Virus genome (UHGV): UHGV-1366990 | From: a virus | DNA: 64,000 nucleotides | Direction: 5' to 3' (one strand) | Shown here: positions 1-64,000 of the stretch, piece by piece | Layout: each line of letters begins with the position of its first letter | Numbering within the stretch: position 1 is the first letter of the stretch | The notes under the pieces: model-generated | What the model was told of the DNA's origin: nothing | Seen by the model: only the letters and a program-made list of their open reading frames with translations | The model's database searches: none | Position numbers and translations under genes: made by a program

Positions 1-228
1 AGTGTCTCGTTGTTTAAGTTTGGCAATCAGAGCCTTGGTGTCCGGCATCTGTTCTAACTCGTCACAGATGATCATGCGCTCACCAGGCTCATTCCGACGC
101 TTCGGGATATCATCGGGGGTGATGTGCACAACCTCAACTCCCGGCAGCTTCTCTTCCAGTAGAACTTTGATCAACCGAGAACCCAGTCCGGCTCCAACAA
201 TCACGATCTTTCTTGGCTTGTCTGTCAT
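1..228 (-). CDS. hypothetical protein, N-terminal 76 codons only (gene runs off the window start); begins MTDKPRKIVIVGAGLGS, possible dinucleotide-binding start
   Basis: Open minus-strand frame from ATG at 228..226 to position 1; AGGA upstream; not in ORF track because no stop inside window. Confidence 0.4.
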   Translation of the reverse strand, partial: MTDKPRKIVIVGAGLGSRLIKVLLEEKLPGVEVVHITPDDIPKRRNEPGERMIICDELEQMPDTKALIAKLKQRDT

Positions 229-243
229 GTTCCTGTCCACGAA

Positions 244-280
244 AAAGGGATAGAGCAATAATACCCTATCCCCTTTTATT
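244..280. terminator. GC hairpin (gggatag/ctatccc) followed by T-run; putative intrinsic terminator
   Basis: Inverted repeat 247-253/266-272 with ttttatt after; sits between two minus-strand genes. Confidence 0.35.
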
Positions 281-289
281 GAAGAACGA

Positions 290-703
290 TTAGTCTTCAG
301 ATTCTACTTTGCCGCCTCGTAGATCCCGAACTGGTTTACCGTCCGGTGTCATCACATAAATGGTGTTGATTGTCTCAAACCAAGACAGCTGGTCAACACC
401 CTCGGTGTATGGAGTCACCGGAACAGAAGTCTTGACCTCTTTGCCTTTCGTGTTCGGATGTTCAACCACATCCAAGAACGCACATTTCCCGCTCGGAAGG
501 ATCACACCATCAGTAAACAGCACGATCTTCTTGCGAGGGTTGCTGGCCTCACCCAGGCACACCACCAGATGATGGATCATCTCGGGGCGGTCAATCAACA
601 TGTCGTCTTTGATAATCCCTTGCTTGATAGCAGAGATCACCACCTCATCCAACAGAGCCTGCTGTTGGTCCAGTGTCAGGGATTCAGTGAGTTTCACGCT
701 CAT
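290..703 (-). CDS. hypothetical protein (137 aa from internal ATG; ORF track extends to GTG at 772)
   Basis: ORF 290..772; ATG at 703 has AAGG upstream and avoids overlap with LemA gene. Confidence 0.5.
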   Translation of the reverse strand: MSVKLTESLTLDQQQALLDEVVISAIKQGIIKDDMLIDRPEMIHHLVVCLGEASNPRKKIVLFTDGVILPSGKCAFLDVVEHPNTKGKEVKTSVPVTPYTEGVDQLSWFETINTIYVMTPDGKPVRDLRGGKVESED

Positions 704-707
704 GACA

Positions 708-1277
708 TCAGCCTTTGAAGTTAATCGGTTTCTGAATACCAGCGTCGAACGCGGCCTGGGTACGGGTATCACTCACCACCTGGCAGGTCTTGTCAAGGTC
801 GATACGCGGGTAGCCGAACATGCCAGCAATCAACGAACCAGGGAACTGAGCCAGCTTGGTTTCGTATATTGTGCAGATATCCAGCTTCTTGGTCTGGCTG
901 ATGCGGAATTCATCACGCCCAGAACTGATCACCACCTGGATCTCTTTGTACAGGCTGGAATCGAACTGAATATTCTGCTCCTGGATCCACTGCATGACGG
1001 CCTTGGAACCATCAGCGCCATAACGCCCTTCGAACGTGCCTTTGATCACTTCCTTCAGGCCGTCTTTATACATGTCAGGAATCTGCGCCGTCTCCTGAAC
1101 TTTGAGCGTGTAGTTGCTCAGGTAGTTCTCGGAGTCTTTGTTGAACTTCTTGACCTGCTGCTCAGTGCGGTTGAAGTCGTTGAAGTAGCTGATGACTGTG
1201 CCAATGCCGAGAATCACTACGCCCAGCAAAGCCAAACCAACTATCCAACCTGTTGCGATACCCTTAGATTGAGACAT
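708..1277 (-). CDS. lemA: LemA-family membrane protein
   Basis: 189 aa; N-terminal TM helix, C-terminal ...YETKLAQFPGSLIAGMFGYPRID resembling LemA signature; AGAGGAAG RBS. Confidence 0.6.
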   Translation of the reverse strand: MSQSKGIATGWIVGLALLGVVILGIGTVISYFNDFNRTEQQVKKFNKDSENYLSNYTLKVQETAQIPDMYKDGLKEVIKGTFEGRYGADGSKAVMQWIQEQNIQFDSSLYKEIQVVISSGRDEFRISQTKKLDICTIYETKLAQFPGSLIAGMFGYPRIDLDKTCQVVSDTRTQAAFDAGIQKPINFKG

Positions 1278-1295
1278 TCTTACTTCCTCTTTTGA

Positions 1296-2411
1296 TTAAA
1301 AATTAAACGGATAACGACGACGGCCACCATTGTACTCCATTCGCTGTAATATGAAAATTGCGGTGAACGGCAGACAGCCTAGCAGAACAACAATCACAAC
1401 TTCCCAGGTCTTGAGTTCCCGCCACTTCAGGTACTCCATTTCCTTCATCTCAACGCGGTTGTAGCCTTTGGTGATGTTAGCGACAACATCAGCCATGACA
1501 CCGACACCCATGTCGTGGCCTGTGAGAGCCATGCCATTGCGAGAATGGAGTTCACGGTTGTGCATACCATCAGCGAACGAAGTGCTCTTGCCCCAGTTGA
1601 TCTTCAGGTCTTTGTTGATGTCGGTCACGACGATAACGTCGTTCTTTTTACCACCATCCCAAGCATAGACCAAGCCCTGGAAGTATTCAACTGGCTGGCC
1701 GGAAGTCACAACCCAGACGATGTTCACCTGCTTGGCTGCGCCCAGCTTCTTCAGGGCATCGTTCAGATAGTCGTTCCAGTATGTGGTCGGTAACGCCAGA
1801 CCAGACACATTCAGTACACGAGTGACGCGATAGTAGTCATAGACTTCGGGATACTTCGGAATCTTGTCTTTGAAGCGCTCAGCAAACTGCTGGTCTGAAC
1901 GAGAGAACAGAGAGTCCTTGTTACCCAGCACATAGTTCATGTAGGAATGCTCACGGGCTGCGGGTTCGCCGATCTGAACCTGCGCCCAGCGCGGGGGCTG
2001 ACCAAGGCCGCGACGATCAATGCGGTCAATCGTCAGATTACCGACAGTCGTCAACACATCCCAGTCCACGTCATATGAATGCTCATAACAGGTGCTGCAA
2101 TGGCGGGTACGGGTGCAGGACTTACTACTGCCGGAGCCAGAGCACGATGTGGTGTAGTAGCAGTTGCATTCATATGAATGCTCACAGCTCACCTTATTCC
2201 GCTCCTTTGCAGTGACGTACCCGTTCAGGATCTCAACATCCCCTGAACTGCCAAGGGAGAACGCAGCATAAGTCCCCGCCTGAATCAGACAGGATAGCAA
2301 CACTACAATCGCGGTCGCTATCAGAGTCTCTTTCGGCTCATGGGTCTTGCGGTGGTAGGTCACAAACAGGATAGCCAGTACCAATGGCACACCAAACAGG
2401 AGGTAGATCAT
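1296..2411 (-). CDS. Cys-rich membrane protein with TM helices at both ends (possible LemA partner)
   Basis: 371 aa; N- and C-terminal hydrophobic helices; cluster CEHSYECNCYY..CSGSGSSKSCTRTRHCSTCYEHSY; start overlaps upstream gene (ATGA). Confidence 0.55.
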   Translation of the reverse strand: MIYLLFGVPLVLAILFVTYHRKTHEPKETLIATAIVVLLSCLIQAGTYAAFSLGSSGDVEILNGYVTAKERNKVSCEHSYECNCYYTTSCSGSGSSKSCTRTRHCSTCYEHSYDVDWDVLTTVGNLTIDRIDRRGLGQPPRWAQVQIGEPAAREHSYMNYVLGNKDSLFSRSDQQFAERFKDKIPKYPEVYDYYRVTRVLNVSGLALPTTYWNDYLNDALKKLGAAKQVNIVWVVTSGQPVEYFQGLVYAWDGGKKNDVIVVTDINKDLKINWGKSTSFADGMHNRELHSRNGMALTGHDMGVGVMADVVANITKGYNRVEMKEMEYLKWRELKTWEVVIVVLLGCLPFTAIFILQRMEYNGGRRRYPFNF

Positions 2412-2626
2412 TTGGATTCACCGACGAGCTGCGCCTTGGTCATCCCAAGGAGTTGATCTTTATGCTCAGGATTGGCACCGTTCTTTAACAACAAATCCCA
2501 ACGCTCTTCATGGTACTGTGGGTCCAGTGCTTCATCAAATGTGATGTGGTGGCGGAACATAATAGTTGCCACTGAATGGACACAGTGAGCGATTGCGCGC
2601 TTCATTGTTCGGGTATTCTTGATCAT
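2408..2626 (-). CDS. hypothetical protein (72 aa)
   Basis: ORF with GGGGGA RBS; stop overlaps start of downstream gene. Confidence 0.45.
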   Translation of the reverse strand: MIKNTRTMKRAIAHCVHSVATIMFRHHITFDEALDPQYHEERWDLLLKNGANPEHKDQLLGMTKAQLVGESK

Positions 2627-2723
2627 TTGGATTCCCCCATGACGATAACGGAAGCACCAAAAGCCGCTTCCATGTTGAGTAGGGACATATCTTCAATTCG
2701 TTGCATTGCCATGATATAGGACC

Positions 2724-2915
2724 TCAGTATAATTTCGTGTAAACTTGTTTAACGCCAATATCGGCAGGAGCTGTGCTCTGTTGCATATTATAGAATGCCA
2801 AATCTGCTTGTTCTTTGGTTTCAAAATCAACTACAACTGTGTGTACTGATATTGCTTCACCCTGTCCATAAGCATAACAACGGCTGGTGACCAATATTTT
2901 GTATTGAGGTGTCAT
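2724..2915 (-). CDS. hypothetical protein (63 aa)
   Basis: ORF with AAGGA RBS 8 nt upstream of ATG. Confidence 0.45.
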   Translation of the reverse strand: MTPQYKILVTSRCYAYGQGEAISVHTVVVDFETKEQADLAFYNMQQSTAPADIGVKQVYTKLY

Positions 2916-2940
2916 AAAATCGATCCTTGCAAAAAGAAAG

Positions 2941-2980
2941 GGGAACGGGCTAATAATAACCCATTCCCCTTTATTGAAGG
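2941..2980 (-). terminator. intrinsic terminator hairpin (ggggaa..attcccc) with T-runs on both sides
   Basis: Stem-loop followed by ttcttttt on minus strand, tttatt on plus. Confidence 0.4.
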
Positions 2981-2997
2981 AAGCAACCCCAGTCAGA

Positions 2998-3165
2998 TTA
3001 CTTTTTCTTCAGCTCTTCCAGTTTGGCTTCGATTTGTTCTAAGATATCTTTACCCTTCTGAACAATCACTTCACCATCTTGCGCGTGTTTACGGAAGACC
3101 AGAGCGCCAGCGATGAAGCCGACAACCGCGCCAGGAAGCGCATAAACCAGCAGATCTTGTAACAT
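2998..3165 (-). CDS. small membrane protein (55 aa; MLQDLLVYALPGAVVGFIAGALVF...)
   Basis: Below ORF-track length cutoff; ATG at 3165 with GAGGA 8 nt upstream; one predicted TM helix then charged helix. Confidence 0.4.
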   Translation of the reverse strand: MLQDLLVYALPGAVVGFIAGALVFRKHAQDGEVIVQKGKDILEQIEAKLEELKKK

Positions 3166-3201
3166 GATAATATCCTCGCTTTATAGGCGAGGATATTTAT
3201 A

Positions 3202-4437
3202 TCAGCGTTTCAAGAGTGTCATGAGGTTGACGCTGCTGGACTTCGGCTTGTCCTCAACCTTGCGCACAGGCATCTTCAGGTTTGTGTAGACCTCGGACGG
3301 TTCCCAGCGCGTACCCTTTTGCAGGTGCCAGATATGTAGAGGAACACCAGTCTCAAAGAACACAGGCATCTTCCACTTCTGGACGCCTGGAACGTGCCCT
3401 GTAGGAGCCTTTTCACATAACAGGGTATCTGGCAGCCAGAGCGAACGGGCTTCCCAGAGCGCTGCGCAGGAGTATTCAGGCCAGACGCGTTCCATGTAGT
3501 CTATCTCATCCCAGGTACGCTCTGCGTCCCACCCGATGTAACGGGTATTCTTCAGTCGGAAGAATTTCTTCAGCCAACAAGCACCGGAGGTTTCAAAGTT
3601 CAGGCGGTTGATGAACGTCAGGTGCCCGAACTCAGCCACACAATCCTGGAACGCCTGCTCAAGGTCGGCCTCAAGGATGTCACACTCTTCATCCGTGATA
3701 GGACAACCGTTGATCTTTTTCTTCCCGTGTTTAGTCACCCAATCGTCACGGTTGGACAAGAACGCCGCGCCATTACGGTTGGACTCGCTTCCATCACGAT
3801 CACGCAGCATGAAGCCAGGGACGTCAATGGTGTATTCGTTCCCGAAGACCATGTTCAGGGCTTCCAGGAAGTTCCAGGCGCTCAGGCGACCGAAGTATTT
3901 CCAGGACATCGCCGTGTCCCACAGCTGGGTGAATTGTTCTGTCTTATCGATGCACACCAACATCCCACGGAAAGCGTCATATTGAGTACGGCCAGCCAGC
4001 CAGTCAATATAGGACTGAACACACGGGATCATCTTGGACTTGCGGTAGCGACAGTCGGTATCGAATCGCATGCGATCAAAGTTCAGATTATACCAATCAG
4101 AGAAGCGCTGCATCTCTTCTTTGGACTGGGGTGGTACAGGGAACTCACTGTAGATCGTCCACGGCCCGACAGCGTTATAGCAACAACCCCACAGGAATGC
4201 CATCCAGATCTTGCGCTCGACTTTCTGTTCGAGACTGATGCCTTCAGTGACTTCGATCGCATAGTCCATCAGACGCATCTGCTGGTTGTGCTCTTCTGTG
4301 TAGGACAGCGCCTCCACCCAAGCCTTGAGCAGGTACATACGATTCTCAGGCTTGCGATAATCAACAGCCAGGTCAATCGGGTACTTCCATTCAGTCGGAG
4401 GCTTATAGCCCGTCGGCATTTTAGATAAATGATGCAT
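3202..4437 (-). CDS. hypothetical protein (411 aa); candidate nucleic-acid modification enzyme
   Basis: Long ORF with GAGGAAG RBS; Trp/Cys-rich; no motif I can name with certainty. Confidence 0.6.
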   Translation of the reverse strand: MHHLSKMPTGYKPPTEWKYPIDLAVDYRKPENRMYLLKAWVEALSYTEEHNQQMRLMDYAIEVTEGISLEQKVERKIWMAFLWGCCYNAVGPWTIYSEFPVPPQSKEEMQRFSDWYNLNFDRMRFDTDCRYRKSKMIPCVQSYIDWLAGRTQYDAFRGMLVCIDKTEQFTQLWDTAMSWKYFGRLSAWNFLEALNMVFGNEYTIDVPGFMLRDRDGSESNRNGAAFLSNRDDWVTKHGKKKINGCPITDEECDILEADLEQAFQDCVAEFGHLTFINRLNFETSGACWLKKFFRLKNTRYIGWDAERTWDEIDYMERVWPEYSCAALWEARSLWLPDTLLCEKAPTGHVPGVQKWKMPVFFETGVPLHIWHLQKGTRWEPSEVYTNLKMPVRKVEDKPKSSSVNLMTLLKR

Positions 4438-4798
4438 CTTTCGCTTCCTCTTCAGGAGCCACAGCTTCAGGCTCAGGAGCCAGCTGAATATCTTCCGGCT
4501 TCACGAACCCCATCGGACGTTCCCACATATCGACAAAGCGACGGTCAGCGGTCACGAACCACAGACGGGCTGCAGTGTGGGTCTTACCCGAGATGAACAT
4601 CTGAGCATTCGTCTGGGTACGGAACGGAGCAGCCTGCAACCACTTGCCGAAGTCTTTGGACGACGGATTGGCATTCAGCTGGAACTGAGGGATGACGCAG
4701 TTCTTTTCAGGAATCAGGCGCACGGCAGTAATGTGCTTGGCGTTTCCAGTGTAGTCAATCGCAACAGCCACAGCATCGCGAGGGATTTGAATTTTCAT
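4421..4798 (-). CDS. hypothetical protein (126 aa from MKIQIPRD)
   Basis: ORF 4421..4933; internal ATG at 4798 overlaps upstream stop (ATGA coupling). Confidence 0.5.
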   Translation of the reverse strand: MKIQIPRDAVAVAIDYTGNAKHITAVRLIPEKNCVIPQFQLNANPSSKDFGKWLQAAPFRTQTNAQMFISGKTHTAARLWFVTADRRFVDMWERPMGFVKPEDIQLAPEPEAVAPEEEAKDASFI

Positions 4799-4992
4799 TT
4801 TGGTTCCTTGAATATTTTGTAACCAGCAGCGCCGATAGACATCACCGCGCCAATACAGTACATCACAGTCACGTTCAACTTCTCTGAGGTTGTTAAGTCC
4901 AGAGGGGTGAAATGATAGGCTAGGGCAGTACACATTGAAACGGCTGCCATAACCAGACCAATGAACAACAGATAATTAGACAACCGTTTCAT
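4795..4992 (-). CDS. small membrane protein (65 aa)
   Basis: Two hydrophobic helices; ATG at 4992 with AAGGGG upstream (track start is GTG 4998). Confidence 0.45.
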   Translation of the reverse strand: MKRLSNYLLFIGLVMAAVSMCTALAYHFTPLDLTTSEKLNVTVMYCIGAVMSIGAAGYKIFKEPK

Positions 4993-4994
4993 GA

Positions 4995-6593
4995 TCACCC
5001 CTTCTTCATCAGGTCAAGGAGAGAGCGCGACGCTGCCTTCGTTGCTTCTGGCTGGGCGCTCGCCTTGGTTTTAGTTTTGGATGCCTTCTGCGGCTTCTCA
5101 GGCACTCTGTGCGCCAAAGGGTTGCTACCCTTAATCTTGCGCAACATTGGTGTGGTGTCGCAATATTTTTGAAACTCTTCTTTGGACAACCCTCTCAATC
5201 CAACAAAATCTATAATAAAACTACCAATAAAGTGGAGAGGGGCATCGAAGAATTTCAGTATATTCCAACCAACTGCCTTTACACCATTTTCATTCGCTGC
5301 CTTTGCAATGAACAACTCATTCTGAGAGTCTGGTTCAAGTTCGTATCCGATGGAAGCGTACTCACCCATGATCTTGACGTGATCCTTGGTGTATTGTTCA
5401 TTTCTTCCCCAGCCAGTGTCCTTCGCCGCCTTACCAGAACGACCGATGATACGTTTGTCGTAATCTTCCCGCGCTTGGTAAATAAAGGAGATGAATGCCA
5501 TGTTGTTGAACCCCAAGTCCTGGTGTACGAACTCGGGACGCCATCGATGACTCTGCATCATAGGTTCCCCCTCCAAGATGATAGTTGCATCTTTGAACTT
5601 TATTTTGAGATACTTCAACAACGAATTGGCCATCTCAGAAGACTTGAGAGTGGAGTGTATGAAATCCATGGAAGTCCATGATGCTAGACCTGATTTGTTG
5701 GACACTGTATACTTGCCGATGAACACCAGATTGATTTCCTTGAACCAAAACCCAACCTGGATCATCTTCTTGTCGAATTCGTATTCTATGAGTTCTGGCT
5801 CATATTTGGTTCTCAACCACTCAAGGAATTGAACGACACGAGTCCCCTTTCCCGTTCCACTTGTCCCGCGAATAACGACAATACCCGGCGTCACGCTAGA
5901 ATTTATCATAGTCATAAAACGTTTGTCCTCTTTGGGAATCCAACCATCTTTAAACATGGCGATCATATTACGAAAGACGCTCTCATCGCCCTTTAGATTA
6001 CGATACTCTGTGTCCAGTAGTTTAGAATACCACAATCCGATAGATTTGTAACCACATCCTCGTTTTGGCATACTGGTAGGATTCACAGTACCGCCGTTGT
6101 TCACCCATCTATCATAGATCCTACGGGCGTCCTTCCAAACCCACCAATAACCATTTGAAACCATGAATGGGTAGGGAGAATTACCCCTGTTCTCCTTTAT
6201 TGATTTTATTACACGTTCCCGGTATTCTGGATCATCCCAAGGATTTATACCAGATTTGTATTTCTTGCCAGTCCTAGCCAACGCCGCCTTAAATTGGTTT
6301 GGTATGATAGAATTGTCTCCTCCCAATTTCAGGTTCAGACATAACGGGTCCGACAGCAACTCATCCGTAACAATAATAGACTCCAGGTCGGATGCTTCCA
6401 ACCTGGTTTCAAACTTTTCTATTATCGTCTTTGAAAATTCAGAAGCGGGATGGGATTCCAACAACCTTTTGATGATCACACCAGAACCCATATAGGGGTC
6501 TTGTTCAGGAGCACATGAACAAGACCGAATCCCGACGTAGAATCTACCTGTGGGAACATGAGTTATCCTATAGGTGTAATGGTAACGAATCAC
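4995..6593 (-). CDS. GIY-YIG nuclease-like N-terminal domain fused to P-loop NMP-kinase-like domain
   Basis: 532 aa; N-term YTYRITHVPTGRFYVGIRS (GIY-YIG-like); later GTSGTGKGT (GxxGxGKGT P-loop); GTG start overlapping upstream stop. Confidence 0.6.
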   Translation of the reverse strand: MIRYHYTYRITHVPTGRFYVGIRSCSCAPEQDPYMGSGVIIKRLLESHPASEFSKTIIEKFETRLEASDLESIIVTDELLSDPLCLNLKLGGDNSIIPNQFKAALARTGKKYKSGINPWDDPEYRERVIKSIKENRGNSPYPFMVSNGYWWVWKDARRIYDRWVNNGGTVNPTSMPKRGCGYKSIGLWYSKLLDTEYRNLKGDESVFRNMIAMFKDGWIPKEDKRFMTMINSSVTPGIVVIRGTSGTGKGTRVVQFLEWLRTKYEPELIEYEFDKKMIQVGFWFKEINLVFIGKYTVSNKSGLASWTSMDFIHSTLKSSEMANSLLKYLKIKFKDATIILEGEPMMQSHRWRPEFVHQDLGFNNMAFISFIYQAREDYDKRIIGRSGKAAKDTGWGRNEQYTKDHVKIMGEYASIGYELEPDSQNELFIAKAANENGVKAVGWNILKFFDAPLHFIGSFIIDFVGLRGLSKEEFQKYCDTTPMLRKIKGSNPLAHRVPEKPQKASKTKTKASAQPEATKAASRSLLDLMKKG

Positions 6594-6895
6594 ACAGCAT
6601 CCTCAATACGCCAGCTCACGCCGCCCAGCCAAGGTGCCCAGAACACAGCAACCTGTGGGCGGCCATTCTCTTCAAACTTAACTTTATACTGGTCGTCGAA
6701 GTTATAGAAGATTTCATCTGCTTCAGAGCGCTGGCCGATCTTCACCAGTACATCATGAAGAGCCTTGGCTGCACCGATAGGAGTTGGAGTCTCCTGCTGA
6801 CGAATGAAGTTGTTCACATAGATAATCACACCATCCATGTCGCTATCACCGGAATGCTTGTCTGGGGTTTCCCCAAACTTGGATTGTTCTTGCAC
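6590..6895 (-). CDS. hypothetical protein (101 aa)
   Basis: ORF with AGGAGGA RBS before GTG start. Confidence 0.45.
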   Translation of the reverse strand: MQEQSKFGETPDKHSGDSDMDGVIIYVNNFIRQQETPTPIGAAKALHDVLVKIGQRSEADEIFYNFDDQYKVKFEENGRPQVAVFWAPWLGGVSWRIEDAV

Positions 6896-6904
6896 GATGT
6901 CCTC

Positions 6905-7684
6905 CTATCGGACGTATTGATAATGACTAATCAGGCGGTTAACCACTTCAACAATATTGTGGTTCAGGAAGTCGAAGTGATTCTGGCCTTCTACTGGTTT
7001 AATATAAAGCATGTCTTCCGAATTCGAAAGATCCAGTTTTTCATAATTGCCCTGAGGAACAAAGATGACAAAGATGTTGTTCAGGCCGCACGGCTCGACA
7101 TACTTCGGATTGTCATCAATCAGGACATCGCCAGCCAGCAGATGCTTTTCGTCGGTGCTGACAAACCCGTTGAAGATACCAGGGAACTTATCATAGACAA
7201 ACTGACGCTTGCTGCGCTCGTGTTCCGGCTCGCACTTCGACACCGCGATGAATTCAACATTGTCGAAATCTTCAAGCAAGATATCCTTCAGATTTACCAG
7301 GAACTCGTAAGCGCCGGGGAGCGGGTTCATCTTGGCGTACAAGTCAGGGCGACGCCACCAGTCCATAGGATCGTTACCGCTTGGCACACGTTGTTTGTGC
7401 ATCCCCAATTGGACTTCATGGTATAGCCACGCCGGATGCGCACGTTCACGCATCAGAATAGCCAGGTCGCCAGCATGGGACATATAACACTCTTTAGTGA
7501 TCGGCTGGAACTGGTATGACTTATGTTCCCCCGTAGCGATAGCAGCGGCGGCGATGTTCTCTTCGTTAAACCACTGCACCCAAGGGGAGAGGCTGTCGAC
7601 CAACGTCAGGTCAACATCCACGAGGACGCGATACAGGCCACCGACCTTTGATTTCATATCATAGATACAAACCAGGTTGTTCAT
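6905..7684 (-). CDS. HAD-superfamily hydrolase-like protein (putative nucleotidase/phosphatase)
   Basis: 259 aa; N-terminal VLVDVDLTLVD matches HAD motif I (DxDx[TV]L); GAGGA RBS. Confidence 0.5.
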   Translation of the reverse strand: MNNLVCIYDMKSKVGGLYRVLVDVDLTLVDSLSPWVQWFNEENIAAAAIATGEHKSYQFQPITKECYMSHAGDLAILMRERAHPAWLYHEVQLGMHKQRVPSGNDPMDWWRRPDLYAKMNPLPGAYEFLVNLKDILLEDFDNVEFIAVSKCEPEHERSKRQFVYDKFPGIFNGFVSTDEKHLLAGDVLIDDNPKYVEPCGLNNIFVIFVPQGNYEKLDLSNSEDMLYIKPVEGQNHFDFLNHNIVEVVNRLISHYQYVR

Positions 7685-8022
7685 TTGTCTTCCTCAACTT
7701 TATCGTAGCCTGTAGCAACACACTGTTCTTCGGTACAATCTGCATACAGAACGACGGAGGCCTGCTTCACGTAGGTGATGCAGTGGTAAGTTTCGTCTTC
7801 CTGGACGGAATCGTCATAGTTGCAGACAGTTTGGAGCGGACCTGGGGTAGTGTTGTCCAGTGCTGCATGCGCCTTGATGGTGTCTTCCATCTTGGACACG
7901 GCCTGTTCATTGGTGAACGTCGGCGCGTCAAGGTCTACAGTAGACGCAACGTCCAGAAGGGTGGAACACGCAGTGGTAGAGAAAGCCAGAGCGCACACCA
8001 GAAGAATCTTATTGAGTTTCAT
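7681..8022 (-). CDS. putative secreted lipoprotein
   Basis: Signal peptide MKLNKILLVCALAFSTTAC with lipobox-like Cys; AGGTGA RBS before ATG at 8022. Confidence 0.5.
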   Translation of the reverse strand: MKLNKILLVCALAFSTTACSTLLDVASTVDLDAPTFTNEQAVSKMEDTIKAHAALDNTTPGPLQTVCNYDDSVQEDETYHCITYVKQASVVLYADCTEEQCVATGYDKVEEDK

Positions 8023-8084
8023 TTCAATCACCTGTTTGTCAAAGGGTTAACAGGGGGAATTATATCCCCCTTTGGTTTATTGAA

Positions 8085-11084
8085 TCAACCTTTCTTCTTT
8101 TGCATCATGGCAAGAAGGTTCACACGGCGCTTGTGTGACCAGCCGACCACGTCGAGGATAGACTGAATCGGATCAATGAAGGACTTCTCAAAGGCCGCCT
8201 GATAATCCACCCATTTGCCCAGACCAAGCTCCTCAGGGAAGAACTCAGGATATGCAAAGTAGTTCTGCCCAAACGGGTTGCCCGGCTTCAACAACACCAT
8301 CTGTACCTTATCACCCGACTCGATCATCGGTAGACCCAGATCTTCGTTCTTCTCAACCAGACGGTTGTAGCCCACACACGCCTTGGCAGCAAAATGAGCA
8401 CCAGAGATGAACGATCCGTCAGCAGCCACACACTTCTCTATGTCGGACACGCCGGAAGCCTTGGCGATATCGTCTACAGAGAGTTTCATGTACTCCTCTT
8501 TGTACTGGGAGATGAGCGCCTGTACTTCCTCTTCGGTGCCGAGTAGGATCTTCTCATAACACTTGACAAGACGCTCACGACACCATTCCGGCGTGGTGGA
8601 CTTGCGGGCTTCCAGACCTTTGAACTTGATCTTCGGCTTCTCGTACTTGATACCCTCACTGTCGTACACGGCCATGGCATACATCTTCTTGGCTCGCCAT
8701 ACAGCGGCTGACGCAATGACCTCACGCTCCCATACCATACGCTGTTCAAATCCGTTCATGGTGTTACACAGAAGCTGTGCCCACTCATTGGTCTTCGGCT
8801 GGTAGTTGTCTTTGATCCATTGGTCGATATTATCAACCATAGCATGATGGTCAGTAACATCAGGCCACAACTGCTTGACAAGACGCTCAATGCAGATGTA
8901 GTTGGAGTCGGTATCCCCTGCGATGACGAAGTCCTGGCCTGTTGTACCACACAGCTTGTTCAGATAGTCATCAGTGTAACGCTTGTTCCACTTGTTGATC
9001 AGCTGACCGGATGTGGTGATGGCTTCGGCAATGTTGAGGTTGAAGTACTCTTTGAACCAGACGTTCGAGATAGCGCCATAACCTGCGTTCATCAAGATCT
9101 TCAGACCTTGCTGTAGGGTATCTTGAGCGACGCCCAGGTCTTCCCACTTCTTCATCACTTCGGTCAGGGCATCAAGATCAATGTTCTTGTGCTCTTCATA
9201 CCACTCTGGGTCATAATAGCGAGACTTCATGGCAGACTCAAGATGGAAGTCACCCTTCGACATCTCTTTACACCAGCCAGCCCACTGCTCATACTTCAGA
9301 CCCTTAGCTTTCTCTACTTTACGGTCGCTGTAGATACCACGCATGATTTCAGACAGGAACGACATCTTCTCGTTGCTGAAGAATTGAACGTTCGGCGTGA
9401 ACGACACGTTGTAGCGGCGCAGGGTTTCAAAGTGGAACTCACCCAGGGCAACCAACTCATCAACAACCTGCAGGCGTTCGTCAACCGCACGCAACAGCTT
9501 GTCGTGAAGGGCTTTCATCAACCGACGTTTGTGCATCGGCGTTGCCATGTTATTCATCTGAGCAGCCAGCTCTTCACACATAGCCTCAATAATCTCACGG
9601 CGCTGGTGTTTGTCGCCAACGATAGTCTCAGGACCGAGGTTGTATTGCTGAATGATGTGAGGATACAGGGAGTTCAAATCTTCCGAGAAGACCCAGAAGT
9701 AGATTCCTGGTGTCACATCCATGACGTATGCACCCTCAAAGTCGGTCGGACCATCGTATACACGCTGGATCTTAGGCACTATGCCCTTCTCATACAGACG
9801 ATAGTAGCACATGGCCAGCCACGGAGCCACAGTGCCCAGACCGTCTTCATAGTTGGACTTGGTGCGGTAGGCCAGGACGAACATCAGCTGGAGCAGGCGC
9901 AGCTTCTGTTCAAGTCGCCATACCAGCTTAACGTCTTTGATACCATATCGGGTGTGTTTACAGTAGTCGTTGAAGTACAGATCAAAGAGCGACTTTCTCT
10001 CACTGTAGTCCATCTTCTTCTCACCCAGCTCACAATACGCAATCCAGTCAAGAGAGTAGCGTTCACGGGTGGTGTACGTGTGTTTCTTGTAGATCTGCAT
10101 ATAATCGAGCATAGGGCAACCCACGAACTGATACGTCGTGATATCGCCCTTCTTATCGCGAATGATACGCTTCTTAATGATACCCCAAGGACTGAGGCGC
10201 GACGTTTCAGCCTCACCCAGAACCTGATTCATGCGCTCAACGAGATAAGGGCTATCGAACGTCTCAATGTTCCAGCCTGTCCAGCCATCAAACTGACGCT
10301 GTGACCAGAAGTCTAGGAAAGATCGCAGCAGATCTTGTTCGGTGGTGAACTCCTGATAAACAACCTCAAGACCGCCGATCTCTTTGTCTTCGGTGTCATA
10401 GGCGAATTTGTTACGATCTTTGGCACAGGGCATACCCCAGACCATGAACTTATTGGTCGCCATATCCTGAAGCTGGATCAGGGTAATGGGGAACGCCGCA
10501 TTCATGTCTTGGGTGATCTTGCCGTTGCTGTCAATGATAGGGAACTGATCAGTGACGTTGTTGCTGATGAAAGAACCAGGGAAGTGCTCACGGATGAAGT
10601 CATGGTTGGCCAGTACCTGCTGATGGAAGCGGCGAATGCGCGCCTCATTCCCTTTGAACGTCTGCTGCTCAATGGTTGGGTGAGGGAATGGACCTTTGGT
10701 CATCTTTCCATCTTTCCACCCGGCGGAGAACACTTCGATATCGAGGTTAGCAATATGGATGTTGGAATAATCCGGCTCAATCTTTCCAGGAAAGCTATGG
10801 GCGATGAACTGGTATGCATAATCGGTCTGCCCGTAAATGGCAGCACCCTGGACTTCCTTGTACTCTTCAAGATAGTTGTCAGCGTCACGCATGGAAGGGA
10901 ACTGCTTGGCTACCAGGGGTTCATTGAGAAGGCCGACCTTTTCAACATTTGAATAGTCAGCCGTGGGTAAATAGAGAGTGGGTTCGAATTTCTTTTTCAA
11001 CAGACGGCGATTACCCATGTCATCTGCAATTCGAATCAACAGGTCATTGCCCCTGCGGGCAACGTTCGTATAGAAAACGGTCAT
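8085..11084 (-). CDS. gp43: DNA polymerase, family B (T4 gp43-like)
   Basis: 999 aa; N-terminus and overall layout parallel T4 gp43 (exonuclease then polymerase region); GGAG RBS. Confidence 0.93.
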   Translation of the reverse strand: MTVFYTNVARRGNDLLIRIADDMGNRRLLKKKFEPTLYLPTADYSNVEKVGLLNEPLVAKQFPSMRDADNYLEEYKEVQGAAIYGQTDYAYQFIAHSFPGKIEPDYSNIHIANLDIEVFSAGWKDGKMTKGPFPHPTIEQQTFKGNEARIRRFHQQVLANHDFIREHFPGSFISNNVTDQFPIIDSNGKITQDMNAAFPITLIQLQDMATNKFMVWGMPCAKDRNKFAYDTEDKEIGGLEVVYQEFTTEQDLLRSFLDFWSQRQFDGWTGWNIETFDSPYLVERMNQVLGEAETSRLSPWGIIKKRIIRDKKGDITTYQFVGCPMLDYMQIYKKHTYTTRERYSLDWIAYCELGEKKMDYSERKSLFDLYFNDYCKHTRYGIKDVKLVWRLEQKLRLLQLMFVLAYRTKSNYEDGLGTVAPWLAMCYYRLYEKGIVPKIQRVYDGPTDFEGAYVMDVTPGIYFWVFSEDLNSLYPHIIQQYNLGPETIVGDKHQRREIIEAMCEELAAQMNNMATPMHKRRLMKALHDKLLRAVDERLQVVDELVALGEFHFETLRRYNVSFTPNVQFFSNEKMSFLSEIMRGIYSDRKVEKAKGLKYEQWAGWCKEMSKGDFHLESAMKSRYYDPEWYEEHKNIDLDALTEVMKKWEDLGVAQDTLQQGLKILMNAGYGAISNVWFKEYFNLNIAEAITTSGQLINKWNKRYTDDYLNKLCGTTGQDFVIAGDTDSNYICIERLVKQLWPDVTDHHAMVDNIDQWIKDNYQPKTNEWAQLLCNTMNGFEQRMVWEREVIASAAVWRAKKMYAMAVYDSEGIKYEKPKIKFKGLEARKSTTPEWCRERLVKCYEKILLGTEEEVQALISQYKEEYMKLSVDDIAKASGVSDIEKCVAADGSFISGAHFAAKACVGYNRLVEKNEDLGLPMIESGDKVQMVLLKPGNPFGQNYFAYPEFFPEELGLGKWVDYQAAFEKSFIDPIQSILDVVGWSHKRRVNLLAMMQKKKG

Positions 11085-11163
11085 GTAATTCTCCAGGTTA
11101 TCCGTGCCGTTAGCACGTGGGCATATTTAACCATAGAGCCATTCATTGACCAAGGAGTTTATT

Positions 11164-11736
11164 ATGGCAATCCCCCTCGTTGGTATGATCCCAGGGGTGC
11201 TCAAGCAACTCTGGAACCTCGGGACTGATTTGATCCAATATAAGCGGGAAGTTGTACAGGCCAAACACGACGTCAAGCTGGAGGCCATCAAGTCCTCCTC
11301 AGATTGGGAGCTGTCTAAGATTACCGAAGTCGGCGGGTCTTGGAAAGACGAATTTTGGACTATCGTGTTGGCCATACCCGCCATCCTCGTCATGACTGCT
11401 CCGGTTGTGGAACTGATTCTGTTCCCTGGTGAGTATCATAAAGGGGATTTCATCAAAGCAGTAATCGGTGGCCTTCAGGCACTAGATACCGCACCTGAAT
11501 GGTATACCTATTCGTTATTGACAGCAATTAGTGCATCATTCGGTATCAAAGGCTACAACCACTACAAAAGCAACAGGCGAAAAGCCCAAGCTATGGATGC
11601 TCTCAAGCAATTTGGGGTTCGGGTCGTACAGAAAGATCCCACTGTTGTTACTCAGTCGGGTTCTCCCGATCTTGAGTCTGCTCCCCCAGCTGGGTCTACT
11701 GCGACCTCTGGTGCGTGGCCTGATCTGAAGAAATAA
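11164..11736 (+). CDS. membrane protein, unknown function
   Basis: ORF 11146..11736; ATG at 11164 with AAGGAG RBS; central TM helix; divergent from polymerase gene. Confidence 0.5.
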   Translation: MAIPLVGMIPGVLKQLWNLGTDLIQYKREVVQAKHDVKLEAIKSSSDWELSKITEVGGSWKDEFWTIVLAIPAILVMTAPVVELILFPGEYHKGDFIKAVIGGLQALDTAPEWYTYSLLTAISASFGIKGYNHYKSNRRKAQAMDALKQFGVRVVQKDPTVVTQSGSPDLESAPPAGSTATSGAWPDLKK

Positions 11737-11778
11737 GTTCAAGGGGAGGAAACTCCCCTTTCTTTTGGTGTTTAGGGA

Positions 11779-11991
11779 ATGAATGTGGTAAACAAGAGAT
11801 TGCTCGTCACCCAGGGCGGGGCGACGATAGTACGCGGAAGGATCTATGAACAAACACAGCTGGGAGATCATAAGACGCGCCTGACTGTTAAGGCTCCAGA
11901 TGGTGGTTGGCCGACAAAGGTGATTGTCCCAGACGGTCTCATAGAACGAGGATCGGCAACGTACAAGGGAGCAGAGTTCAAAATTTATTAA
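11779..11991 (+). CDS. hypothetical protein (70 aa)
   Basis: ORF only; weak RBS. Confidence 0.35.
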   Translation: MNVVNKRLLVTQGGATIVRGRIYEQTQLGDHKTRLTVKAPDGGWPTKVIVPDGLIERGSATYKGAEFKIY

Positions 11992-12009
11992 AATATTTAT
12001 TGAATAAAG

Positions 12010-12038
12010 TTTACTTCTTCAATAACTGGTGTATACTT
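12010..12038 (+). promoter_or_regulatory. sigma70-type early promoter (-35 TTTACT, 17 nt, -10 TATACT) with conserved leader
   Basis: One of three near-identical ~90-nt elements (also ~47132 and ~56394) ending in GAAGGAnCTATATCATG. Confidence 0.4.
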
Positions 12039-12081
12039 CTAATTGTAGTACGAACAACAATCTGAAGAGAAGGACTATATC

Positions 12082-12633
12082 ATGACAATGCCAAAAACTG
12101 CTGTCCGTATCGCTGTTGAGCCTCTGTTGTCGCAGGCCGAAGAAGCTGCCGAGCAGTACGCGAACAAAATCATCAAGAACGTGATGGACGATCTAGCCGC
12201 CAACGGCTGGGATCTTCAGAAGTGCGCCCCTTGGCCATCAACTGTTGGCGTCAGAATGGGACATCACGATTACCATCGGATGAAGGCAAAGCAGTCTTTG
12301 TATATGAGCCTGACCGCCGACAATAACCCGCCGAACCGCTCTTATCAAGTGGGTGCGCCTAACATCGTCAAGGCCGATCCAGAGCGCCAGCGTCTGTTCA
12401 TCAAGGAAGCCCGTTGCAACGCTGCCCATCAGTATGAATCTTTCATTTGCAAACTGGAAGACAAGATTGGTAGCCACAGCGCGGCTGTGCTGGACGGTTC
12501 TCACATTTGGGGGCATTCAATCCTGACCGTGACTACCCCGGAAGGGATCCAGCGCTGGAAGACCCAGACGATCATCAACGTCTCTAAGCTGGGCAAACTC
12601 TTTAACCAATATCCAACTCGCAAGGTGAAATGA
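12082..12633 (+). CDS. hypothetical protein (183 aa)
   Basis: ORF downstream of conserved promoter/leader; GAAGGA RBS. Confidence 0.55.
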   Translation: MTMPKTAVRIAVEPLLSQAEEAAEQYANKIIKNVMDDLAANGWDLQKCAPWPSTVGVRMGHHDYHRMKAKQSLYMSLTADNNPPNRSYQVGAPNIVKADPERQRLFIKEARCNAAHQYESFICKLEDKIGSHSAAVLDGSHIWGHSILTVTTPEGIQRWKTQTIINVSKLGKLFNQYPTRKVK

Positions 12634-12658
12634 AGAAAGGGGCGTTAAGCCCCTTTTC
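12634..12658. terminator. bidirectional intrinsic terminator (aaaggggcgttaagcccctttt)
   Basis: Perfect GC stem flanked by A-run and T-run between convergent genes. Confidence 0.5.
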
Positions 12659-13117
12659 TTATTCTTCCCAGAAGTCTTCGTCGTCCCCGACAGCAGCCAG
12701 TTCCGTGTCCAGTTCTTCATCGGTAAACGGTGGCAGCACCCCGTTCTGAATCAGATAATCCATCTCATCGTCTTCCAGCTGCAGGTCGGTGGCAATATAC
12801 AGCGCTCCACTGCCTTCTTCGTCCGTCTCGATGCTGTATGAAGTGTATGGCACCCCATTCACTGTAATGATGATAGAGGTCGGATCCTTGGGATCTACGT
12901 GCGCCTCGAACGGCACACCATCAATCGGTGCATCTTCCAGGAAGGTGGCAAGAGCTACGGCGGCGCGGACAACATCAGTGCCTTCAACGCCCGCATAGAT
13001 CTCTTCCGCGCCTGTCTCTTCACGATCAAACAGCTCAATCGTGATACCGTCTTGAACACCAGTCCATACAGGGATGTCATTGGTGTATTCTGATTCAAAC
13101 AATTTGGAGGTTGGCAT
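12659..13117 (-). CDS. highly acidic protein (152 aa)
   Basis: ORF with GAGGAAC RBS; preceded on minus strand by two CTAAATACCCC late-promoter-like motifs. Confidence 0.55.
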   Translation of the reverse strand: MPTSKLFESEYTNDIPVWTGVQDGITIELFDREETGAEEIYAGVEGTDVVRAAVALATFLEDAPIDGVPFEAHVDPKDPTSIIITVNGVPYTSYSIETDEEGSGALYIATDLQLEDDEMDYLIQNGVLPPFTDEELDTELAAVGDDEDFWEE

Positions 13118-13145
13118 GTTAGGTTCCTCAGTGGGTTAGCCATAT

Positions 13146-13239
13146 GGGGTATTTAGGCAGGCCTGGTTTGTACAGGACGCCTCTAGGAAATATTGGAGGA
13201 AGGTTTCATAGATACCCCACACTGGTTGTATGGGGTATT
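13146..13239 (-). promoter_or_regulatory. two tandem late-promoter-like CTAAATACCCC motifs (minus strand), one with GGGGTAT inverted partner
   Basis: Reverse complement of ggggtatttag at 13146-13156 and 13229-13239; hairpin 13212-13238. Confidence 0.35.
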
Positions 13240-13248
13240 TAGGAGGGA

Positions 13249-14442
13249 TCAGGAAGGGGTGAATTCGTTTACAGGTATTGCTTCGGGGATAGCCAGTTCA
13301 GGGCATGCTGCCTTCATCGGATCGATGTATGGCTTGCTACCCACAATCCAGAACAGAGTGTTCTCGTTGAGCAACTCGGGCTTGTGTTGCTGAACCCAGG
13401 TCATGACCTTGCCTTCATAGCGAGGATGCAACTCAATATCGCCCCACTGATATTCCATCAGGTCATTGTAACGAACCCAATTAGTAGTATGAAGATCCCA
13501 ATGGTGTACCTCAAAGCGAGGAAGCACGACCTCTGGCTCTTCCTTCTGCCTGATACCACTTAGGAGGCCAGCCAGCGAAACGCTCTTAGAGGCATGCTGA
13601 AGCTCCTTCTTGCCGTGTACATAGTCTGGGTTGTCGTGATAGCGACGGGTGAAGTCGACAATGTGCGGCAGATTGGCATGTTTGCCGATGATGCGCAGAC
13701 GGCTCTCGATAAAGTCAAGGCGGTTAGGACCGATGCCGATCAGATACACGCGCTTCAGATTAGGCTTCGGGTGCATTGCCAGCCCGGTCAGGATGCTTGT
13801 GCAAGAGTTGCACGATCCGGCTGGGATGATCAGGTCGGTAATGTGATCAGGAATGTTGGCAACCTGCTCGCCACCCAGCATATGGAAGCCAGCGATGCGC
13901 TCAGGAGAATGCGCTGTATGGTCGAGGGTGATACCATACTCCAGATAATACGCCTTTGGATTCTGTTGTTCGATCAACTTCTTACAGCGCGGCTGGATCG
14001 TGCTGTTGTAACCCGATCCGACGAAGTTGAACTCACTACCAAACCAGGCTGACATTGCCACCATTTCATGGTTCATACAGGTGGTGGGTTTGGTCGCTCC
14101 GAGTACAGTGGTTGTCTTACCACCGAAGTGTCGAGAGACTGCTGTCGCCATAGGGGACTGCGGACTACCAACGACAGTACCATGGATGATGTCAGGGGAG
14201 CCTCCGGCCTTGAGGTGCTCAACCATCAACCAGATGGCCTGGCGGAGTTTGCTGCCGTTGATGCCCTGCTGTCCATTTGCATAATTGGACAGCGGCGCAA
14301 AATAATCTTCACGCTTGAACCAGACCTGCTGATTGGTTTCGGGGTTGACGACAAGTTCGCACGGGGTGTGCTTGTAGAGATAATCTTCCCAATGGACCAG
14401 GTTGCGGTCGAGGGAAAGGGTATCGAAGATGGTCATGTTCAT
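13249..14442 (-). CDS. PLP-dependent enzyme, fold-type II (ACC deaminase / D-cysteine desulfhydrase-like)
   Basis: 397 aa; KREDYFAPLSNYANGQQGINGSKLRQ resembles KREDL..GGNKxRKLE PLP-lysine motif; AGGAGA RBS. Confidence 0.6.
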   Translation of the reverse strand: MNMTIFDTLSLDRNLVHWEDYLYKHTPCELVVNPETNQQVWFKREDYFAPLSNYANGQQGINGSKLRQAIWLMVEHLKAGGSPDIIHGTVVGSPQSPMATAVSRHFGGKTTTVLGATKPTTCMNHEMVAMSAWFGSEFNFVGSGYNSTIQPRCKKLIEQQNPKAYYLEYGITLDHTAHSPERIAGFHMLGGEQVANIPDHITDLIIPAGSCNSCTSILTGLAMHPKPNLKRVYLIGIGPNRLDFIESRLRIIGKHANLPHIVDFTRRYHDNPDYVHGKKELQHASKSVSLAGLLSGIRQKEEPEVVLPRFEVHHWDLHTTNWVRYNDLMEYQWGDIELHPRYEGKVMTWVQQHKPELLNENTLFWIVGSKPYIDPMKAACPELAIPEAIPVNEFTPS

Positions 14443-14511
14443 TCTATTTCTCCTGTAGACATTGGCTTATCATAGCGTATCTACAGGAATATAGAAAAGG
14501 AGAATCTCGGA

Positions 14512-15168
14512 TTACTTCTTGAACAGACGAAGGAACTTCATCATGTTTTCCATGAAAGTCGGCTTCTTGACCTTTTGTTTTACCGGAGCGCCCTGATCAT
14601 TCAGAACACGACTGACCGGAGGAGTAGGTGGTGTCGGCGCTTTCGTTTCACAGGCCGGAACGATGTTCACGTCATGATGAGAAGACTCAGATGTAGTGTT
14701 AACAACATTGTTCTCCTGGGCGACAGGCTTGACGAGATTCTTTTCATACTCGCGAGCCATGGCCTGGTACATCAGATTCAAATCCATCAGATCAACAGAC
14801 TTGACCTTGCGACGACGCCAATTGGCGCTTTCTTCGCCATAGAAATCATATCCGTTTCTGATCAGCCAGTGCACGGCTTGTTCAAACGAACCGAAGACCA
14901 TAAGTGGAGCGCCCTGGCCTTTCTCAGATTGTTCCAGGCTACCATAACCCATCAGCACAACCTGGCCTTTGATACTCAAATCAAACGTCATACCAAGGTT
15001 CGGGATGTTTTTATCGCGGCGGAAGAACCCGCCATCACGGTAGACGTAAACAGGCGACAGGAACTCATTCAGAGTGCGCTTGACACCCTTGTATTGGAAG
15101 AGTCTGGCAATTGGAGGGGTGTCATGGGAAATCACTTCGTTCAATTCCCAGATAGAAACATTACGCAT
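14512..15168 (-). CDS. hypothetical protein (218 aa)
   Basis: ORF with GAGGA RBS; first gene after tRNA-cluster terminator. Confidence 0.5.
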   Translation of the reverse strand: MRNVSIWELNEVISHDTPPIARLFQYKGVKRTLNEFLSPVYVYRDGGFFRRDKNIPNLGMTFDLSIKGQVVLMGYGSLEQSEKGQGAPLMVFGSFEQAVHWLIRNGYDFYGEESANWRRRKVKSVDLMDLNLMYQAMAREYEKNLVKPVAQENNVVNTTSESSHHDVNIVPACETKAPTPPTPPVSRVLNDQGAPVKQKVKKPTFMENMMKFLRLFKK

Positions 15169-15290
15169 TAGTGTATCCTCAAATCTATGATAGGGGGTTA
15201 ACGGTTAAATTTTAAACCCCCTTTGTATCATTGAACAAACTACGATAAAGGAGGACATGCTTGGGTCGATAAGAAGATAATAAGACAGGG

Positions 15291-15322
15291 ATAAAAAGAA
15301 AGCCGGATAGGATATCCGGCTA
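15291..15322 (-). terminator. intrinsic terminator closing the minus-strand tRNA cluster
   Basis: Hairpin agccggatag/gatatccggct followed on minus strand by ttcttttt. Confidence 0.5.
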
Positions 15323-15377
15323 TACCACATCGATGGGATGGGTTGAAAGACTACACGCTTGCACTGGTACTACCCTA

Positions 15378-15406
15378 TGGGAGAGCGCGTCAGGAGTCGA
15401 ACCTGA
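15378..15406 (-). other. tRNA-like T-arm hairpin (perfect TCAGG-TTCGACT-CCTGA) without a foldable cloverleaf; possible degenerate tRNA
   Basis: Canonical T-loop on minus strand but no matching acceptor 5' strand found by hand. Confidence 0.25.
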
Positions 15407-15537
15407 AGTCGTCGACGTAGAGAAAGCTATTTGCATTTCACTATCCTCGTCGCGATTTTCTTAACTTCCTAAACACCCGATTACGAGAGAGTCGACATGC
15501 ACATCTTCTAACTCTTCAGGAAGTCACGCCCGTAATT

Positions 15538-15626
15538 TGGCGGAAGGTGAAGGATTCGAACCTTCGGGGGCTAAAAGCCCCACTCGATTAGCAGTCGAGT
15601 CCCTTAAACCTCTCGGGCAACCTTCC
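15538..15626 (-). tRNA. tRNA-Ser (anticodon GCU), type II with long variable arm, CCA encoded
   Basis: Hand-folded: acceptor GGAAGGT/ACCTTCC, anticodon stem CTCGA/TCGAG, loop CTGCTAA, variable stem GGGGC/GCCCC, T-arm GAAGG-TTCGAAT-CCTTC. Confidence 0.85.
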
Positions 15627-15847
15627 AATTTGGACGGGCTTCACACCCGATTGAGCATTTGATCTGCCGTAGCCCAACTCCCCGCGCTTCTCAGCGCCGA
15701 TTGGTTAACTGGCGACCAGTGCCTTCTGGTTCGATCTCCTGGAACTTTACAGGCTTTGCGCCCGACCATTTCTGGAAGTTGGGGCATCGTTTCCGATGCG
15801 GAGTCATCCCCATTTTATACACAGCTGGCTGCAACGCTTACTGTGTT

Positions 15848-15891
15848 TGGTGTGAGTGGATGGATTCGAACCACCGCGCTGTTACACTCAC
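15848..15891 (-). other. tRNA-like minihelix: acceptor-like stem plus canonical T-arm and encoded CCA, no D or anticodon arm
   Basis: GTGAGTG...GGTGG-TTCGAAT-CCATC-CACTCAC-A-CCA on minus strand. Confidence 0.25.
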
Positions 15892-16148
15892 ATTTGGTCT
15901 GCCGCTGTGTGCTGGGCCACGCTCGAGGACATCGGCCATCCTTCCTCAGCTAATCCACGCAGCGGTAGATTTGTATCAGAGTGTCCGGTGTAGCAACCCG
16001 TGAGGTGCGCACTACTGTAGCCTCTACACTCTGAATTTGGTGGGCGCTACTATCGTCGTCTTCGGATTCCGTTCGGCTATTGGACAGAGGCTTGGAGCTT
16101 GTCGGTCGCGTACTTTATGCCTATTCACTTTCGTTCACACCCATTGTC

Positions 16149-16224
16149 TGGCGACGATGGCAGGACTTGAACCTGCGACATACGGTTTAACAGACCGCCG
16201 TTCTACCGACTGAACTACATCGTC
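16149..16224 (-). tRNA. tRNA-Asn (anticodon GUU), CCA encoded
   Basis: Hand-folded: acceptor GACGATG/CATCGTC, D-arm GTTC-AGTCGGTA-GAAC, anticodon loop CTGTTAA, T-arm GCAGG-TTCAAGT-CCTGC. Confidence 0.85.
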
Positions 16225-16395
16225 TTGCAAATCACTATACCATATAAAGTTTATTGAACAAACATTTATTTTACAACAAACTGTATTGGCGGGGTCTGAG
16301 GCTTTTCACCTCACCTGCTGGGTTTGGCCGCCCAGCCGTTCTCTATGAGGATTCACTGTCCGGACAGCTATCCATTAAACTATCGCCCCTCAATA

Positions 16396-16472
16396 TGGTG
16401 ATCCTGATTGGGTTTGAACCAATGACCAATGAATTATGAGTTCACTGCTCTAACCGACTGAGCTACAGGACC
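16396..16472 (-). tRNA. tRNA-Met (anticodon CAU; initiator/elongator/Ile-lysidine not distinguished), CCA encoded
   Basis: Hand-folded: acceptor GGTCCTG/CAGGATC, D-arm GCTC-AGTCGGTTA-GAGC, anticodon loop CTCATAA, T-arm ATTGG-TTCAAAC-CCAAT. Confidence 0.85.
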
Positions 16473-16684
16473 AAATTATTGTGTACCAACCAAGGACTGT
16501 CAACCCTTTATCCCGTTTGTGTATGATCAGTTCATGCATGCCTCTTTGTGCTGCCTCACGGCATGCGCTTCTGTGGGTCTTTGGCTTGCACCATAGCCTC
16601 GCCACAGGCGTTTATTTTTCCAGGGCTTTCCACTTACAAGTCTTAACCAGACCGGGATACGGGCTTGTAAGATCGGGTTGGACA

Positions 16685-16762
16685 CAACTTTGATAGCTCT
16701 GGTACTAAAGATCCCGCGTCACCCATAGACATGGTTTATAAAATCCAGAGCTATCAAAGTTG
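16685..16762. repeat. perfect 18-bp inverted repeat (caactttgatagctctgg / ccagagctatcaaagttg) around a 42-nt loop
   Basis: Read directly from sequence: 16685-16702 pairs with 16745-16762. Confidence 0.6.
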
Positions 16763-16783
16763 CACCCAATGCTCTCTCAAGTT

Positions 16784-16909
16784 CACAAATCGAAGTGCCC
16801 TGACTCAACAGTATGGCCCAATATGCTGTTATCGTCCACCGGATTGGCCGCCCAATTTGTAGATCAACCTTTGGGTTTAAGATAAATTGTCAAGACACTT
16901 CGATTTGTG
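16784..16909. repeat. perfect 14-bp inverted repeat (cacaaatcgaagtg / cacttcgatttgtg) spanning ~100 nt
   Basis: 16784-16797 pairs with 16896-16909; both arms followed by CCC. Confidence 0.5.
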
Positions 16910-16994
16910 TGCCCTTCACCTGCCAGGGATCAGGGCTGATGGCAAGACTTCGCTCACATCTTTCAAGATACTCGTGAGAATATCCTCAAAGATG

Positions 16995-17022
16995 TGGAGC
17001 CGTTTTTAGGAGTCGAACCCAA
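16995..17022 (-). other. tRNA-like 3' end (CCA, acceptor-like strand, T-arm TTGGG-TTCGACT-CCTAA) without complete cloverleaf
   Basis: T-loop consensus on minus strand; no 5' acceptor partner found. Confidence 0.2.
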
Positions 17023-17905
17023 ATGCTTGGCCAGCGCTGACCTTACATCCCATCTGACTTAGGCAACCCACCTCTGCTTACTCAGGAGCTTATCCCCTTT
17101 GGACAGTCAGATATAACGGCATTGTCGACGGGAGATTATTAATCACACCCTCCCGTCTATTTTAGTGCGCCGAATTTGGTGATGAGGAATCGGAAGACCT
17201 CACTGACTTATAGGCTGTTACGCCGCCATCAGAACTTCGGAATCATTAGCAGTTATTTGCTTGGTCAGTTTCTAAAAACCCGCAAAGTCACTCACAACGA
17301 AAACGAAAACCTGTTTGAGCACAAGACGCCATGTCCTGGGTTCACATCGAAGTGTTTGTCTAATGCCCAAACAGCTTTTCGCTTCAGTGGGTTAACTATA
17401 CTTTGTAACCCGTTATTGATAAAACCTTTTATTTTTGTTGGCGAGGGTATCACCATCGATTTACCGGAACTTACGCATCCGGCCTCGCCTGTTGGTGATC
17501 CTTCGAATCCGGGAAGATCAGTAGGAACTATGAATCAAGTTAATTCAACCAACAGGAACCTTGTTGCCCTTTGACGCAACATTATGAACCCTCTATGGAA
17601 GACTCATAATGTTGTCGGCGTGATGGAGATTAGCGCCCCCGACCTCCCCTTGTGTTGGTGTCGACTTGCCAACGGGGTGCTCTCTATTTCTGAGCTAATC
17701 ACGCTACAACAGGGAGTTTCGTTCTCCGACGGTCAAGTGCGTCCACTGACACCATGCAAGGTGGATATTGACTTATGAAGCCGGAGTCCTCGTCCTAGGA
17801 CTGTGCTTGGCCTCAGCCTTTACACCGCTGGTCGCCCGACTCTTTACACCATAAAATTTACTATACTACAGCCAAGCTAATTTGAAAAGTCCTCTCCTCT
17901 TTGTG

Positions 17906-18052
17906 CTACACTGCCCACAGCAGTGCGGACGAACCTTCACACAAAACCGGATGCGCCGAAGTGGGCGACTGTTTACCGGACTGATCGGGTAGACCCAGGA
18001 GAGAGCAGGTAATCCCGATCAGGAGGATGAGGAGTAACATCATGTAAAACAT
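17906..18052 (-). CDS. small ORF (48 aa) with signal-peptide-like N-terminus MFYMMLLLILLIGITCSLLG
   Basis: Below ORF-track cutoff; GGAGGG RBS 6 nt upstream of ATG; coordinates from manual reading. Confidence 0.25.
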   Translation of the reverse strand: MFYMMLLLILLIGITCSLLGLPDQSGKQSPTSAHPVLCEGSSALLWAV

Positions 18053-18108
18053 AGTGTTCCCTCCTTCCATGCAACTAACTTTACTGCAATTATTTATTGA
18101 ATAAAGCG

Positions 18109-18678
18109 TTATTTTAACACTTCTAACTTCACAACACGACGCAGAAGGTAAACATATTCGCCAGCAGCTTCATGCGTCATATAATGGGTAGAAGGTGTGG
18201 AATGAGTGTTCTGGGTTTCTTTTAATCCAACGCGTTCAGCCCAACCATTAATAGAGTTCCCATAGAAACCGATAATCGCGCCAAAATAAATGCGCCCGCT
18301 TTCTGGCTCTAAAACGTAGTTGACAGTGAAGCAAATGTCAGAACGAATAGACTCCAGTTTCATACCAACACGACCTTCAGAGAATTCGTTACGAACATAT
18401 AAATGACGGAAGCGATCGCGCCGTGCTTGTGATGATTCTTCCAATTCTTGTCGAAGTGAAGAAGTTATGTCAATATTAAATGAAAATGTTGGATTTCGTA
18501 AATCAGAACGGGCCAACTCTAACGCAGATTCAATAACGCGACGGAAATTGATACTTTTACCTGTCAGGCGTTTCACTTCATCGGTGATTGTTTCAAAAGG
18601 GATTTTCGGGGCGCGTTCCCCTTCGTATTTTGCTAACAAAGGAATAATGTGTTTCATGATTGCTGTGTTAATGTGCAT
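18109..18678 (-). CDS. hypothetical protein (189 aa), isolated gene between tRNA region and late module
   Basis: ORF with GAGG RBS; flanked by ~1 kb and ~0.3 kb ORF-poor DNA. Confidence 0.55.
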   Translation of the reverse strand: MHINTAIMKHIIPLLAKYEGERAPKIPFETITDEVKRLTGKSINFRRVIESALELARSDLRNPTFSFNIDITSSLRQELEESSQARRDRFRHLYVRNEFSEGRVGMKLESIRSDICFTVNYVLEPESGRIYFGAIIGFYGNSINGWAERVGLKETQNTHSTPSTHYMTHEAAGEYVYLLRRVVKLEVLK

Positions 18679-18996
18679 TCCGGAGCCTCACTGGATTGAT
18701 TAAATGTCTCCGTTATTATATTGGGAGTATGTTTATTGAATATAAACACAGGAATGACCAATAAAATAATGACAGTGATTATTAATAGGTAAAAACTACT
18801 TTTCTACAACATCAAGAAACTGTATCCTAACGCAGTGCCCTTCGAGTTGTGAGTGTCAACGAACAACGAGAAGCAGCCTCCATGGCTGTGGAATGGTGCT
18901 GCCCGCATAGGGCGGTGTTACGAGCGAGGGCGTCAGCCCCCTCGCGAGTTATATTCGAATAAATTAAACGCGCGCGAGCGTTTTGATTCCCGTTGG

Positions 18997-19004
18997 CTAA
19001 ATAT
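18997..19004 (+). promoter_or_regulatory. late-promoter-like motif CTAAATAT (T4 TATAAATA analogue) upstream of baseplate gene
   Basis: Motif 40 nt upstream of ATG 19044; same core recurs before other virion genes. Confidence 0.4.
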
Positions 19005-19043
19005 CTTCAACACCATATTCAAACTCAGGTGATGGAGATTATC

Positions 19044-20822
19044 ATGGCCACGCAAACAGTCCCTTCACTCGATGTCAGGGCTTTCGAGTATCTTATCAAG
19101 AAGCGCATGAAAGCTGATCCAACTTTCAAGGATTATGACTTTGAAGGTTCTGGTCTCAGTGCAATCGTGCGTATCTTGGCCTCGGATGCCAACTCTATCG
19201 GGTTTATGCAGAACATGCTGAATGGCGAAAGCCATCTTCACTCTGCTCAACAGCGTTCTAATGTCGGTCTGGCGGCGGGGTTCTTATCTTACACCCCTCA
19301 CAACTACCAGGCAGCGTACCTGTACGCAAACGTCACAGTCACTCCATATGACGCCAGCACGGCTCCAGACACGATTGTAATGGATCGCCGCGCGATGTTC
19401 ATTGGGGTGAAGGATGGCAAATCTTATAACTTCACGGTTGACCAACCTGTGAGCGCCTCTCTTGTAGACGGCTCTTACAAGTTCGAGAACATCAAACTCA
19501 TACAGGGTAACTGGCTGTACAAGTCCTATGATGTGGAAGGCAGCGCGATCTCTACCTATGTGATCCCATCTTCTTCCGTGGACATCGACCATATGGTGGT
19601 ACAGGTACAGGAATCTGAGACATCTGACGTGCGATCTACCTTCTCACGATATGTCAGCCCGTTCGATTTGAGCCAGTATGCGCAACTTTACTTCGTTGAG
19701 CTGGGGTTGGACGGGATGTACACGTTCGAATTCGGTGATGGGTATATCTGTAAGCGAGTAGAAGACGGGAACGTCGTGTACCTCCAGTATCTGGAGACAG
19801 CTGGTGCAGACGGCAATGACATCACTACCTTGTCCTCCGCGTCTTCCATCGGGGGATTCAACCTTGTAGATGTTGAGCTGGTGTCAGAACGTTCTTCCGG
19901 TGGTAAGGACCCAGAGAGCATTGAGGACATCAAGCGCCTTGCTCCGCTGGCTTATCAGGCTGAGGGTGCGGCGGTAGCCGAAGTCGATTATGCTGTGTTG
20001 ACCGAGCGTCTGTTCTCTAACGTCTCCCGCGCCAAAGCATATGGTGGCGACACGCTCTCTCCGCCCGACTCCGGATACGTTTACATTGCTGTGATACCTT
20101 CTGTTGGTGAGGCGCTCTCGGACGCTGAGAAGGCAGATATCGTGGCGACGTTAGACAAGTACAATGTGGGCACGATCACACCCAAGATTGTCGACGCTGA
20201 ACTGACTTATGTTGATGTCACCACCCGCGTGTTCTGGGATCCGACTTCCACGTCCTATACCGAAGAGCAGTTGAAGACAGTCGTGAAGAACGGTGTTGTC
20301 AACTGGGGCTTGGGGAACCTAGAAGGATTCGACGAACTGTTCGATAAAGAGCAGTTACAGTCGGCCATCACCGACATGGACAGATCGATAGTGTCAAACA
20401 TCACTTCTGTGAAGTATAAGCGCCATTTCAAGCCAGACTATGGGGTACTGGACAGCTTCACATTCGATTTTGGGCGCTCGATTGCGTCTGGTTCTGTGCG
20501 TATCAGTGGGTTTAAGCCGCTTCCGGCCGAGGTCGAATTCACTTACTACATACGCGACGTCAGTGGTGTCCTGAATATGTACAAGGTGAGTACAACAGAC
20601 ACGACCAAGGAATATCTGGTACAATCTGTTGGAACGGTTGATTATATGACTGGCGTTGTTGAACTCCAGCGTATCATAGTATCCAACTACAACACTGAGG
20701 GTGTGACAATAATTGTGTCTCCAGACGGTCTTGACCAGAACATTCAGGCCACACAGAATCAGGTGCTCCGCATCGGTGCTGTAACTGTGGAGCCGGAGGT
20801 GCGTTATGTCCAAAGATCTTAA
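19044..20822 (+). CDS. baseplate wedge protein (gp6-like)
   Basis: 592 aa from ATG with GGAG RBS (track start 18993 is TTG); first gene of late module, size and position fit T4 gp6. Confidence 0.6.
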   Translation: MATQTVPSLDVRAFEYLIKKRMKADPTFKDYDFEGSGLSAIVRILASDANSIGFMQNMLNGESHLHSAQQRSNVGLAAGFLSYTPHNYQAAYLYANVTVTPYDASTAPDTIVMDRRAMFIGVKDGKSYNFTVDQPVSASLVDGSYKFENIKLIQGNWLYKSYDVEGSAISTYVIPSSSVDIDHMVVQVQESETSDVRSTFSRYVSPFDLSQYAQLYFVELGLDGMYTFEFGDGYICKRVEDGNVVYLQYLETAGADGNDITTLSSASSIGGFNLVDVELVSERSSGGKDPESIEDIKRLAPLAYQAEGAAVAEVDYAVLTERLFSNVSRAKAYGGDTLSPPDSGYVYIAVIPSVGEALSDAEKADIVATLDKYNVGTITPKIVDAELTYVDVTTRVFWDPTSTSYTEEQLKTVVKNGVVNWGLGNLEGFDELFDKEQLQSAITDMDRSIVSNITSVKYKRHFKPDYGVLDSFTFDFGRSIASGSVRISGFKPLPAEVEFTYYIRDVSGVLNMYKVSTTDTTKEYLVQSVGTVDYMTGVVELQRIIVSNYNTEGVTIIVSPDGLDQNIQATQNQVLRIGAVTVEPEVRYVQRS

Positions 20823-21660
20823 TAACGGACACAATGGGGTGAAATATGAAACCCCATTGTTTTACCAGAATGAATTCCCAGTATTCATCGAGTTTATGGA
20901 TACGTTCTTCAACTGGTTGTATCGCCAGCAGGGATTCACCGAAGAGGAGATCTTGGCGTATCTGGCAGACACTGGTGGTTGGGTGAACCCAAATACGGAT
21001 CAGTCTCCTATTGAGCAGTTGATTGACATCAAGAAGCGCAAGACGCCAGGTGCTGAGGCCAAAGACTTCTTGGAAGACAAGTTCCTGACGCGCACGTTTG
21101 AGAACATGATGGCGCTAGACTTCGAAGATTTGCTGGACGTGGACGGTCGGCCATTAATCTCAATGGAAGACAAGAACGAACGCATCGACGATTGGTATGC
21201 TGATTTTGGATTCCAGAGAACGGTTGATAAGTCCTTCCTAGAGTTCGGGAAGTTTGTGCCAGTTGGTTCGGACAGTTTGGTGACTTCAGACGGAGACACT
21301 CTCTCTGTGTATGTCGAGGGAACTGAACGCCGGACACTGGACCATGTACGCTGGTTGAAGTTACTTAAACACATTTATCGCATTCGCGGGACGAAGAAAG
21401 CGATTGAATTGTTCTTCTGGATTTACTTTGGTTGCCCAGTGAGTGTGTATTATCCCAAGGAAGAAATTGGTGGCCTGGATGACAACTTTGAATGTGACGG
21501 CGCGACAGGAATGCGTGACGATTACTACTATGATGAATTCACGTATGTGATAAGAGTTCCTGGCAACGTATCTGATTTTGAAGGTGTGTTTGATCGCGTC
21601 TTCCGTCAGCATTTCCATCCTGCTGGGTTTACTGTATTCCTAGAAAGTTCAAGGAGTTAA
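20806..21660 (+). CDS. putative baseplate protein
   Basis: 284 aa; GGAGG RBS; overlaps upstream gene, inside baseplate/tail-fibre block. Confidence 0.5.
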   Translation: MSKDLNNGHNGVKYETPLFYQNEFPVFIEFMDTFFNWLYRQQGFTEEEILAYLADTGGWVNPNTDQSPIEQLIDIKKRKTPGAEAKDFLEDKFLTRTFENMMALDFEDLLDVDGRPLISMEDKNERIDDWYADFGFQRTVDKSFLEFGKFVPVGSDSLVTSDGDTLSVYVEGTERRTLDHVRWLKLLKHIYRIRGTKKAIELFFWIYFGCPVSVYYPKEEIGGLDDNFECDGATGMRDDYYYDEFTYVIRVPGNVSDFEGVFDRVFRQHFHPAGFTVFLESSRS

Positions 21661-21662
21661 AA

Positions 21663-22874
21663 ATGGCCGATTTTCTGAGTCGATACACAGGTCAGCAGAT
21701 TGATGCAATCCTTTCTTCTGTTGACGATAAAATAAGCAAGACTGATGTTGTCAACGATTTCTCTGTTGATGATCCGTTGTTCCCTCCGTCAGCTCATTTG
21801 ACATACGAGCTGAAGCGTTCTGTGGATAATATCTACGACACACTGGAAAACAAAGTGATCCGCACCGACGGTGGTGAACAAACGATCAACGGGCGGAAGA
21901 CTTTTGCCGCAGAAATCCGAGCCAATGCTGGTGTCAGTATCCCTACGGGGAAGAAACTTACCATCGCAGATGAGCCAGTTGATTCCACTGATGGCGTCAA
22001 TCTGTCTATGCTGCGCAAGCACGGCGTGAGTGAAGACACTGCCGGGGTTAACTCTGGTCTGAAAATCGAGTTGTTACCTGGCGGCTACAACAAACTCACT
22101 TTCGATGGCACAAATCTGGCCAATTACTCTGGTACTGGTGTGCCAACTACCATGTTACTGGTGAGTGGAACCGACACTGTCAAGTACGACACATCTGCGT
22201 TTGTGACTTCTATCTTCAATGATACGCGTTTCAACGCTTATCTGAAGGTTGTTGATTATGATGCCGATATGTTGGATATCCAGTCTCAGTTCAACACTGT
22301 CAACACCACTCTGGCTGCGAAGGTCAACACGTCGACTTACAACTCCAAGATGTCTAGCCTGGACACCAGTATACTGGATCTGACGAACAACAAAGTGAAC
22401 GTCAGTACGTATAACACGAAGATGGCGGCGTTGGACGGTTCCATCAGCGGCATTCAGAGTGATATCGGCACGATCAATACCACGTTGTCTGGAAAGGTCA
22501 ACACATCGACCTACAACGCCAAAATGACAAGCCTGGACGCCGACATTGCTGCCCGTGTGAAGATCGGGAAGACCAACCCAAGCGGTATCACTGTCTCTGC
22601 TTCTGGGAACTCTGCGTTGCCCGACTTCGATTTGGTGAACCTTTGCCAGGTGTTGATCAGTGCACAATGGGGTACAGGCAACGTCGTGGATACGTACCGC
22701 GTGACGATCACCCGTGACGGGACTATCAAGTCTGAGCTGTTGGTACAGAAGTCCACTTCCGGTACGGTGACATTCGCGGGTTCTGTAGTGTCTTCAAAAC
22801 TTCGTTTGACGATAACAAATGCGAACACGACGACTGCTTGCTCCGTTGACTACAATCTAGTCGCTTCTTTCTAA
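21663..22874 (+). CDS. tail fibre protein with internal tandem repeats
   Basis: 403 aa; three copies of KVNTSTYN.KM.SLD units; AAGGAG RBS. Confidence 0.6.
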   Translation: MADFLSRYTGQQIDAILSSVDDKISKTDVVNDFSVDDPLFPPSAHLTYELKRSVDNIYDTLENKVIRTDGGEQTINGRKTFAAEIRANAGVSIPTGKKLTIADEPVDSTDGVNLSMLRKHGVSEDTAGVNSGLKIELLPGGYNKLTFDGTNLANYSGTGVPTTMLLVSGTDTVKYDTSAFVTSIFNDTRFNAYLKVVDYDADMLDIQSQFNTVNTTLAAKVNTSTYNSKMSSLDTSILDLTNNKVNVSTYNTKMAALDGSISGIQSDIGTINTTLSGKVNTSTYNAKMTSLDADIAARVKIGKTNPSGITVSASGNSALPDFDLVNLCQVLISAQWGTGNVVDTYRVTITRDGTIKSELLVQKSTSGTVTFAGSVVSSKLRLTITNANTTTACSVDYNLVASF

Positions 22875-22882
22875 AGTGAAAA

Positions 22883-22925
22883 CTAAATACCCCTAGATGA
22901 AACGAACACATTTAGGGGTATTTGA
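22883..22925 (+). promoter_or_regulatory. late promoter CTAAATACCCC plus inverted partner GGGGTATTT just before start codon
   Basis: aactaaatacccctag...tttaggggtatttgaaATG; GGGG lies 9 nt before ATG. Confidence 0.45.
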
Positions 22926-22926
22926 A

Positions 22927-25900
22927 ATGGCTAATAAACCAACACAGCCTGTTTTCCCTCTCGGTCTGGCGGCTGAAGAGCAGTCTACTTTGGCTGGTGT
23001 CCTCAACACGGGTACGATTGAGCATGGACCAGATGCTGTCCTGACTTTACCCGAGGGTAATGCCAGCGCAGGACTCCCGTCTTCCGTTCGCTACAATGCC
23101 GACTCCGACGAATTTGAGGGCTTCTATGAAAATGGTGGATGGTTGCCGCTGGGTGGCGGTGGTATCCGCTGGGAAGTCCTTCCGCATGCCTCTACGACAA
23201 CACTCACTGAAGGGCGAGGCTATCTCATTAATAATACCACAGGGGCGTCTACAGTGGTTCTCCCGCTCCCTACGCGCATTGGTGATTCTGTTACTGTCTG
23301 TGACATGTATGGGAAGTTCTCTGTCTATCCACTGACCATTGACCCGAATGGAAAGGCTATGTATGGGAATGTGGAGGCCATGACGATCTCCACAGACAGC
23401 GCGACCGCAACGTTCACCTGGACTGGAGATGCTCGTGGCTGGATTATCACAGCAGGCGTCGGCCTGGGCCAGGGGCGTGTCTACAGCCGAAACATCTATA
23501 CCGATACTCTGGGCTTCCCAACCTCCGAAGTCACCCTGACAACCCAGCCACTTATCGTTGATGTCTATGTTGATGGTAAGCGCCTGGTGGAGTCCAAATA
23601 CTCCCTGAGTGGTTATGAAGTTCGCTTCAGCCCATCTCTTCCGGCTGGTGTTGAATTGCAGGTTGTTCAGTACGTTCCGATCCAATTGGGTCTCGGGTCT
23701 GGCGGGTCTGACAGCGGTATCACTCCTTGGGTCTACAACGGCGGTGCTGCAGTTGGCGGCGAAACCACTATCTCTGTTCCAGACTTGGCGCTGGGTGTTC
23801 CGTTCATCACCATCAACGGATATGCCAACTACCCTGGATTTGCGTACAGCTATGATGCAGGTGCCCACGTCCTCACCTTTGGTACTCCACTGGAAGCAGG
23901 CGACATGGTTGTCCTTATGCTGTCTGGTGAAGTTGCTGGGAATATCCCGGTCAACACCAGCGCAGGCTTCCTGGCGATAGAGGCACTGCGTCGCACCTAT
24001 GCCGAAGCGGGTTACAACCTGGTCGGAGGGAGTTTCGGTCGTGGTGGCACTGTCAACACAGCAACTGATGTTCTGCTCAATGAAGTGGATGGAAAGGCTT
24101 ATTCCTGGGGTGGAACTTTGCCTAAGACTGTGCCAGCTGATAGTACTCCCATCAGTAGTGGCGGGCTTGGAATTAGTGCGTGGGTGGATAGATCTGCTGC
24201 ACCTAATAGCTTTACTCAGACCGGAGCAGGAGCGGTTACAAGACCCGCTCAAGACAAAATGCGTGAAGAGTATAGCGTTCAGGACTTTGGGGCCAAAGTG
24301 AATAGTGGAGTGGATGAGACAGACAATATTAAGAAATGCCTTGCTCATGTAAAAGCGAAAGGCGGGAGAGCTAAAATTAACTTCCAGCCTGGGGAGTATA
24401 TGGTTCGTGGAACGGAGCTAATTGTCGATTTTTCTAATGTCATGTTGGAAGGTTATGGGGCCATACTTAAGCTTGTTGATAGCCCGACGGCGATTCAAGG
24501 CCCTGTGCTCAAGATTGCCCAGTACGGTGATCCAACTGTAAGGGGGACAGTTGAGAACGTCATAGTCAAAGGGTTCACGATTTATGGTAATAAGCTGAAT
24601 CAAATTCAAACCATGAACGCAGGTGGGGATGCGAACAATCCCGGATTTGTGTCTGAGGATGTCGTTAATTTGCATGTAGAGGACGTTATTGTCTATGATT
24701 GTGACGGTTATGGATTCCTCTTTGCTGGTTCAAACCTCCCCCATCGCAAGGGTGCGTACTTCAAGAACTGCTGGGCATTCGGTAACAACGTTGACGGATT
24801 TGATATCAAGGCAGGGTTTAACCATGTCACTCTCGACAGTTGCAGGTCGTGGGGTAACGGCTACGCGCCCATAGTTGCCCTACGCTCCGGAATGGGGTTC
24901 GATACCCGTGGCAAAGACGTTACCTTGATTAACTGCGTAGGTGGGGATGAGGGTAGCAACTATGCTGGCAACTTCCGCGTGCGCGAAAACGCAGAGGCGG
25001 GAATCTCATTCCTGGGGTGCCATAGCTATAACTCGCCTAATGGTACTTACGGCTTTATGTGCATAGGTGGTGGAAATACCAACGTGTCACTGATAGGCTG
25101 TACGTCTTCCAATGACGGAACCTCTATTAAGCATGAGCGAGGACACCTTACAGTAGTAGGGTTCAGGTCATGGAAGCCGAAGCTTCTGAGTATCCTGCAA
25201 TACCCGTCACAGTTTGTGTTGAGCACACTGACAGAAGCAGCTACATTCAGTTCCTATGGCGAATCGGTTACTATTTATCCTAGTGATTATCTCAGCGCTA
25301 CCGTAGGTTCTGAAATCAAGATCCCAACCGATGCTGGGACGATTTACCTCCTGGTTACACAGGCAGTTGCATCTACGCTGGTGTGTACGGTTCTGCGTGG
25401 AAATCTGGGGACGGCTGCGGCAGGAGCGAGTATCACTACTGTATCGACGGGAAGCCTGACGGTACATGGCGGAATATCTTATCAGTCTGCTGGTGATGCT
25501 GTTCAGTTTGCGTCTACCTTACAAACCCTTACTGATAGTTCAATGCCTGCAACTTTTAACGGGTTCGTTATAGAGGCACCAACCCGTTACGGAGTGAATT
25601 TTCAGGGTGGCGATGTGAGTTTTTATGGTGGCGCAATTCGAAACTGTGGCAAAGGGTCATCCTCCCCTGGATTTTTCGTCGGCAATGCAGCTACTGCTGA
25701 ATCGACATTCCGGTTGGACAGTGTATTCATGGGTAATGACGACAAATCTTTCACGCAGTCAGCTGGCATTCAGTTCCAGTCAACAAGCCTGGCGAAAGGG
25801 AGCGTTAGAGCGTGTAAATTCGCCGATAATGCCAACTCGCCAGTCATTGGCTCGCCATCTTCTGGTGTGCGGTTTGCAGACAATATCGGCTACACCAACG

Positions 25901-26166
25901 AGGGCACATTCTCTACAACAATTGATGTGACAACTGTTGGGGTGAAAACATTCTCAATTCCGCATGGGCTAAGCAAAGCACCTTCTGGTAAAGATGTGCA
26001 ACTGACCATCCAGCGGTCTGGGGCGGCGAATGACTACGTTCTCTCCACTCCGATGATTACCGGAGCAAGTTCTACAATTATTTCTGGGAGGGTGTCCGTA
26101 CTCACGGCTAGCGCAACCGCAGGTGAAGTCGCAACAGTAAACGCATTCATCAGCGCCAACCCATAG
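22927..26166 (+). CDS. tailspike protein 1 (beta-helix depolymerase-like)
   Basis: 1080 aa; Gly/Asn/Thr-rich repeats typical of right-handed beta-helix; internal YSWGGTLPKTV..STPISSGG module shared with tailspikes 2 and 4. Confidence 0.8.
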   Translation: MANKPTQPVFPLGLAAEEQSTLAGVLNTGTIEHGPDAVLTLPEGNASAGLPSSVRYNADSDEFEGFYENGGWLPLGGGGIRWEVLPHASTTTLTEGRGYLINNTTGASTVVLPLPTRIGDSVTVCDMYGKFSVYPLTIDPNGKAMYGNVEAMTISTDSATATFTWTGDARGWIITAGVGLGQGRVYSRNIYTDTLGFPTSEVTLTTQPLIVDVYVDGKRLVESKYSLSGYEVRFSPSLPAGVELQVVQYVPIQLGLGSGGSDSGITPWVYNGGAAVGGETTISVPDLALGVPFITINGYANYPGFAYSYDAGAHVLTFGTPLEAGDMVVLMLSGEVAGNIPVNTSAGFLAIEALRRTYAEAGYNLVGGSFGRGGTVNTATDVLLNEVDGKAYSWGGTLPKTVPADSTPISSGGLGISAWVDRSAAPNSFTQTGAGAVTRPAQDKMREEYSVQDFGAKVNSGVDETDNIKKCLAHVKAKGGRAKINFQPGEYMVRGTELIVDFSNVMLEGYGAILKLVDSPTAIQGPVLKIAQYGDPTVRGTVENVIVKGFTIYGNKLNQIQTMNAGGDANNPGFVSEDVVNLHVEDVIVYDCDGYGFLFAGSNLPHRKGAYFKNCWAFGNNVDGFDIKAGFNHVTLDSCRSWGNGYAPIVALRSGMGFDTRGKDVTLINCVGGDEGSNYAGNFRVRENAEAGISFLGCHSYNSPNGTYGFMCIGGGNTNVSLIGCTSSNDGTSIKHERGHLTVVGFRSWKPKLLSILQYPSQFVLSTLTEAATFSSYGESVTIYPSDYLSATVGSEIKIPTDAGTIYLLVTQAVASTLVCTVLRGNLGTAAAGASITTVSTGSLTVHGGISYQSAGDAVQFASTLQTLTDSSMPATFNGFVIEAPTRYGVNFQGGDVSFYGGAIRNCGKGSSSPGFFVGNAATAESTFRLDSVFMGNDDKSFTQSAGIQFQSTSLAKGSVRACKFADNANSPVIGSPSSGVRFADNIGYTNEGTFSTTIDVTTVGVKTFSIPHGLSKAPSGKDVQLTIQRSGAANDYVLSTPMITGASSTIISGRVSVLTASATAGEVATVNAFISANP

Positions 26167-26346
26167 GGCGCAGGAGGAAGTGGAACGGGATCGAACCAGC
26201 GCATGAAAAGCTGGTAGCTGAGTCATATGTTATTGGTGAGAAATATGGCATCCGGTATGAAGAAGCGTTGGTGATGGAAGCCGCTCTTCAGAGACGCAAT
26301 TACCAACGCCTTCTGAATCGTATTGAAGCGCTGGAGAATAAGTAAC

Positions 26347-26375
26347 AAACACCCCCATCTACGGATGGGGTTATT
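26347..26375 (+). terminator. intrinsic terminator after tailspike 1 (cccccatctacggatgggg + T-rich)
   Basis: 7-bp GC stem followed by ttattact. Confidence 0.45.
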
Positions 26376-26398
26376 ACTAGAATAATCAGAGGTAAATC

Positions 26399-28480
26399 AT
26401 GAGAACTCAATTTGATCAGGGTGGCGGTTCTACCGGGATCCTCACCAACAAAATGGCGATTGCTCGCCAGTTCGGCGTCAAACAGTCTGAAGTCATCTAT
26501 TTCTCTGCTGGAGTTGATTTATATGGGTACAAGGTCATCTACGACAAAACCACGCAGAGAGCTTACTCCTTACCTTCTGACATTACTGCTGGTACTACTG
26601 CCGTCAGTCTTAGTGTGGCTGCTGTACTCGTCCATTCAAAAGGCTCTGTAGACCTGGGGGCATTGGCCGTAACCCGTGGGGAATTTGTGACAGTTCCTGG
26701 TTCGTTTGCTCTGGGTGCGACGATCAATGTGAAGAACGAACTCCTCGAACGCAACGGTGTTCTCTATTATTGGGGAGGAGCGTTACCGAAGGTTGTTGCT
26801 CCTGGTTCCACTCCGGAAAGTGCGGGTGGTGTCGGGTCGGGCAAGTGGGTGGGTGTCGGGGATGCATCATTAAGGCAGCAGTTAGAGAGTGTCGCCATTT
26901 ATGACAAAGATTACCCAACTATTGCTGAGGCTTTCGGTCGTGCATATTACCTAGGGGCTGCTCTGGTTCTTACTTCGTCTAGAACCATCCGCATTCCAAG
27001 TGATGCACCTAGCCTGCAGTCGGTAGTCGATATCTGCGCAAGAATTAAATCTGACGTTTATCTTACTATTATTCTTGATGCTGGTTTTATCTTTACCGAG
27101 GAAACTTTAGTTGAAAAGCGTGATTGCTCATGGATGACTATTCAGTCAGATGATTCAGTGGTTAAGGTGTCTCCATCATTCTCTGGCATTAACTTAATTC
27201 ATGTTGTTAATTCGTTTGGACCCATCTGGGATATTCTTGCTGATATGGCGGGATCATCAGCAGGTAATGGCATTTATGTAAGACGAAACTCCGACATTGA
27301 AGTGCGCCCGGGAAAGGGAGTTATAAATGCCGTTAACACAGCAGTGGTATCTCTTCCATGCGGTATAGCTATTGTGGAAAGCTCCCGAGGGCATATTCCT
27401 TCCTCAAATTTTTCAGGAAATTACCGAAACCTTTGGGTATCGAAGTCCTCTCAGTGTAATGCGGAGGGGGGTAATTTTGATAATGCAACTGGGGACTTTG
27501 CAACCTATATTGTGCGAAACTCGCTGTGTCATCTCTCTTTGGCTACGGTAAACAACGCCGCACATAATGCTGTCTATGCAAACAACAGTCGCATTACCTT
27601 CCTGGAAGGGGAGGCAATTAATGCTGATACTGCACTTTATGCTGAATTTGCAGGTGTAATTTATACAAGGCCGCGTGATGGCAACATAACCAATATCTCA
27701 GGCTCTCGAATCAATGCAATTTCCGCCTCTAATGGTGGTGTTATTATTGCTGAGGGAATGACAATCTCTACAGCTTCTGGGTTTGGAATTACTGCCCGCG
27801 ACGGTGGGAAGGTCAGTGCGGTAGGGACGTCTGTTTTAGCTACCGGCACGGCGCTGAATGTTTATAACGAAGGGGAGGTAAATATAGCGGGGGATGGTAA
27901 CGTGATTTCCTCTTCTTCTACCGGGGTTAATGTAGTCAAGGCATACCAGGGAGGGAGAATTAACCTTGACGGAGCCGTAGTGACAGGTGGAACTAATGGC
28001 TTGCTCGCCGAGTCTGGTGGAACAATCCACGCGCGAGGTGTTAATATGTCTGGGCAGGCAGCAAACACAATACAAGCAACTGGTGGATACGTTAACGCTG
28101 ATAATTCCGTGCTTTCAAAATCTTCCTTTAATGTCGATGTTGTTTATGCTCGTCGCGGAGGCATTATTGATGCCAACTTTTCAACAATCACCGGAGGGAG
28201 AATCGGGGTGCATGCAGACGTTGGTGGAAGAGTATGTGTAAATAATTCCACTATTAATGGTGCATCAACTGGTGGTGTGCGGGCTACTGGCGGTGAGGTA
28301 TACGCGCAGTCAGCAATAATTCAAAACAACACCGGTAAGGATCTGACAGTTCTATCAGGGGGAGCACTACGCGCAGGCGGTGTAACGACAACTAATTCAT
28401 CTCCAGCCGGAACACCGAACCCCTCAGATGCAAATGCTGCTTTTAATACATTTGCTTCAGTGGGTTTTATTTTTGCATAA
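26399..28480 (+). CDS. tailspike protein 2
   Basis: 693 aa; N-terminal ~150 aa homologous to tailspike 4 N-terminus; beta-helix-like repeats; GAGG RBS. Confidence 0.8.
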   Translation: MRTQFDQGGGSTGILTNKMAIARQFGVKQSEVIYFSAGVDLYGYKVIYDKTTQRAYSLPSDITAGTTAVSLSVAAVLVHSKGSVDLGALAVTRGEFVTVPGSFALGATINVKNELLERNGVLYYWGGALPKVVAPGSTPESAGGVGSGKWVGVGDASLRQQLESVAIYDKDYPTIAEAFGRAYYLGAALVLTSSRTIRIPSDAPSLQSVVDICARIKSDVYLTIILDAGFIFTEETLVEKRDCSWMTIQSDDSVVKVSPSFSGINLIHVVNSFGPIWDILADMAGSSAGNGIYVRRNSDIEVRPGKGVINAVNTAVVSLPCGIAIVESSRGHIPSSNFSGNYRNLWVSKSSQCNAEGGNFDNATGDFATYIVRNSLCHLSLATVNNAAHNAVYANNSRITFLEGEAINADTALYAEFAGVIYTRPRDGNITNISGSRINAISASNGGVIIAEGMTISTASGFGITARDGGKVSAVGTSVLATGTALNVYNEGEVNIAGDGNVISSSSTGVNVVKAYQGGRINLDGAVVTGGTNGLLAESGGTIHARGVNMSGQAANTIQATGGYVNADNSVLSKSSFNVDVVYARRGGIIDANFSTITGGRIGVHADVGGRVCVNNSTINGASTGGVRATGGEVYAQSAIIQNNTGKDLTVLSGGALRAGGVTTTNSSPAGTPNPSDANAAFNTFASVGFIFA

Positions 28481-28494
28481 ATGGAATATTGAAT

Positions 28495-28788
28495 ATGAAA
28501 GATTTATCCCCTTTATCTCATGCAGTTTCAGTTATTACATTGCAGTGTTTATTCGGCATGCTTGCGGGGAAATGGCTTGAAGGAGGCGTAATGGGTTGCA
28601 TGTGGTTTATCGCCCGTGAGCACACCCAGGCTGAGTATCGCTGGCTCGCTCAGTTCGGCGCAGGGAAGCGCGCCAATATGCCGTGGTGGGGAGGGTTCTC
28701 CTGGCGCGCATGGAATGTGCCCAGTCTGCTCGACTGGCTTGTGCCGGTGCTGGCGTGCACTGTCGTTTATTTCGTAGCCACACTTTAA
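28495..28788 (+). CDS. small 3-TM membrane protein, paralog A (conserved AREHTQAEYRW..MPWxGGF..LLDWLVPV)
   Basis: 97 aa from ATG (track start 28489 is TTG); about 60% identical to 31525..31818. Confidence 0.55.
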   Translation: MKDLSPLSHAVSVITLQCLFGMLAGKWLEGGVMGCMWFIAREHTQAEYRWLAQFGAGKRANMPWWGGFSWRAWNVPSLLDWLVPVLACTVVYFVATL

Positions 28789-29040
28789 CTCCTGGCGGGA
28801 TTATTGATAGGTATCACCGCATTGATCTGCACTGCCTTTAAAACTACTGTGTATAAAACAGTAAAAGGAGTGCAGATCATGCCCCGCCGTCACGACATTC
28901 ACGCCGCATTTGTGGCCGCAATACAGCTAAACACAAAGGGCTGCCGATGCTTACGCACAGAAGACTTTATCCGCGAACTGGCAAAGGTCCACTGGTATTT
29001 CAAATAAATGACGAACCTTGATAGGAACAGAAGCCCTTCA

Positions 29041-29080
29041 CTAAATACCCCATATTGGCAAATCCTTTATGGGGTATTTT
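29041..29080 (+). promoter_or_regulatory. late promoter CTAAATACCCC with inverted partner GGGGTATTT
   Basis: cactaaataccccatattggcaaatcctttatggggtattttcatATG. Confidence 0.45.
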
Positions 29081-29083
29081 CAT

Positions 29084-31513
29084 ATGTCCAGACCAGTCGA
29101 AAGCATCTTTGGAGCCGTGGTCACCGCTCCTCACCAGATTCCATACACATACACAGCCGTAGGTGGCGAAACGTCCATCTCTCTCCCCGTATTCCCTGTC
29201 ACAGGCCTGGTCACTATCGGTGGCGGCGTACAAGTCCCACTCGACAACTATGAGATAGAAGGGAACGTCCTTCATCTTGGTGGACCTCTTGAACCGGGCG
29301 ACGTTGTGTACTGTCTGTTTGACAAGGTACTGTCTCCAGAAGGTCAGAACTCTACCACTCGCATCTACAAATTCAAATCAGTGGGTGGAGAAACTTCATT
29401 CACTCCAGACTTCACTTCCTATGGCGTGCAGTCGCTGTACATTGATGGGAAATACCAGACGCCGATTGATGACTACACCTACAACAAAGAGACTGGCGTT
29501 GTCAGCCTGAAGACCGCAATTGTCGGGGCTGGGAAATGGGTTGTGGCTGAACTGTATGTACAACAGAATTACCCGGCGCTGGCAGCTCCTGATGGTGCCG
29601 ATATGATCGGGGTTCCAACAACAGAAACTTCTTTGGGGGAATTGCTTTCATCTGATGATATGGCCATCAAATATGGTTATGTCAACCCAACAATCAGTGA
29701 AAGGCTTGGGCGTGAAGGGGCGAAGGTTGTTTTGGTCGGCGACAGTCTGAGCAGTTTCTTCAACATAGATTCTGTGAACACAGCGTCTATCTTTGAGTCT
29801 TACCTGCGCCGCAAGATCAGAGAATTCAATGGTACGGCGAAGTTCTACAACAGAGCCATCGGTGGCAAGCGTTACTATGACTTGGGTAGAAATGAACCGC
29901 CTCTTGATACTCTGACGAGCGGATACCCTTGGTATACAGACACGTCCAAGCGTTGGATGACTTACTTGGACGATCTTAAACCAGATGTGATCTTCTTAGC
30001 CTTTGGTATGAACGATGGTCCGGGATGGGACGTAGGTAACTTTCAGCAAGATAACTTCTTCAAGATGATGGAAGAACTTAAGTCCATCAGTTCAAGCCCT
30101 GAGTTGGTGTTCTGTACCAATATTCTTCCTTCTACAACACATGTTGATACCGCAGCAGAAGACCAGCAGCAGGGGCGTGATGCGATGGCTGGCTGGACAA
30201 GAAGTTTTGCCAGAAAGGCGGGATATAGCTTCCTTGATCTTCATAGACGTTTCAAATGCTTACGTGATGGTGTAGACCCGTGCATGGCTAGTTATGCCCG
30301 TAAAACCATTCAGAAAGTGGTGTCGCTTCCGTATGTACACACCGCCCAGTGTGATATGTATTCGGCTCGGGTAATTTTGATCGATCCAGCCGTCGCGACC
30401 ACAGGTATTAGATTCCAGTTGTCGAAGTATTCTAACAACTTCATGACCTTGAAATACGATACCACGACATCTCGCTGGATAACGACCGCATATACAGCTT
30501 CTTCGTCTTCCGTTGGCGTCGCTGACCAGAGTTCTATGCCTGGCCCAGCCCCGGCTGAGGGAACAGAGATATACTTCACCATGAACGGTGACGTTGTCGT
30601 AATAACCATCGGCATCAACACATATCCGGTGTTCAGCCGTAATATTGTGCGCTTCGGTGGTAAATTCTTCCCTGAAATCGGCGGAACTGGTGATATTCGG
30701 ATTGACATGATTGAGGGTACGCCCATCCCTGTTAAATCAGAGCTGACGGATTATGATTGCTACAACACCGACGGCGATGGCGGGAATGGCATCAACCACC
30801 CAACAGCCAAAGCGAGTTCCCGAATTTATACTCGCGTTGTTGACGACTGGTTCAGTATGCTTGCTGGGTCTGTGAGTTCCAGAAAGCAGGTGCTGGACAT
30901 TGACTTTGTCAACGGCACTGTTGTGGTGAGAAACCCGTATAGCCCAGAACTATCTTGTGAAGCCAAAATCAGCGCCGCCCTGACTTTTATCAACGGATCA
31001 CTCGCATACCAACGCGACGCTCAGGGACGTGTCATTGGAGCGGTATTTGGGGCTACGAACAGAGCATATGTTGACCAGGCGTTCTTCAATGCTTATGCGG
31101 GGAATTACAGCCAGCTCACATTTGAAGTAGAGTTCGTTGCCCCGGGCGCCCAGGCATACATCTGCACGTTCGGGGAAAACACCACAAGTGACCGAATCAT
31201 GGCTCAGGTCACAAGTGATTTACGCCCAAGAATCACGGCAGCCGTGGCATCACAAGCCAGTGACCTTTTCGGTTCGGCTTCGTTCCCATTTGTTGCTGGC
31301 CGGAAATACGCTTTGAAATTCTCTTTAGATTGTGAGAATTCGGTCGCGCGAATGTGGGGGCAGGACAACTCCGCGCGAGGTAACATCAACGTTACCCCTA
31401 TAACCGCCATATCTCCGGCGACATTATCCAAGCTGAAGTTGGGTTATGCGTCAACTGGAACATTTGGTGTTGATGTCGTGGTTTCAAGAATCAGAGTCTG
31501 GTTCTCCAACTGA
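29084..31513 (+). CDS. tailspike protein 3 with SGNH/GDSL-hydrolase-like motifs (putative glycan esterase)
   Basis: 810 aa; VVLVGDSLSSFFN (GDSL block I) and FLAFGMNDG (GxND block III) in central region. Confidence 0.8.
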   Translation: MSRPVESIFGAVVTAPHQIPYTYTAVGGETSISLPVFPVTGLVTIGGGVQVPLDNYEIEGNVLHLGGPLEPGDVVYCLFDKVLSPEGQNSTTRIYKFKSVGGETSFTPDFTSYGVQSLYIDGKYQTPIDDYTYNKETGVVSLKTAIVGAGKWVVAELYVQQNYPALAAPDGADMIGVPTTETSLGELLSSDDMAIKYGYVNPTISERLGREGAKVVLVGDSLSSFFNIDSVNTASIFESYLRRKIREFNGTAKFYNRAIGGKRYYDLGRNEPPLDTLTSGYPWYTDTSKRWMTYLDDLKPDVIFLAFGMNDGPGWDVGNFQQDNFFKMMEELKSISSSPELVFCTNILPSTTHVDTAAEDQQQGRDAMAGWTRSFARKAGYSFLDLHRRFKCLRDGVDPCMASYARKTIQKVVSLPYVHTAQCDMYSARVILIDPAVATTGIRFQLSKYSNNFMTLKYDTTTSRWITTAYTASSSSVGVADQSSMPGPAPAEGTEIYFTMNGDVVVITIGINTYPVFSRNIVRFGGKFFPEIGGTGDIRIDMIEGTPIPVKSELTDYDCYNTDGDGGNGINHPTAKASSRIYTRVVDDWFSMLAGSVSSRKQVLDIDFVNGTVVVRNPYSPELSCEAKISAALTFINGSLAYQRDAQGRVIGAVFGATNRAYVDQAFFNAYAGNYSQLTFEVEFVAPGAQAYICTFGENTTSDRIMAQVTSDLRPRITAAVASQASDLFGSASFPFVAGRKYALKFSLDCENSVARMWGQDNSARGNINVTPITAISPATLSKLKLGYASTGTFGVDVVVSRIRVWFSN

Positions 31514-31524
31514 CGGAGTCTTTA

Positions 31525-31818
31525 ATGAACATTGACATATCTCCTATTCTTCACGCCCTGGTCGCTACCGCCCTGCAAGCAATTGCGGGGTTACTCTTGG
31601 GGGACTGGGTAATCGGAGCAGTAATGGGCTGCACGTTCTTCGCCGCCCGTGAGCACACTCAGGCTGAATACAGATGGATCTCCCAGTCCGGTAAGGGTAA
31701 GCGATCCAACATGCCTTGGTATGGCGGGTTTGACTACCGGGCGTGGGATATCCCGAGCCTCCTGGACTGGTTGGTTCCTGTAGTTGGATGTACAGCGTTG
31801 TATTTCATAGCAGCATAA
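31525..31818 (+). CDS. small 3-TM membrane protein, paralog B
   Basis: 97 aa; GGAG RBS; same conserved core as 28495..28788. Confidence 0.55.
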   Translation: MNIDISPILHALVATALQAIAGLLLGDWVIGAVMGCTFFAAREHTQAEYRWISQSGKGKRSNMPWYGGFDYRAWDIPSLLDWLVPVVGCTALYFIAA

Positions 31819-31855
31819 GGCATTTGCCTGATTTATAAGAATATCAGAGGTGATT

Positions 31856-33541
31856 ATGAAACAGTTATTCAATCAAGGCGGGCAGGGTTCTACGGGAATC
31901 ATGTCCAACAAACAGGCGATTGCTCGGCGCTTCGGTGTCAAGCAATCAGAGGTCGTATACTTCTCCAGCGGTCAGGCGCTGACCGGGTTTAAGGTTATCT
32001 ACGATAAGCCATCTCAACGTGCCTATGCGCTGCCCTCTAACCTGGGGTCTGTAACTGCCACCACTTTGGTGGACGGCCTGCTCACGCACTCTGGAGGCAC
32101 TGTTGACCTGGGTGCACTGGCGGTACTGCGAGAAGAATTCGTTACTCTGGTGGAGAACTTCACGTCTGGGTTCACTATCCGTGTTAAGAATGAACTGGTG
32201 AGCGACGGTCAGTCTCTGTACCGCTGGGATGGGGCGTTACCAAAGACAGTGAATGCGGGTGGTTCGGTTTCTGCGGATGGGGTTGGCAAGGGTAAATGGG
32301 TTGAAACGAGCACAAGTAATCTCAGTTATTTTCCTAAACCGATAACTTGGGCCGGGTTTGCTGGAGGCGCAGCCTGGGATGGAGTAACTAATGACAGCAT
32401 CCCCTATCAGGCCGCCGCGCAATCTGGGCGAAAGTTTTTAATGCCTTATGGTGTGGGGAACATACCGGATTATTCTGTAGGCTTGTATTCTCCCAACTTC
32501 TCCGTTCTGGGTGAGGCTGAGCAGTTGGGTTCGTTACAAAATCCAGTTGACGATTTTCGACCGTCACACACAGACACAAAATATTCAAAGTATCACGAAA
32601 CGGATCCAGCATCTAATCGGTGGGATTCCTGTTCTATACATACAATTGTTAAATGTCCTCAGGGCGATGCTAATCCAAAAGGAAATGCGGCAGCTGTAAC
32701 TGGGTATGTAAGAGCAATTAGCAGCGAGGGTGGTGATCATGTTGGCGTACATGGTAGAGCAGAAGGTGATACCAGTTACGACTTCGGTACTGGGATGGGG
32801 TTGTGGGGTGGATGGCTGTCAGCCGTTTACAGACCTAATACAGGCTCAGCTGGGAAGCTAATAAAGTCTATTATTGGTTGTGAGATTGACGTGCAAAATG
32901 ATGGACCACATGCACAAAACCCCAATCCGGCTGGTGTTGGTGAGCTGCGTGGTCTCGCGGTAGGGAATACTGGCACCGGCCATCTTAATCAAGGCGTTGA
33001 TGTATTCTCTAGCAATAGCGGTGCGCGTGGAAGGTGGTGGATGGGCGTTCACGTGCGTGCTAATTCCATTGTAGGAAGACATCTGGTATCATCAGAGGAG
33101 GAAGTTGGTAATGCAATGGTGATTGCTGGAGCGGCATCGTCAGGGACGCGTTACGGCGGATTAAAATTTAGTAAATATCCCTACACAGCGGTAGGACAAG
33201 GAGGTCATCTTTCTTATGGAATTGATTTCAGGGAGGCAACAATTCGCTTACAAAACGCGATTGTAATGGGTCCTCAGCACCGGATTACATGGGATCCTGA
33301 CACTGCAAAGGGTGTTGCGGTAGAGACAGAGGGAGGGGATGTAATTACTTTCCGGGGATATAATATAGCCATAAATAACTCCAAAGTTTTGGGGGCTAGA
33401 CAAACTGGTATCTTTAATATGTCGGGGATAGCAGATGGAACCTCATACAATACAGAAACCGTTACACTTGTAAATCTTGCCAGATACCTAAAGAAGGTAA
33501 CTGATGCATTAATATTTCATGGCCTTATTGGCCCAACTTGA
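31856..33541 (+). CDS. tailspike protein 4
   Basis: 562 aa; N-terminus MKQLFNQGGQGSTGIMSNKQAIARRFGVKQSEV parallels tailspike 2; AGAGG RBS. Confidence 0.75.
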   Translation: MKQLFNQGGQGSTGIMSNKQAIARRFGVKQSEVVYFSSGQALTGFKVIYDKPSQRAYALPSNLGSVTATTLVDGLLTHSGGTVDLGALAVLREEFVTLVENFTSGFTIRVKNELVSDGQSLYRWDGALPKTVNAGGSVSADGVGKGKWVETSTSNLSYFPKPITWAGFAGGAAWDGVTNDSIPYQAAAQSGRKFLMPYGVGNIPDYSVGLYSPNFSVLGEAEQLGSLQNPVDDFRPSHTDTKYSKYHETDPASNRWDSCSIHTIVKCPQGDANPKGNAAAVTGYVRAISSEGGDHVGVHGRAEGDTSYDFGTGMGLWGGWLSAVYRPNTGSAGKLIKSIIGCEIDVQNDGPHAQNPNPAGVGELRGLAVGNTGTGHLNQGVDVFSSNSGARGRWWMGVHVRANSIVGRHLVSSEEEVGNAMVIAGAASSGTRYGGLKFSKYPYTAVGQGGHLSYGIDFREATIRLQNAIVMGPQHRITWDPDTAKGVAVETEGGDVITFRGYNIAINNSKVLGARQTGIFNMSGIADGTSYNTETVTLVNLARYLKKVTDALIFHGLIGPT

Positions 33542-33552
33542 TAGAGGTATCT

Positions 33553-33708
33553 ATGAATCAACAAACAATTCGCAACATCATGGAGTTCATGATGCGTGTT
33601 CAGTTAACTGGGCAAGAGGTTCCTGCATTCAACGTTGCAATGAACGCCTTGCAAGCCGAATTAGATAGCCAAGACAAATCCATTACTGAGGTAGAAGATG
33701 GCTCTAAA
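33553..33708 (+). CDS. small ORF (51 aa)
   Basis: Below ORF-track cutoff; AGAGG RBS before ATG; manual coordinates. Confidence 0.3.
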
Positions 33709-33942
33709 AAATGAGAATACTGGTGGGCTATATATCCGAGTAGAACTTCCGCGAGCACATGGTAAGTACCGCGTGCAGTTCGATCTAATTCAGTATGTAG
33801 GCCATCCCATTACTGGAGAAAGGTAGAGGTGGGTCGCGAAACCATGGAATGCGACTACGACCTTGATGGTCCTAACGTGTTCGAGCAATGCTACAATTAC
33901 ACCAAGACCCAAGTCCCGTATCAAACTGTTGACTGTTAACAG

Positions 33943-33970
33943 AATGCCTCCACGGAGGCATTTTTATTTC
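33943..33970 (+). terminator. intrinsic terminator (gcctccacggaggc + tttttattt)
   Basis: Perfect hairpin followed by T-run. Confidence 0.5.
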
Positions 33971-33991
33971 TATCTGCCCACCAGTCGTATA

Positions 33992-33999
33992 CTAAATAT
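33992..33999 (+). promoter_or_regulatory. late-promoter-like motif CTAAATAT
   Basis: 35 nt upstream of ATG 34034; shows the 33863 ORF-track start is not the real start. Confidence 0.4.
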
Positions 34000-34033
34000 C
34001 TCTATAAACGGCACCTTATCGTGGAGCACTAAA

Positions 34034-37000
34034 ATGCAAGAAATGAACCTCAACCGCCGCCCATATTGGGATGACTGGAATCCAGAGAAGCGTTTTTCGC
34101 GCATCCTATTCCGTCCGGCACCTATCAAAGTTCAGACGCGTGAACTGAACCAGATACAGACCATCTTCCAGGATCAACTGGAGAAACTTGGCAACCATCT
34201 GTTCAAAGACGGTTCAATGGTTATCCCCGGCGGTCTAACGATCACCAACACTGCTGTGTCCATGAAGTTCACTCTGGCTGGTGGTAGTGAGTTCACTGAT
34301 CTGGAAGGTATCTCCGAACTCTATGTTCTGGGCAAGGACAACAATGCGAAAGCACGCGTCCTGTCCTTGGAACGTTATCCAGCTGAGCCGGATACAATGT
34401 ATGCCATCTTAGAGATTACTGAAAGTGGTAGTTCAGACGGTTTCGAAGCTGGTGACAATCTATATTTCAACACCTATGACGTGAACGATAACTTCATCCG
34501 TGTCGGCTATGGTGTGGCCGATACTGTTGGCGGTTCGATTGTCGCTCGCATGACAAAGGGTGTTTATTTCGTTCGTGGTATGTTCCTGGATGTTGAACCA
34601 ACCACTTTGATCGTAGACAACGCATCGAACTCTACATCTCACCGCATTGGCTTCAAAGTTACAGAAACAATCGTGACCGAAGCAGAAGATGAAAGTCTGT
34701 TCTCCAATGCTCAGGGTACTCCGAACTCTAAAGCCCCTGGTGCGCATCGCCTGCGCGTCGACCTCGTGTTGTCTCGCTACGGTTATGATGAAGAAGTGGC
34801 CGACTTCGTTGAACTGGCGAAGGTGAAAGACGGTCGTGTTCAGTCCATGGTCACCCAGTCAACGTACAACATCCTCGAAGACGCCATGGCTCAGCGTACC
34901 TATGAGACCAACGGGGATTACAACGTCTCTACTCACCAGATCGACCTACGCGAACATCTGAAACAGAACAACAACGGTGGCGTATACACTCCGGCCGAAG
35001 GTGGCGACGAAAGCAAATTCGTGGCGGTTATGAAGCCAGGCATTTCCTACGTTCGTGGTCGTCGTATCGAAAACCTCGGCGAAGAGCTGGTCATAATTGA
35101 CAAAGCCCGTGACACTGATATCCTGAACAACAACCCTGTGGCTGTTTCGACTGGCAACTATCTGGTGTCCAAGAACTCCAAAGGGGTTCCGGTTGTCTCC
35201 CGCACAATCCGCTACAAGTTCCTGAACGCATCCAGCGATGTGCAGGCCACCGCCCTGCTGATTTCGGCAGAGCGCTCTGGTACTGAATTCCGTCTGTATA
35301 TGCGCGACCTGGTTGTGACTGGGGACATGGGTACGGTGACCAAAGTCGCTTATGAAGAAAGCGGTACAACGATGTTCTCTTGCGAACTGGAGTCCAATCA
35401 GTTCAGCCAGAGTTCAGCAATTGACCTGATCTTCCCTCTGCCTGTATTTGGTGTGAAGACTCTAGCACCTACAGGCACCATCGACATCAACTACACCGTC
35501 CTGCGGTCAAACAAGATCACGTTGAACGCCGCTGGTGCAGGCTCAATCTCTGCTCCTCTGGGTTACAGCTTCAGCCCTGAGTTTTCACTGTACTCCGCAG
35601 CGAAGGCAGATGGCACTGCAGCTCAGTTTGATATCTCTTCGGGACTGTCCCTGGCTGGTACTCCGGTTGGTTCAGCACTACAGATTTCCCTGGGCGCGGG
35701 GTACGCCAACCAGTCTATCAACCTGTTGACATTGATGGTCCGCACCACAGCGACGATCAAGACCAAGACTGTTACCGAAGCCACCGAGACTGTGACGTTT
35801 ACTGCGGCGGCCAGCGCACAACTTGGGAACCATGATGGTTACAAGCTGATCAGCGTGAAGAACGCAAATGGCGCTGATGTCACCTCTAACTTCACTCTGG
35901 ACGGCGGCCAGCGTGATGCTGCATACTACCTTTCTAACCTCATATCGTCCGCTGGAGCCATTTCAGGGACGTTCACAGTGGTGTACCAGTACTTCGCTCA
36001 CAGTTCTGGTGATTTCTTCACAGCGGACTCCTATTCGTCCATCAACTACCCAGACATCCCGAACTATGTTTCATCCAGTTCTGGTACTGTGTATGGGTTG
36101 GCCGACAGTCTGGACTTCCGTCCCAAGATCACCAGCGGAGCGTCTGACACGGACATGGTTCGCCCGAACACCGCGATCATCCTAGATGCAGAGTACTATC
36201 TGCCTCGTATTGATGCTGTGTATCTGGCAGACAACGGTGTGTTCAACGTTGCTCGTGGTGTGAGTTCCAACAACCTGGCTTCCCCTGCGATTCCAGACAA
36301 CGGTATGCGTCTGTATGAATTGATGATCCCACCATACACGGCCAACATTGACGACATCCAGATTCGTACTATCGACAACCGCCGCTACACGATGCGCGAT
36401 ATCGGTAAACTGGAGACCCGTATCTCCAATGTCGAATATTACACCTCACTGTCTCAGCTGGAATCCTCGGCGATGTCACAACAGGTATTCGATCCAATTA
36501 CTGGCAACCCGCGCTTCAAGAACGGTATCGCAGCAGACCCGTTCAAAGACTTCCGTCTGATCGACGATTTGTCTGCAGACTGGGTGGGTTCAATCGACAC
36601 TGACAATGGTCGCCTACGCCCGTTTGTTCAGCAGAACGCGATTGACCTGACGCCAGTCGGTTGGAACAACGTTCAGGATGGCATGGTTGTATGCAACTAC
36701 ACCCGTGAGATCTCTGTCCGCCAGGACTATGCAACCACGACCATCAACGTGAACCCGTATGCAGTATTCAACTGGGAAGGTTTCCTGAAACTGAACCCGA
36801 CTACTGATTACTGGTTTGAGAACTACTATGTTACTCCACGTGTGATCAACGAAACGATCAACACCCGTGGTGCGATCAAAGAAGGTTCTGTGTATGGCAC
36901 ATGGCGTACTGTGTCCGTGTCTGAGCGTGTGTGGGAACCACATGGCGCAGGTGGTGTATGGTGGGGCTATCGCTACCGCACGACTGTGTCCACCCGTGAC

Positions 37001-38872
37001 ATTACCACGTACACGTACACCGACAGGACGACCACCACCATGACTGGTGAGCAGATCGTTGAAACGCAGGTAATCCCATACATGCGCAAAACGAACATCA
37101 ACTTCGAAGCCACAGGTCTGCGTCCGTTCACTCGTGTGTATCCGTTCTTCTCTGGACGTGATGTGAGCGCGTACTGTACCCCAAACGGTGGTGTACTGGG
37201 TGGTGCGTTGAACACTGACGCCAACGGTAACATCAAAGGTGTGTTTGCGGTTCCTCAGAACGAGACTATCAAGTTTAACACGGGTGACAACGTTTTCCGT
37301 CTGACTGACAGTCCTGTGGATAGCAAGTCTGCTGATGATACCCTGACCAATGCTGAGGCTGTTCATAAGTCCTTCGGCAAGAAACAGGGCATCCAGAAGA
37401 CTTATGTCAATACTCGCGTCCTGGGATACACTGCGACCAAGTCTACGGAAAACAAAACAGAGACGGTTGAAGTCGCGAAGTGGAAAGATCCTATCGCCCA
37501 GTCCTTCATGGTTGCCACCAATATCGGCGGCGAATACATCGAAGGGATTGAAGTCTTCTTCTCCACCAAGTCCCGTGATATCCCGATCACTCTGGAAATC
37601 CGTGAGATGAGCAATGGTCTGCCAGCGACGACTGTCGTCACTCGTAAGACTCTGAATCCATCAGAAGTTTCCACCTCCACAGACTCTTCTGTGCCGACGA
37701 TGTTCAAGTTTGATTATCCTGTGTATCTGCAGGCGCAGACTGAGTTCGCGATCGTACTCCTGGCCAACACTCAGGACTACAACGCATACATCGCAGAGAT
37801 GGGCAAGAAGAACTTGCTGACCAACGAGTTCATTGCCAAACAGCCGTACACTGGCGTGTTCTTCACATCTTCAAATGGTACGACCTGGACTCCAAACCAG
37901 ACTGCCGATATGAAGTTCCGTGTATATCGCTGTAACTTCTCCGCTGGTTCAAACATCGTGACCTTCGATGCTAAAGTCGGTCCGAAGATCCGCCCTCTGG
38001 GTCTGAATACCGTGAAATGTGTCAACGGTTCTTCAACTGTTACTGTGTACGCTCCGGGGCATGGCCTGACTGCGGGTGAAAGTGTTACTCTGTCTGGGTT
38101 GACAGGTGGTTGCGGTTTCACTCCTGAGCAACTGAACGCTCAACACACTGTGACTGATGCGACGTTCACGACATTCAAATTCGTTCTGAGTTCCAACGCC
38201 GACTCCGACGGTCAGATTGGTGGTGAGGCGGCTTCTTTCCTAGGCAACTACTTGGTAGACATGTTCTACGCAAGCGTCACCAATTCAGCCCTGGAAGGAT
38301 CTGTGTTGAAACTGGAATACCGCTATCGCGATGCGACCTCCAACTCATTCTCTGATTGGGTTGAGTTCGAATCCGATACGGACGTGTCTCTGCCGACGGA
38401 AGGTATCTATCGTCAGGTGGGCGACTTCCAGGTTCGTGCAACCATGACTCGCAACGAGAGTAATGTCTACACGGCTCCAATGATCGACGGTGATGATTTC
38501 ACTATCATCTTCAACACCTACGGTGTGGATCCGTTTGAAGATGTGTTCAGCTATGTGACCAAGGATATCGGATTCGATAACCCTTGCACCACTCTGAAGC
38601 AATACTTCGGCGCGATGCTACCTTCTCAGTCTTCAATGACTGTGCAGGTTAAACTGCTACGCGCAGGTCAGGAGATGGATAACGTGGCATGGGAAACTGT
38701 GACACCGACATCCCCTCTGGTCAATGACGGTTCTGCATTCTTCGAATATGAGTATGACAAGACTGTAGACAGCACCAATCCTTTCGTTGGCCTGAAGATC
38801 CGCCTGCTGGTCAGAGGCAACCGCATAGCACCGCCGTCATTCAAAGATTTCCGTTTGATTGCTCTGGCATAA
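34034..38872 (+). CDS. large virion structural protein (1612 aa; tail fibre / baseplate-associated)
   Basis: Very long ORF under late-type promoter; Thr/Ser/Gly/Asn/Val-rich, beta-rich composition. Confidence 0.7.
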   Translation: MQEMNLNRRPYWDDWNPEKRFSRILFRPAPIKVQTRELNQIQTIFQDQLEKLGNHLFKDGSMVIPGGLTITNTAVSMKFTLAGGSEFTDLEGISELYVLGKDNNAKARVLSLERYPAEPDTMYAILEITESGSSDGFEAGDNLYFNTYDVNDNFIRVGYGVADTVGGSIVARMTKGVYFVRGMFLDVEPTTLIVDNASNSTSHRIGFKVTETIVTEAEDESLFSNAQGTPNSKAPGAHRLRVDLVLSRYGYDEEVADFVELAKVKDGRVQSMVTQSTYNILEDAMAQRTYETNGDYNVSTHQIDLREHLKQNNNGGVYTPAEGGDESKFVAVMKPGISYVRGRRIENLGEELVIIDKARDTDILNNNPVAVSTGNYLVSKNSKGVPVVSRTIRYKFLNASSDVQATALLISAERSGTEFRLYMRDLVVTGDMGTVTKVAYEESGTTMFSCELESNQFSQSSAIDLIFPLPVFGVKTLAPTGTIDINYTVLRSNKITLNAAGAGSISAPLGYSFSPEFSLYSAAKADGTAAQFDISSGLSLAGTPVGSALQISLGAGYANQSINLLTLMVRTTATIKTKTVTEATETVTFTAAASAQLGNHDGYKLISVKNANGADVTSNFTLDGGQRDAAYYLSNLISSAGAISGTFTVVYQYFAHSSGDFFTADSYSSINYPDIPNYVSSSSGTVYGLADSLDFRPKITSGASDTDMVRPNTAIILDAEYYLPRIDAVYLADNGVFNVARGVSSNNLASPAIPDNGMRLYELMIPPYTANIDDIQIRTIDNRRYTMRDIGKLETRISNVEYYTSLSQLESSAMSQQVFDPITGNPRFKNGIAADPFKDFRLIDDLSADWVGSIDTDNGRLRPFVQQNAIDLTPVGWNNVQDGMVVCNYTREISVRQDYATTTINVNPYAVFNWEGFLKLNPTTDYWFENYYVTPRVINETINTRGAIKEGSVYGTWRTVSVSERVWEPHGAGGVWWGYRYRTTVSTRDITTYTYTDRTTTTMTGEQIVETQVIPYMRKTNINFEATGLRPFTRVYPFFSGRDVSAYCTPNGGVLGGALNTDANGNIKGVFAVPQNETIKFNTGDNVFRLTDSPVDSKSADDTLTNAEAVHKSFGKKQGIQKTYVNTRVLGYTATKSTENKTETVEVAKWKDPIAQSFMVATNIGGEYIEGIEVFFSTKSRDIPITLEIREMSNGLPATTVVTRKTLNPSEVSTSTDSSVPTMFKFDYPVYLQAQTEFAIVLLANTQDYNAYIAEMGKKNLLTNEFIAKQPYTGVFFTSSNGTTWTPNQTADMKFRVYRCNFSAGSNIVTFDAKVGPKIRPLGLNTVKCVNGSSTVTVYAPGHGLTAGESVTLSGLTGGCGFTPEQLNAQHTVTDATFTTFKFVLSSNADSDGQIGGEAASFLGNYLVDMFYASVTNSALEGSVLKLEYRYRDATSNSFSDWVEFESDTDVSLPTEGIYRQVGDFQVRATMTRNESNVYTAPMIDGDDFTIIFNTYGVDPFEDVFSYVTKDIGFDNPCTTLKQYFGAMLPSQSSMTVQVKLLRAGQEMDNVAWETVTPTSPLVNDGSAFFEYEYDKTVDSTNPFVGLKIRLLVRGNRIAPPSFKDFRLIALA

Positions 38873-38921
38873 GTAGTATTAACAAGGCGGGGTTGCCCCG
38901 CCATTAACAGAGGATATTATC

Positions 38922-39170
38922 ATGCGTGGTGTAAAAGTACAAGGGCATGCATCGATGATGAGAAGTAGCTCTTGCCCTGGGGCTATCATCTGCACAGACA
39001 ATGCTGCCGGTTTGGCAGCACTGAACGCTCGTCGAAATCAGGAAGAAAAGGACAGAACTATTGCAGCGCAGGCAGCGCAAATAGATCAACTGACAGCGAT
39101 GGTACAACTCATGGCGGAACACCTCGGGATTGAACTCCCGTCAGGAGGCCAAGATGGCAACCCAAACTGA
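38922..39170 (+). CDS. hypothetical protein (82 aa)
   Basis: GAGGA RBS 8 nt upstream. Confidence 0.45.
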   Translation: MRGVKVQGHASMMRSSSCPGAIICTDNAAGLAALNARRNQEEKDRTIAAQAAQIDQLTAMVQLMAEHLGIELPSGGQDGNPN

Positions 39171-39492
39171 CACTGTGATCGATGTTAAAGCGATCCTCAC
39201 CGGGGTGCTGACGGCGACGATAGTCTCTGTTGGCTCGGTTGTTTGGATGATGGGTAAATTTGAGAATCGCCTTGATGTGGTTGAGCGTGACTCCAACAAG
39301 GTCGACCTGATCCTCACCAAGGTGAACGATATGAATGAGAAGATTGCTGTGTTAAACACAGACGTTAACTACGTCAAGCAGAACGTTGCTGAGTTGAAAC
39401 TCAATAGCAACAGTCTATCCGACGACGTTCGCACTTTACGTATCACCGTCGCTGATATCCAGAGCAACAAGGGGAATGGCAATGGCCGTTAA
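39154..39492 (+). CDS. single-pass membrane protein with coiled-coil C-terminus
   Basis: 112 aa from ATG with GGAGG RBS; TM ILTGVLTATIVSVGSVVWMMG. Confidence 0.5.
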   Translation: MATQTDTVIDVKAILTGVLTATIVSVGSVVWMMGKFENRLDVVERDSNKVDLILTKVNDMNEKIAVLNTDVNYVKQNVAELKLNSNSLSDDVRTLRITVADIQSNKGNGNGR

Positions 39493-40234
39493 TTCTATTG
39501 TTGATCGTAAAGGATTTATGAATTACATTCTCAAGAAATTGGGGGCACCTGTAATTCAGATCAACCTTGACCCAACGCAAGTTTCGGATGCTGTAGACGA
39601 TGCTCTACAGAAGTTTTGGGAGTATCATCGTGATGGCAGTCAGGACGCATTCTTTGTTCACCAGGTGACTGAAGAAACTATCACCAACGGTTACATCGAA
39701 TTCCCCAAAGACATCGACGACGTGGTTGAAGTCATCGTTGGCCCTCCGATTGAATCGATCGGTAACTGGGCAACCCCTCAATGGCAGATGGCCCAAGCCA
39801 TGTTGGTACCAAAGGCCGCCCTCGTTTCCATCCGCTTGGTCGACTATGTTTCAATGCAACAGCGTTTGTCTGACATCACCAGTGTGCTGAACGTGAAGCG
39901 CACCTTCGTTTACAAGAAATTCCAGCGCAAACTCTACCCACAATTCGCCCTGATAAAGGACGAGGTGTTGGCGTTCAAATGCTTCCAGAACATCGACCCA
40001 GAGGTTGAGGGTAATGAAGAAGCATGGAATGATATGTGGCTGAAGGCATATGCAACTGCGTTGGTCAAGCGCCGCTGGGCAGAAGTGCTCAAGAAGGCAA
40101 GAGGCATCCGTCTCCCTGGCGGTATCGAGCTGGATGGCGATAGTATGTTCAGTGAGGCTGAAGCGGAGATCGAGCGTTTAGAGGAAGAATTGCGTACTGG
40201 TCAGCAGTACCCTATCGACTTCTACATGGGATAA
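39476..40234 (+). CDS. gp13: neck protein (gp13-like)
   Basis: N-terminal ..LKKLGAPVIQINLDPTQVSDAVDDAL..YHRDG and C-terminal RLPGGIELDG parallel T4 gp13. Confidence 0.7.
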   Translation: MAMAVNSIVDRKGFMNYILKKLGAPVIQINLDPTQVSDAVDDALQKFWEYHRDGSQDAFFVHQVTEETITNGYIEFPKDIDDVVEVIVGPPIESIGNWATPQWQMAQAMLVPKAALVSIRLVDYVSMQQRLSDITSVLNVKRTFVYKKFQRKLYPQFALIKDEVLAFKCFQNIDPEVEGNEEAWNDMWLKAYATALVKRRWAEVLKKARGIRLPGGIELDGDSMFSEAEAEIERLEEELRTGQQYPIDFYMG

Positions 40235-40240
40235 GGAAAG

Positions 40241-40266
40241 GCGGGATTACCCGCCCTTCTTTTAGA
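40241..40266. terminator. intrinsic terminator hairpin (ggcgggattacccgcc + T-run) between convergent genes
   Basis: GC stem then cttcttttag. Confidence 0.45.
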
Positions 40267-40474
40267 TTTTCAAATCCAGGTTTCCGTCGCCACTACCACG
40301 CAGCAGACCGTCTTCTGTCTTGTCTTTGGAGTTCCACCACTCAATGAAGTCTGTGCCATCTACTTCTTTCACCAGACCGACGATGTCGTAATCACCACCT
40401 CCAATCTTGGCGTCCACACAGATGATTCGGACGCGACGACCGCTGCGAACTTCTTTGATGTCTTCCACTTGCAT
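40262..40474 (-). CDS. hypothetical protein (70 aa) in reverse orientation inside the neck module
   Basis: GAGGA RBS 7 nt upstream of ATG. Confidence 0.5.
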   Translation of the reverse strand: MQVEDIKEVRSGRRVRIICVDAKIGGGDYDIVGLVKEVDGTDFIEWWNSKDKTEDGLLRGSGDGNLDLKI

Positions 40475-40503
40475 GAGCTATTCCTCAAAAGAATAAACTT
40501 CGA

Positions 40504-40511
40504 CTAAATAC
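40504..40511 (+). promoter_or_regulatory. late-promoter-like motif CTAAATAC
   Basis: 23 nt upstream of ATG 40534. Confidence 0.4.
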
Positions 40512-40533
40512 CTTCAAAATTGAGGGTATCGAT

Positions 40534-41184
40534 ATGGCCACTTCTAAATATTTCAACGCCACCAATCACCAAGGCACACAGAAGCTGATTGAAGATTTGG
40601 TACAGGAAATGATTGAGTTGCGCGGGATAGACATCAAGTATATACCCCGTTCCATCGTTGAAAAATTTCCTATCACCAACGATGCCAACCACAGGTTCGA
40701 CCAGGCGTTCGACATCGAAGCGTACATGCAGGATTATCAGGGCTTCAACACCCAGATGTGGGAGAAGTTTGGGGGTATCCAATTGCAAGACGAAGTGACG
40801 TTCTCTATCTCGCGCCGCCGATTTGCCGAGGTGATAGGCAACGGTGTTGGGATTGAACAACAACCTCAGGAAGGTGACCTGATCTATCTACCACTGGCGA
40901 ACAAGATCTTCAAGGTCAACAACCCGAACAACGATGAAGACTTCATGCAATTTGGCAAATGGTATACGTTCTCTCTGCCGTGCACGTTGTTCCAGTACGG
41001 CAACGAAAACTTCGATACGGGCGTTCCGGAGATCGACGATATCGACAAACGTCTGTCCATCTTGGACGAAGAGAACGAACCGGACGTGTACAAGGATTCT
41101 TCTCTACAGACCGACAATGCTTTAGCAGATGATCTTGAGAAGGGGCTTGCAACAGACAAGATGAAGATCGACTTTGGAGAATAA
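40534..41184 (+). CDS. neck protein (gp14-like)
   Basis: 216 aa; GAGGG RBS; position between gp13-like and gp15-like genes. Confidence 0.55.
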   Translation: MATSKYFNATNHQGTQKLIEDLVQEMIELRGIDIKYIPRSIVEKFPITNDANHRFDQAFDIEAYMQDYQGFNTQMWEKFGGIQLQDEVTFSISRRRFAEVIGNGVGIEQQPQEGDLIYLPLANKIFKVNNPNNDEDFMQFGKWYTFSLPCTLFQYGNENFDTGVPEIDDIDKRLSILDEENEPDVYKDSSLQTDNALADDLEKGLATDKMKIDFGE

Positions 41185-41186
41185 TC

Positions 41187-41882
41187 ATGGCCAGACCATT
41201 TGAAAATTACTTCTACCATGATTCATTGATGAAATACATCAATCTGTTTGCCACCATTATGTCTGATCTGAAGGTGAACACAGAGCGTGGTCTTATGGAA
41301 GTCCCATTACACATGGCCATCGGGAGACGCAATGACCTCAACAGGAACGTGCCGTCCAACATGCTTCCATTTGCGACCTTCTCTTTTGGTCAGTTTGAGA
41401 TCAACAAACAGGTGACGAAGACGTACCACAATCGACAATCGACACCAACAGCAGGGGCGAAGCAGCGAATCCCCCTGATTATCGATTTTGAGTACAATAT
41501 CCGAACCAAGAAATTGGTTGAGATGTTACAGGTGCTAGAGCAGGTTTATTCGGTATTCACTCCCTCTCTAGACTGTGGTATCAAGGACAACGATACACTA
41601 CAGCAAGACCAGAAGATCAAGATCCAACTGGTCAGCCACCAGATGTCCGATAACTGGGAAGGGGATGCTTCTGATTCACCACACGTCGACTGCTCCTTCA
41701 TGTTCCAGCTGAGCGGCTTCATCTACGGATATGACTATTGGGTGGACAACGAGGGAGGCGGGGATCCTAACGGGATCAAAGAGATAATTATCGAAATGTC
41801 TAATGATTTGAAAACACCGTGGACGGAACTGCCGGAGTGGTTCCGTGTTGACAAAGACGGTGTACATCATCCTGGAGATTGA
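41187..41882 (+). CDS. gp15: tail completion / sheath stabiliser (gp15-like)
   Basis: N-terminus FYHDSLMKYINLFATIMSDL resembles T4 gp15 FYNSSFRRYATLMGDLFS; GGAGA RBS. Confidence 0.65.
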   Translation: MARPFENYFYHDSLMKYINLFATIMSDLKVNTERGLMEVPLHMAIGRRNDLNRNVPSNMLPFATFSFGQFEINKQVTKTYHNRQSTPTAGAKQRIPLIIDFEYNIRTKKLVEMLQVLEQVYSVFTPSLDCGIKDNDTLQQDQKIKIQLVSHQMSDNWEGDASDSPHVDCSFMFQLSGFIYGYDYWVDNEGGGDPNGIKEIIIEMSNDLKTPWTELPEWFRVDKDGVHHPGD

Positions 41883-41884
41883 TT

Positions 41885-42592
41885 ATGAGTGCTATGTCAG
41901 AACGCCTATTATCCACCCTCAGTGCTATCCAAGCGCGGGATGAGGTCGCTCAAGAAGTCATGGAGAAGACCTCGCCTATGGCCAGAAAAGATTACGATCC
42001 GGATACAGGCGAATGGTTGGGTGAAAAGCCTGCGGGGTATGAGCCTGTGGTGTTTCCTCCTTCATTGGACCCAGAAGAGCTGAAGCCCAAGGAGTCTAAG
42101 GTTCCAGACTTCGAAGACACTGATGCCACCACCGACTACAAACGCATCCGTGACACGACTTATGCCATGCAGGAAGCCACGATGTTCATGATGGGACAGG
42201 CAGCCAAACTTGCGACGACGACTGAAGCACCCCGTGCCTTCACAGTCTTCAAAGAGTTGGGTGAACTCATGCGCGGCCTGAACAAAGACCTGATGGAGAA
42301 CCAGAAAACTATCAAGGCGGTCACGGGCGACAGAGAGCCACCTCCTGGAGATGAAACAACCGTCGAGGTCACCACGTCCCCTGATGGCACAACCACGGTC
42401 AACGTCGGTAAACAGGCCAGGTCTTCCCGTGATCTACTGAAGACCATCGAAGACGCCCGTAAACGTGCTGAAGAACGTGCTGCAGCGAAAGCTGCGTCCA
42501 AAGGACCTGATCCCGAAGAAGATGTAATCGACGTTCAGGCCGAGCCGCAGCCGAAGGAAGAAGGTGAAGACAATGGCGTATCAGAAGCGTGA
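41885..42592 (+). CDS. terminase small subunit (gp16-like)
   Basis: 236 aa directly upstream of and overlapping terminase large subunit; charged C-terminus; GGAG RBS. Confidence 0.55.
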   Translation: MSAMSERLLSTLSAIQARDEVAQEVMEKTSPMARKDYDPDTGEWLGEKPAGYEPVVFPPSLDPEELKPKESKVPDFEDTDATTDYKRIRDTTYAMQEATMFMMGQAAKLATTTEAPRAFTVFKELGELMRGLNKDLMENQKTIKAVTGDREPPPGDETTVEVTTSPDGTTTVNVGKQARSSRDLLKTIEDARKRAEERAAAKAASKGPDPEEDVIDVQAEPQPKEEGEDNGVSEA

Positions 42593-44783
42593 TGTAGAAT
42601 ACGCCCCACTCAAGACGGGGTTTAAGACAGAAGACGTCAGACTGCGTATGGACCAAACGTTCATGCGCAAGCCGTCTGTGCGCGCTCCTCGTGTGGAGTT
42701 GATGCTAACAGATGAGCAGGAATCGGAGTTCGTCGAGTGCGCGATGGACGCCCATTACTTCGCCGCCAACTACTACAAGATCACGACCATCGATAAAGGC
42801 TTCATCCTCTTTGACATGCACGATTACCAGAAGCAGTTGTTCCATGACTTCCAGGACTATCGATTCAATGCGGTCGTCCAGGCTCGTCAGTCTGGGAAAT
42901 GTGTAAAAGGTGACACGCTTGTCACAGTTTACGATACTCTCAGCCAAGAGCAGTTGCTCCTGACCATAGGGGAGCTTCACAGCCGCTTCGAGGACGTCAA
43001 TCACGCTGTGCCGCTGAATACCATTGGCAACCATGACAAGTTCGTGGACAGCCGCTTCGGCAAACGTTACTTTGTGCAATCCGATAGTGGCTGGGTTCCG
43101 GTTATCGCAGCGCATAAGACGAAGAAATATGCGGAATTCGTTATTGTGACTGTTACTGGGCGGCGAATTAACGTGGCCGACGAACATATATTCTTCACTC
43201 CGGAAATGAAGGAGATATTTGCCAAAGACCTGAATGCTGGGTCATACATCATGACGTCAGAAGGTCCAGAAGAAATCCGTGAGGTTTGGCAGACTGGTGA
43301 GACGCATCACATGTATGACCTACAGGTGAAATCTAGTGATCAGCGCTACTACACCAACGGCTTCCTCAGCCACAACACGACAGTCGTGGCAGCGTTCCTG
43401 CTCTGGTATGCGATGTTCCACTCCGACAAAGAGATCGCAGTACTGGCGAACAAAGAGAAGCAGGCGATTGAAATCCTAGATCGTATTCGCAAAGCATATC
43501 AAGATTTGCCATTCTTCCTCCAACAGGGTTGTGAGAAGTTCGGTTCCACGCTGATAGAGTTCGAAAACGGATCAAAGATCTACGCCTATGCGACATCTTC
43601 CGACTCCATCCGTGGTCGATCTGTATCGCTCCTGTATGTGGACGAAGTGGCGTTCATTGAAAACGACTTTGAATTCTGGGAGTCTACATTCCCGGCGATT
43701 GCATCTGCAGAGACTTCACGTTGTATTCTGACCAGTACGCCGAAAGGTCAGCGCGGGTTGTTCTACGACATCGTCACCAAGGCGAACCCAGAACACCCAC
43801 AATACAACGACTTCAAACTCACCGAGGTCCCATGGTATCGTGTTCCAACGTACACCAAAGATCCAGACTGGGAATCCAAACAGAGGGCGAAGCTGGGTGA
43901 TGCACGTTTCGATCAAGAATTTGGCATTAAGTTCCGTGGTTCTGTGGGATCACTGATACCTGCCAAGTGTCTGGACAAGATGACCTCGAAGCTGTATCAG
44001 GAGCCGAACGAGTTCACCAAGATTTATCACGACTACGATCCCAAACGCATCTATATGGGTATCGCAGATACAGGCAAGGGTGTCGAAGGGGATTATTCTG
44101 TACTGACCATTATCGACATCACAGACTATCCTCACAAGATCGCAGCCAAGTATCGAAATAACACGATACCTCCAATGATGTACGCGTACACAATCGCCGA
44201 TATGGGCGAGAAGTATGGAACGTGCCCGATGCTAGTCGAGACTAACAACGACGTGGGTGGTCAGGTAATCACAATTCTATACCAGGAAATTGAATATCCA
44301 GAGATCATCTTCACTACAACAGATACCAAGGGTACAGGCAAAAGAATCGGTGGTCGCCGCCCTGAGCCTGGTATCAATACCAACAAGAAGGTGCGCACAA
44401 ACGGCTGTGCCAACCTGAAAGCCCTGATTGAACGTGAAATGCTGGTGATAGATGACCAGGACACGATAGATGAACTCAGTACATTCGTATGGACTGGAAC
44501 AAGGTATGAAGCCGATGATGGTTGTCATGATGACTGTGTAATGCCCCTCGTGTTGTATGCATGGGCGGTGAAACAAGAATGGTTTAGTGATCTCACCAAT
44601 TCAAATATCTCTGTGGACATGAGAGGACGGTTGTCTGCGATGGAAGAATCTCAGATGCTACCATTTGGGGGTATGATGTCGACGCCAGATCCTCACTCTG
44701 TGGAGAACATCCCAGGGTTCGGTGGAATTCAGGTTTATGATGAACGCTCTGGTGTGTCTATGGAAGAATGGCTGAGACGGTGA
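42573..44783 (+). CDS. gp17: terminase large subunit (gp17-like), interrupted by a mini-intein
   Basis: Walker A QARQSGK|..intein..|TTVVAAFLLWYAMF; ATPase then nuclease region; overlaps small subunit gene. Confidence 0.9.
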   Translation: MAYQKRDVEYAPLKTGFKTEDVRLRMDQTFMRKPSVRAPRVELMLTDEQESEFVECAMDAHYFAANYYKITTIDKGFILFDMHDYQKQLFHDFQDYRFNAVVQARQSGKCVKGDTLVTVYDTLSQEQLLLTIGELHSRFEDVNHAVPLNTIGNHDKFVDSRFGKRYFVQSDSGWVPVIAAHKTKKYAEFVIVTVTGRRINVADEHIFFTPEMKEIFAKDLNAGSYIMTSEGPEEIREVWQTGETHHMYDLQVKSSDQRYYTNGFLSHNTTVVAAFLLWYAMFHSDKEIAVLANKEKQAIEILDRIRKAYQDLPFFLQQGCEKFGSTLIEFENGSKIYAYATSSDSIRGRSVSLLYVDEVAFIENDFEFWESTFPAIASAETSRCILTSTPKGQRGLFYDIVTKANPEHPQYNDFKLTEVPWYRVPTYTKDPDWESKQRAKLGDARFDQEFGIKFRGSVGSLIPAKCLDKMTSKLYQEPNEFTKIYHDYDPKRIYMGIADTGKGVEGDYSVLTIIDITDYPHKIAAKYRNNTIPPMMYAYTIADMGEKYGTCPMLVETNNDVGGQVITILYQEIEYPEIIFTTTDTKGTGKRIGGRRPEPGINTNKKVRTNGCANLKALIEREMLVIDDQDTIDELSTFVWTGTRYEADDGCHDDCVMPLVLYAWAVKQEWFSDLTNSNISVDMRGRLSAMEESQMLPFGGMMSTPDPHSVENIPGFGGIQVYDERSGVSMEEWLRR
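42900..43376 (+). other. mini-intein (159 aa) inserted in terminase P-loop: starts Cys, ends His-Asn, +1 residue Thr
   Basis: CVKGDTLVTV...YYTNGFLSHN|T; excision restores GKT; coordinates from residue count (C113-N271). Confidence 0.75.
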
Positions 44784-44786
44784 TCA

Positions 44787-44794
44787 CTAAATAT
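44787..44794 (+). promoter_or_regulatory. late-promoter-like motif CTAAATAT
   Basis: Upstream of sheath gene start. Confidence 0.4.
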
Positions 44795-44835
44795 CTTTCA
44801 AATTGAGCGAAACTCTACAGAGAAGGAATAAGATT

Positions 44836-46731
44836 ATGGCAACTCAAAGCTTCAGCGTTGCGCCGTCCGTACAGTGGACTGAGCGTGATGCCACGCTTCA
44901 GACGTCTCCATCCGTTGTTGTTCAGGGTGCGACTGTCGGCAAATTCCAATGGGGTGAAGCAGAACTCCCTGTGTTGGTCACTGGTGGCGAAACTGGTCTG
45001 GTGAAGAAATTCTTCAAGCCAAACGATGCAACTGCCACCGACTTCTTGGTGATTGCTGACTTCCTGTCTTACAGCTCTGTTGCATGGGTGACCCGTGTGG
45101 TCGGTCCGGCGGCACGCAACGCTGTAACCAAAGGTCAGACTGCAATCCTTATCCGCAACAAACTAGACTTCGAAACTGCGTCCCCATCTGCGTCTATTAC
45201 TTGGACAGGCCGCTATGCTGGCTCTCTGGGTAACGACATTGCTGTGAACATCTGTGATGCTGCGCTGTTCCCGACCTGGGAATTTCGTAACAACTTCGCA
45301 TATGCTCCGCAGGCTGGCGAGTACCACATCGCCATCGTTGACAAAGTAGGTCGTATTACCGACTCTTCTGGCGCTGTTAGTCAGGTTGACCGTATCTCTG
45401 TATCCGGTACTGCCACCGCTGCTGGTTCCATCTCTGTTGCTGGTGAAGCCGTGGCGTACACTGACGCTGACACCCCGGCGACTCTGGCGACAAAGATCGG
45501 AACCGCGCTGACGTCTCTGTCTGACGTGTATTCTTCTGTTGTCGTGAAGTCCAACACCGTCACCGTCACCCACAAAGCAATCGGTCCTCAGGCTGCGACT
45601 GCGATTGTTCCAGACGCGAATGGTCTGACTGCTACCGCTGCCGTCACCACTGTTGGTGCTTCCGGTACGATCATCGAGAAGTATGAACTGGTGCAGACCG
45701 CTCAGGGTTCTAAGAAATCTGATGGATCCAATGCGTACTTCAAAGACGTGATCAACGGCACCTCAAATTGGGTGTACACCTTCGCCACTACCCTGGCTGC
45801 TGGTGTCATTGAACTCGAAGGTGGTGTAGACGATTACACTGGGAACCGTGTTGCGGCTATCCAGGCACTGAACAACGCCGAAGCGTATGATGCCAAGCCA
45901 GTGTTCGGTTTCTGTGAAGAACTGATTGAGCAGCAGGCACTGATCGACCTGTCCACCGAGCGTAAAGACACAGTGTCCTTTGTGTCTCCTCTTCGCGATA
46001 CGGTCGTCGGAAACCGTGGCCGTGAGATGGATGATGTTGTGGCCTGGCGTGAAAGCCTTGTTCGCGACTCCTCCTACTTCTTCATGGATGACAACTGGGC
46101 GTATGTGTACGACAAGTACAACGACAAAATGCGTTGGATTCCGGCTTGTGGCGGCACCGCAGGTGTTTGGGCGCGAAGCATTGAAATCGCGGGTATCTAC
46201 AAGTCTCCAGCGTTCCATAACCGTGGTAAATACAACAACTATAATCGAATGGCGTGGTCTGCGTCTTCTGATGAGCGTGCTGTGCTGTATCGCAACCAGA
46301 TCAACAGCATCGTCACCTTCTCCAACGAAGGCATCGTGTTGTACGGCGACAAGACTGGCCTGACCCGCCCATCGGCGTTCGACCGCATCAACGTTCGTGG
46401 TCTGTTCATTATGGCAGAGCAGAATATCGCAGCCATCGCCAAATACTACCTTGGTGAGAACAACGATGCATTCACTCGTGGGTTGTTCAGCAACGCTGTC
46501 CGCCCATATATCCGCCAGTTGGCCAACATGGGCGCGATCTATGACGGGATGGTGAAGTGTGACGAGGACAACAACACCGCTGATGTTATCGCTGCGAACC
46601 AGATGGTCGCGGGTATCTGGCTGAAACCAGAATACTCCATCAACTGGGTGTATCTGGACTTTGCTGCGGTACGTCCGGACATGGAGTTCAGCGAGATCGA
46701 AACTGGCGGTGGCATCGTAGCCGCTTCTTAA
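44836..46731 (+). CDS. gp18: tail sheath protein (gp18-like)
   Basis: 631 aa; N-terminus MATQSFSVAPSVQWTERDATLQTSP typical of contractile sheath; GAAGGA RBS; follows terminase as in T4. Confidence 0.9.
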   Translation: MATQSFSVAPSVQWTERDATLQTSPSVVVQGATVGKFQWGEAELPVLVTGGETGLVKKFFKPNDATATDFLVIADFLSYSSVAWVTRVVGPAARNAVTKGQTAILIRNKLDFETASPSASITWTGRYAGSLGNDIAVNICDAALFPTWEFRNNFAYAPQAGEYHIAIVDKVGRITDSSGAVSQVDRISVSGTATAAGSISVAGEAVAYTDADTPATLATKIGTALTSLSDVYSSVVVKSNTVTVTHKAIGPQAATAIVPDANGLTATAAVTTVGASGTIIEKYELVQTAQGSKKSDGSNAYFKDVINGTSNWVYTFATTLAAGVIELEGGVDDYTGNRVAAIQALNNAEAYDAKPVFGFCEELIEQQALIDLSTERKDTVSFVSPLRDTVVGNRGREMDDVVAWRESLVRDSSYFFMDDNWAYVYDKYNDKMRWIPACGGTAGVWARSIEIAGIYKSPAFHNRGKYNNYNRMAWSASSDERAVLYRNQINSIVTFSNEGIVLYGDKTGLTRPSAFDRINVRGLFIMAEQNIAAIAKYYLGENNDAFTRGLFSNAVRPYIRQLANMGAIYDGMVKCDEDNNTADVIAANQMVAGIWLKPEYSINWVYLDFAAVRPDMEFSEIETGGGIVAAS

Positions 46732-46773
46732 TTTACTCCATGCCCTCTTCGGAGGGCATATTGAGGTATTGTT

Positions 46774-47076
46774 ATGAAAAGTTTTTCTCAATTTTTAGCA
46801 GAAGCAGGTCTAAAAGGTGACCTTCAGAAAGTTAAAGACTCCGTGATTGAATGGTTGGAAGACCAAGATGTAAGGCTCAAAAAGGGTGATATCGAAAATG
46901 GAGTATTTGGAGATTTCTTCCGCATAACCATTGATGATTTTGAATATACATATAATGGCAAAGAGATTAAAGTATTCGACCTGAAGAAAGATAAACAGGT
47001 TGTTAGCAAGGCTGCTGGAACTCGAGAAGCCCCAGGTGAACTCGGTAAATTGTTTAAGAAATACAGCAAAGTGTAA
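46774..47076 (+). CDS. hypothetical protein (100 aa)
   Basis: GAGG RBS; followed by strong terminator. Confidence 0.5.
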   Translation: MKSFSQFLAEAGLKGDLQKVKDSVIEWLEDQDVRLKKGDIENGVFGDFFRITIDDFEYTYNGKEIKVFDLKKDKQVVSKAAGTREAPGELGKLFKKYSKV

Positions 47077-47080
47077 CAAG

Positions 47081-47110
47081 ACCCCGCTTCGGCGGGGTTT
47101 TAAATTTTTC
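47081..47110 (+). terminator. intrinsic terminator ACCCCGCTTCGGCGGGGTTTT
   Basis: Perfect GC hairpin with TTCG loop and T-run. Confidence 0.6.
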
Positions 47111-47131
47111 CAGATTATTTTATTGAATTAC

Positions 47132-47159
47132 TTTACTTCTTCAATAACTCACGTATAAT
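47132..47159 (+). promoter_or_regulatory. sigma70-type early promoter (-35 TTTACT, 16 nt, -10 TATAAT) with conserved leader
   Basis: Second copy of the conserved promoter/leader element. Confidence 0.4.
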
Positions 47160-47207
47160 TCTAAACATAAGCAGTACGACACCAACTTGAAACGAAGGAT
47201 CTATATC

Positions 47208-47564
47208 ATGACCAAGACCGAAATTAACGCTATCCTGAAAGAAATCGGCCTCTGTAACCTGAAACGCCGCATCAATCCTTACCAGCCTGCAAAGCCAGTA
47301 CGCGACAGCCAGGGAAAGATGATAAAAGGGATCTACTGTGCAGATGTTGGTCCAATGACGGTGACCAGTCCACACATTGACAGATTTAACGCTATTGTTG
47401 GGGAGTTTTGTGGTAAGGTTCTGGGTAAACTGTCTAATGATTTATGCTCCCCAGATACCAAAGTTGTAGCTTTCGGGAGCCACCTCGTCACCTTCCACCT
47501 CACCACCTTCCGTACCCACGGTGATTATCATGTGTATTATGCTCAGGTTAGCATTCGCAAATAG
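47208..47564 (+). CDS. hypothetical protein (118 aa)
   Basis: ATG inside conserved GAAGGATCTATATCATG context (track start 47187 is TTG). Confidence 0.5.
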   Translation: MTKTEINAILKEIGLCNLKRRINPYQPAKPVRDSQGKMIKGIYCADVGPMTVTSPHIDRFNAIVGEFCGKVLGKLSNDLCSPDTKVVAFGSHLVTFHLTTFRTHGDYHVYYAQVSIRK

Positions 47565-47570
47565 TAGTTT

Positions 47571-47598
47571 ACCCCGCTGAGGCGGGGTTTTAGTTTTC
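47571..47598 (+). terminator. intrinsic terminator ACCCCGCTGAGGCGGGGTTTT
   Basis: GC hairpin and T-run. Confidence 0.55.
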
Positions 47599-47602
47599 CA
47601 GT

Positions 47603-47878
47603 TCATACCGGATAAGACCACACCCCCCCCCAGATACACCCCAACCCGGTTTCTATCGCCAGTATATCCTCTGTTTTACCTTCTACATTGTATCCAAGTT
47701 TAAGGAATTTCTCTTTCCTGAGTTTACTATCAACCCAAGATCGGCATTCAGTTTCGGTCGTCGGGTTGTTATCCAACAAACCCGGATTGCGTTTCATCGT
47801 CCCCAGCATGAATGATTTACATTCGTCACTACAATACAACGCAGCCTTCCTGGTTGGGTGAACGGTTTGTGACAGCAT
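47603..47878 (-). pseudogene. internally deleted remnant of a homing-endonuclease-like gene (inverted paralog of 53901..55373)
   Basis: N-term RKAALYCSDECKSF and C-term GYNVEGKTEDILAIETGLGCIWG match both ends of the 490-aa protein; no RBS; contains G9 tract. Confidence 0.45.
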
Positions 47879-47952
47879 GAACAATTTTTATCGGGGAATG
47901 GCATAATAAATATCCTCACTTTGGAGTATTTTAACCCCCATTTATTTCAAAA

Positions 47953-47960
47953 CTAAATAT
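47953..47960 (+). promoter_or_regulatory. late-promoter-like motif CTAAATAT
   Basis: 26 nt upstream of tail tube ATG. Confidence 0.4.
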
Positions 47961-47985
47961 TTACACTATTCAGAGGAGAACGACC

Positions 47986-48519
47986 ATGGCTACAGTTAAT
48001 GAATTCAGAGCAGCTATGTCACGCGGGGGCGGCGTTCAGCGCCAACACCGTTGGCGTGTGACTGTTAACTTCCCTTCCTTCGTGGCTGGAAGCGATACTA
48101 TCCGTGATGTTTCGCTGTTGGCGGTGACCACAAATACCCCAACAGGCCAGCTCGGGGAAATACTCGTCCCATGGGGTGGTCGTGAACTTCCATTCCCAGG
48201 CGACCGTCGTTTCGAGGCTCTGCCTGTGACGTTCATCAACGTCGTGGACAACGCTCCGTACAACGCATTCGAAGTCTGGCAGCAGTATATCAACGGCAGC
48301 AACAACAACCGTGCGTCTGCTAACCCAGATGATTATTTCCGTGATGTAATCATGGAACTGCTGGATGCTAACGACAACGTCACCAAGACCTGGACCCTTC
48401 AGGGCACCTGGCCTCAGAACCTCGGTCAGCTGGAACTGGACATGTCTGCAATGGACTCTTATACTCAGTTCACTGTTGACCTGCGTTACTTCCAGGCCAT
48501 TTCAGACAAGTCTCTCTAA
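47986..48519 (+). CDS. gp19: tail tube protein (gp19-like)
   Basis: 177 aa; AGAGGAGAA RBS; follows sheath as in T4. Confidence 0.8.
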   Translation: MATVNEFRAAMSRGGGVQRQHRWRVTVNFPSFVAGSDTIRDVSLLAVTTNTPTGQLGEILVPWGGRELPFPGDRRFEALPVTFINVVDNAPYNAFEVWQQYINGSNNNRASANPDDYFRDVIMELLDANDNVTKTWTLQGTWPQNLGQLELDMSAMDSYTQFTVDLRYFQAISDKSL

Positions 48520-48585
48520 TGTCCTCAGTGCTGGGGGATCTTTATTCCCCCTCACTAATTACAAGAAAATGTTGAGGACTTAATC

Positions 48586-50280
48586 ATGGCATTCGGTAAT
48601 GGTGCATTCGGAAATGGGTTCTTCGGCTTGTTCGGCAGAGGCGGCAAAGTAGAAGCGCCGATTGATACCGACAAGATGGTCACGAACCAAGAAGAGAAGT
48701 TGCTTTCAAAAGCGACTGTTGTTGCGCTGGACGATTCTCAGGATGGTTCCATCATCCTCCAGGGCGGCGCGAACACATTCAATTTCGTTGGTGTTGAGAA
48801 TGAGTTGCTCAACGTCAAACAGCTGGTCGAAGAGTACCAGTCTATGGCTCAGCAGCCTGAGATTCGTAAGGCTGTGGATATCATTGTCAACGACATCGTC
48901 ACCTGTGAAGAGGAAGAGACTCCTGTAACCATCAACCTGGAAAAGGTGGATGGCGTCACAAACGAAGTCAAAGAGAAGATCACTGACGCATTCAAAGAGA
49001 TCATGCATCTCCTTGACTTTGACAACACGGCGTATCAGAAGATCCGCAAATGGTATATTGAAGGCCGTCAGGCATTCCACGTTGTGGTGGACCCGAAGAA
49101 CAAGAAAGCGGGTATCGCCAAACTCATCATGATGGACTCACGCTGTATCCGTCCTGTATACATCGTTCAAAAGGCGATGCGCGACGGTATCGAAGTCATC
49201 AATGACGTAAAACTTCAATACTACTACAACCCGAACTACAACCGCAACCAATTCACTGGCCAGTCCGGAACGTCTCAGAACTTCCAACCGTCACAGCAAG
49301 AGCTGGTGTTTGATGATGAGAGCATAGTGTATCTGGACAGTGGTGAAGAGCCTCTGGCGAATGGGGTTGTGCCAAGCCTGCTGAACCCAGCTATCCGTCC
49401 CCTGAACAACCTTGTTACAACTGAAGATGCAACGGTGATCTATGCGATCACACGTGCTCCTGAGAAGCGAGCGTTCTATCTCGACGTGGGTACGCTGGGT
49501 AAGAAGTCGGCCGAAGAATACATGCAAGCCATGATGGGCAAATTCAAGAACCGTCTGGCGTATGATCGCACCACTGGTAAGGTGGCTGGTAACACTCATT
49601 TGATGGGCATCGCTGAGGACTACTGGTTACCACGTCGCGAAGGGCAGAACGCAACCGAGATCTCCAACGTAGGCGGTGGCGATCAACTGGGTCAAATGGA
49701 TCATGTGGTATACTTCCGCGAGAAGCTCTACGAGGCTCTGATGATCCCTAAGAGCCGCCTGCAAGAGGAAGGTTCCATCAACATCGGTGGTTCCAATCTT
49801 GCTGAAATCACACAGGAAGAACTGCGCTTCAACAAGTTCTGTGCGAGCCTGCGCCGTCGTTATTCTTCTGGTATCTTCCTGGAACTTCTGCGCCGTCAAC
49901 TGATATTGAAAGGCATTACAGATCAGGCTGACTGGAATGAGAAGATCAAGCCGTTCGTCAAGTTCGAATTCACTTCTGACAGCTTCATCCGTGAACAACA
50001 AGAGAACGAAATCTTGTCACAGCGTATGGCGGCTCTCGGTCAGATCGAACCATATATCGGCACTCTCTTCTCTATCGATTTTGCTCAACGCAATTTGCTG
50101 CGTATGTCCGATGAAGACATCAAAGACCAGCAAGAGAAGATCGCGAAAGAGAAGAAAGAAGGCAAATACCCTGAAGTGCAGGCAGATGAGTCCGGCGGCT
50201 TCGGCAGCGGGGAAGTCAGTCCACTGAAATTCAGACCTAACGTCATCCCAGCGACTAACCCTCCTGGTGGTGAAGAATAA
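48586..50280 (+). CDS. gp20: portal vertex protein (gp20-like)
   Basis: 564 aa; GAGGA RBS; position between tube and prohead core genes as in T4. Confidence 0.9.
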   Translation: MAFGNGAFGNGFFGLFGRGGKVEAPIDTDKMVTNQEEKLLSKATVVALDDSQDGSIILQGGANTFNFVGVENELLNVKQLVEEYQSMAQQPEIRKAVDIIVNDIVTCEEEETPVTINLEKVDGVTNEVKEKITDAFKEIMHLLDFDNTAYQKIRKWYIEGRQAFHVVVDPKNKKAGIAKLIMMDSRCIRPVYIVQKAMRDGIEVINDVKLQYYYNPNYNRNQFTGQSGTSQNFQPSQQELVFDDESIVYLDSGEEPLANGVVPSLLNPAIRPLNNLVTTEDATVIYAITRAPEKRAFYLDVGTLGKKSAEEYMQAMMGKFKNRLAYDRTTGKVAGNTHLMGIAEDYWLPRREGQNATEISNVGGGDQLGQMDHVVYFREKLYEALMIPKSRLQEEGSINIGGSNLAEITQEELRFNKFCASLRRRYSSGIFLELLRRQLILKGITDQADWNEKIKPFVKFEFTSDSFIREQQENEILSQRMAALGQIEPYIGTLFSIDFAQRNLLRMSDEDIKDQQEKIAKEKKEGKYPEVQADESGGFGSGEVSPLKFRPNVIPATNPPGGEE

Positions 50281-50317
50281 TTCGACTAAGTATAGAAAAC
50301 ATTTAGAGGATATGAAC

Positions 50318-50488
50318 ATGGCTGCTATCGATCTGGTAAAAGCAATCATCGCTGGTGATACTGATGCCGCTGCTGCTGAATGCGAAATGGAGCTATCCGC
50401 TCGCGCCCAAGAACTGGTCCAGCAGGGTACTGAATATGTCTTGAACTCCCTGAGCCAAGACATGGGTCCTTTCGGCGACGACCAGTAA
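50318..50488 (+). CDS. small acidic prohead core protein (gp67-like)
   Basis: 56 aa from ATG with AGAGGA RBS; track start 50267 would overlap portal gene. Confidence 0.45.
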   Translation: MAAIDLVKAIIAGDTDAAAAECEMELSARAQELVQQGTEYVLNSLSQDMGPFGDDQ

Positions 50489-50500
50489 GAGGAATGTATC

Positions 50501-50806
50501 ATGGAAATCGAAGAAGTTGCAACGTTCGCTGATTTCCTGGCTTCCCGCATGGATGAGCAGAAAGTCATTGACAAGGTGAACGCAAAAGGCAAACGCCGTC
50601 GCCGTCTGCAGTGTGCTCCTGGTTTCAAACTGTCTGCGGATGGTTCCCGTTGTGAGGTGATGGTCGCCAGTGAGCGCCGTACTCGCAAGCTGGGCAACCG
50701 CAAGGCGATCCGAGCCAAGAAACGCATGGGTATGGGATACCAACGCAAAATCGAGCGTCGTAAGAAAAAAGCAATGAAGTTCCGTCGTATGATGGGACTG
50801 AGTTAA
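50501..50806 (+). CDS. basic prohead core / internal protein (gp68-like)
   Basis: 101 aa; Arg/Lys-rich C-terminal half; AAGAGGA RBS. Confidence 0.5.
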   Translation: MEIEEVATFADFLASRMDEQKVIDKVNAKGKRRRRLQCAPGFKLSADGSRCEVMVASERRTRKLGNRKAIRAKKRMGMGYQRKIERRKKKAMKFRRMMGLS

Positions 50807-50813
50807 GGAGCGA

Positions 50814-51482
50814 ATGATGAAACTGTTGCGTGAGATCACTGCGATAGGGAAAGACCTTCAGATTGGTGAAGCGGCCACGGCTACTGGCGGCAAAGCCATG
50901 TACATCGAAGGTCCATTCGTGATGTGTAACCAGGTGAACCGTAATGGTCGCAACTACGATCTCCAAAAGGTGGGTATCCCTGCTGTCGAAGCATACGACA
51001 AAGAGTATATCCAGGATCGTCGTGCAATCGGTGAACTCAAGCATCCGGATTATCCTTTCCCCGATATCGAACACGCTGCACTCAAAACCGAATCTTTGCG
51101 CTGGGAAGGCACCAACGCTATCGGTCGAGCGCGGATCCTGAATACACCGAAAGGTCAGATCATTCGTGCTCTGGCTGAAGCAGACTTCAACCTGGCCGTG
51201 TCTACACGTGGCCTTGGTGAGACCAAGTCAGTGAACGGCTATGATGACGTTCAACCCGGCTTTATGCTCACTGCTGTTGATGCAGTCGACCGTCCTTCTG
51301 GACAAGTTTGTTATGTAAAGGCTGTGAGCGAATCTGTGGAATGGCAGCTTGATGAATCTTCAGGAATTTGGGTTCCTAAGGACATTAAGGGGCATGTGGT
51401 CGATTCATTGGTGAAAACCAATATTCAGTTAGAAGACGACTTCCTGCGCCGCCTCGATATCGCATTGAAACATCTGGGCTGA
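50814..51482 (+). CDS. gp21: prohead core protease (gp21-like)
   Basis: YIEGPFVMCNQVNRNGRNY...AIGELKHPDYP parallels T4 gp21 YIEGIFMQAEVVNRNKRLY...ALGELNHPPR. Confidence 0.85.
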   Translation: MMKLLREITAIGKDLQIGEAATATGGKAMYIEGPFVMCNQVNRNGRNYDLQKVGIPAVEAYDKEYIQDRRAIGELKHPDYPFPDIEHAALKTESLRWEGTNAIGRARILNTPKGQIIRALAEADFNLAVSTRGLGETKSVNGYDDVQPGFMLTAVDAVDRPSGQVCYVKAVSESVEWQLDESSGIWVPKDIKGHVVDSLVKTNIQLEDDFLRRLDIALKHLG

Positions 51483-51493
51483 ATTCAGCCTCA

Positions 51494-51501
51494 CTAAATA
51501 C
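51494..51501 (+). promoter_or_regulatory. late-promoter-like motif CTAAATAC
   Basis: 27 nt upstream of scaffold gene ATG. Confidence 0.4.
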
Positions 51502-51527
51502 TGAAAATCGTTCAGAAGGAAACAATC

Positions 51528-52382
51528 ATGAAACCTGAATTGCAAAAACTGTTTGAGGGCGTTAACGGCCTCAGCACCGACTTCCTGGATAAAGTGTCTG
51601 GTCTGCTGGAATCTAAAGTAGAAGCCGCTCGCCTGACCGCTATTCAAGAAACCGAAAACGCTGCCAATATTGAGCGCCTGCGTCTGGTTGAAGCTCATCA
51701 GGCTGAGATTGCTCAGCTGAAAGAGTCTCACTTGATGGAAATCGCGACCAAAGTCGATGGCTTCCTGAATGCTGTTGTAGAAGAGTGGGCTAACAAGAAC
51801 GCTCCTGCAATCGATGCTCAGATCAAACGTGAAGCGGCTGAAAATCTGCTGACTGGCCTGACTGGTGTTCTGAAAGAAGCTGGTATCAACTTTGCCACCG
51901 ACGAAAACGGCCAGATCGCTGCGCTGACTGCCCGCCTGACCGAAGCAGAACGACGTGCTGCGATTGCCGAAAGCGAAAACCGTCAAATCAAAGAAGCCGC
52001 GAATGCGACTCTGCGTGACTCTGTGATCGCCCGTATCTGTGAAGGTATGGTCGACACCAAGAAAGCAACGGTTGTCAATCTGCTGGAAGCTGTGCAGTTC
52101 ACCACCGAAAGCGAATTCGCTTCCCGCGTACACACCTTCCGCAACCTGGTAGAAGGTAAGTCCGTGAAGAAAGAAGGCGATGACGATGACGATGACTTCC
52201 AGGACAAAGTCGGCGGAAAAGACGGCGATGACGACAACAAAGATGTTAAAGTCGAAGAAGGCAAAAAGTCTAAGAAAGAAGGCGATGAAGATGACGATGA
52301 AGATGAAACAGACAAAGAGCTGAAAGAATCTATCAAGCGTCAGTTAGCCGACTATAATCGTCGCTTCGGCATCAACGGCTAA
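51528..52382 (+). CDS. gp22: prohead scaffolding protein (gp22-like)
   Basis: 284 aa; helical Ala/Glu/Leu-rich with highly acidic C-terminal region; between protease and capsid genes. Confidence 0.8.
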   Translation: MKPELQKLFEGVNGLSTDFLDKVSGLLESKVEAARLTAIQETENAANIERLRLVEAHQAEIAQLKESHLMEIATKVDGFLNAVVEEWANKNAPAIDAQIKREAAENLLTGLTGVLKEAGINFATDENGQIAALTARLTEAERRAAIAESENRQIKEAANATLRDSVIARICEGMVDTKKATVVNLLEAVQFTTESEFASRVHTFRNLVEGKSVKKEGDDDDDDFQDKVGGKDGDDDNKDVKVEEGKKSKKEGDEDDDEDETDKELKESIKRQLADYNRRFGING

Positions 52383-52473
52383 TTTTAGCAGCCACAGCCC
52401 TCGAAAGGGGGCTTGATTTTGAACTACTAAGTAATTTCAACTTAACTGAATATCAATGTAAGGAATGACCATC

Positions 52474-53796
52474 ATGGCTAAGAAACTTGTTACCGAACAA
52501 ATGCGCGAGCAGTGGCTGCCAGTTCTTCAGAAAGAATCTGAAAGCATCCAGCCGCTTTCTGCCGAAAACGTTGCCGTCCGTCTGCTGCAAAACCAGGCTG
52601 AGTGGAACGCCAAAAACCTGGGCGAATCCGACGCTCCTGGCTCCGTGAACGCCTCTGTGGGCAAATGGCAGCCAGTCCTGATCGACATGGCCAAACGTCT
52701 GGCTCCGGTCAACATCGCGATGGACTTCTTCGGTGTTCAGCCGCTGTCTGGTCCTGACGGTCAGATCTTCGCACTGCGTGCTCGCCAGGGCGTTGCAGAC
52801 GGCTCCAACACTGCCCAGTCCCGCGCTGAGCTGTTCATGAACGAAGCCAACTCCGGTTACTCCGGTGACGACACTGCACAGGCTGGCGACCCATCTGGCT
52901 TCTCCCAGACTGAGATCGAAGGTTCCGGCGCTGCTACCACCACCATCGGTAAAGGTATGTCAACTGCCGACGCTGAACTGCTGGGCACCACCACCAACCC
53001 ATGGGCACGTGTTGGTATCACCGTTCAGAAAGCAACCGTGACTGCGAAGTCTCGCGGCCTGTACGCTGACTACAGCCACGAACTGCGCCAGGACATGATG
53101 GCGATCCACGGCGAAGACGTTGACAGCATCCTGTCCGACGTGATGGTAACTGAAATTCAGGCAGAGATGAACCGTGAGTTTATCCGCACCATGAACTTCA
53201 GCGCAGTACGCTTCAAAAAATTCGGCACCAACGGTATCGTAGACATCTCCACTGACATCTCCGGTCGTTGGGCGCTGGAAAAATGGAAGTACATGACTTT
53301 CATGCTGGAAGTTGAAGCGAACGGCATCGGTGTTGACACCCGTCGTGGTAAAGGCAACCGTGTTCTGTGTTCTCCGAACGTAGCGTCTGCCCTGGCGATG
53401 TCCGGCATGCTGGATTATGCTCCGGCACTGCAGGAAAACACCAAGCTGGCGATTGATCCGACTGGCCAGACCTTCGCTGGTGTGCTGTCTAACGGTATGC
53501 GTGTCTACATCGACCCGTATGCAGTAGCAGAATACATCACCCTGGCATACAAAGGCGCAACCGCGCTGGACGCTGGTATCTTCTTCGCACCGTATGTGCC
53601 GCTGGAAATGTACCGCACCCAGGGTGAAACCACCTTCGCACCACGTATGGCGTTCAAGACCCGCTACGGGATTTGTGCTAACCCATTCGTTCAGATCCCA
53701 GCGAACCAGGATCCACAGGTCTATGTGACTGCGGATGGTATCGCCAAGGACACCAACGTGTACTTCCGTAAAGGGCTGATCAAAGGCCTGTTCTAA
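52474..53796 (+). CDS. gp23: major capsid protein (gp23-like)
   Basis: PVNIAMDFFGVQPLSGPDGQIFALRARQG and C-terminal KTRYGICANPFV..YFRKGLIKGLF match T4 gp23; AGGA 9 nt before ATG 52474. Confidence 0.93.
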   Translation: MAKKLVTEQMREQWLPVLQKESESIQPLSAENVAVRLLQNQAEWNAKNLGESDAPGSVNASVGKWQPVLIDMAKRLAPVNIAMDFFGVQPLSGPDGQIFALRARQGVADGSNTAQSRAELFMNEANSGYSGDDTAQAGDPSGFSQTEIEGSGAATTTIGKGMSTADAELLGTTTNPWARVGITVQKATVTAKSRGLYADYSHELRQDMMAIHGEDVDSILSDVMVTEIQAEMNREFIRTMNFSAVRFKKFGTNGIVDISTDISGRWALEKWKYMTFMLEVEANGIGVDTRRGKGNRVLCSPNVASALAMSGMLDYAPALQENTKLAIDPTGQTFAGVLSNGMRVYIDPYAVAEYITLAYKGATALDAGIFFAPYVPLEMYRTQGETTFAPRMAFKTRYGICANPFVQIPANQDPQVYVTADGIAKDTNVYFRKGLIKGLF

Positions 53797-53822
53797 TCGA
53801 ACAGTTGTCCTTAACCCTGACA

Positions 53823-53848
53823 AACCCCGCTTCGGCGGGGTTTTTATT
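53823..53848 (+). terminator. intrinsic terminator AACCCCGCTTCGGCGGGGTTTTTATTT after capsid gene
   Basis: Perfect hairpin and T-run. Confidence 0.6.
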
Positions 53849-53900
53849 TGTTCATATTATCGAACAGGTTATACTAGATACCATATGGAGGAGAATAATT

Positions 53901-55373
53901 ATGTATCAGGTAATCTGTAGTGTCTGCCATGAACAGTTCAAAGCATCCAGGAAAGATAAGAAATTTTGTTCAGATGCTTGCAAGACCTTCGCATCGAACA
54001 CCCTAAAGAACCTCCCGGAAGGTTTCCTTGAAGCAGTGAATGAATTGTCTGACGAGGAATCATATCGCCAATTTTTCTACAAATATATGTTTACCAAGAA
54101 CAACAAATTGGATATCCAAAAATGCAAATCTGAACTGCTTATGAAGCACATCAATGTAGACCTTTTAGCGTTCGCCAATACCCACAACACCCTACAAGAT
54201 TTGGCTTGTAAAGTCACAGCTTGGCTGTACAATAGAACCGTGAAAATATGCCCGGTGTGTTCCAAGGAAACCAACTTTTATATCAATAATAAAGATTACA
54301 GAACATATTGTTCTGAAGAATGTTATCAGGTTTCTATGTGTAAAGGTGGGATTGGTCGGAAAGCCATAGAGACTTCGAATATATCCAAATACGGGAGCTG
54401 CTCCACACTACAATTACCTGGTGTGAGGGAGAAGGCGTTGGCAACGTTACAAGAACGTTATGGTGTTGACAACCCTATGAAAAACTCGAACATACTAAAA
54501 CGTGCGTTGTTCAGCAATGGTTCTATCAGGAACAAGAAATCTTCTTATGAAAAGGAAATATCCGAGTTTCTCACCTCAATGGGAGTTGTAAACACTGTTT
54601 CTGATTACAGTATATTATCCGGTAAACAACTGGATATCTATTGCCCTGAACACAAATTGGCGATTGAATTTAATGGTCTGTACTGGCATTCAGAAGTTTT
54701 TAAAGAGAAACATTATCACCTGGAAAAGACTGAAATATGTGAATCTCAGGGTATCCAGTTGGTCCACATCTGGGAAGATGAATGGGTTGAGAAACAGGAA
54801 GTGGTCAAATCTCTTCTGAAAGCTAAACTTGGCATTAAAACGCCTGCGTCATATGCTCGCCAACACAAAGTCGTTTGGGGGAATATAAGCGGCTTGAGGG
54901 AGTTTTTAGACAACCACCACATACAAGGTTCCGTTTCTTCCACCCACCATTTATCGTTAATTGACAAGAGTGGGGTCATACAAGCCGTGATGCTATTCAC
55001 TAAAAGGAAAGATGGCCTGGAATTAGTCAGATTTGCCTCTAATGATTGCCACGGAGCATTCAGTAAACTTCTTTCACACTTCAGAAGAAAATTTGCCGGC
55101 ACCAAAATCTATTCCTTTGGGGATAGGTGTGTTGTAAGCAGGTTGTCCAACATTTACCTATCCCACGGATTCGTAGAAGAGGAAGTACAGAAGCCAGACT
55201 ACAAATATCACAAGCCTGGCACATTTATGCGTGAGCACAAATTCGGTTTCAGAAAAGGTTCATTTGCTCGCATGGGGTATGACGTAGAAGGCAAAACAGA
55301 AAGCCAGTTAGCAACCGAAGCCGGGCTGGTCAGGATTTGGAATTGTGGACTGATCAAATATGTCTTGAACTAA
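53901..55373 (+). CDS. free-standing homing-endonuclease-like protein (Zn-ribbon N-terminus plus Vsr/DUF559-like nuclease core)
   Basis: 490 aa from ATG with GGAGGAG RBS; CxxC..C motifs; LAIEFNGLYWHSE resembles Vsr FVDGCFWH; inserted right after capsid gene. Confidence 0.6.
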   Translation: MYQVICSVCHEQFKASRKDKKFCSDACKTFASNTLKNLPEGFLEAVNELSDEESYRQFFYKYMFTKNNKLDIQKCKSELLMKHINVDLLAFANTHNTLQDLACKVTAWLYNRTVKICPVCSKETNFYINNKDYRTYCSEECYQVSMCKGGIGRKAIETSNISKYGSCSTLQLPGVREKALATLQERYGVDNPMKNSNILKRALFSNGSIRNKKSSYEKEISEFLTSMGVVNTVSDYSILSGKQLDIYCPEHKLAIEFNGLYWHSEVFKEKHYHLEKTEICESQGIQLVHIWEDEWVEKQEVVKSLLKAKLGIKTPASYARQHKVVWGNISGLREFLDNHHIQGSVSSTHHLSLIDKSGVIQAVMLFTKRKDGLELVRFASNDCHGAFSKLLSHFRRKFAGTKIYSFGDRCVVSRLSNIYLSHGFVEEEVQKPDYKYHKPGTFMREHKFGFRKGSFARMGYDVEGKTESQLATEAGLVRIWNCGLIKYVLN

Positions 55374-55436
55374 AAGAACATTTCAATAACGGGGCGAGAG
55401 GTATTATTGCCCCGTCTACTATCCGAGGGTTGTACC

Positions 55437-55661
55437 ATGTACCTGAAAAAGACTGTGAAGAAGCCGAAAGGTGATGTTGTCGAGGTGTGCCTTATTGAGG
55501 CTTATGTTGACTCCTGGAATAACGAGCAGCGCTACTTCATGGTCAACACATTGGTGTATGTGCCAGCCTCTCACTTGAACCGTGATTTCATCACAACCGA
55601 GAACATCGTCCGCTGGGAGATTGCAACGCAGTCCGATATCGACGAACACAACATTCTTTGA
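55437..55661 (+). CDS. hypothetical protein (74 aa)
   Basis: ATG with GAGGG RBS (track start is TTG). Confidence 0.4.
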   Translation: MYLKKTVKKPKGDVVEVCLIEAYVDSWNNEQRYFMVNTLVYVPASHLNRDFITTENIVRWEIATQSDIDEHNIL

Positions 55662-55678
55662 AAGGAAGAATCTATATC

Positions 55679-56122
55679 ATGTGTGATAAGAATTTCATTT
55701 TCATTAGTCCCGCCAAGAAACAGTTCTTCCATAGCTCCGTTGGGGACAAGGTGGAAGGTTTCCGTAAACTCAAAGATTATCGCCTGGCATGCGGTGATGT
55801 TGATTTTCAGAGCTTCGACAATGATCGCCAGGATTTGAACGATGAGGGTTGGACAGAAGTTCCATCCCCACAGTTTATCGACGTCAAGCTGTACTACATG
55901 AAGGACAGTGGGAAGTATTATTCAGAGGGTGTGATCAAAATCAACCGTGGGGAGGCCGAGGCCGAACCTGCTAAGTCCTGGATGGAGACTATGGATAAAA
56001 TCCGCTATCTGCTTGACTCAGGCAATTTGCCTGGTTTGGTTAAAGGTGCCCGGTATGAGGTCTTCGTGACCGGAGAAGGGCATCCAGGTGGGTATCCGGC
56101 GGTATTCCGCGTTAACAACTGA
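55679..56122 (+). CDS. hypothetical protein (147 aa)
   Basis: ATG in conserved GAAGGAAGAATCTATATCATG context. Confidence 0.5.
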   Translation: MCDKNFIFISPAKKQFFHSSVGDKVEGFRKLKDYRLACGDVDFQSFDNDRQDLNDEGWTEVPSPQFIDVKLYYMKDSGKYYSEGVIKINRGEAEAEPAKSWMETMDKIRYLLDSGNLPGLVKGARYEVFVTGEGHPGGYPAVFRVNN

Positions 56123-56130
56123 GGTCAAAC

Positions 56131-56367
56131 ATGATTATCAAAAAGATCGGCGCAAGTCCTCTCACTGGTACTATATTCCAGGGCAGGTTGAACACCAAAA
56201 CCAGCATGTGGGTTGGTGAGAAGACCGACGTGACAGATGACTGCGTGGCAGCTGTAGCTGAACACTTGCGTCACATCAAGAAAGACTATTGCTTCCCAAC
56301 AACGGATGGTAAGTTTCTGGTGCTGAGCGCCGAGGTTCACGACACCCTTCCTGATCGCTTCAAATAA
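56131..56367 (+). CDS. hypothetical protein (78 aa)
   Basis: GAGG RBS. Confidence 0.45.
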   Translation: MIIKKIGASPLTGTIFQGRLNTKTSMWVGEKTDVTDDCVAAVAEHLRHIKKDYCFPTTDGKFLVLSAEVHDTLPDRFK

Positions 56368-56393
56368 ATTTTAAATTTATTCAATAAACGGGG

Positions 56394-56421
56394 TTTACTT
56401 CTTCAATAAACCCCGTATACT
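56394..56421 (+). promoter_or_regulatory. sigma70-type early promoter (-35 TTTACT, 16 nt, -10 TATACT) with conserved leader
   Basis: Third copy of the conserved promoter/leader; -35 embedded in a GC hairpin. Confidence 0.4.
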
Positions 56422-56470
56422 TCATTCCATAAGCAGCACAACACTGACTCTGAAATGAAGGAACTATATC

Positions 56471-56788
56471 ATGAACACTCCAAAAATCTCTATCTGGGCT
56501 TTCGACGAATTCACCGCATTTGACGCTCTGATTGCTACTCTGGGTTGTGCTCCTCAGGAAGCGGAAGACGATTACTCCCGCACTAACAAAGTCAAGATGG
56601 TGAACACCACTCACGATTTCAAACACGACCTGAACTCCTTCTTGGACGTTTTGGCTACCACCCTGCCAGAAGCTGACATGGCAACTGTGCGCGGCTCTAT
56701 CTTTAAGAAGAACGGCGAAATGCGCAAGTTAGCGGGTAAAGAAGTGAAATTCGCCGCCGACGGTTTCTTCATCACCATTGAATTCTGA
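56471..56788 (+). CDS. hypothetical protein (105 aa)
   Basis: ATG in GAAGGAACTATATCATG context. Confidence 0.5.
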   Translation: MNTPKISIWAFDEFTAFDALIATLGCAPQEAEDDYSRTNKVKMVNTTHDFKHDLNSFLDVLATTLPEADMATVRGSIFKKNGEMRKLAGKEVKFAADGFFITIEF

Positions 56789-56802
56789 TTGAGGTGCACA
56801 CC

Positions 56803-57132
56803 ATGACTTTTAAAGGCTTTGTAGCATTCGACGCAACCAAAACCAACGTGCTGAGCAATCCGCAGCTGGAAACCATCTCTGAAATGCGCCAGTGGGTGAT
56901 GGGGATCACTGGCCATCAAACCCGCAAAGATCTTGAAGCGGAGTTCTATATCGAACCTGCTGAAGTCTTCTTCAATCGCCCTGAAGATGAACCGTTCATC
57001 CGTCAAGACTTGGATGACAATGATATCACTCTCGCGATCTTCTCTGAAGCAAAAGCGGCTATGATCGTGGACGGCCTGTGTGATGAGTCCTTCACATACG
57101 ATGAATACTGCGATCAGTGTCAGGATCTGTGA
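56803..57132 (+). CDS. hypothetical acidic protein (109 aa)
   Basis: ATG with GAGG RBS (track start is GTG). Confidence 0.5.
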   Translation: MTFKGFVAFDATKTNVLSNPQLETISEMRQWVMGITGHQTRKDLEAEFYIEPAEVFFNRPEDEPFIRQDLDDNDITLAIFSEAKAAMIVDGLCDESFTYDEYCDQCQDL

Positions 57133-57201
57133 TTTGTTCTAAACCTTTGAACAGGGTATGTTAACCGCATACCCTATCCCCTACAAATAGAGGACTTTAC
57201 C

Positions 57202-57546
57202 ATGGCAGCAGACACCAAACTGAACAAATCCGTGGAGATCCCCCACATCGTCAAATTCGAAAAGCCGAGTGAGCGCAAGCCACGCAAAACGCGCCGCCTG
57301 ACCACCAAACTGGATATTCTGAAACAGAAGTTCGGCGACCACAGCGTGTTCACTCGCATTCGCAATGCAATAAAGGAAGGGCGAACTGAGCTGGAGCTGT
57401 ACCGTCCGAACGGTTCGACACGTGCGTATCAGACCACCGACGGCTTACTGGAACTGATCCGCCTGAGCGGGATGACGATCGAACCTCGTTCGTCAGGCAC
57501 TCCTCTGTGCTCCCTGTACGTAATCGGCAATCTTGGGGCGCTGTGA
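57202..57546 (+). CDS. hypothetical basic protein (114 aa)
   Basis: AGAGGA RBS. Confidence 0.5.
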   Translation: MAADTKLNKSVEIPHIVKFEKPSERKPRKTRRLTTKLDILKQKFGDHSVFTRIRNAIKEGRTELELYRPNGSTRAYQTTDGLLELIRLSGMTIEPRSSGTPLCSLYVIGNLGAL

Positions 57547-57551
57547 GTTCT

Positions 57552-57974
57552 ATGAAGAAGTATATCGTTCTCATTACGGGTTCCCGCTCAATCACCGAGC
57601 GGGATAAGGTATTCGCCAAGCTGGACGAACTCCTCGATCCTCATGAAGTCTATACGTTGATCGAGGGTGAGGCCACGGGTGTCGACACGATTTGCCGTGA
57701 TTGGGCTGAAATCAATTATGTTCATATCACTCCTATGCCAATACCTCCGAGCTATTATGAAAAGTATGGGAAAGGGATGGGCAACAAACGCAATCAGGAC
57801 ATGTTAGACAAGGCATTGGATCTCGTCAGACAGACCAAGCTGGAAGTGTATCCGATTGCGATGTGGGATGGTTCGTCCACTGGCACCCTGGACATGATCA
57901 ACCGTTGCAAGAAAGCTGGCCTCCCTGTGGATATCACTCTAATGGGTAAGCCGAAGACCAAGCGCCTTTTGTAA
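57552..57974 (+). CDS. Rossmann-like protein (possible SLOG/DprA-like nucleotide-binding fold)
   Basis: 140 aa; IVLITGSRSITERD...GEATGVDTICRDWA pattern; assignment tentative. Confidence 0.4.
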   Translation: MKKYIVLITGSRSITERDKVFAKLDELLDPHEVYTLIEGEATGVDTICRDWAEINYVHITPMPIPPSYYEKYGKGMGNKRNQDMLDKALDLVRQTKLEVYPIAMWDGSSTGTLDMINRCKKAGLPVDITLMGKPKTKRLL

Positions 57975-58189
57975 CATATCATAAATAATTTGAGTACACA
58001 CAGCGGAGATACATCATGTTTGTCGTCATCAATCTGTTCTGTTACATCTTCACGGCGTACTTCTTGGGCGCGGTAGGGATCGAGACATACAATGATCTGA
58101 AGGATGGGGAATACGCCAACCGAATGGTTTATGTCAAGAAGTTTGTTCGTAAGTTCTGGTCCAACTTCGTTTACAAACTACCATGATCC

Positions 58190-58222
58190 CTAAATACCCC
58201 CATCATACATGGGGGTATTTTC
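58190..58222 (+). promoter_or_regulatory. late promoter CTAAATACCCCC with inverted partner GGGGGTATTT
   Basis: ccctaaatacccccatcatacatgggggtattttcttATG. Confidence 0.45.
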
Positions 58223-58224
58223 TT

Positions 58225-58953
58225 ATGAACGCACAGATCTATGACGCCCTATCACAGGGCAACGCCTTTACCAATCCTCTCCCGTCCCTCAGCAGCGCCT
58301 CACAGGGGTTAATCACCAGTGGTAAGGCGACTACAGCGTCACTGGCTAACACCGGAAATGCGCAGATTCAGGAAGCGCTGACGGCAGGTGGGTTGACTAC
58401 AGCCAAACTCAACGAATCTACAGCAATGTTCAACTCAGCCAACAACAGCATCACTACTTTGAACAACTATGGCGACCAGTCAGTGAACGAGGCATATTCC
58501 CGCATCGGTACATCTGTGTCGTATAAGTCCGCCCTGAAGTCTATAGGTCGAGAACCGAACAACTGTGATCTGATCAATAATGCATTTGGGATTATTCAGA
58601 ACCTCGGCAAACAGTGGATCAACACCATGCAAAGTGTTCTCACAACTATCACAAACAAGATGAATGAGCTGGCTGAGTTGGTAGCTCAGGGTGTCAGTGC
58701 TGGTCTTGATGCTATTCGGGCACTGGCTGCTGAAGTTACTCAGGCCATCGACACTGCTGTCGCATCAGTAGCCTCTATTGCTCAGGACATCACGAACGGT
58801 ATTGCAGCAGAGTTAGCCCATATCCAAGACATGGTTGGTAAGTGTCTTAACTTCTCTTTTGCCAACGTGATATCAGAGTGGGCGAAAGATATCTGCGCCG
58901 GAGGTGTCATCAACAGCATCGGTTCCGATAATCTGAAGAACGCACTGAAGTAA
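58225..58953 (+). CDS. putative virion-associated protein (243 aa)
   Basis: Late-type promoter; Ala/Ser/Asn/Thr-rich; track start 58183 lies inside the promoter. Confidence 0.55.
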   Translation: MNAQIYDALSQGNAFTNPLPSLSSASQGLITSGKATTASLANTGNAQIQEALTAGGLTTAKLNESTAMFNSANNSITTLNNYGDQSVNEAYSRIGTSVSYKSALKSIGREPNNCDLINNAFGIIQNLGKQWINTMQSVLTTITNKMNELAELVAQGVSAGLDAIRALAAEVTQAIDTAVASVASIAQDITNGIAAELAHIQDMVGKCLNFSFANVISEWAKDICAGGVINSIGSDNLKNALK

Positions 58954-59433
58954 TCAGTGCTCCCGCGCCGGAAGAACTCCCAATGGTTCGATGCCATCCA
59001 ACAGCAGGGAGTTCACACCCGCATTACTCAGTCTGATCAAGATTGTTCCCCCTGGGTTAACTTCAAAGATGCTCATCCCATTTCCAACCGCGTCGTTGTT
59101 AACGAACACACCCTGAGTTGCGATTCGTACTGGTTTATCTGTGTCATTCATGATCTTGAACGTCACGATTATATCCGATGTTGTACCCAGTCGTCCAACC
59201 ATGCGTTGCTTCAGCTTGGTATAGAATGATGGATTAAAAGTGATAATGATGCTGTTGTTCTGAGAGTAATAAATACTGGCTGAAAGGTATGGAATCTTCC
59301 CTTCATCGCCACGCCGCAGGAGAGGAATTGTGGTCCTCCAGTATGGCTTGAGGGTGCTCATGTTCTCATCAAAGCAACCTAAAGGTACGAGCTTCTGGAA
59401 GGGCTGGAACTCTTGCACGATGATGTCCAGCAT
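58954..59433 (-). CDS. hypothetical beta-rich protein (about 160 aa; start uncertain)
   Basis: C-terminal two-thirds of 271-aa minus ORF is protein-like, N-terminal third looks antisense-like. Confidence 0.35.
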   Translation of the reverse strand: MLDIIVQEFQPFQKLVPLGCFDENMSTLKPYWRTTIPLLRRGDEGKIPYLSASIYYSQNNSIIITFNPSFYTKLKQRMVGRLGTTSDIIVTFKIMNDTDKPVRIATQGVFVNNDAVGNGMSIFEVNPGGTILIRLSNAGVNSLLLDGIEPLGVLPAREH

Positions 59434-59632
59434 ACCCTTGTTACAAGTGGGAACGCTGGCCGACAACATCACAGGTACGGTGCGCACTTCTGGGGTCCAG
59501 AGTTCGGAAACAGAAATTATTGGCGTGACAAAGATGCGACAGCTCGTAAACAAGAGCATCGAGCATGCCAACAACAATCTACTGATCCCGCGCATCAGGG
59601 TCACAACATATCTCCACAGCAAAGGTGCTATT

Positions 59633-60145
59633 ATGTCCAACGTACAATTTAAGAACGAAAACCCTAATTTCGCGGCGTCCGATAAGTGGCGTCTGACTAT
59701 CGGAGACCTTGTACTCCTAACCCGTAACATCCACGACTTCAGTATACCAGGGGTGTACTCCGAAGGCATCGATGGTCCGTCTCCTGGTGACGTGTTGGTT
59801 TCTATACCTTCAGAGCGTTTAACCTATGATCCCGTCGTATTTACTTTCGTTATAGACGAGGACTGGAAATCATGGTTACAGATCCACCAATGGATTACCA
59901 GCAACGTCGGCAAGGATTTGCCTGTCAGCAAGGACATTACCATTGAATTGCTGGATAACCTCAACCGACCGATTGGCCTCACTCTCGTGCTGGAGGAAGC
60001 CCGCCCGACTGCTTTGGACAACGTACTGGTGGACGTAGACGCGGCTGTACCTCAGCTAGTGACGACAGTGACCTTCAAGTTCCAACAGCTGGTTCCACTA
60101 TCTGGTGGGAAGGCGATTGATTCTAATCCGCAAAATGTGGTATAA
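59633..60145 (+). CDS. hypothetical protein (170 aa)
   Basis: ATG with AAAGG RBS inside ORF 59330..60145; upstream part overlaps minus-strand ORF. Confidence 0.45.
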   Translation: MSNVQFKNENPNFAASDKWRLTIGDLVLLTRNIHDFSIPGVYSEGIDGPSPGDVLVSIPSERLTYDPVVFTFVIDEDWKSWLQIHQWITSNVGKDLPVSKDITIELLDNLNRPIGLTLVLEEARPTALDNVLVDVDAAVPQLVTTVTFKFQQLVPLSGGKAIDSNPQNVV

Positions 60146-60175
60146 TTTTATGACATTGACAAGCTGGGATATTTT

Positions 60176-60628
60176 ATGAAAGAACAACTACAGACAATGG
60201 CTACCGAGGACATCATGAACGAACTGGAGCCGCTGATCACAGTGGACCCAGAAGACATGAACCTTGACCAGATCTCACTGAAAATCGGGCGCTCTTGGAT
60301 GGCTGTACAGCGGCATTATCTGCGCGAGGGACGTTATCTTGAATTTCTCAACGGGCGCTTCCGCCAGATCGACCTCTATCTGCGCCGCTACTATGCAGGG
60401 GAGTTACCCCCTAACATCTACGCAGAGCGCCCCCTGAAGGTTCGCCCCCTGAAGTCTGACCTAGATACATGGGTCAAAGCAGACGATGACTATGTGGAGT
60501 TGTCTGTTCTGTTACAAGAACAAAAAGCAAAAGTCAAGTTCATAGAGACTTGTTTGGATCGCCTGAACAAACTGGGATACGAAGTGAAAAATGCTATTGA
60601 GTGGAGAAAATATATTGATGGTGTATAA
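60176..60628 (+). CDS. uvsY: UvsY-like recombination mediator (tentative)
   Basis: 150 aa; weak N- and C-terminal pattern similarity to T4 UvsY; lies next to UvsW-like gene as in T4. Confidence 0.45.
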   Translation: MKEQLQTMATEDIMNELEPLITVDPEDMNLDQISLKIGRSWMAVQRHYLREGRYLEFLNGRFRQIDLYLRRYYAGELPPNIYAERPLKVRPLKSDLDTWVKADDDYVELSVLLQEQKAKVKFIETCLDRLNKLGYEVKNAIEWRKYIDGV

Positions 60629-60643
60629 CGAGGATCACACATA

Positions 60644-61390
60644 ATGGCATCTCTCCAAGATCTACGCAAGCTGAATGACTTCGAAAACCGTCATTACACA
60701 TTCCAGCAATACGAACTTCCTCATAAGGAACTGGAGTGTGTTACGACGGAGAATGGTCGTCATTACGTTTCACCGTCTGGTGTAAAACTGACATCCGTCA
60801 CGACTATGCTGGGACGCACTGGAGATCATGAATGGCTTGAGTCTTGGAGGAAGAAGCTGGGCGCAGAGGCCGCTGATCTTGAGACCATGCGCTGTGCTGA
60901 CCGAGGGGAGAAGCTGCACCTTGCTTGTGAACTGTATCTAAAGAACCGCCCAATGAAAGAAGTGTTGGAAGCGGCTGGCGAATACATGTTCATGTTCAAG
61001 CAGCTGTTCCCTTACCTGAACAAGATGACAAAGATCTATGCTCAGGAGATCCCATTATATAGCGAGGTGCTTGGTCTTGCAGGTCGTGTAGACCTTATCG
61101 GGGTTTATGAGGGTAAACCTGCTGTCATCGACTTCAAGACATCGAACACCATGAAGACGCGGGGCATGATCGAGGATTACAGTATTCAGCTGTGCTTATA
61201 TTCGGTCATGTTCCAGCAGATGTTCGGCGTCAAGATCACCCGCCTCATCAACGTGATTGCCAACGAGTCTTCCCCTCTACCAACCGTCATTGAGTTCAAC
61301 CGTGATGACATTCTGACTAAGATGTTTGAGCGTGTTCGTCTGTATCATCGCATGGATAAAGAACAAAACGGAGTCTGGCCGGATCACTAA
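60644..61390 (+). CDS. PD-(D/E)xK nuclease, RecB/Cas4/lambda-exonuclease-like
   Basis: GRVDLIGVYEGKPAVIDFKTS matches RecB-type GxxD...(D/E)xKT motif. Confidence 0.6.
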   Translation: MASLQDLRKLNDFENRHYTFQQYELPHKELECVTTENGRHYVSPSGVKLTSVTTMLGRTGDHEWLESWRKKLGAEAADLETMRCADRGEKLHLACELYLKNRPMKEVLEAAGEYMFMFKQLFPYLNKMTKIYAQEIPLYSEVLGLAGRVDLIGVYEGKPAVIDFKTSNTMKTRGMIEDYSIQLCLYSVMFQQMFGVKITRLINVIANESSPLPTVIEFNRDDILTKMFERVRLYHRMDKEQNGVWPDH

Positions 61391-61394
61391 ATAC
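61387..61394 (+). promoter_or_regulatory. late-promoter-like motif CTAAATACCCC
   Basis: 25 nt upstream of UvsW ATG. Confidence 0.4.
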
Positions 61395-61418
61395 CCCATA
61401 ATCCTTGGGAGATTTTGT

Positions 61419-62927
61419 ATGGCAGACATTCAGATTGTTAAGGTTAACGAAGTCCGCATGCGTTGCATCGCAGATCTTTCTATCAGGGAAGAACTTAATG
61501 ACTACTTCAAATTCGAAGACCCGAACTTCGTTCCCAACCCCTTCTCTAAATGGGACGGGGTTGTCCGCCTATTTACCAAGTCATCTGGTCTAATCGATAT
61601 CGGTCTGCTGTTTGAGGTATTTAAGTTCTGTAAGAACAACGGATACACCATTGAACTGGATCCGGCACTGAAGTACATTCAGGACATCCCAGATGAAGAA
61701 ATCCGTGAATTCATCGACAGCCTGCATCCAAAGATCCGTACCGAAAATCACGAATATATCGATGCCGAGACTCGTGACTACCAGTACGACACCATCGCCA
61801 AGGCTATGCGTCAAACCAGATGCGTCTGTGAACTGGCTACGAGTGCCGGTAAGTCCTTTATTCTGTATGTCATGGCGCGGTACTACAGGCGGCGCAGAGA
61901 AGCTCTCGAAAGTCCTCTGAAGACGCTTATCGTGGTGCCGTCAATCCACCTAGTCACTCAGCTGTACGACAACTTCGAAGAGTATGCGCATGGCAGTGAT
62001 TGGAAGCCCGTTGTTAACACCCAGCTGATTTTTGAGGGCGCGACAAAGGAGATCAGTAAACCAATCGTCATCAGCACATGGCAGGGCATTCAAGACCAGT
62101 CGAAGGAATGGTTCCACCAGTTCGGCGATATCGTGGTGGATGAAGTGCACACCTCCAAGTCTGAGAAACTGTCTTACATCCTGAACAACTGCATCTATGC
62201 CGACCAGCGCCTGGGGGTTACAGGTACGCTGGCGAACACCAAAGTTGCCGGGCTTCAGGTGGTGGCTCACTTCGGGGCGTACCATAAGATCATCACGGCT
62301 CGCGATCTTATCAATCTCGGGTACGCCACTGACATCAAAGTGAAGATGATTCAGCTGAAGCACACTCCGGCGGATGCTGTTGGTCTAGACGGGGATTATT
62401 CCAAGGAAATAGAATACCTTATTACACACCAGTCCCGCAACGAACTGATCGCCAAGATGGCACTGAATCTGAAAGGGAACGTGGCCATCATGTTCGAGCG
62501 TATTGACGCCCACATGATGGTTGTGTACGATATGCTGAGCGCAGTCAAGCCCAACGTGTTTGTCATCAACGGGGAAGTGAAGATCGAAGACCGCCGCCGC
62601 ATACAGAAAGCGATGGAGGATGGAGAAGATATCACGTTGTTGGCTTCATACGGGACAATGCAACAGGGTGTGTCAATCAAGAAGCTACACCACCTTGTAC
62701 TGGCACACCCGAGCAAGTCATATATCCGTGTCATACAGACATTGGGTCGTCTGATGCGTCAGCACTCCTCTAAGGACGTCGCGTGGATATGGGACTTAGT
62801 GGATGATGCATCGTACAACGCCAGCACGAACCACGCTCTCAGGCACTCTCATGAACGTTACAAGTTTTACCTGGCAGAGCGCCACCCCGTGGAGTTCATG
62901 AAGGTGGCGCTGGGCAATCACGATTAA
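61419..62927 (+). CDS. uvsW: UvsW-like SF2 DNA helicase
   Basis: GVVRLFTKSSGLIDIGLLFEVFKFCKNNGYTIELDP parallels T4 UvsW N-domain; Walker A ATSAGKSF and DEVH box. Confidence 0.85.
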   Translation: MADIQIVKVNEVRMRCIADLSIREELNDYFKFEDPNFVPNPFSKWDGVVRLFTKSSGLIDIGLLFEVFKFCKNNGYTIELDPALKYIQDIPDEEIREFIDSLHPKIRTENHEYIDAETRDYQYDTIAKAMRQTRCVCELATSAGKSFILYVMARYYRRRREALESPLKTLIVVPSIHLVTQLYDNFEEYAHGSDWKPVVNTQLIFEGATKEISKPIVISTWQGIQDQSKEWFHQFGDIVVDEVHTSKSEKLSYILNNCIYADQRLGVTGTLANTKVAGLQVVAHFGAYHKIITARDLINLGYATDIKVKMIQLKHTPADAVGLDGDYSKEIEYLITHQSRNELIAKMALNLKGNVAIMFERIDAHMMVVYDMLSAVKPNVFVINGEVKIEDRRRIQKAMEDGEDITLLASYGTMQQGVSIKKLHHLVLAHPSKSYIRVIQTLGRLMRQHSSKDVAWIWDLVDDASYNASTNHALRHSHERYKFYLAERHPVEFMKVALGNHD

Positions 62928-63295
62928 TCTTGATTCACATAGGCGGGGGTGGCCTCGCCTTCATCAGTTACTACGCCGAACAATTTATCCAGAGAAGCCA
63001 GACATTGTGAGTTTAGGTGTTCACTGATCGTATCCTTCAGCATTTCTTCGCTGCCCAATTTGAATGGCAGAACTTTCGCTTCGATGCCGTTTTCAAACGT
63101 CACCACACCGACATACAGACCAACTTTCAGACCTGTCATCAAACCCAGAGGGACAAATCGCGGCTCCGATGGTAAGTTCTTGTCTGACGCCAGCTGTGTC
63201 AGATAAACCGGGGTGCCTGTGATAAATTGACCTGTGGTGAGGTTGGCGTCTGGCTTACTACACCCGACTGCGTATAATCCTACGAACTGTTTCAT
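62924..63295 (-). CDS. hypothetical protein (123 aa)
   Basis: GAGAG RBS 7 nt upstream; convergent with UvsW. Confidence 0.5.
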   Translation of the reverse strand: MKQFVGLYAVGCSKPDANLTTGQFITGTPVYLTQLASDKNLPSEPRFVPLGLMTGLKVGLYVGVVTFENGIEAKVLPFKLGSEEMLKDTISEHLNSQCLASLDKLFGVVTDEGEATPAYVNQD

Positions 63296-63299
63296 ATAT

Positions 63300-63656
63300 T
63301 ACTCTCGTGTGTTGGTTAACATGACATACATATTATTTCGCGTGCATGTTTAGACCAAATAAATTAATTTTGCTGTTGAATAAAAACTGCTTTCTTGTTG
63401 AACAACGGCGTGGTATTATACGAGTTGTGAGCGTTAGCGAACAACGAGTATTTGTTTTATGAGCGAAGCGAATAGGATTAATAAAGATTATTATCTTTAA
63501 TAAAGGTTATTATCTTTAATAAAGTCCATAAATGCCGAAGGCATTTATTAATAACGCGTAGCGCAATTTGCCACTTGTTCTATAAGCAAAACACAGCGAT
63601 ACTAGATTTCGTCAAACATGACTTGAACCCCCACTATATTTTGAGGATACATACAA
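63300..63656. promoter_or_regulatory. AT-rich divergent regulatory region upstream of gp45-like gene, with conserved 28-nt motif and tandem repeat
   Basis: cgagttgtgagcgttagcgaacaacgag at 63421-63448; two 18-nt direct repeats at 63488-63524; hairpin ccataaatgccgaaggcatttatt. Confidence 0.4.
63488..63524. repeat. tandem direct repeat, 2 x ttattatctttaataaag
   Basis: Copies at 63488-63505 and 63507-63524. Confidence 0.5.
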
Positions 63657-64000
63657 ATGCAAGAGATCACTCTCTCCGAACGTACACTTCAGTTGCTGGC
63701 CAACTTTGAGACCATCAACCCATCTATCGTTCTGACACCGGGCAAGATGCTGCGCAGTATTAATGATTCTTCTACTGTGATCGCCGTGGCGCAGATCGAA
63801 GAAGACTTCCCGTTTGAGTTCCCGATTCTGGACCTGACCAAACTTCTGGCCATCCAGCGCCTACCTTCCTTCAAAGGTGCCAAAGCCGAATTCCATCAGG
63901 ACTACATCCTGTTGAAAGGCGAAAGCTCTCAGCTGCAATTCTGGCGTTCTGCTAAAGAACTCACTGTTGTTCCGGCTGACACCATTGAACTGCCGTCTGT
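63657..64000 (+). CDS. gp45: sliding clamp (gp45-like), N-terminal part; gene continues past window end
   Basis: MQEITLSERTLQLLANFETINPSIVL parallels T4 gp45 MKLSKDTTALLKNFATINSGIML; GAGGA RBS. Confidence 0.75.
   Translation, partial: MQEITLSERTLQLLANFETINPSIVLTPGKMLRSINDSSTVIAVAQIEEDFPFEFPILDLTKLLAIQRLPSFKGAKAEFHQDYILLKGESSQLQFWRSAKELTVVPADTIELPS

Follow-up and report, generated by a model that had tools for sequence, protein, structure and literature searches.

The window analysed here, a stretch of 64,000 nucleotides of phage DNA, carries at 29084..31513 on the plus strand a gene for a TSP2-type tailspike (809 amino acids plus stop) with an SGNH esterase-type body. All features described within this gene lie on the same strand. 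An open reading frame at 29069-31513 (plus strand) in the program-made list holds both motif peptides quoted in an earlier note on this DNA. The in-frame ATG further upstream, at 29069, would lengthen the protein by only five residues (MGYFH), to which nothing corresponds in the alignment with TSP2 of CBA120, and is probably not the start in use. We take the ATG at 29084 (MSRPVE...) as the start because its residue 1 aligns with residue 1 of CBA120 TSP2 (PDB 6w4q), and we number residues from this methionine. The peptide VVLVGDSLSSFFN then occupies residues 215-227 (nucleotides 29726-29764) and FLAFGMNDG residues 304-312 (nucleotides 29993-30019). An identical protein is contained in a public assembly.

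A TSP2 anchor in an Agtrevirus spike cluster

The source phage is an Agtrevirus (Ackermannviridae, Aglimvirinae). Positions 20000-44000 of the window match AV101, RPN242, YX22 and others at ~97% identity, with coverage of only ~53-59% of that stretch, and comparison with Agtrevirus AV101 gives 97% identity outside the spike bodies. In AV101 the baseplate genes are followed by four spike genes and then by VriC, an order that the neighbours in the window fit. The spike cluster reads TSP4-TSP3-TSP2-TSP1, in synteny with AV101: TSP4 at 22897-26166, whose N-terminus matches the CBA120 TSP4 N-terminal structure (PDB 7rej, E 7e-135); a TSP3-type neighbour with a Tail_spike_N domain at 26399-28480; the present gene; and a TSP1-type neighbour at 31850-33541, whose N-terminus matches 4oj5 (E 4e-48). 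A VriC counterpart at 33863-38872 aligns with VriC of AV101.

Residues 1-165 (29084..29578) form an N-terminal anchor homologous to the TSP2 N-terminus. Residues 1-162 align with residues 1-162 of CBA120 TSP2 (6w4q) at E 9e-65, and the same region matches phrog_13781 and phrog_24271, both N-termini of tail spikes or fibers. At the DNA level the anchor is nearer to Kuttervirus, with 83% identity to a member of that genus versus 73% to AV101 TSP2. The protein had previously been called tailspike 3. It is indeed a tailspike, but the number has to be corrected, since the match of the anchor to CBA120 TSP2, together with the position in the cluster, makes it TSP2 in the nomenclature of the family. 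A linker or neck follows at residues 166-205 (29579..29698), with low pLDDT at residues 1-30 of the structural model described below.

An SGNH domain split by a nested beta domain

The first part of the SGNH domain spans residues 206-396 (29699..30271) and contains blocks I-III. Block I is GDSLS at residues 219-223 (29738..29752), with Ser221 (29744-29746) as the predicted nucleophile. Block II is AIGG at residues 258-261 (29855..29866) and block III GMND at residues 308-311 (30005..30016); Gly261 and Asn310 are the predicted oxyanion-hole residues. The Pfam family PF13472 (Lipase_GDSL_2) matches residues 218-392 at E 1.5e-12, its 48.8 bits exceeding the family cut-off of 32.9; PF00657 (Lipase_GDSL) likewise passes its own (25.6 versus 23.6 bits). 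Eleven residues (G219, D220, S221, G261, G308, M309, N310, G567, N568, N571 and H572) are invariant in 31 of 31 homologues, and S221, N310, R373, D385 and H572 are invariant across 116 cluster representatives that share 24-73% identity with the query. Judged from the sequence, the GDSL-type motifs are beyond chance, and the two quoted in the earlier note, a block I GDSL with its catalytic serine and a block III GxND, are both borne out by the profile match and by the invariance of S221 and N310 in the 116 representatives.

The second part of the domain, residues 551-597 (30734..30874), consists of the block V loop and a final helix. Block V takes the variant form GGNGINHPT at residues 566-574 (30779..30805), with His572 (30797-30799) as the predicted general base. 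It lies ~180 residues further along than expected, and far outside the interval of residues 200-400, because a domain of ~155 residues is nested within the esterase domain. When the nested domain was removed in a splice test, coverage of PF13472 rose from positions 2-155 to positions 2-174 of the 178 in the profile, and the score rose from 48.8 to 55.3 bits. An hhalign comparison of the spliced-domain alignment with E. coli TesA covered blocks I-III only (probability 46%) and stopped short of block V; it pairs S221 with TesA S10 and G261 with the 'ISG' of block II. Block V is therefore assigned from the splice test with Pfam, the invariance of its residues and the match in fold. Searches of PDB sequences with phmmer and with profiles gave no significant match to the esterase part.

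A scan of the whole sequence found no DxxH anywhere in the protein. The position three residues before the histidine is Gly569, which varies among the 31 homologues. H572 is the sole invariant one of six histidines in the protein, in both the 31- and the 116-sequence sets. The downstream block V that the earlier note had proposed to look for is thus present in its histidine and absent in its DxxH form; likewise, of the Ser-His-Asp arrangement, Ser221 and His572 are conserved and the aspartate at His-3 is missing. Candidate acids elsewhere are D385, which is invariant, and D398, which is nearly so, among the 116 representatives, and D395, which is invariant in the 31 closer relatives. With the block V aspartate missing, either a Ser-His dyad operates or another acid takes that role.

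Structure prediction of residues 166-809 from a 31-sequence alignment gave a model with a mean pLDDT of 87.7 and a pTM of 0.86. It contains a domain of alternating strands and helices at ~206-396 whose second stretch, ~551-597, closes with a long helix (model residues 410-430). In the model the esterase domain takes up a three-layer alpha/beta/alpha fold around a central parallel sheet, and structure searches rank carbohydrate acetyl esterases (for acetyl-xylan, rhamnogalacturonan and sialate) at the top, not lipases. An SGNH fold had been suggested for residues of about 200-400; such a fold is predicted there, but it extends to ~597 and is split by the nested domain.

That nested domain, residues 397-550 (30272..30733), interrupts the esterase at its block V loop and is all-beta, with a lectin/LamG-like jelly-roll fold. 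A second beta-sandwich, all-beta, LamG/ConA-like and modelled with high pLDDT, forms the C-terminus at residues 598-809 (30875..31510). In structure searches the beta domains resemble LamG, neurexin and agrin domains, the sialidase CBM40 and the jelly rolls of clostridial toxin Hc; the best Foldseek matches are tandem LG or galectin pairs, and whole-chain Foldseek alignments were obtained to 4qnl (E 4.8e-8) and to the Shigella phage B2 Gp48 spike (9d84). A Pfam search found no family for either beta domain. On the evidence of the model, the nested domain is a probable carbohydrate-binding module, and the C-terminal sandwich is probably a second carbohydrate-binding domain or a trimer-capping domain.

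Predicted deacetylation of a surface polysaccharide

The nearest relative with a characterised function is gp66 of Pectobacterium phage Possum (Cbunavirus, Schitoviridae), a tail fiber polysaccharide deacetylase. BLASTP aligns it with residues 204-586 over 412 columns at 27% identity and E 1e-27, and tblastn also links the two. The proteins have in common the GDS, GG and GMND motifs, the nested beta domain and a GGNGINHP block in place of DxxH. Possum gp66 differs in its N-terminal attachment region, which serves an N4-like virion with the adapter gp67, and in its C-terminal domain. NMR has proven that it removes the 2-O-acetyl group from rhamnose of the host O-polysaccharide and leaves the chain intact (PMC9569702). 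Given an identity of only 27%, the substrate of TSP2 surely differs from that of Possum gp66. From this homology and the fold matches, we infer that TSP2 very probably removes acetyl groups from a host surface polysaccharide without cutting the sugar chain. We put the probability of an active spike of this type, a polysaccharide O-acetyl esterase, at roughly 80%.

That block V lacks the aspartate of a canonical triad would lend colour to a different view, namely that the SGNH domain has lost its catalytic activity and is now a scaffold, and that the spike binds polysaccharide, through its lectin-like domains or the former active site, without modifying it; the two jelly-roll domains might suffice for such binding. 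SGNH enzymes with Ser-His dyads exist, as in carbohydrate esterase family 2, which counts against this view. The invariance of S221, N310 and H572 in 116 relatives that are otherwise ~25-30% identical is the pattern expected of an active enzyme, and activity is seen in Possum gp66, which shares the GGNGINHP block and likewise has no DxxH (PMC9569702). We consider loss of catalysis very unlikely.

An active enzyme might instead act on a non-carbohydrate ester, as a lipase or phospholipase that attacks lipids of the outer membrane or the acyl chains of lipid A, or might be an acyltransferase in the manner of the SGNH domains of PatB and OatA. The nature of the top structural matches, which are carbohydrate acetyl esterases and not lipases, argues against these activities, as does the presence of two lectin-like modules flanking the active domain. 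The sole characterised homologue takes O-acetyl groups off an O-polysaccharide (PMC9569702), and an extracellular virion protein would have no acetyl donor for acyl transfer. Such activities are accordingly rated as highly improbable, even more so than a dead scaffold.

A further question is whether deacetylation would be the only activity of the spike. The spike of epsilon15 provides a precedent for a bifunctional protein, as its gp20 joins an endorhamnosidase to an SGNH 'petal', and the nested and C-terminal domains of TSP2, being without an assigned family, could in principle add a glycosidase or lyase that depolymerises the receptor, as could the trimer interface. Neither a beta-helix nor a known glycosidase or lyase domain was detected in the protein by Pfam, in the model or in structure searches. 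The beta domains look like non-catalytic lectin or CBM folds, and neither G7C gp63.1 nor Possum gp66 cuts the backbone. There is thus little to recommend an added depolymerase, whose likelihood we set as low as that of a lipase. The esterase reading is also the one that the earlier note had favoured over a glycosidase or lyase module, and as a predicted activity it holds up, given the Pfam GDSL match, the homology to Possum gp66 (E 1e-27) and the lack of a beta-helix.

We propose that an O-acetyl esterase spike of this kind would work as follows. Residues 1 to ~165 would dock the TSP2 subunit onto the branched complex of four tailspikes, and the two lectin-like beta-sandwiches would hold a chain of O-acetylated O-antigen or capsule. 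His572 would activate Ser221 for attack on the acetyl ester, with the oxyanion stabilised by the amides of Ser221 and Gly261 and by Asn310; acetate would leave and the glycan backbone would remain whole. Repeated binding and deacetylation may then let the virion traverse the layer of polysaccharide and reach the outer membrane, in the manner of G7C gp63.1 and Possum gp66.

The gp63.1 protein of Escherichia phage G7C (PDB 4qnl) deacetylates O-antigen, and this deacetylation is required for infection. Its likeness to the TSP2 esterase domain is one of fold only: the SGNH domain of gp63.1 is uninterrupted and its block V is a canonical WDTTHP (DxxH), whereas the TSP2 domain is split and lacks DxxH. 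The anchors differ as well, with a Tail_spike_N anchor of the TSP1/gp66 type in G7C and a TSP2-type anchor in the present protein. Sequence homology between the two esterases was considered and set aside, as hhalign of the family profile aligned only the Tail_spike_N of other members; a profile search of the PDB likewise matched 4qnl only in the Tail_spike_N region.

Other TSP2 proteins of the Ackermannviridae (CBA120 ORF211 and Vi01 Tsp2) occupy the same position in the tsp cluster, and the anchor is homologous to that of CBA120 (6w4q). The body of CBA120 TSP2 is a beta-helix glycosidase, unlike the SGNH body described here. Vi01 Tsp2 is described as having an acetyl esterase domain against the Vi capsule (PMC3220722, citing Pickard 2010); as given there, that esterase is annotated as DUF303, of the 9-O-acetylesterase type, a family other than the split PF13472 domain. 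Among receptor-binding proteins of Klebsiella prophages, SGNH is one of the most frequent folds, and two such proteins have been proven to be active esterases (PMC13123978). The description of esterase spikes as an uncommon receptor-destroying strategy therefore does not survive comparison with G7C, Vi01 TSP2, epsilon15, the Klebsiella prophages and Possum. As this mechanistic class is already established, current understanding is unchanged. What is mildly unusual is the nested lectin-like domain that splits off block V together with the missing DxxH aspartate, both as in Possum gp66. There is a possibility that split SGNH domains with a nested lectin module and no DxxH make up a distinct, phage-specific family of carbohydrate esterases with a non-canonical catalytic apparatus.

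If the predicted activity is correct, an esterase-type receptor-binding module is added to the TSP repertoire of Agtrevirus, whose spike bodies are not described as esterases in the papers that we consulted. An esterase spike would produce no depolymerisation halo, and screens for depolymerases would miss such spikes. It would also tie infection to O-acetylation of the host glycan.

Distribution of the spike body and its downstream gene

When 1.84 billion cluster representatives were scanned in full by HMMER for the catalytic unit (residues 205-600), 294 clusters matched at E <= 1e-10; in most of them, proteins of ~400-1200 amino acids, the match runs through the nested domain and block V. Relatives of the body occur in Phapecoctavirus (Escherichia phage anhysbys and two contigs), an N4-like contig, the T7-like Kayfunavirus BDX03P1, the tail-fibre slot of a P2-like prophage and two podovirus-like E. 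coli prophages, where they adjoin lysis genes; others are found in Aeromonas. Searched at E <= 1e-5, the phage collection held no other Ackermannviridae record with the esterase body. Among 5,426 complete E. coli genomes, megablast with the body retrieved no close copy, so the prophage relatives give no pointer to a host O-serotype.

The nearest relatives are close. Anhysbys matches window positions 29591-31648 at 96.9% DNA identity, including the start of the small ORF that trails the spike gene, and one of the Phapecoctavirus-like contigs (L005) matches 29575-31805 at 94.8%. The body of the anhysbys protein (anhysbys_262, annotated as hypothetical) is 97% identical, and its N-terminus and virion context differ. 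These alignments place the 5' recombination boundary at ~29575-29591, which is the anchor-body junction at residue ~165-170. The junction between anchor and body is the usual swap point for spike modules. The presence of a near-identical copy in an unrelated myovirus is a further mildly unusual feature, and 97% DNA identity shows that an entire spike body was swapped very recently between an Ackermannviridae phage and a Phapecoctavirus phage. Such a swap bears on the prediction of host range and on its engineering with chimeric tailspikes. We read the receptor-binding module as a mobile cassette that moves between unrelated groups of phages. We also considered whether an anhysbys ORF annotated as 'tail spike protein 3 [Sh19]' is a scar of transfer from Ackermannviridae, and rejected this, as the same ORF of ~102 amino acids is found in other Phapecoctavirus-like contigs.

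Directly after the spike gene, at 31525..31818 on the plus strand, lies an ORF for a protein of 97 amino acids that matches phrog_1443. A second small ORF, at 28489-28788, also belongs to phrog_1443; the two are 60% identical, each is located 3' of a spike gene, and both are predicted to encode three-helix membrane proteins. The ORF at 31525-31818 moves with the esterase body, as seen in the identity with L005 over 29575-31805, and a truncated copy is present in anhysbys. We put forward, as a rather doubtful idea, that the esterase body and the 97-residue membrane protein constitute a two-gene functional cassette that moves as a unit between phage families. In such a cassette the virion enzyme may edit the surface glycan from outside, and the membrane protein, which is strongly conserved, may act on some conserved step in glycan display from within the infected or lysogenic cell; if true, competitors would be excluded, or progeny would be kept from sticking to debris.

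The wider occurrence of phrog_1443 is recorded here in its own right. In four other SGNH loci that we examined, no phrog_1443 copy was found. In an E. coli prophage, a homologue directly follows an SGNH spike, and in all contexts with a copy outside the window (7/7) the homologues lie directly 3' of receptor-binding genes. The bodies that precede them are SGNH, pectate-lyase-like or without a family match on record, and the contexts comprise Ackermannviridae, Phapecoctavirus, and podo-like and lambdoid prophages. A phrog_1443 homologue is also present in records of phage 21 and of lambda-like phages.

An esterase cassette shared with Phapecoctavirus genomes

The esterase body of TSP2, together with the small ORF that trails it, shares 95-97% DNA identity with Phapecoctavirus genomes over window positions 29575-31805, and its counterparts lie at 6013-8070 in Escherichia phage anhysbys (L002) and at 6507-8737 in the Phapecoctavirus-like contig L005. 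Identity at this level indicates that the cassette was exchanged very recently between two unrelated myovirus groups. The anhysbys copy of the trailing ORF is truncated, at 42 aa.

Directly behind the esterase spike slot, Phapecoctaviruses encode a free-standing protein of ~102 aa (8149-8457 in anhysbys; 8826-9134 in L005; 7345-7656 in L007, a further Phapecoctavirus-like contig), a homologue of the anchor motif at the N-terminus of Ackermannviridae TSP1/TSP3. The gene has 72% DNA identity to window 31907-32008; its product may act as an adaptor or represent a remnant.

Sequence upstream of TSP2

The final ~45 nt ahead of the TSP2 start codon (29040-29083) are 91-100% identical in ~170 Ackermannviridae genomes, whereas the ~550 nt 5' of this stretch have no match. 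The Agtrevirus phage AV101 also has such a stretch in front of the spike gene that lies upstream of its TSP2 gene. This conserved segment may serve as a late promoter or ribosome-binding region, or as an anchor for the recombination that swaps spikes.

A 42-aa ORF (28879-29007, + strand; MPRRHDIHAAF...HWYFK) separates TSP2 from the first small membrane ORF, and for this stretch megablast against the phage collection returned no match; the ORF has a good Shine-Dalgarno sequence, AAAGGAG.

The TSP1-type spike and a variant cluster

The TSP1-type spike (31850-33541, + strand; 563 aa) carries a conserved Tail_spike_N anchor. Its body has no Pfam domain match and no solved-structure match by sequence, and is a receptor-binding module without an assigned fold.

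When window 28400-34000 was compared with L004, a public Logan contig (SRR25011001), 29019-34000 matched at 99% identity, and the contig's sequence upstream of TSP2 resembled what the window has downstream of TSP1. This points to either a relative with a differently arranged spike cluster or an assembly artefact.

Follow-up and report, generated by a model that had tools for sequence, protein, structure and literature searches.

Inteins inserted into the large subunit of the phage terminase (TerL) have been described in several phage lineages. A TerL intein was published in 2013 for Salmonella phages Maynard and Marshall (PMC3868846, PMC3853055; YP_008772116.1, 'intein') and in 2019 for Salmonella phage Mooltan (MH688040, PMC6486243) and Klebsiella phage Magnus (PMC6763660). 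The Lys/Thr junction of the Walker A motif (K/T) is the 'classic' P-loop intein site according to Kelley 2016 mBio (PMC5050341). Among mycobacteriophages, many TerL inteins carry endonuclease domains and splicing has been demonstrated, and Terminase_6 proteins have inteins at the C-motif only (PMC5050341). The Cat, AceL and GOS inteins are also derived from terminases and have Cys+1 (review table).

The window analysed here, a 64,000-nucleotide stretch of the virus genome UHGV-1366990, comes from an Agtrevirus-like phage of the Ackermannviridae, and its terL gene carries a 159-aa insert at the K/T point. The insert is very probably a mini-intein of class 1, HINT-folded and lacking a homing endonuclease, which excises to yield active TerL and is otherwise a selfish passenger. 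Because the inteins of Maynard, Marshall, Mooltan and Magnus have been published, with a GenBank mat_peptide at the same boundaries, a TerL intein of this type is already known. These four inteins share the gene, the K/T point and the 159-aa length with ours, at 74-76% amino acid identity, and the boundaries of the Mooltan mat_peptide 'intein' match the 477 nt in the window exactly. At the nucleotide level, the window allele is ~96% identical to alleles of the SE14/EP75 type and ~72% identical to those of the Maynard/Mooltan type; the GenBank record of phage LHE287, 99% identical to the window, is without intein annotation. We found neither a splicing assay nor an allele-exchange analysis in the Maynard, Marshall, Mooltan and Magnus papers.

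More distant systems share the site or the fold. The mycobacteriophage TerL1-a inteins likewise follow the invariant Walker A Lys and precede a nucleophilic +1 Thr (PMC5050341), but their host is a Terminase_1 protein, whereas in the window the P-loop site of a Terminase_6 (T4 gp17-type) protein is occupied. The closest solved structures by profile and fold are gp41-1, VidaL and the Cat/AceL-TerL/GOS-TerL group (PDB 6qaz, 6vgv, 6dsl), which have in common with the window a block B of the form [A/S]-x-x-H and a block F/G of the form '...YDL.V....H.YYTNGI.SHN'. These inteins are naturally split and act in trans, in contrast to the contiguous, cis-acting intein of the window with its Thr+1, and identity is ~17-25%. 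The inteins of Delftia phage PhiW-14 and Agrobacterium phage Atu_ph07 belong to the same family (34-38% identity over the C-terminal 100 aa) and occupy the same GK/TT site. Their terL genes consist of two ORFs that break after ~43-45 intein residues, forming an atypical split intein, and the Atu_ph07 intein begins with Ser1 instead of the Cys1 found in the window. The PhiW-14 and Atu_ph07 records carry no intein annotation for these features.

The terL gene and the boundaries of its insert

A single ORF on the plus strand (42564-44783) in the ORF listing of the window spans terL together with the insert, and with one uninterrupted ORF a naturally split intein is ruled out. The 5' extension of this ORF reaches a GTG at 42564 that sits within the Shine-Dalgarno sequence GAAGGTGAAG. 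The ATG at 42573, with AGGTG upstream, is the start in all annotated relatives, including the LHE287 record in GenBank (99% identical). From this ATG, the precursor gene (42573-44783, plus strand, stop codon included) encodes 736 aa (84.5 kDa), and its start overlaps by 20 nt the upstream terS gene for a gp16-like small terminase (41879-42592, plus strand). The intein then corresponds to precursor residues 110-268. An earlier sequence-only reading had placed it at residues 113-271; the insert itself stands, but that numbering was built on the GTG at 42564. The precursor ORF matches Terminase_6N (E 2.9e-17) and Terminase_6C (E 1.2e-6) in Pfam, and gp13-gp23 synteny was found around terL. The host protein is a T4 gp17-type large terminase, with a predicted N-terminal Walker A ASCE ATPase and a predicted C-terminal RNaseH-like nuclease. 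Small ORFs are also present further downstream at 46774-47884, between the sheath and tail-tube genes.

The insert (42900-43376, plus strand) is 477 nt long, in frame and free of stops. The codons for QARQSGK (CAG GCT CGT CAG TCT GGG AAA) end at 42899, TGT at 42900-42902 encodes Cys1, and AGC CAC AAC (S-H-N) closes the insert at 43376; from 43377 the sequence continues ACG ACA GTC GTG (TTVV), with the +1 Thr codon at 43377-43379. The insert separates the Walker A Lys of TerL from the Thr that follows it (QARQSGK/TTVVAAF). The 109-aa N-extein (42573-42899, plus strand) ends in RFNAVVQARQSGK and contributes the first half of the P-loop with Lys as the -1 residue. The mini-intein extends from Cys1 to His158-Asn159 with a mass of 18.2 kDa, and the 468-aa C-extein (43377-44780, plus strand) opens with the +1 Thr (TTVVAAFLLWYAMF) that completes GK/T; it holds what remains of the ATPase domain as well as the RNaseH-like nuclease. 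Codons read at both junctions of the one ORF thus reproduce exactly the boundaries and the 159-aa length first claimed, and the Cys1, His-Asn end and +1 Thr that the claim relied on are all present in the sequence and conserved among homologues.

Two other interpretations of the region were rejected. A group I intron or other RNA element does not fit an insert that is in frame and coding, and an Rfam search of the window at gathering thresholds returned three tRNAs only (15.5-16.5 kb). An antisense ORF of 160 aa (42705-43187, minus strand) is interrupted by stops in Mooltan and May and was dismissed as a gene.

Fold and splicing motifs of the insert

The HINT-domain similarity anticipated for the insert was found, at levels far beyond chance, in Pfam, in profile searches against the PDB and in Foldseek searches with an AF2 model. 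The Pfam Intein_splicing match (E 1.6e-8) reached 35.0 bits, 0.8 bits short of the gathering cutoff of 35.8; TIGR01445 (intein_Nterm) scored 25.1 bits, over its cutoff of 24.5, and TIGR01443 (intein_Cterm) 14.1 bits, short of 15.6. A 22-sequence profile matched inteins only in the PDB, namely gp41-1 (1.5e-11), VidaL (1.5e-10) and the Cat TerL consensus (2.8e-8), followed by the CDC21, NrdJ-1 and DnaX inteins. The AF2 model of the insert (pLDDT 94.7, pTM 0.87) is one compact all-beta domain without a low-confidence insert, and its best 50 Foldseek matches in the PDB were intein or BIL HINT structures throughout, with VidaL first (E 2.4e-11, TM 0.76-0.83). No homing endonuclease domain matched the insert in Pfam even at E<=1. 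As a 159-aa single domain without an endonuclease match, the insert is a mini-intein, in agreement with the earlier argument that it leaves no room for a homing endonuclease. Mini-inteins measure ~130-200 aa and have no LAGLIDADG, HNH or GIY-YIG insertion separating block B from block F.

The same searches bear on whether the insert could be a BIL or Hedgehog-type HINT domain that cleaves without ligating. BIL2 structures appeared at Foldseek ranks 25, 33, 37 and 40, and PT-HINT, the sole other Pfam match to the insert at E<=1, was weakly matched (E 0.013). However, true inteins rank above BIL in Foldseek, the catalytic insertion site is strictly conserved, the +1 nucleophile is conserved, and exact empty-site homologues exist. 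Inteins are defined by this context, whereas BIL or Hog domains occur in variable protein regions and lack a strictly conserved +1 nucleophile and empty-site homologues. Cleavage without ligation would also leave the ATPase P-loop in two pieces and abolish an essential enzyme, and this explanation is therefore exceedingly improbable.

The splicing motifs of the mini-intein are conserved across its homologues. Block A (42900-42935, plus strand; CVKGDTLVTVYD) begins with the Cys1 nucleophile, which is invariant in 22 homologues, with V2 and T6 at least 90% conserved. In block B (43161-43196, plus strand; RRINVADEHIFF), A93-D94-x-H96 is invariant and Ala replaces the usual Thr of TxxH. Block F (43305-43355, plus strand; HHMYDLQVKSSDQRYYT) has invariant M138, D140, Y150 and T152, and block G (43356-43376, plus strand; NGFLSHN) invariant L156, S157, H158 and N159. 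Residues C1, A93, D94, H96, M138, D140, H158 and N159 are unchanged in the 22 aligned homologues at identities down to ~31%. All 26 intein-bearing homologues have the insertion at K/T, with Thr at +1 in 25 and Ser in one, and their inteins range from 150 to 181 aa. The insert thereby combines the features of class-1 inteins: HINT fold, Cys1, block-B His, block-F Asp, His-Asn, a +1 nucleophile and empty-site homologues.

Two positions depart from the textbook motif, the missing block-B Thr and the missing block-F His, and both departures are tolerated in known inteins. In the profile alignment with the PDB, block B of the window intein corresponds to 'CSEEH' of gp41-1 and 'CAFNH' of VidaL, and the solved structures of gp41-1, VidaL and Cat show the [A/S]xxH deviation as well. 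The block-F position is Gln in enterobacterial alleles and His in Vibrio-type alleles. The absent Thr, together with Pfam and TIGR C-terminal scores slightly under the curated cutoffs, might suggest a decayed, splicing-dead HINT remnant, either tolerated as a permanent TerL domain or leaving the gene non-functional. Against such a remnant, the catalytic residues are all invariant to ~31% identity with dN/dS well below 1, and gp41-1, VidaL and Cat, whose activity has been demonstrated by experiment, have A/S-x-x-H variants too. A permanent GK/T insert would be incompatible with nucleotide binding at the P-loop, and terL is single-copy and essential in lab-propagated lytic phages. We give this possibility very little credence.

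Empty sites and the predicted splicing product

Intein-less homologues lack precisely the 159-aa block. Homologues of 575-581 aa with 73-85% identity (P0015-P0019) and Vibrio phages D493/K413 read QARQSGKTTVVAAF without interruption, and P0028-P0049 and T4 gp17 are likewise unbroken at GK/TT. At the DNA level, the syntenic empty loci L012 and L013 read ...GGT AAG/ACA ACT.... Removal of the insert from the window gives RQSGKTTVVAAF, as in these natural relatives, so the canonical GKT Walker A is rebuilt as the sequence-only reading had stated. The spliced sequence matches the T4 gp17 structures 3ezk and 3cpe at E 3e-72 and 5e-71, and its alignment with T4 gp17 is unbroken across the junction: RQsGKTTVVA of the spliced TerL aligns gap-free with RQlGKTTVVA of T4 (RQSGKTTVVAAF against T4 RQLGKTTVVAIF). 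Homologues were best recovered with full-length TerL as the query; the intein alone returned 2 proteins from a set of 5.8 billion, because full-length TerL entries dominate.

From established knowledge of inteins and P-loop ATPases, we infer the following chemistry. The 84.5-kDa precursor would be translated with its ATP-binding loop disrupted. An N-S acyl shift at Cys1, helped by block-B His96, would generate a thioester, and attack by the +1 Thr would give a branched intermediate. Cyclisation of Asn159, helped by His158 and Asp140, would then release the intein, and an O-N shift would join the exteins at a junction reading NAVVQARQSGKTTVVAAF. The expected products are a 66.3-kDa active TerL with RQSGKTTVV and a free 18.2-kDa intein. 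Known P-loop ATPases could not bind nucleotide with an insert between GK and T of Walker A, and P-loop biochemistry thus gives sound grounds to expect that splicing is required for packaging.

Proteomic data are available from one relative. In a published proteome of CsCl-purified virions of Kuttervirus Sajous1, all four TerL spectra (4/4) fall inside the intein and none crosses a junction. These spectra are few, and unspliced precursor could be their source. Trypsin cleaves behind the -1 Lys, and tryptic peptides would not reveal ligation. In the searched literature we found no experiment that demonstrates ligated TerL in any Ackermannviridae phage.

Distribution, selection and exchange of intein alleles

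Among sequenced enterobacterial isolates of the Ackermannviridae the intein is fixed, but some close metagenomic relatives lack it. Of 254 terL matches in megablast, 251 are full length including the insert, and the other three have <80% coverage; 279 records have the intein at >=60% amino acid identity. The dN/dS ratios (0.03-0.22 for the intein, 0.005-0.09 for the exteins) indicate that the intein is evolving under purifying selection, and its dN is 3-18 times that of the exteins. Base composition (49.5% GC in the intein, 49.1% in the extein) gives no sign that the intein was recently acquired from outside the family.

This distribution raises the question of whether the intein has been co-opted, beyond a neutral passenger, as a conditional splicing switch that delays or gates the terminase ATPase during infection. 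Its presence in every sequenced enterobacterial Ackermannviridae isolate recovered, despite the lack of an endonuclease, would fit such a role, as would the purifying selection and the intein peptides in purified virions. However, in the extein tree, terL alleles without the intein are nested within those that carry it, and the packaging modules around them are fully syntenic, so TerL works without the intein. With a single Cys, the intein has no evident way of forming a disulfide or redox trap. Its dN exceeds that of the exteins by the factor given above, and the difficulty of deleting it precisely from the P-loop also accounts for its persistence. We found no evidence of any kind for condition-dependent splicing and consider a regulatory switch quite improbable; a selfish passenger that splices out remains our preferred reading.

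Allele comparisons indicate that recombination shuffles the intein alleles between genera. In ~84 Kuttervirus genomes, the intein is ~96% identical at the nucleotide level to that of the window and the C-extein only ~78%, which indicates that alleles have crossed genus boundaries. The exchanged segment (42852-43300, plus strand) has ~97% nucleotide identity with the Kuttervirus SE14-type allele, compared to 76-86% in the flanking terL. The intein of phage LPST94 is a mosaic with a 227-nt patch from another allele that terminates at the C-junction, and splice junctions are start or end points of exchange tracts. The intein and extein trees differ. In some members of the family, terL is flanked by free-standing homing endonuclease genes (NUMOD3 in Limestonevirus, GIY-YIG in Kuttervirus), and the intein might still be spreading among co-infecting Ackermannviridae, driven in trans by such enzymes ('collaborative homing'), rather than being a stranded relic. 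We regard this scenario as unlikely on present data, and a trans-driven movement by GIY-YIG/NUMOD3 enzymes rather than ordinary homologous recombination is speculative.

The TerL intein affects how terminases of this family are annotated and compared. Many Ackermannviridae records, including that of LHE287, call the ORF just 'terminase large subunit', and the mature enzyme is predicted to have 577 aa, not 736. Because the intein and extein trees differ, phylogenies of unspliced sequences or terminase-based packaging predictions blend two histories. The locus is a further example of how strongly inteins favour ATPase P-loops. As a Thr+1 member of the fast gp41-1/VidaL/Cat group of phage inteins, it may, speculatively, be a candidate splicing tool. 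The Ackermannviridae offer a convenient, culturable E. coli/Salmonella phage system in which relatives with and without the intein, and two or more intein alleles, occur naturally, and such phages would allow testing how mini-inteins persist and move without an endonuclease of their own.

The Walker A insert and its host gene

The terminase large subunit gene (terL) of this phage carries an in-frame, stop-free insert of 477 nt (159 aa) at window positions 42900-43376 (+), between an N-extein at 42573..42899 and a C-extein at 43377..44780. A single long ORF at 42564..44783 (+) in the ORF listing spans it. The QARQSGK codons end at 42899, TGT (Cys) occupies 42900-42902, and AGC CAC AAC (Ser-His-Asn) ends at 43376, followed by ACG ACA GTC GTG (TTVV); the DNA thus bears out the coordinates, frame and flanking residues that a sequence-only reading had proposed for the insert. 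The ORF in that reading stands with respect to the insert but not to its start, because the GTG at 42564 falls within the Shine-Dalgarno sequence GAAGGTGAAG, and the ATG at 42573, 9 nt downstream, is the start in all annotated relatives. From this ATG the precursor has 736 aa (84.5 kDa), of which residues 110-268 are the intein, and the predicted splice products are a 577-aa TerL (66.3 kDa) and an 18.2-kDa intein. The small subunit gene terS ends at 42592, overlapping terL by 20 nt, and terL lies in the canonical module gp13-gp14-gp15-terS-terL-sheath-tube-portal-...-gp23. The window shares 99% identity with Escherichia phage LHE287 and 97.6% with Agtrevirus AV101, and the phage is a member of the Ackermannviridae. 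An antisense 160-aa ORF over the N-extein and intein (42705-43187, −) is interrupted by stops in the corresponding frames of phages Mooltan and May and is probably spurious. Three phage tRNA genes (Ser-GCT, Asn-GTT and Met-CAT) lie at 15538-16472 (−).

By profile and structure comparisons the insert is a true class-1 mini-intein, placed in a gp17-type terminase at the classic P-loop position. The Pfam model Intein_splicing matched the insert with an E value of 1.6e-8 (35.0 bits, 0.8 under the gathering cutoff); the NCBIfam model intein_Nterm scored above its cutoff (25.1 vs 24.5 bits) and intein_Cterm just below (14.1 vs 15.6 bits). PT-HINT was the sole other Pfam match at E<=1, with no endonuclease domain, in agreement with the proposed mini-intein of 159 aa free of a homing endonuclease. 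Among 120 TerL homologues collected, 26 inserts at the same place were taken out, all of which follow GK and precede T (S in one protein), measure 150-181 aa, begin with Cys and end with SHN. An alignment of 22 sequences, with identity down to 31%, has invariant C1, K47, F48, G64, T74 and Y77; A93, D94 and H96 of block B; M138, D140, Y150 and T152 of block F; and L156, S157, H158 and N159 of block G. The Cys1, terminal His-Asn and +1 Thr of the sequence-only reading are all present; Cys1 and the terminal His-Asn are invariant. The profile of this alignment matched only inteins in the PDB, namely gp41-1 (1.5e-11), VidaL (1.5e-10), the Cat consensus terminase split intein (2.8e-8), CDC21-1, NrdJ-1 and DnaX. 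An AlphaFold2 model from the same alignment is a single all-beta domain, predicted with confidence (pLDDT 94.7, pTM 0.87), and its top 50 Foldseek matches in the PDB are all inteins or BIL HINT domains, with VidaL the best (E 2.4e-11, TM 0.76-0.83). Lack of Hint-domain similarity, which the sequence-only reading had named as refuting evidence, is clearly contradicted by these matches. The family departs from the standard motifs at two positions: block B carries an invariant Ala in place of Thr (Ala also in VidaL, Ser in gp41-1 and Cat), and the block-F His of Vibrio-type alleles is Gln in enterobacterial ones.

In the host protein, Pfam places Terminase_6N (E 2.9e-17) and Terminase_6C (E 1.2e-6) on either side of the insert, and in silico removal gives a protein matching the T4 gp17 structures 3ezk and 3cpe (E 3e-72 and 5e-71). 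The alignment with T4 gp17 runs unbroken through the GKTTVV junction (vvqaRQsGKTTVVAaFL vs nlsRQlGKTTVVAiFL).

An intein at this site is already described, both annotated and published in sister phages. The 2013 announcement of Salmonella phage Maynard reported an intein interrupting the large terminase on the basis of Hint and intein-splice-site InterPro matches (PMC3868846; PMC3853055; Maynard/Marshall), and the nr entry "intein [Salmonella phage Maynard / Marshall]" (YP_008772116.1) is 76% identical. Mooltan is annotated with an "intein-containing terminase large subunit precursor" and a mat_peptide "intein" (2019; PMC6486243), whose boundaries correspond exactly to the 477 nt here. Klebsiella phage Magnus likewise has an intein in its large terminase (PMC6763660), and Kelley et al. 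(2016; PMC5050341) call the Lys/Thr position of the P-loop the "classic" place for intein insertion in ATPases, terminases among them. The modest new angles of our analysis are the pattern of allele exchange and the intein-only peptides.

Proposed splicing and virion peptides

We consider it very likely that the intein is a functional splicing element. Judged from sequence, its putative catalytic residues (Cys1, His96, Asp140, His158, Asn159 and Thr+1) match those of class-1 inteins. Splicing would proceed through an N-S acyl shift at the Lys-Cys1 bond, trans-esterification onto Thr+1, cyclisation of Asn159 and an O-N shift. From established P-loop biochemistry, an 18-kDa domain between the Walker A Lys and Thr would be incompatible with nucleotide binding; the unspliced precursor should therefore be inactive and, given intein biochemistry, splicing obligatory. 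No splicing test of this intein was found in the literature searched. Nei-Gojobori dN/dS, from pairs with unsaturated dS, is 0.03-0.22 for the intein and 0.005-0.09 for the exteins. The intein evolves several-fold faster than the terminase, and its constraint is consistent with a need to splice.

Published virion proteomics of Kuttervirus Sajous1 bear on this protein. LC-MS/MS of trypsin-digested, CsCl-purified virions gave four spectra for TerL (gp148): EYAEYVVR, RFEGPNHAVPLNTIGNHNK, FEGPNHAVPLNTIGNHNK and YFVESDTGWVPVIAAHK (PMC10892097, Supplementary Table S3). Sajous1 gp148 is the homologue of window 42573-44783, and all four spectra fall inside the intein (about residues 28-83); the 577 extein residues are not represented, and no spectrum spans a junction. 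The intein makes up 21.6% of the precursor, and the chance that three independent peptides all fall inside it is ~0.01. These few spectra are consistent with a stable excised intein co-purifying with virions, with the precursor also a possible source. Junction-contiguous peptides, which the sequence-only reading would count against an intein, are not among the four, and tryptic data are unable to prove ligation because trypsin cuts after the −1 Lys. The authors of that study did not comment on the intein-only TerL spectra.

Exchange of intein alleles between genera

The intein and its exteins have different histories. Compared with Kuttervirus SE14, nucleotide identity is 93.3% over the intein (dS 0.31) and only 86% and 76% over the N- and C-exteins (dS 1.4-2.4). 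The reverse holds for Agtrevirus Ag3, with exteins 87-91% and the intein only 78% identical (dN 0.164 for the intein vs 0.009), and between the two Kuttervirus phages SE14 and Mooltan, with exteins at 88-90% and inteins at only 72.5%. Intein and extein differences are distinct by Fisher test (p = 1e-21). The shared tract, at window 42852-43300, has 13 mismatches in 449 nt. Database-wide, 94 phage records match a 401-nt intein tract at >=95% identity, after which identity falls directly to 72-77%, and only 10 records reach >=95% over the C-extein; intein identities are bimodal, with one record between these two groups. The intein tract is ~96-97% identical to that of ~84 Kuttervirus genomes (SE14, EP75, selz and others) with C-exteins at ~78%, and the phages nearest in their exteins (Ag3, EspM4VN and Dickeya phages; 88-91%) reach only 74-78% over the intein. 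This pattern indicates that a mini-intein allele without an endonuclease has been exchanged across genera.

Salmonella phage LPST94 (L004, 2173-4384) has an SE14-type gene with a 227-nt Mooltan-type patch without mismatches. The patch (gene nt 571-797) is confined to the intein, stopping at its C-terminal splice junction, and the chimeric intein is evidently viable. The mismatch of intein and extein identities, together with this mosaic, indicates ongoing allelic replacement through recombination between co-infecting phages. Free-standing homing endonucleases are candidate helpers of allele movement, namely a Limestonevirus NUMOD3 ORF and Kuttervirus GIY-YIG genes near terL. The NUMOD3 motif, typical of free-standing homing endonucleases, occurs (E 1.3e-11) in a 292-aa ORF of the Limestonevirus Dickeya phage Ds25CZ (L006, 1309-2187) that lies between terS and terL, with the insertion point of the intein ~320 nt downstream; this ORF is absent from the window.

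Related inteins and empty sites

The same intein family occupies the GK/T site (splice junctions marked /) in distant T4-like phages, where it is sometimes split. Delftia phage PhiW-14 (L015, ~1100-1803) and Agrobacterium phage Atu_ph07 (L017, 983-3174; Ser1) carry split inteins at GK/TT and have terL in two ORFs, in contrast to the single ORF here. The first ORF comprises the N-extein and ~43-45 intein residues before stop codons, and the second comprises ~120-148 intein residues ending SHN/TT and the C-extein. Neither record has an intein annotation, and the N-terminal part in PhiW-14 is wholly unannotated. The intein of Campylobacter phage CP21 (L016, 994-2205) lies in the P-loop three residues earlier (PRQ/C...SHN/SSKSTT); its ORF ends within a second intein starting at FRGFS/C, and homologues P0057 and P0059 have an intein at the equivalent RGRS/C site. 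In P0066 (Vibrio phage VP-1), P0083 (Vibrio phage K469), P0052, P0061, P0076, P0087 and P0090, the ATPase domain is followed by a GIY-YIG (± NUMOD3) endonuclease at ~aa 330-590, Terminase_6C is missing, and some also have a P-loop intein. The layout of these ORFs suggests that a homing endonuclease gene has divided terL, separating the ATPase half from the nuclease half. Three further TerL-like proteins (P0044, P0046 and P0072), with apparent starts inside the intein and block F (...DLQVDS..HRYYT) at ~residue 100, could be split-intein C-halves or truncated gene calls.

Natural empty sites confirm that removing the insert rebuilds Walker A. In five close relatives (P0015-P0019; 575-581 aa, 73-85% identical), QARQSGKTTVVAAFLLWYAM stands uninterrupted on contigs with gp13-gp20 synteny kept, with empty-site DNA of ...CAG TCA GGT AAG/ACA ACT GTC GTG..., and many more distant TerLs are likewise contiguous. 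The intein-less terL genes of Logan metagenome contigs L012 (1660-3390), L013 and L014 (4001-5746), in fully syntenic gp13-gp20 modules, are 73-76% identical in nucleotides to the exteins here; among isolated phages, the nearest terL genes without the intein are those of Vibrio phages D493 and K413. In an extein neighbour-joining tree (without bootstrap), sequences without the intein fall at scattered places among those that carry it, a pattern suggestive of several gains or losses. TerL therefore works without the intein, and such a sporadic distribution would be expected for a selfish element.

Follow-up and report, generated by a model that had tools for sequence, protein, structure and literature searches.

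A probable relic of a Hef-like homing endonuclease gene in the sheath-tube region of an Agtrevirus-like phage

What is the short minus-strand open reading frame (ORF) that lies among the tail genes of this phage, and does it still encode a protein? We read the window (the whole 64,000-nucleotide stretch of UHGV virus genome UHGV-1366990 that was analysed) as probably derived from an Agtrevirus-like phage (Ackermannviridae, subfamily Aglimvirinae). Structural genes at ~34.0-46.0 kb of the window share 97.8-98.5% identity with those of the Escherichia phages RPN242, A221, LHE287, YX22, PC3 and ZQ1. The first-pass annotation placed an ORF of 91 codons between the sheath and tube genes and took it for a decayed, inverted paralog of a homing-endonuclease-like gene for a 490-aa protein elsewhere in the window. 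The position is correct, with the addition that two small ORFs also lie between the sheath gene and the ORF in question (Table 1). We conclude, with a probability of about 0.9, that this ORF is the non-functional relic of a homing endonuclease gene (HEG) that was free-standing and Hef-like (Vsr-like/EDxHD-type) and formerly occupied the sheath-tube region on the opposite strand.

An intact gene at the same site in related phages

The proposed kinship with the 490-aa protein was borne out by BLASTP. The ORF matches the C-terminal end of this protein with 18 of 31 residues identical (E 3e-9, residues 450-480) and the N-terminal end with 13 of 29 (E 2e-5, residues 16-44), and no match was found between these two blocks. 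Thus, the likeness goes beyond chance, and the nuclease core is missing from the ORF.

A closer relative occurs in other phages at the site itself. At the same position, ZQ1 encodes a 594-aa protein annotated as a "putative homing endonuclease", on the strand opposite to the structural genes. A gene in the same place and orientation is also present in A221, PC3, Dickeya phage LIMEstone1 and the Kuttervirus phages maane and Mutine, and in all six genomes (these five and ZQ1) it is an uninterrupted ORF of 591-596 codons. Orthologs with at least 80% identity were identified in 26 phage records. With the ZQ1 protein, the remnant ORF shares 94% identity in residues 17-65 (46/49) and 84% in residues 553-584 (27/32), compared with 45-58% identity to the ends of the paralog in the window. 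At the nucleotide level, its ends are 97-98% identical to ZQ1, A221 and PC3 (224-225 of 230 nt in the 5' part and 154-155 of 158 nt in the 3' part). Judged by its ends, the nearest relative of the remnant is the ZQ1/F-LimVIII type and not the paralog in the window. The idea of a fossil HEG at a second site therefore stands, supported by the intact genes at that site; the kinship with the 490-aa gene is real, but it is not the closest one. F-LimVIII is the LIMEstone1 gene, which its authors called Hef-like (PMC3296691).

The ZQ1 protein matches the phrog_3339 family ("homing endonuclease") over positions 1-534 (E 3.5e-191). It carries DUF7487 repeats, and in Pfam and NCBIfam searches residues 346-411 give Vsr/DUF559/MTES_1575-like matches that fall below the curated cut-offs. 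NCBIfam and PDB sequence searches with the family returned only weak Vsr, YacG and 3r3p matches, the last (the I-Bth0305I catalytic domain) with an E value of 0.088. Searches with tblastn tie the intact genes to Hef or Hef-like annotations in phages of Campylobacter, Proteus and Acinetobacter. The catalytic assignment of the Hef-like genes is thus a putative one, by weak homology together with the literature.

The 490-aa paralog is intact and is 42% identical to the ZQ1 sheath-tube protein over its full length. A smaller number of DUF7487-type repeats makes it ~100 aa shorter. Residues 116-145 of the paralog give a weak match to a YacG-like zinc ribbon.

Anatomy of the remnant

Alignment to the intact alleles places the remnant in a larger pseudogene, the features of which are listed in Table 1.

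Table 1. Coordinates of the remnant, its neighbours and related features (positions in the window unless another sequence is named; L004, RPN242; L015, Logan contig SRR25011136)
Feature	Coordinates	Strand	Details
Tail sheath gene	44803..46731		5' neighbour of the site
100-aa small ORF	46774..47076	+	between sheath gene and remnant
125-aa small ORF	47187..47564	+	phrog_13016 match
GC-rich hairpin ACCCCGCTGAGGCGGGGT	47571..47588	none	between the convergent 125-aa ORF and pseudogene; terminator-like
Pseudogene footprint	47590..47904	-	original ATG 47902-47904 to original TAA 47590-47592, from alignment to six intact alleles
3' (C-terminal) part	47590..47714	-	~last 40 codons; KEKFLKLGY[DN]VEGKTE...IWGCGLIRYELEN
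Minus-strand ORF	47603..47884	-	93 aa from TTG
91-codon ORF of the first-pass annotation	47603..47878	-	starts at ATG 47878
G9 run (C9 on + strand)	47623..47631	-	+4 relative to G5 before TGTGGTCTT
Deletion junction, TCAGGAA	47715..47721	-	7-bp microhomology; from blastn coordinates and alignments
5' (N-terminal) part	47722..47904	-	~first 61 codons; CSCCHKPF...YCSDECK Cys-rich motif
Frame opened by original ATG	47794..47904	-	36 codons, MPFPDKNCSCCHKPFT, then out of frame, premature stop; listed as ORF 47794..47919
-1 frameshift	47856..47858	-	C4 in TTCACCCCAACC of all intact alleles, C3 here
Ribosome-binding region GAGGATATTTATT	47905..47917	-	GAGGA 47913-47917; identical in all intact alleles
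Tail tube gene	47986..48519		3' of remnant
490-aa Hef-like paralog, intact	53901..55373	+	downstream of major capsid gene (52465..53796)
RPN242 GIY-YIG gene	L004 659-1372	structural strand
Extra lesions of L015	L015 ~2990-3060

Three lesions separate the remnant from the intact genes. The first is the loss of one C 16 codons past the original ATG, after which the frame closes at a premature stop, 36 codons in all. The second is a large internal deletion. Window positions 47500-47721 match the ZQ1 locus (L002) at 3802-4019 and positions 47715-48000 match it at 5486-5772, with 95-97.6% identity. TCAGGAA, at which these two blastn blocks overlap by 7 nt, is present once in the window and twice in ZQ1 (L002 4013-4019 and 5486-5492), the copies being 1473 bp apart. 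The deletion is therefore of 1473 bp, equivalent to 491 codons and in frame, and resembles a typical product of slippage or of microhomology-mediated loss. It takes out the DUF7487 repeats and the Vsr/DUF559/MTES_1575-like core (ZQ1 residues 346-411), in agreement with the first-pass statement that the ORF lacks the nuclease core; by itself, the remnant has no Pfam match. The third lesion is the G9 run. All six intact alleles have G5 before the same sequence, and the expansion to G9 shifts the last 10 codons, so that CGLIRYELEN becomes GVWSYPV followed by a stop. When both frameshifts are undone in silico, the two gene ends are read in frame as one product of 103 aa.

The 91-codon ORF is thus the portion of the pseudogene in which the HEG frame has been kept; its ATG is an internal one that serves as a start by chance, and its stop is introduced by the G9 frameshift. 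On the minus strand, the 18 nt that precede ATG 47878 (CCCCGATAAAAATTGTTC) contain no purine run of the Shine-Dalgarno type, since this codon is internal to the original gene. The ORF therefore lacks a ribosome-binding site (RBS), as had been claimed, though the original RBS survives upstream in another frame.

The match of the remnant to phrog_3339 extends only over residues 54-86 (33 residues, positions 493-525, E 6.6e-6). Full-length profile homology, a nuclease core and an uninterrupted frame from its own RBS and ATG are all missing, which sets the remnant apart from functional Hef-like (phrog_3339) genes. It has instead the properties of an orthologous relic, i.e., the locus, orientation and flanking signals of the intact genes, the high nucleotide identity given above, a defined junction and no conserved frame. 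There are ~4 synonymous and ~4 non-synonymous substitutions in the remnant, too few for dN/dS.

The 3' end of the pseudogene adjoins the GC-rich hairpin, which is kept in the relatives and is labelled as a terminator in the annotations of LIMEstone1 and Mutine. The 100-aa ORF, without a family match, is found in ZQ1, LHE287 and Klebsiella phage Magnus and is missing from A221 and PC3. The 125-aa ORF (phrog_13016, unknown function) travels with the Hef-like gene wherever the latter occurs, including the Kuttervirus phages maane and Mutine. The T4 late-promoter consensus TATAAATA is not enriched, with one match in the window and none at the remnant locus.

Other remnant alleles and alternative readings

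In a protein search, the same 91-aa sequence was recovered unchanged from six metagenome contigs in ENA (L009-L014), which derive from six samples and at least two projects. These contigs are 100% identical to the window across their whole length (1.1-2.4 kb), including C3, the junction and G9, and represent the same strain. Since they were assembled separately, the lesions are real and not an artefact of a single assembly. Logan contig SRR25011136 (L015) is 98.5-99.1% identical to the window and has the same junction and the same G9. It carries additional lesions: 70 bp have been lost between direct repeats of 9 bp (TTCATGCTG), and 2 bp (TG) are missing right after the G run. The extra deletions appear to show continuing erosion by the same microhomology mechanism. 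In the terminase large subunit (736 aa) of L015 (6037-6378) and of a second Logan contig (6053-6393; SRR16327202, L016, 151 kb), the Pfam list contains a faint Intein_splicing match.

We identified a second type of remnant in LHE287 (GenBank) and in L016. The core is again missing, but the junction is different: the N-terminal part is 20 nt longer (...GGTTCGTTGAACT) and is joined to TGGATAC, which lies 18 nt deeper in the C-terminal part. This junction has a microhomology of AACT, or TTGAACT given a maane-like parent allele, and the deletion is 1471 bp and out of frame. Three features of the window recur in L016 and are present in no intact allele: the C3 frameshift, a change of ACC to ACT and a change of CGT to TGT. 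As the C3 frameshift is common to both remnant types, it is probably older than the large deletions. L015 and L016 both have the variant GATGAAATTG close to the start, which suggests recombination among remnant alleles. Exact-match scans of IMG/VR and JGI metagenome contigs for the window-type junction, and of IMG/VR for the C3 frameshift site and the LHE287-type junction, gave no matches; thus, no full-length frameshift-only intermediate was found. No gene is annotated at the site in the LHE287 record. The GenBank LHE287 sequence and the near-identical L016 differ mainly by single bases in homopolymers (C5/A4 near the start, C4 vs C3, G3 vs G4), and errors of sequencing in either record may account for this.

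The two junctions are separated by only 20 nt on the 5' side and by 18 nt on the 3' side (window 47700-47740), and by our own estimate random end points would be this close with a probability of ~5e-4. Both are spanned by an imperfect repeat of 25/27 nt. The window type consists of the N-flank, the C-copy and the C-flank, and the LHE287 type consists of the N-flank, the N-copy and the C-flank. Two separate deletions at a single hot spot would produce such a pattern. We considered an unusually good direct repeat as the cause of this near-coincidence and rejected it, as the repeat scores 15 compared with a chance best of ~22, and longer direct repeats occur elsewhere in the gene. It is improbable, in our estimation, that the sheath-tube Hef-like gene contains a true deletion hot spot, or that both strands of the heteroduplex from one deletion event survived as lineages. 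Speculatively, the mismatched intermediate of such an event might have segregated into both versions of the junction. If either reading were true, the alleles would preserve a trace of how HEGs are excised in phages whose replication depends on recombination.

The remnant might instead have been domesticated as a mini-protein, in which the Cys-rich N-terminal motif and the C-terminal tail act, e.g., as a DNA-binding immunity or anti-homing factor against the Hef-like enzymes of co-infecting phages. The deletion in the window is exactly in frame, the RBS and ATG are preserved, and the two small indels (-1 and +4) together amount to a multiple of three. However, translation from the true ATG is out of frame after codon 16 and stops at codon 37, so the first CxxC of the Cys motif is cut off from the remainder, and the 91-aa ORF has no RBS of its own. 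Other remnant alleles break the frame in other ways (the 1471-bp, 70-bp and 2-bp deletions, and G4). The ORFs called by gene finders in these alleles (91, 125 and 130 aa) differ in their starts and ends, and this absence of a conserved frame argues against a coding function. We regard a retained protein as very unlikely.

The G9 run was highlighted in the first-pass annotation as a slippage-prone tract. Its location (as C9 on the plus strand) is exact, but there is no evidence of current slippage variation. It is the only homopolymer longer than six in a window that is strongly depleted of such runs: five runs of at least six are present (three A6, one G6 and C9, and no run of T), compared with 44.6 +/- 7.2 in mononucleotide shuffles. 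Related loci (L001-L008) are equally poor in long homopolymers. The expansion from G5 to G9 also creates GGGTTGGGGTGTATCTGGGGGGGGG at 47647..47623, and no other canonical G-quadruplex motif is present on the window's minus strand; at this position the intact alleles have three G3+ tracts only, and the one other canonical motif in the 64 kb (26824-26849) is on the plus strand. Both properties would suit a functional element, either a contingency (phase-variable) tract with slippage-controlled expression or a G-quadruplex that acts on transcription between the convergent genes. Yet the tract is confined to the final codons of a gene that two other lesions have already inactivated, and relatives with G4, G5 or a GIY-YIG insert at this site are viable phages. 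Its length is nine in 8 of 8 sequences with the window junction (the window, L009-L014 and L015). The persistence of G9 in L015 through ~1% divergence of the flanks gives no sign of length variation at the consensus level. A G7 length variant considered in L015 was rejected, as the sequence is G9 plus the 2-bp TG deletion. We thus see very little chance that the tract is functional; it was probably a neutral product of slippage in dead DNA and not a regulatory switch. Still more speculative is the notion that the expansion was selected as the maker of the minus-strand G-quadruplex motif. A conspicuous homopolymer alone is not evidence of phase variation.

A further reading, in which errors of sequencing or assembly produced G9, the frameshift or both, is already effectively refuted: homopolymer errors are common, and the LHE287 and L016 sequences differ mostly at such sites, but the six separate assemblies agree in every lesion and a seventh data set (L015) also has G9.

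We found no direct contradiction of the reading of a non-functional relic, but two observations speak for caution before the remnant is called pure junk. Conservation is perfect in the original promoter region, the RBS and the ATG, and ~300 nt of remnant have been kept, with few substitutions, through ~1-2% divergence of the flanks. This could simply reflect a recent origin. Once the HEG was fixed in the lineage, selection on endonuclease activity would have ended, and decay by replication slippage or microhomology-mediated deletion would have followed, probably as a frameshift, then the large deletion and then further erosion. As a protein the remnant presumably does nothing; at most, it would be transcribed from the old promoter and yield a 36-aa nonsense peptide. 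The relic thus represents degeneration, one stage in the usual cycle of homing endonuclease genes. Goddard and Burt are said to have modelled this HEG cycle as one of invasion, fixation, degeneration and loss.

A contested site and its known relatives

In RPN242, YX22, AV101, fGh-Ecl02, CECAV_050 and SKML-39, a gene for a GIY-YIG endonuclease is located directly between the sheath and tube genes, on the structural strand, and the same is the case in many Kuttervirus and some Dickeya phages. Phages of this type lack both small ORFs and the Hef-like gene, i.e., the whole insert is replaced. In the Agtrevirus-like carriers of the GIY-YIG gene, the structural genes upstream of the site are ~98% identical to those of the window. 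Given this shared background with different inserts, the site has at least four states: the intact Hef-like gene, two types of remnant and the GIY-YIG gene. Two HEG families may thus compete for one intergenic site, to judge from the sequences. The Hef-like gene and the phrog_13016 ORF are present in a few Kuttervirus phages, which belong to another subfamily, and this is consistent with lateral movement. We found no cluster of SNPs linked to HEG presence in the tube gene and the portal 5' region; the differences are scattered and mostly in third positions.

For annotation, the 91-aa ORF should be entered as an F-LimVIII-type pseudogene and not as a hypothetical protein. The alleles form a series at one site, behind upstream structural genes that are ~98% identical: the intact gene, the frameshift with the 1473-bp deletion, the 1471-bp deletion, the further 70-bp deletion and the GIY-YIG gene. 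This series is usable for the study of HEG competition and decay in the Ackermannviridae.

The closest known system is F-LimVIII of LIMEstone1, with orthologs in ZQ1, A221, PC3/PH4 and the Salmonella phages maane, Mutine and KE31 (PMC3296691). The remnant has the same locus, strand, RBS, start, stop and terminator hairpin, and its ends are 97% identical in nucleotides to the Agtrevirus alleles and about 75-87% to LIMEstone1. Unlike these genes, it has lost 491 internal codons, including the core, carries two frameshifts and cannot encode the enzyme. A wider group includes Hef of the T4-related phage U5 (Sandegren et al. 2005, as cited in PMC3296691) and I-Bth0305I (PDB 3r3p), and Taylor et al. 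assign the phage Hef-type enzymes to a Vsr-like "EDxHD" family (PMC3239194). The intact alleles and the 490-aa paralog fall in this phage Hef-type group, whereas the remnant has no nuclease domain at all.

Degenerate HEGs are expected from the homing cycle and have been seen in T4-like phages, so that the remnant is an ordinary case. The truncated I-TevIII of phage T4 is a defunct homing endonuclease gene (PMC2790892). As with I-TevIII, an inactivated gene is retained at the site of homing, and relatives still carry intact copies. However, I-TevIII is encoded in an intron and can be mobilised in trans by MobE, whereas the gene that gave rise to the remnant is free-standing.
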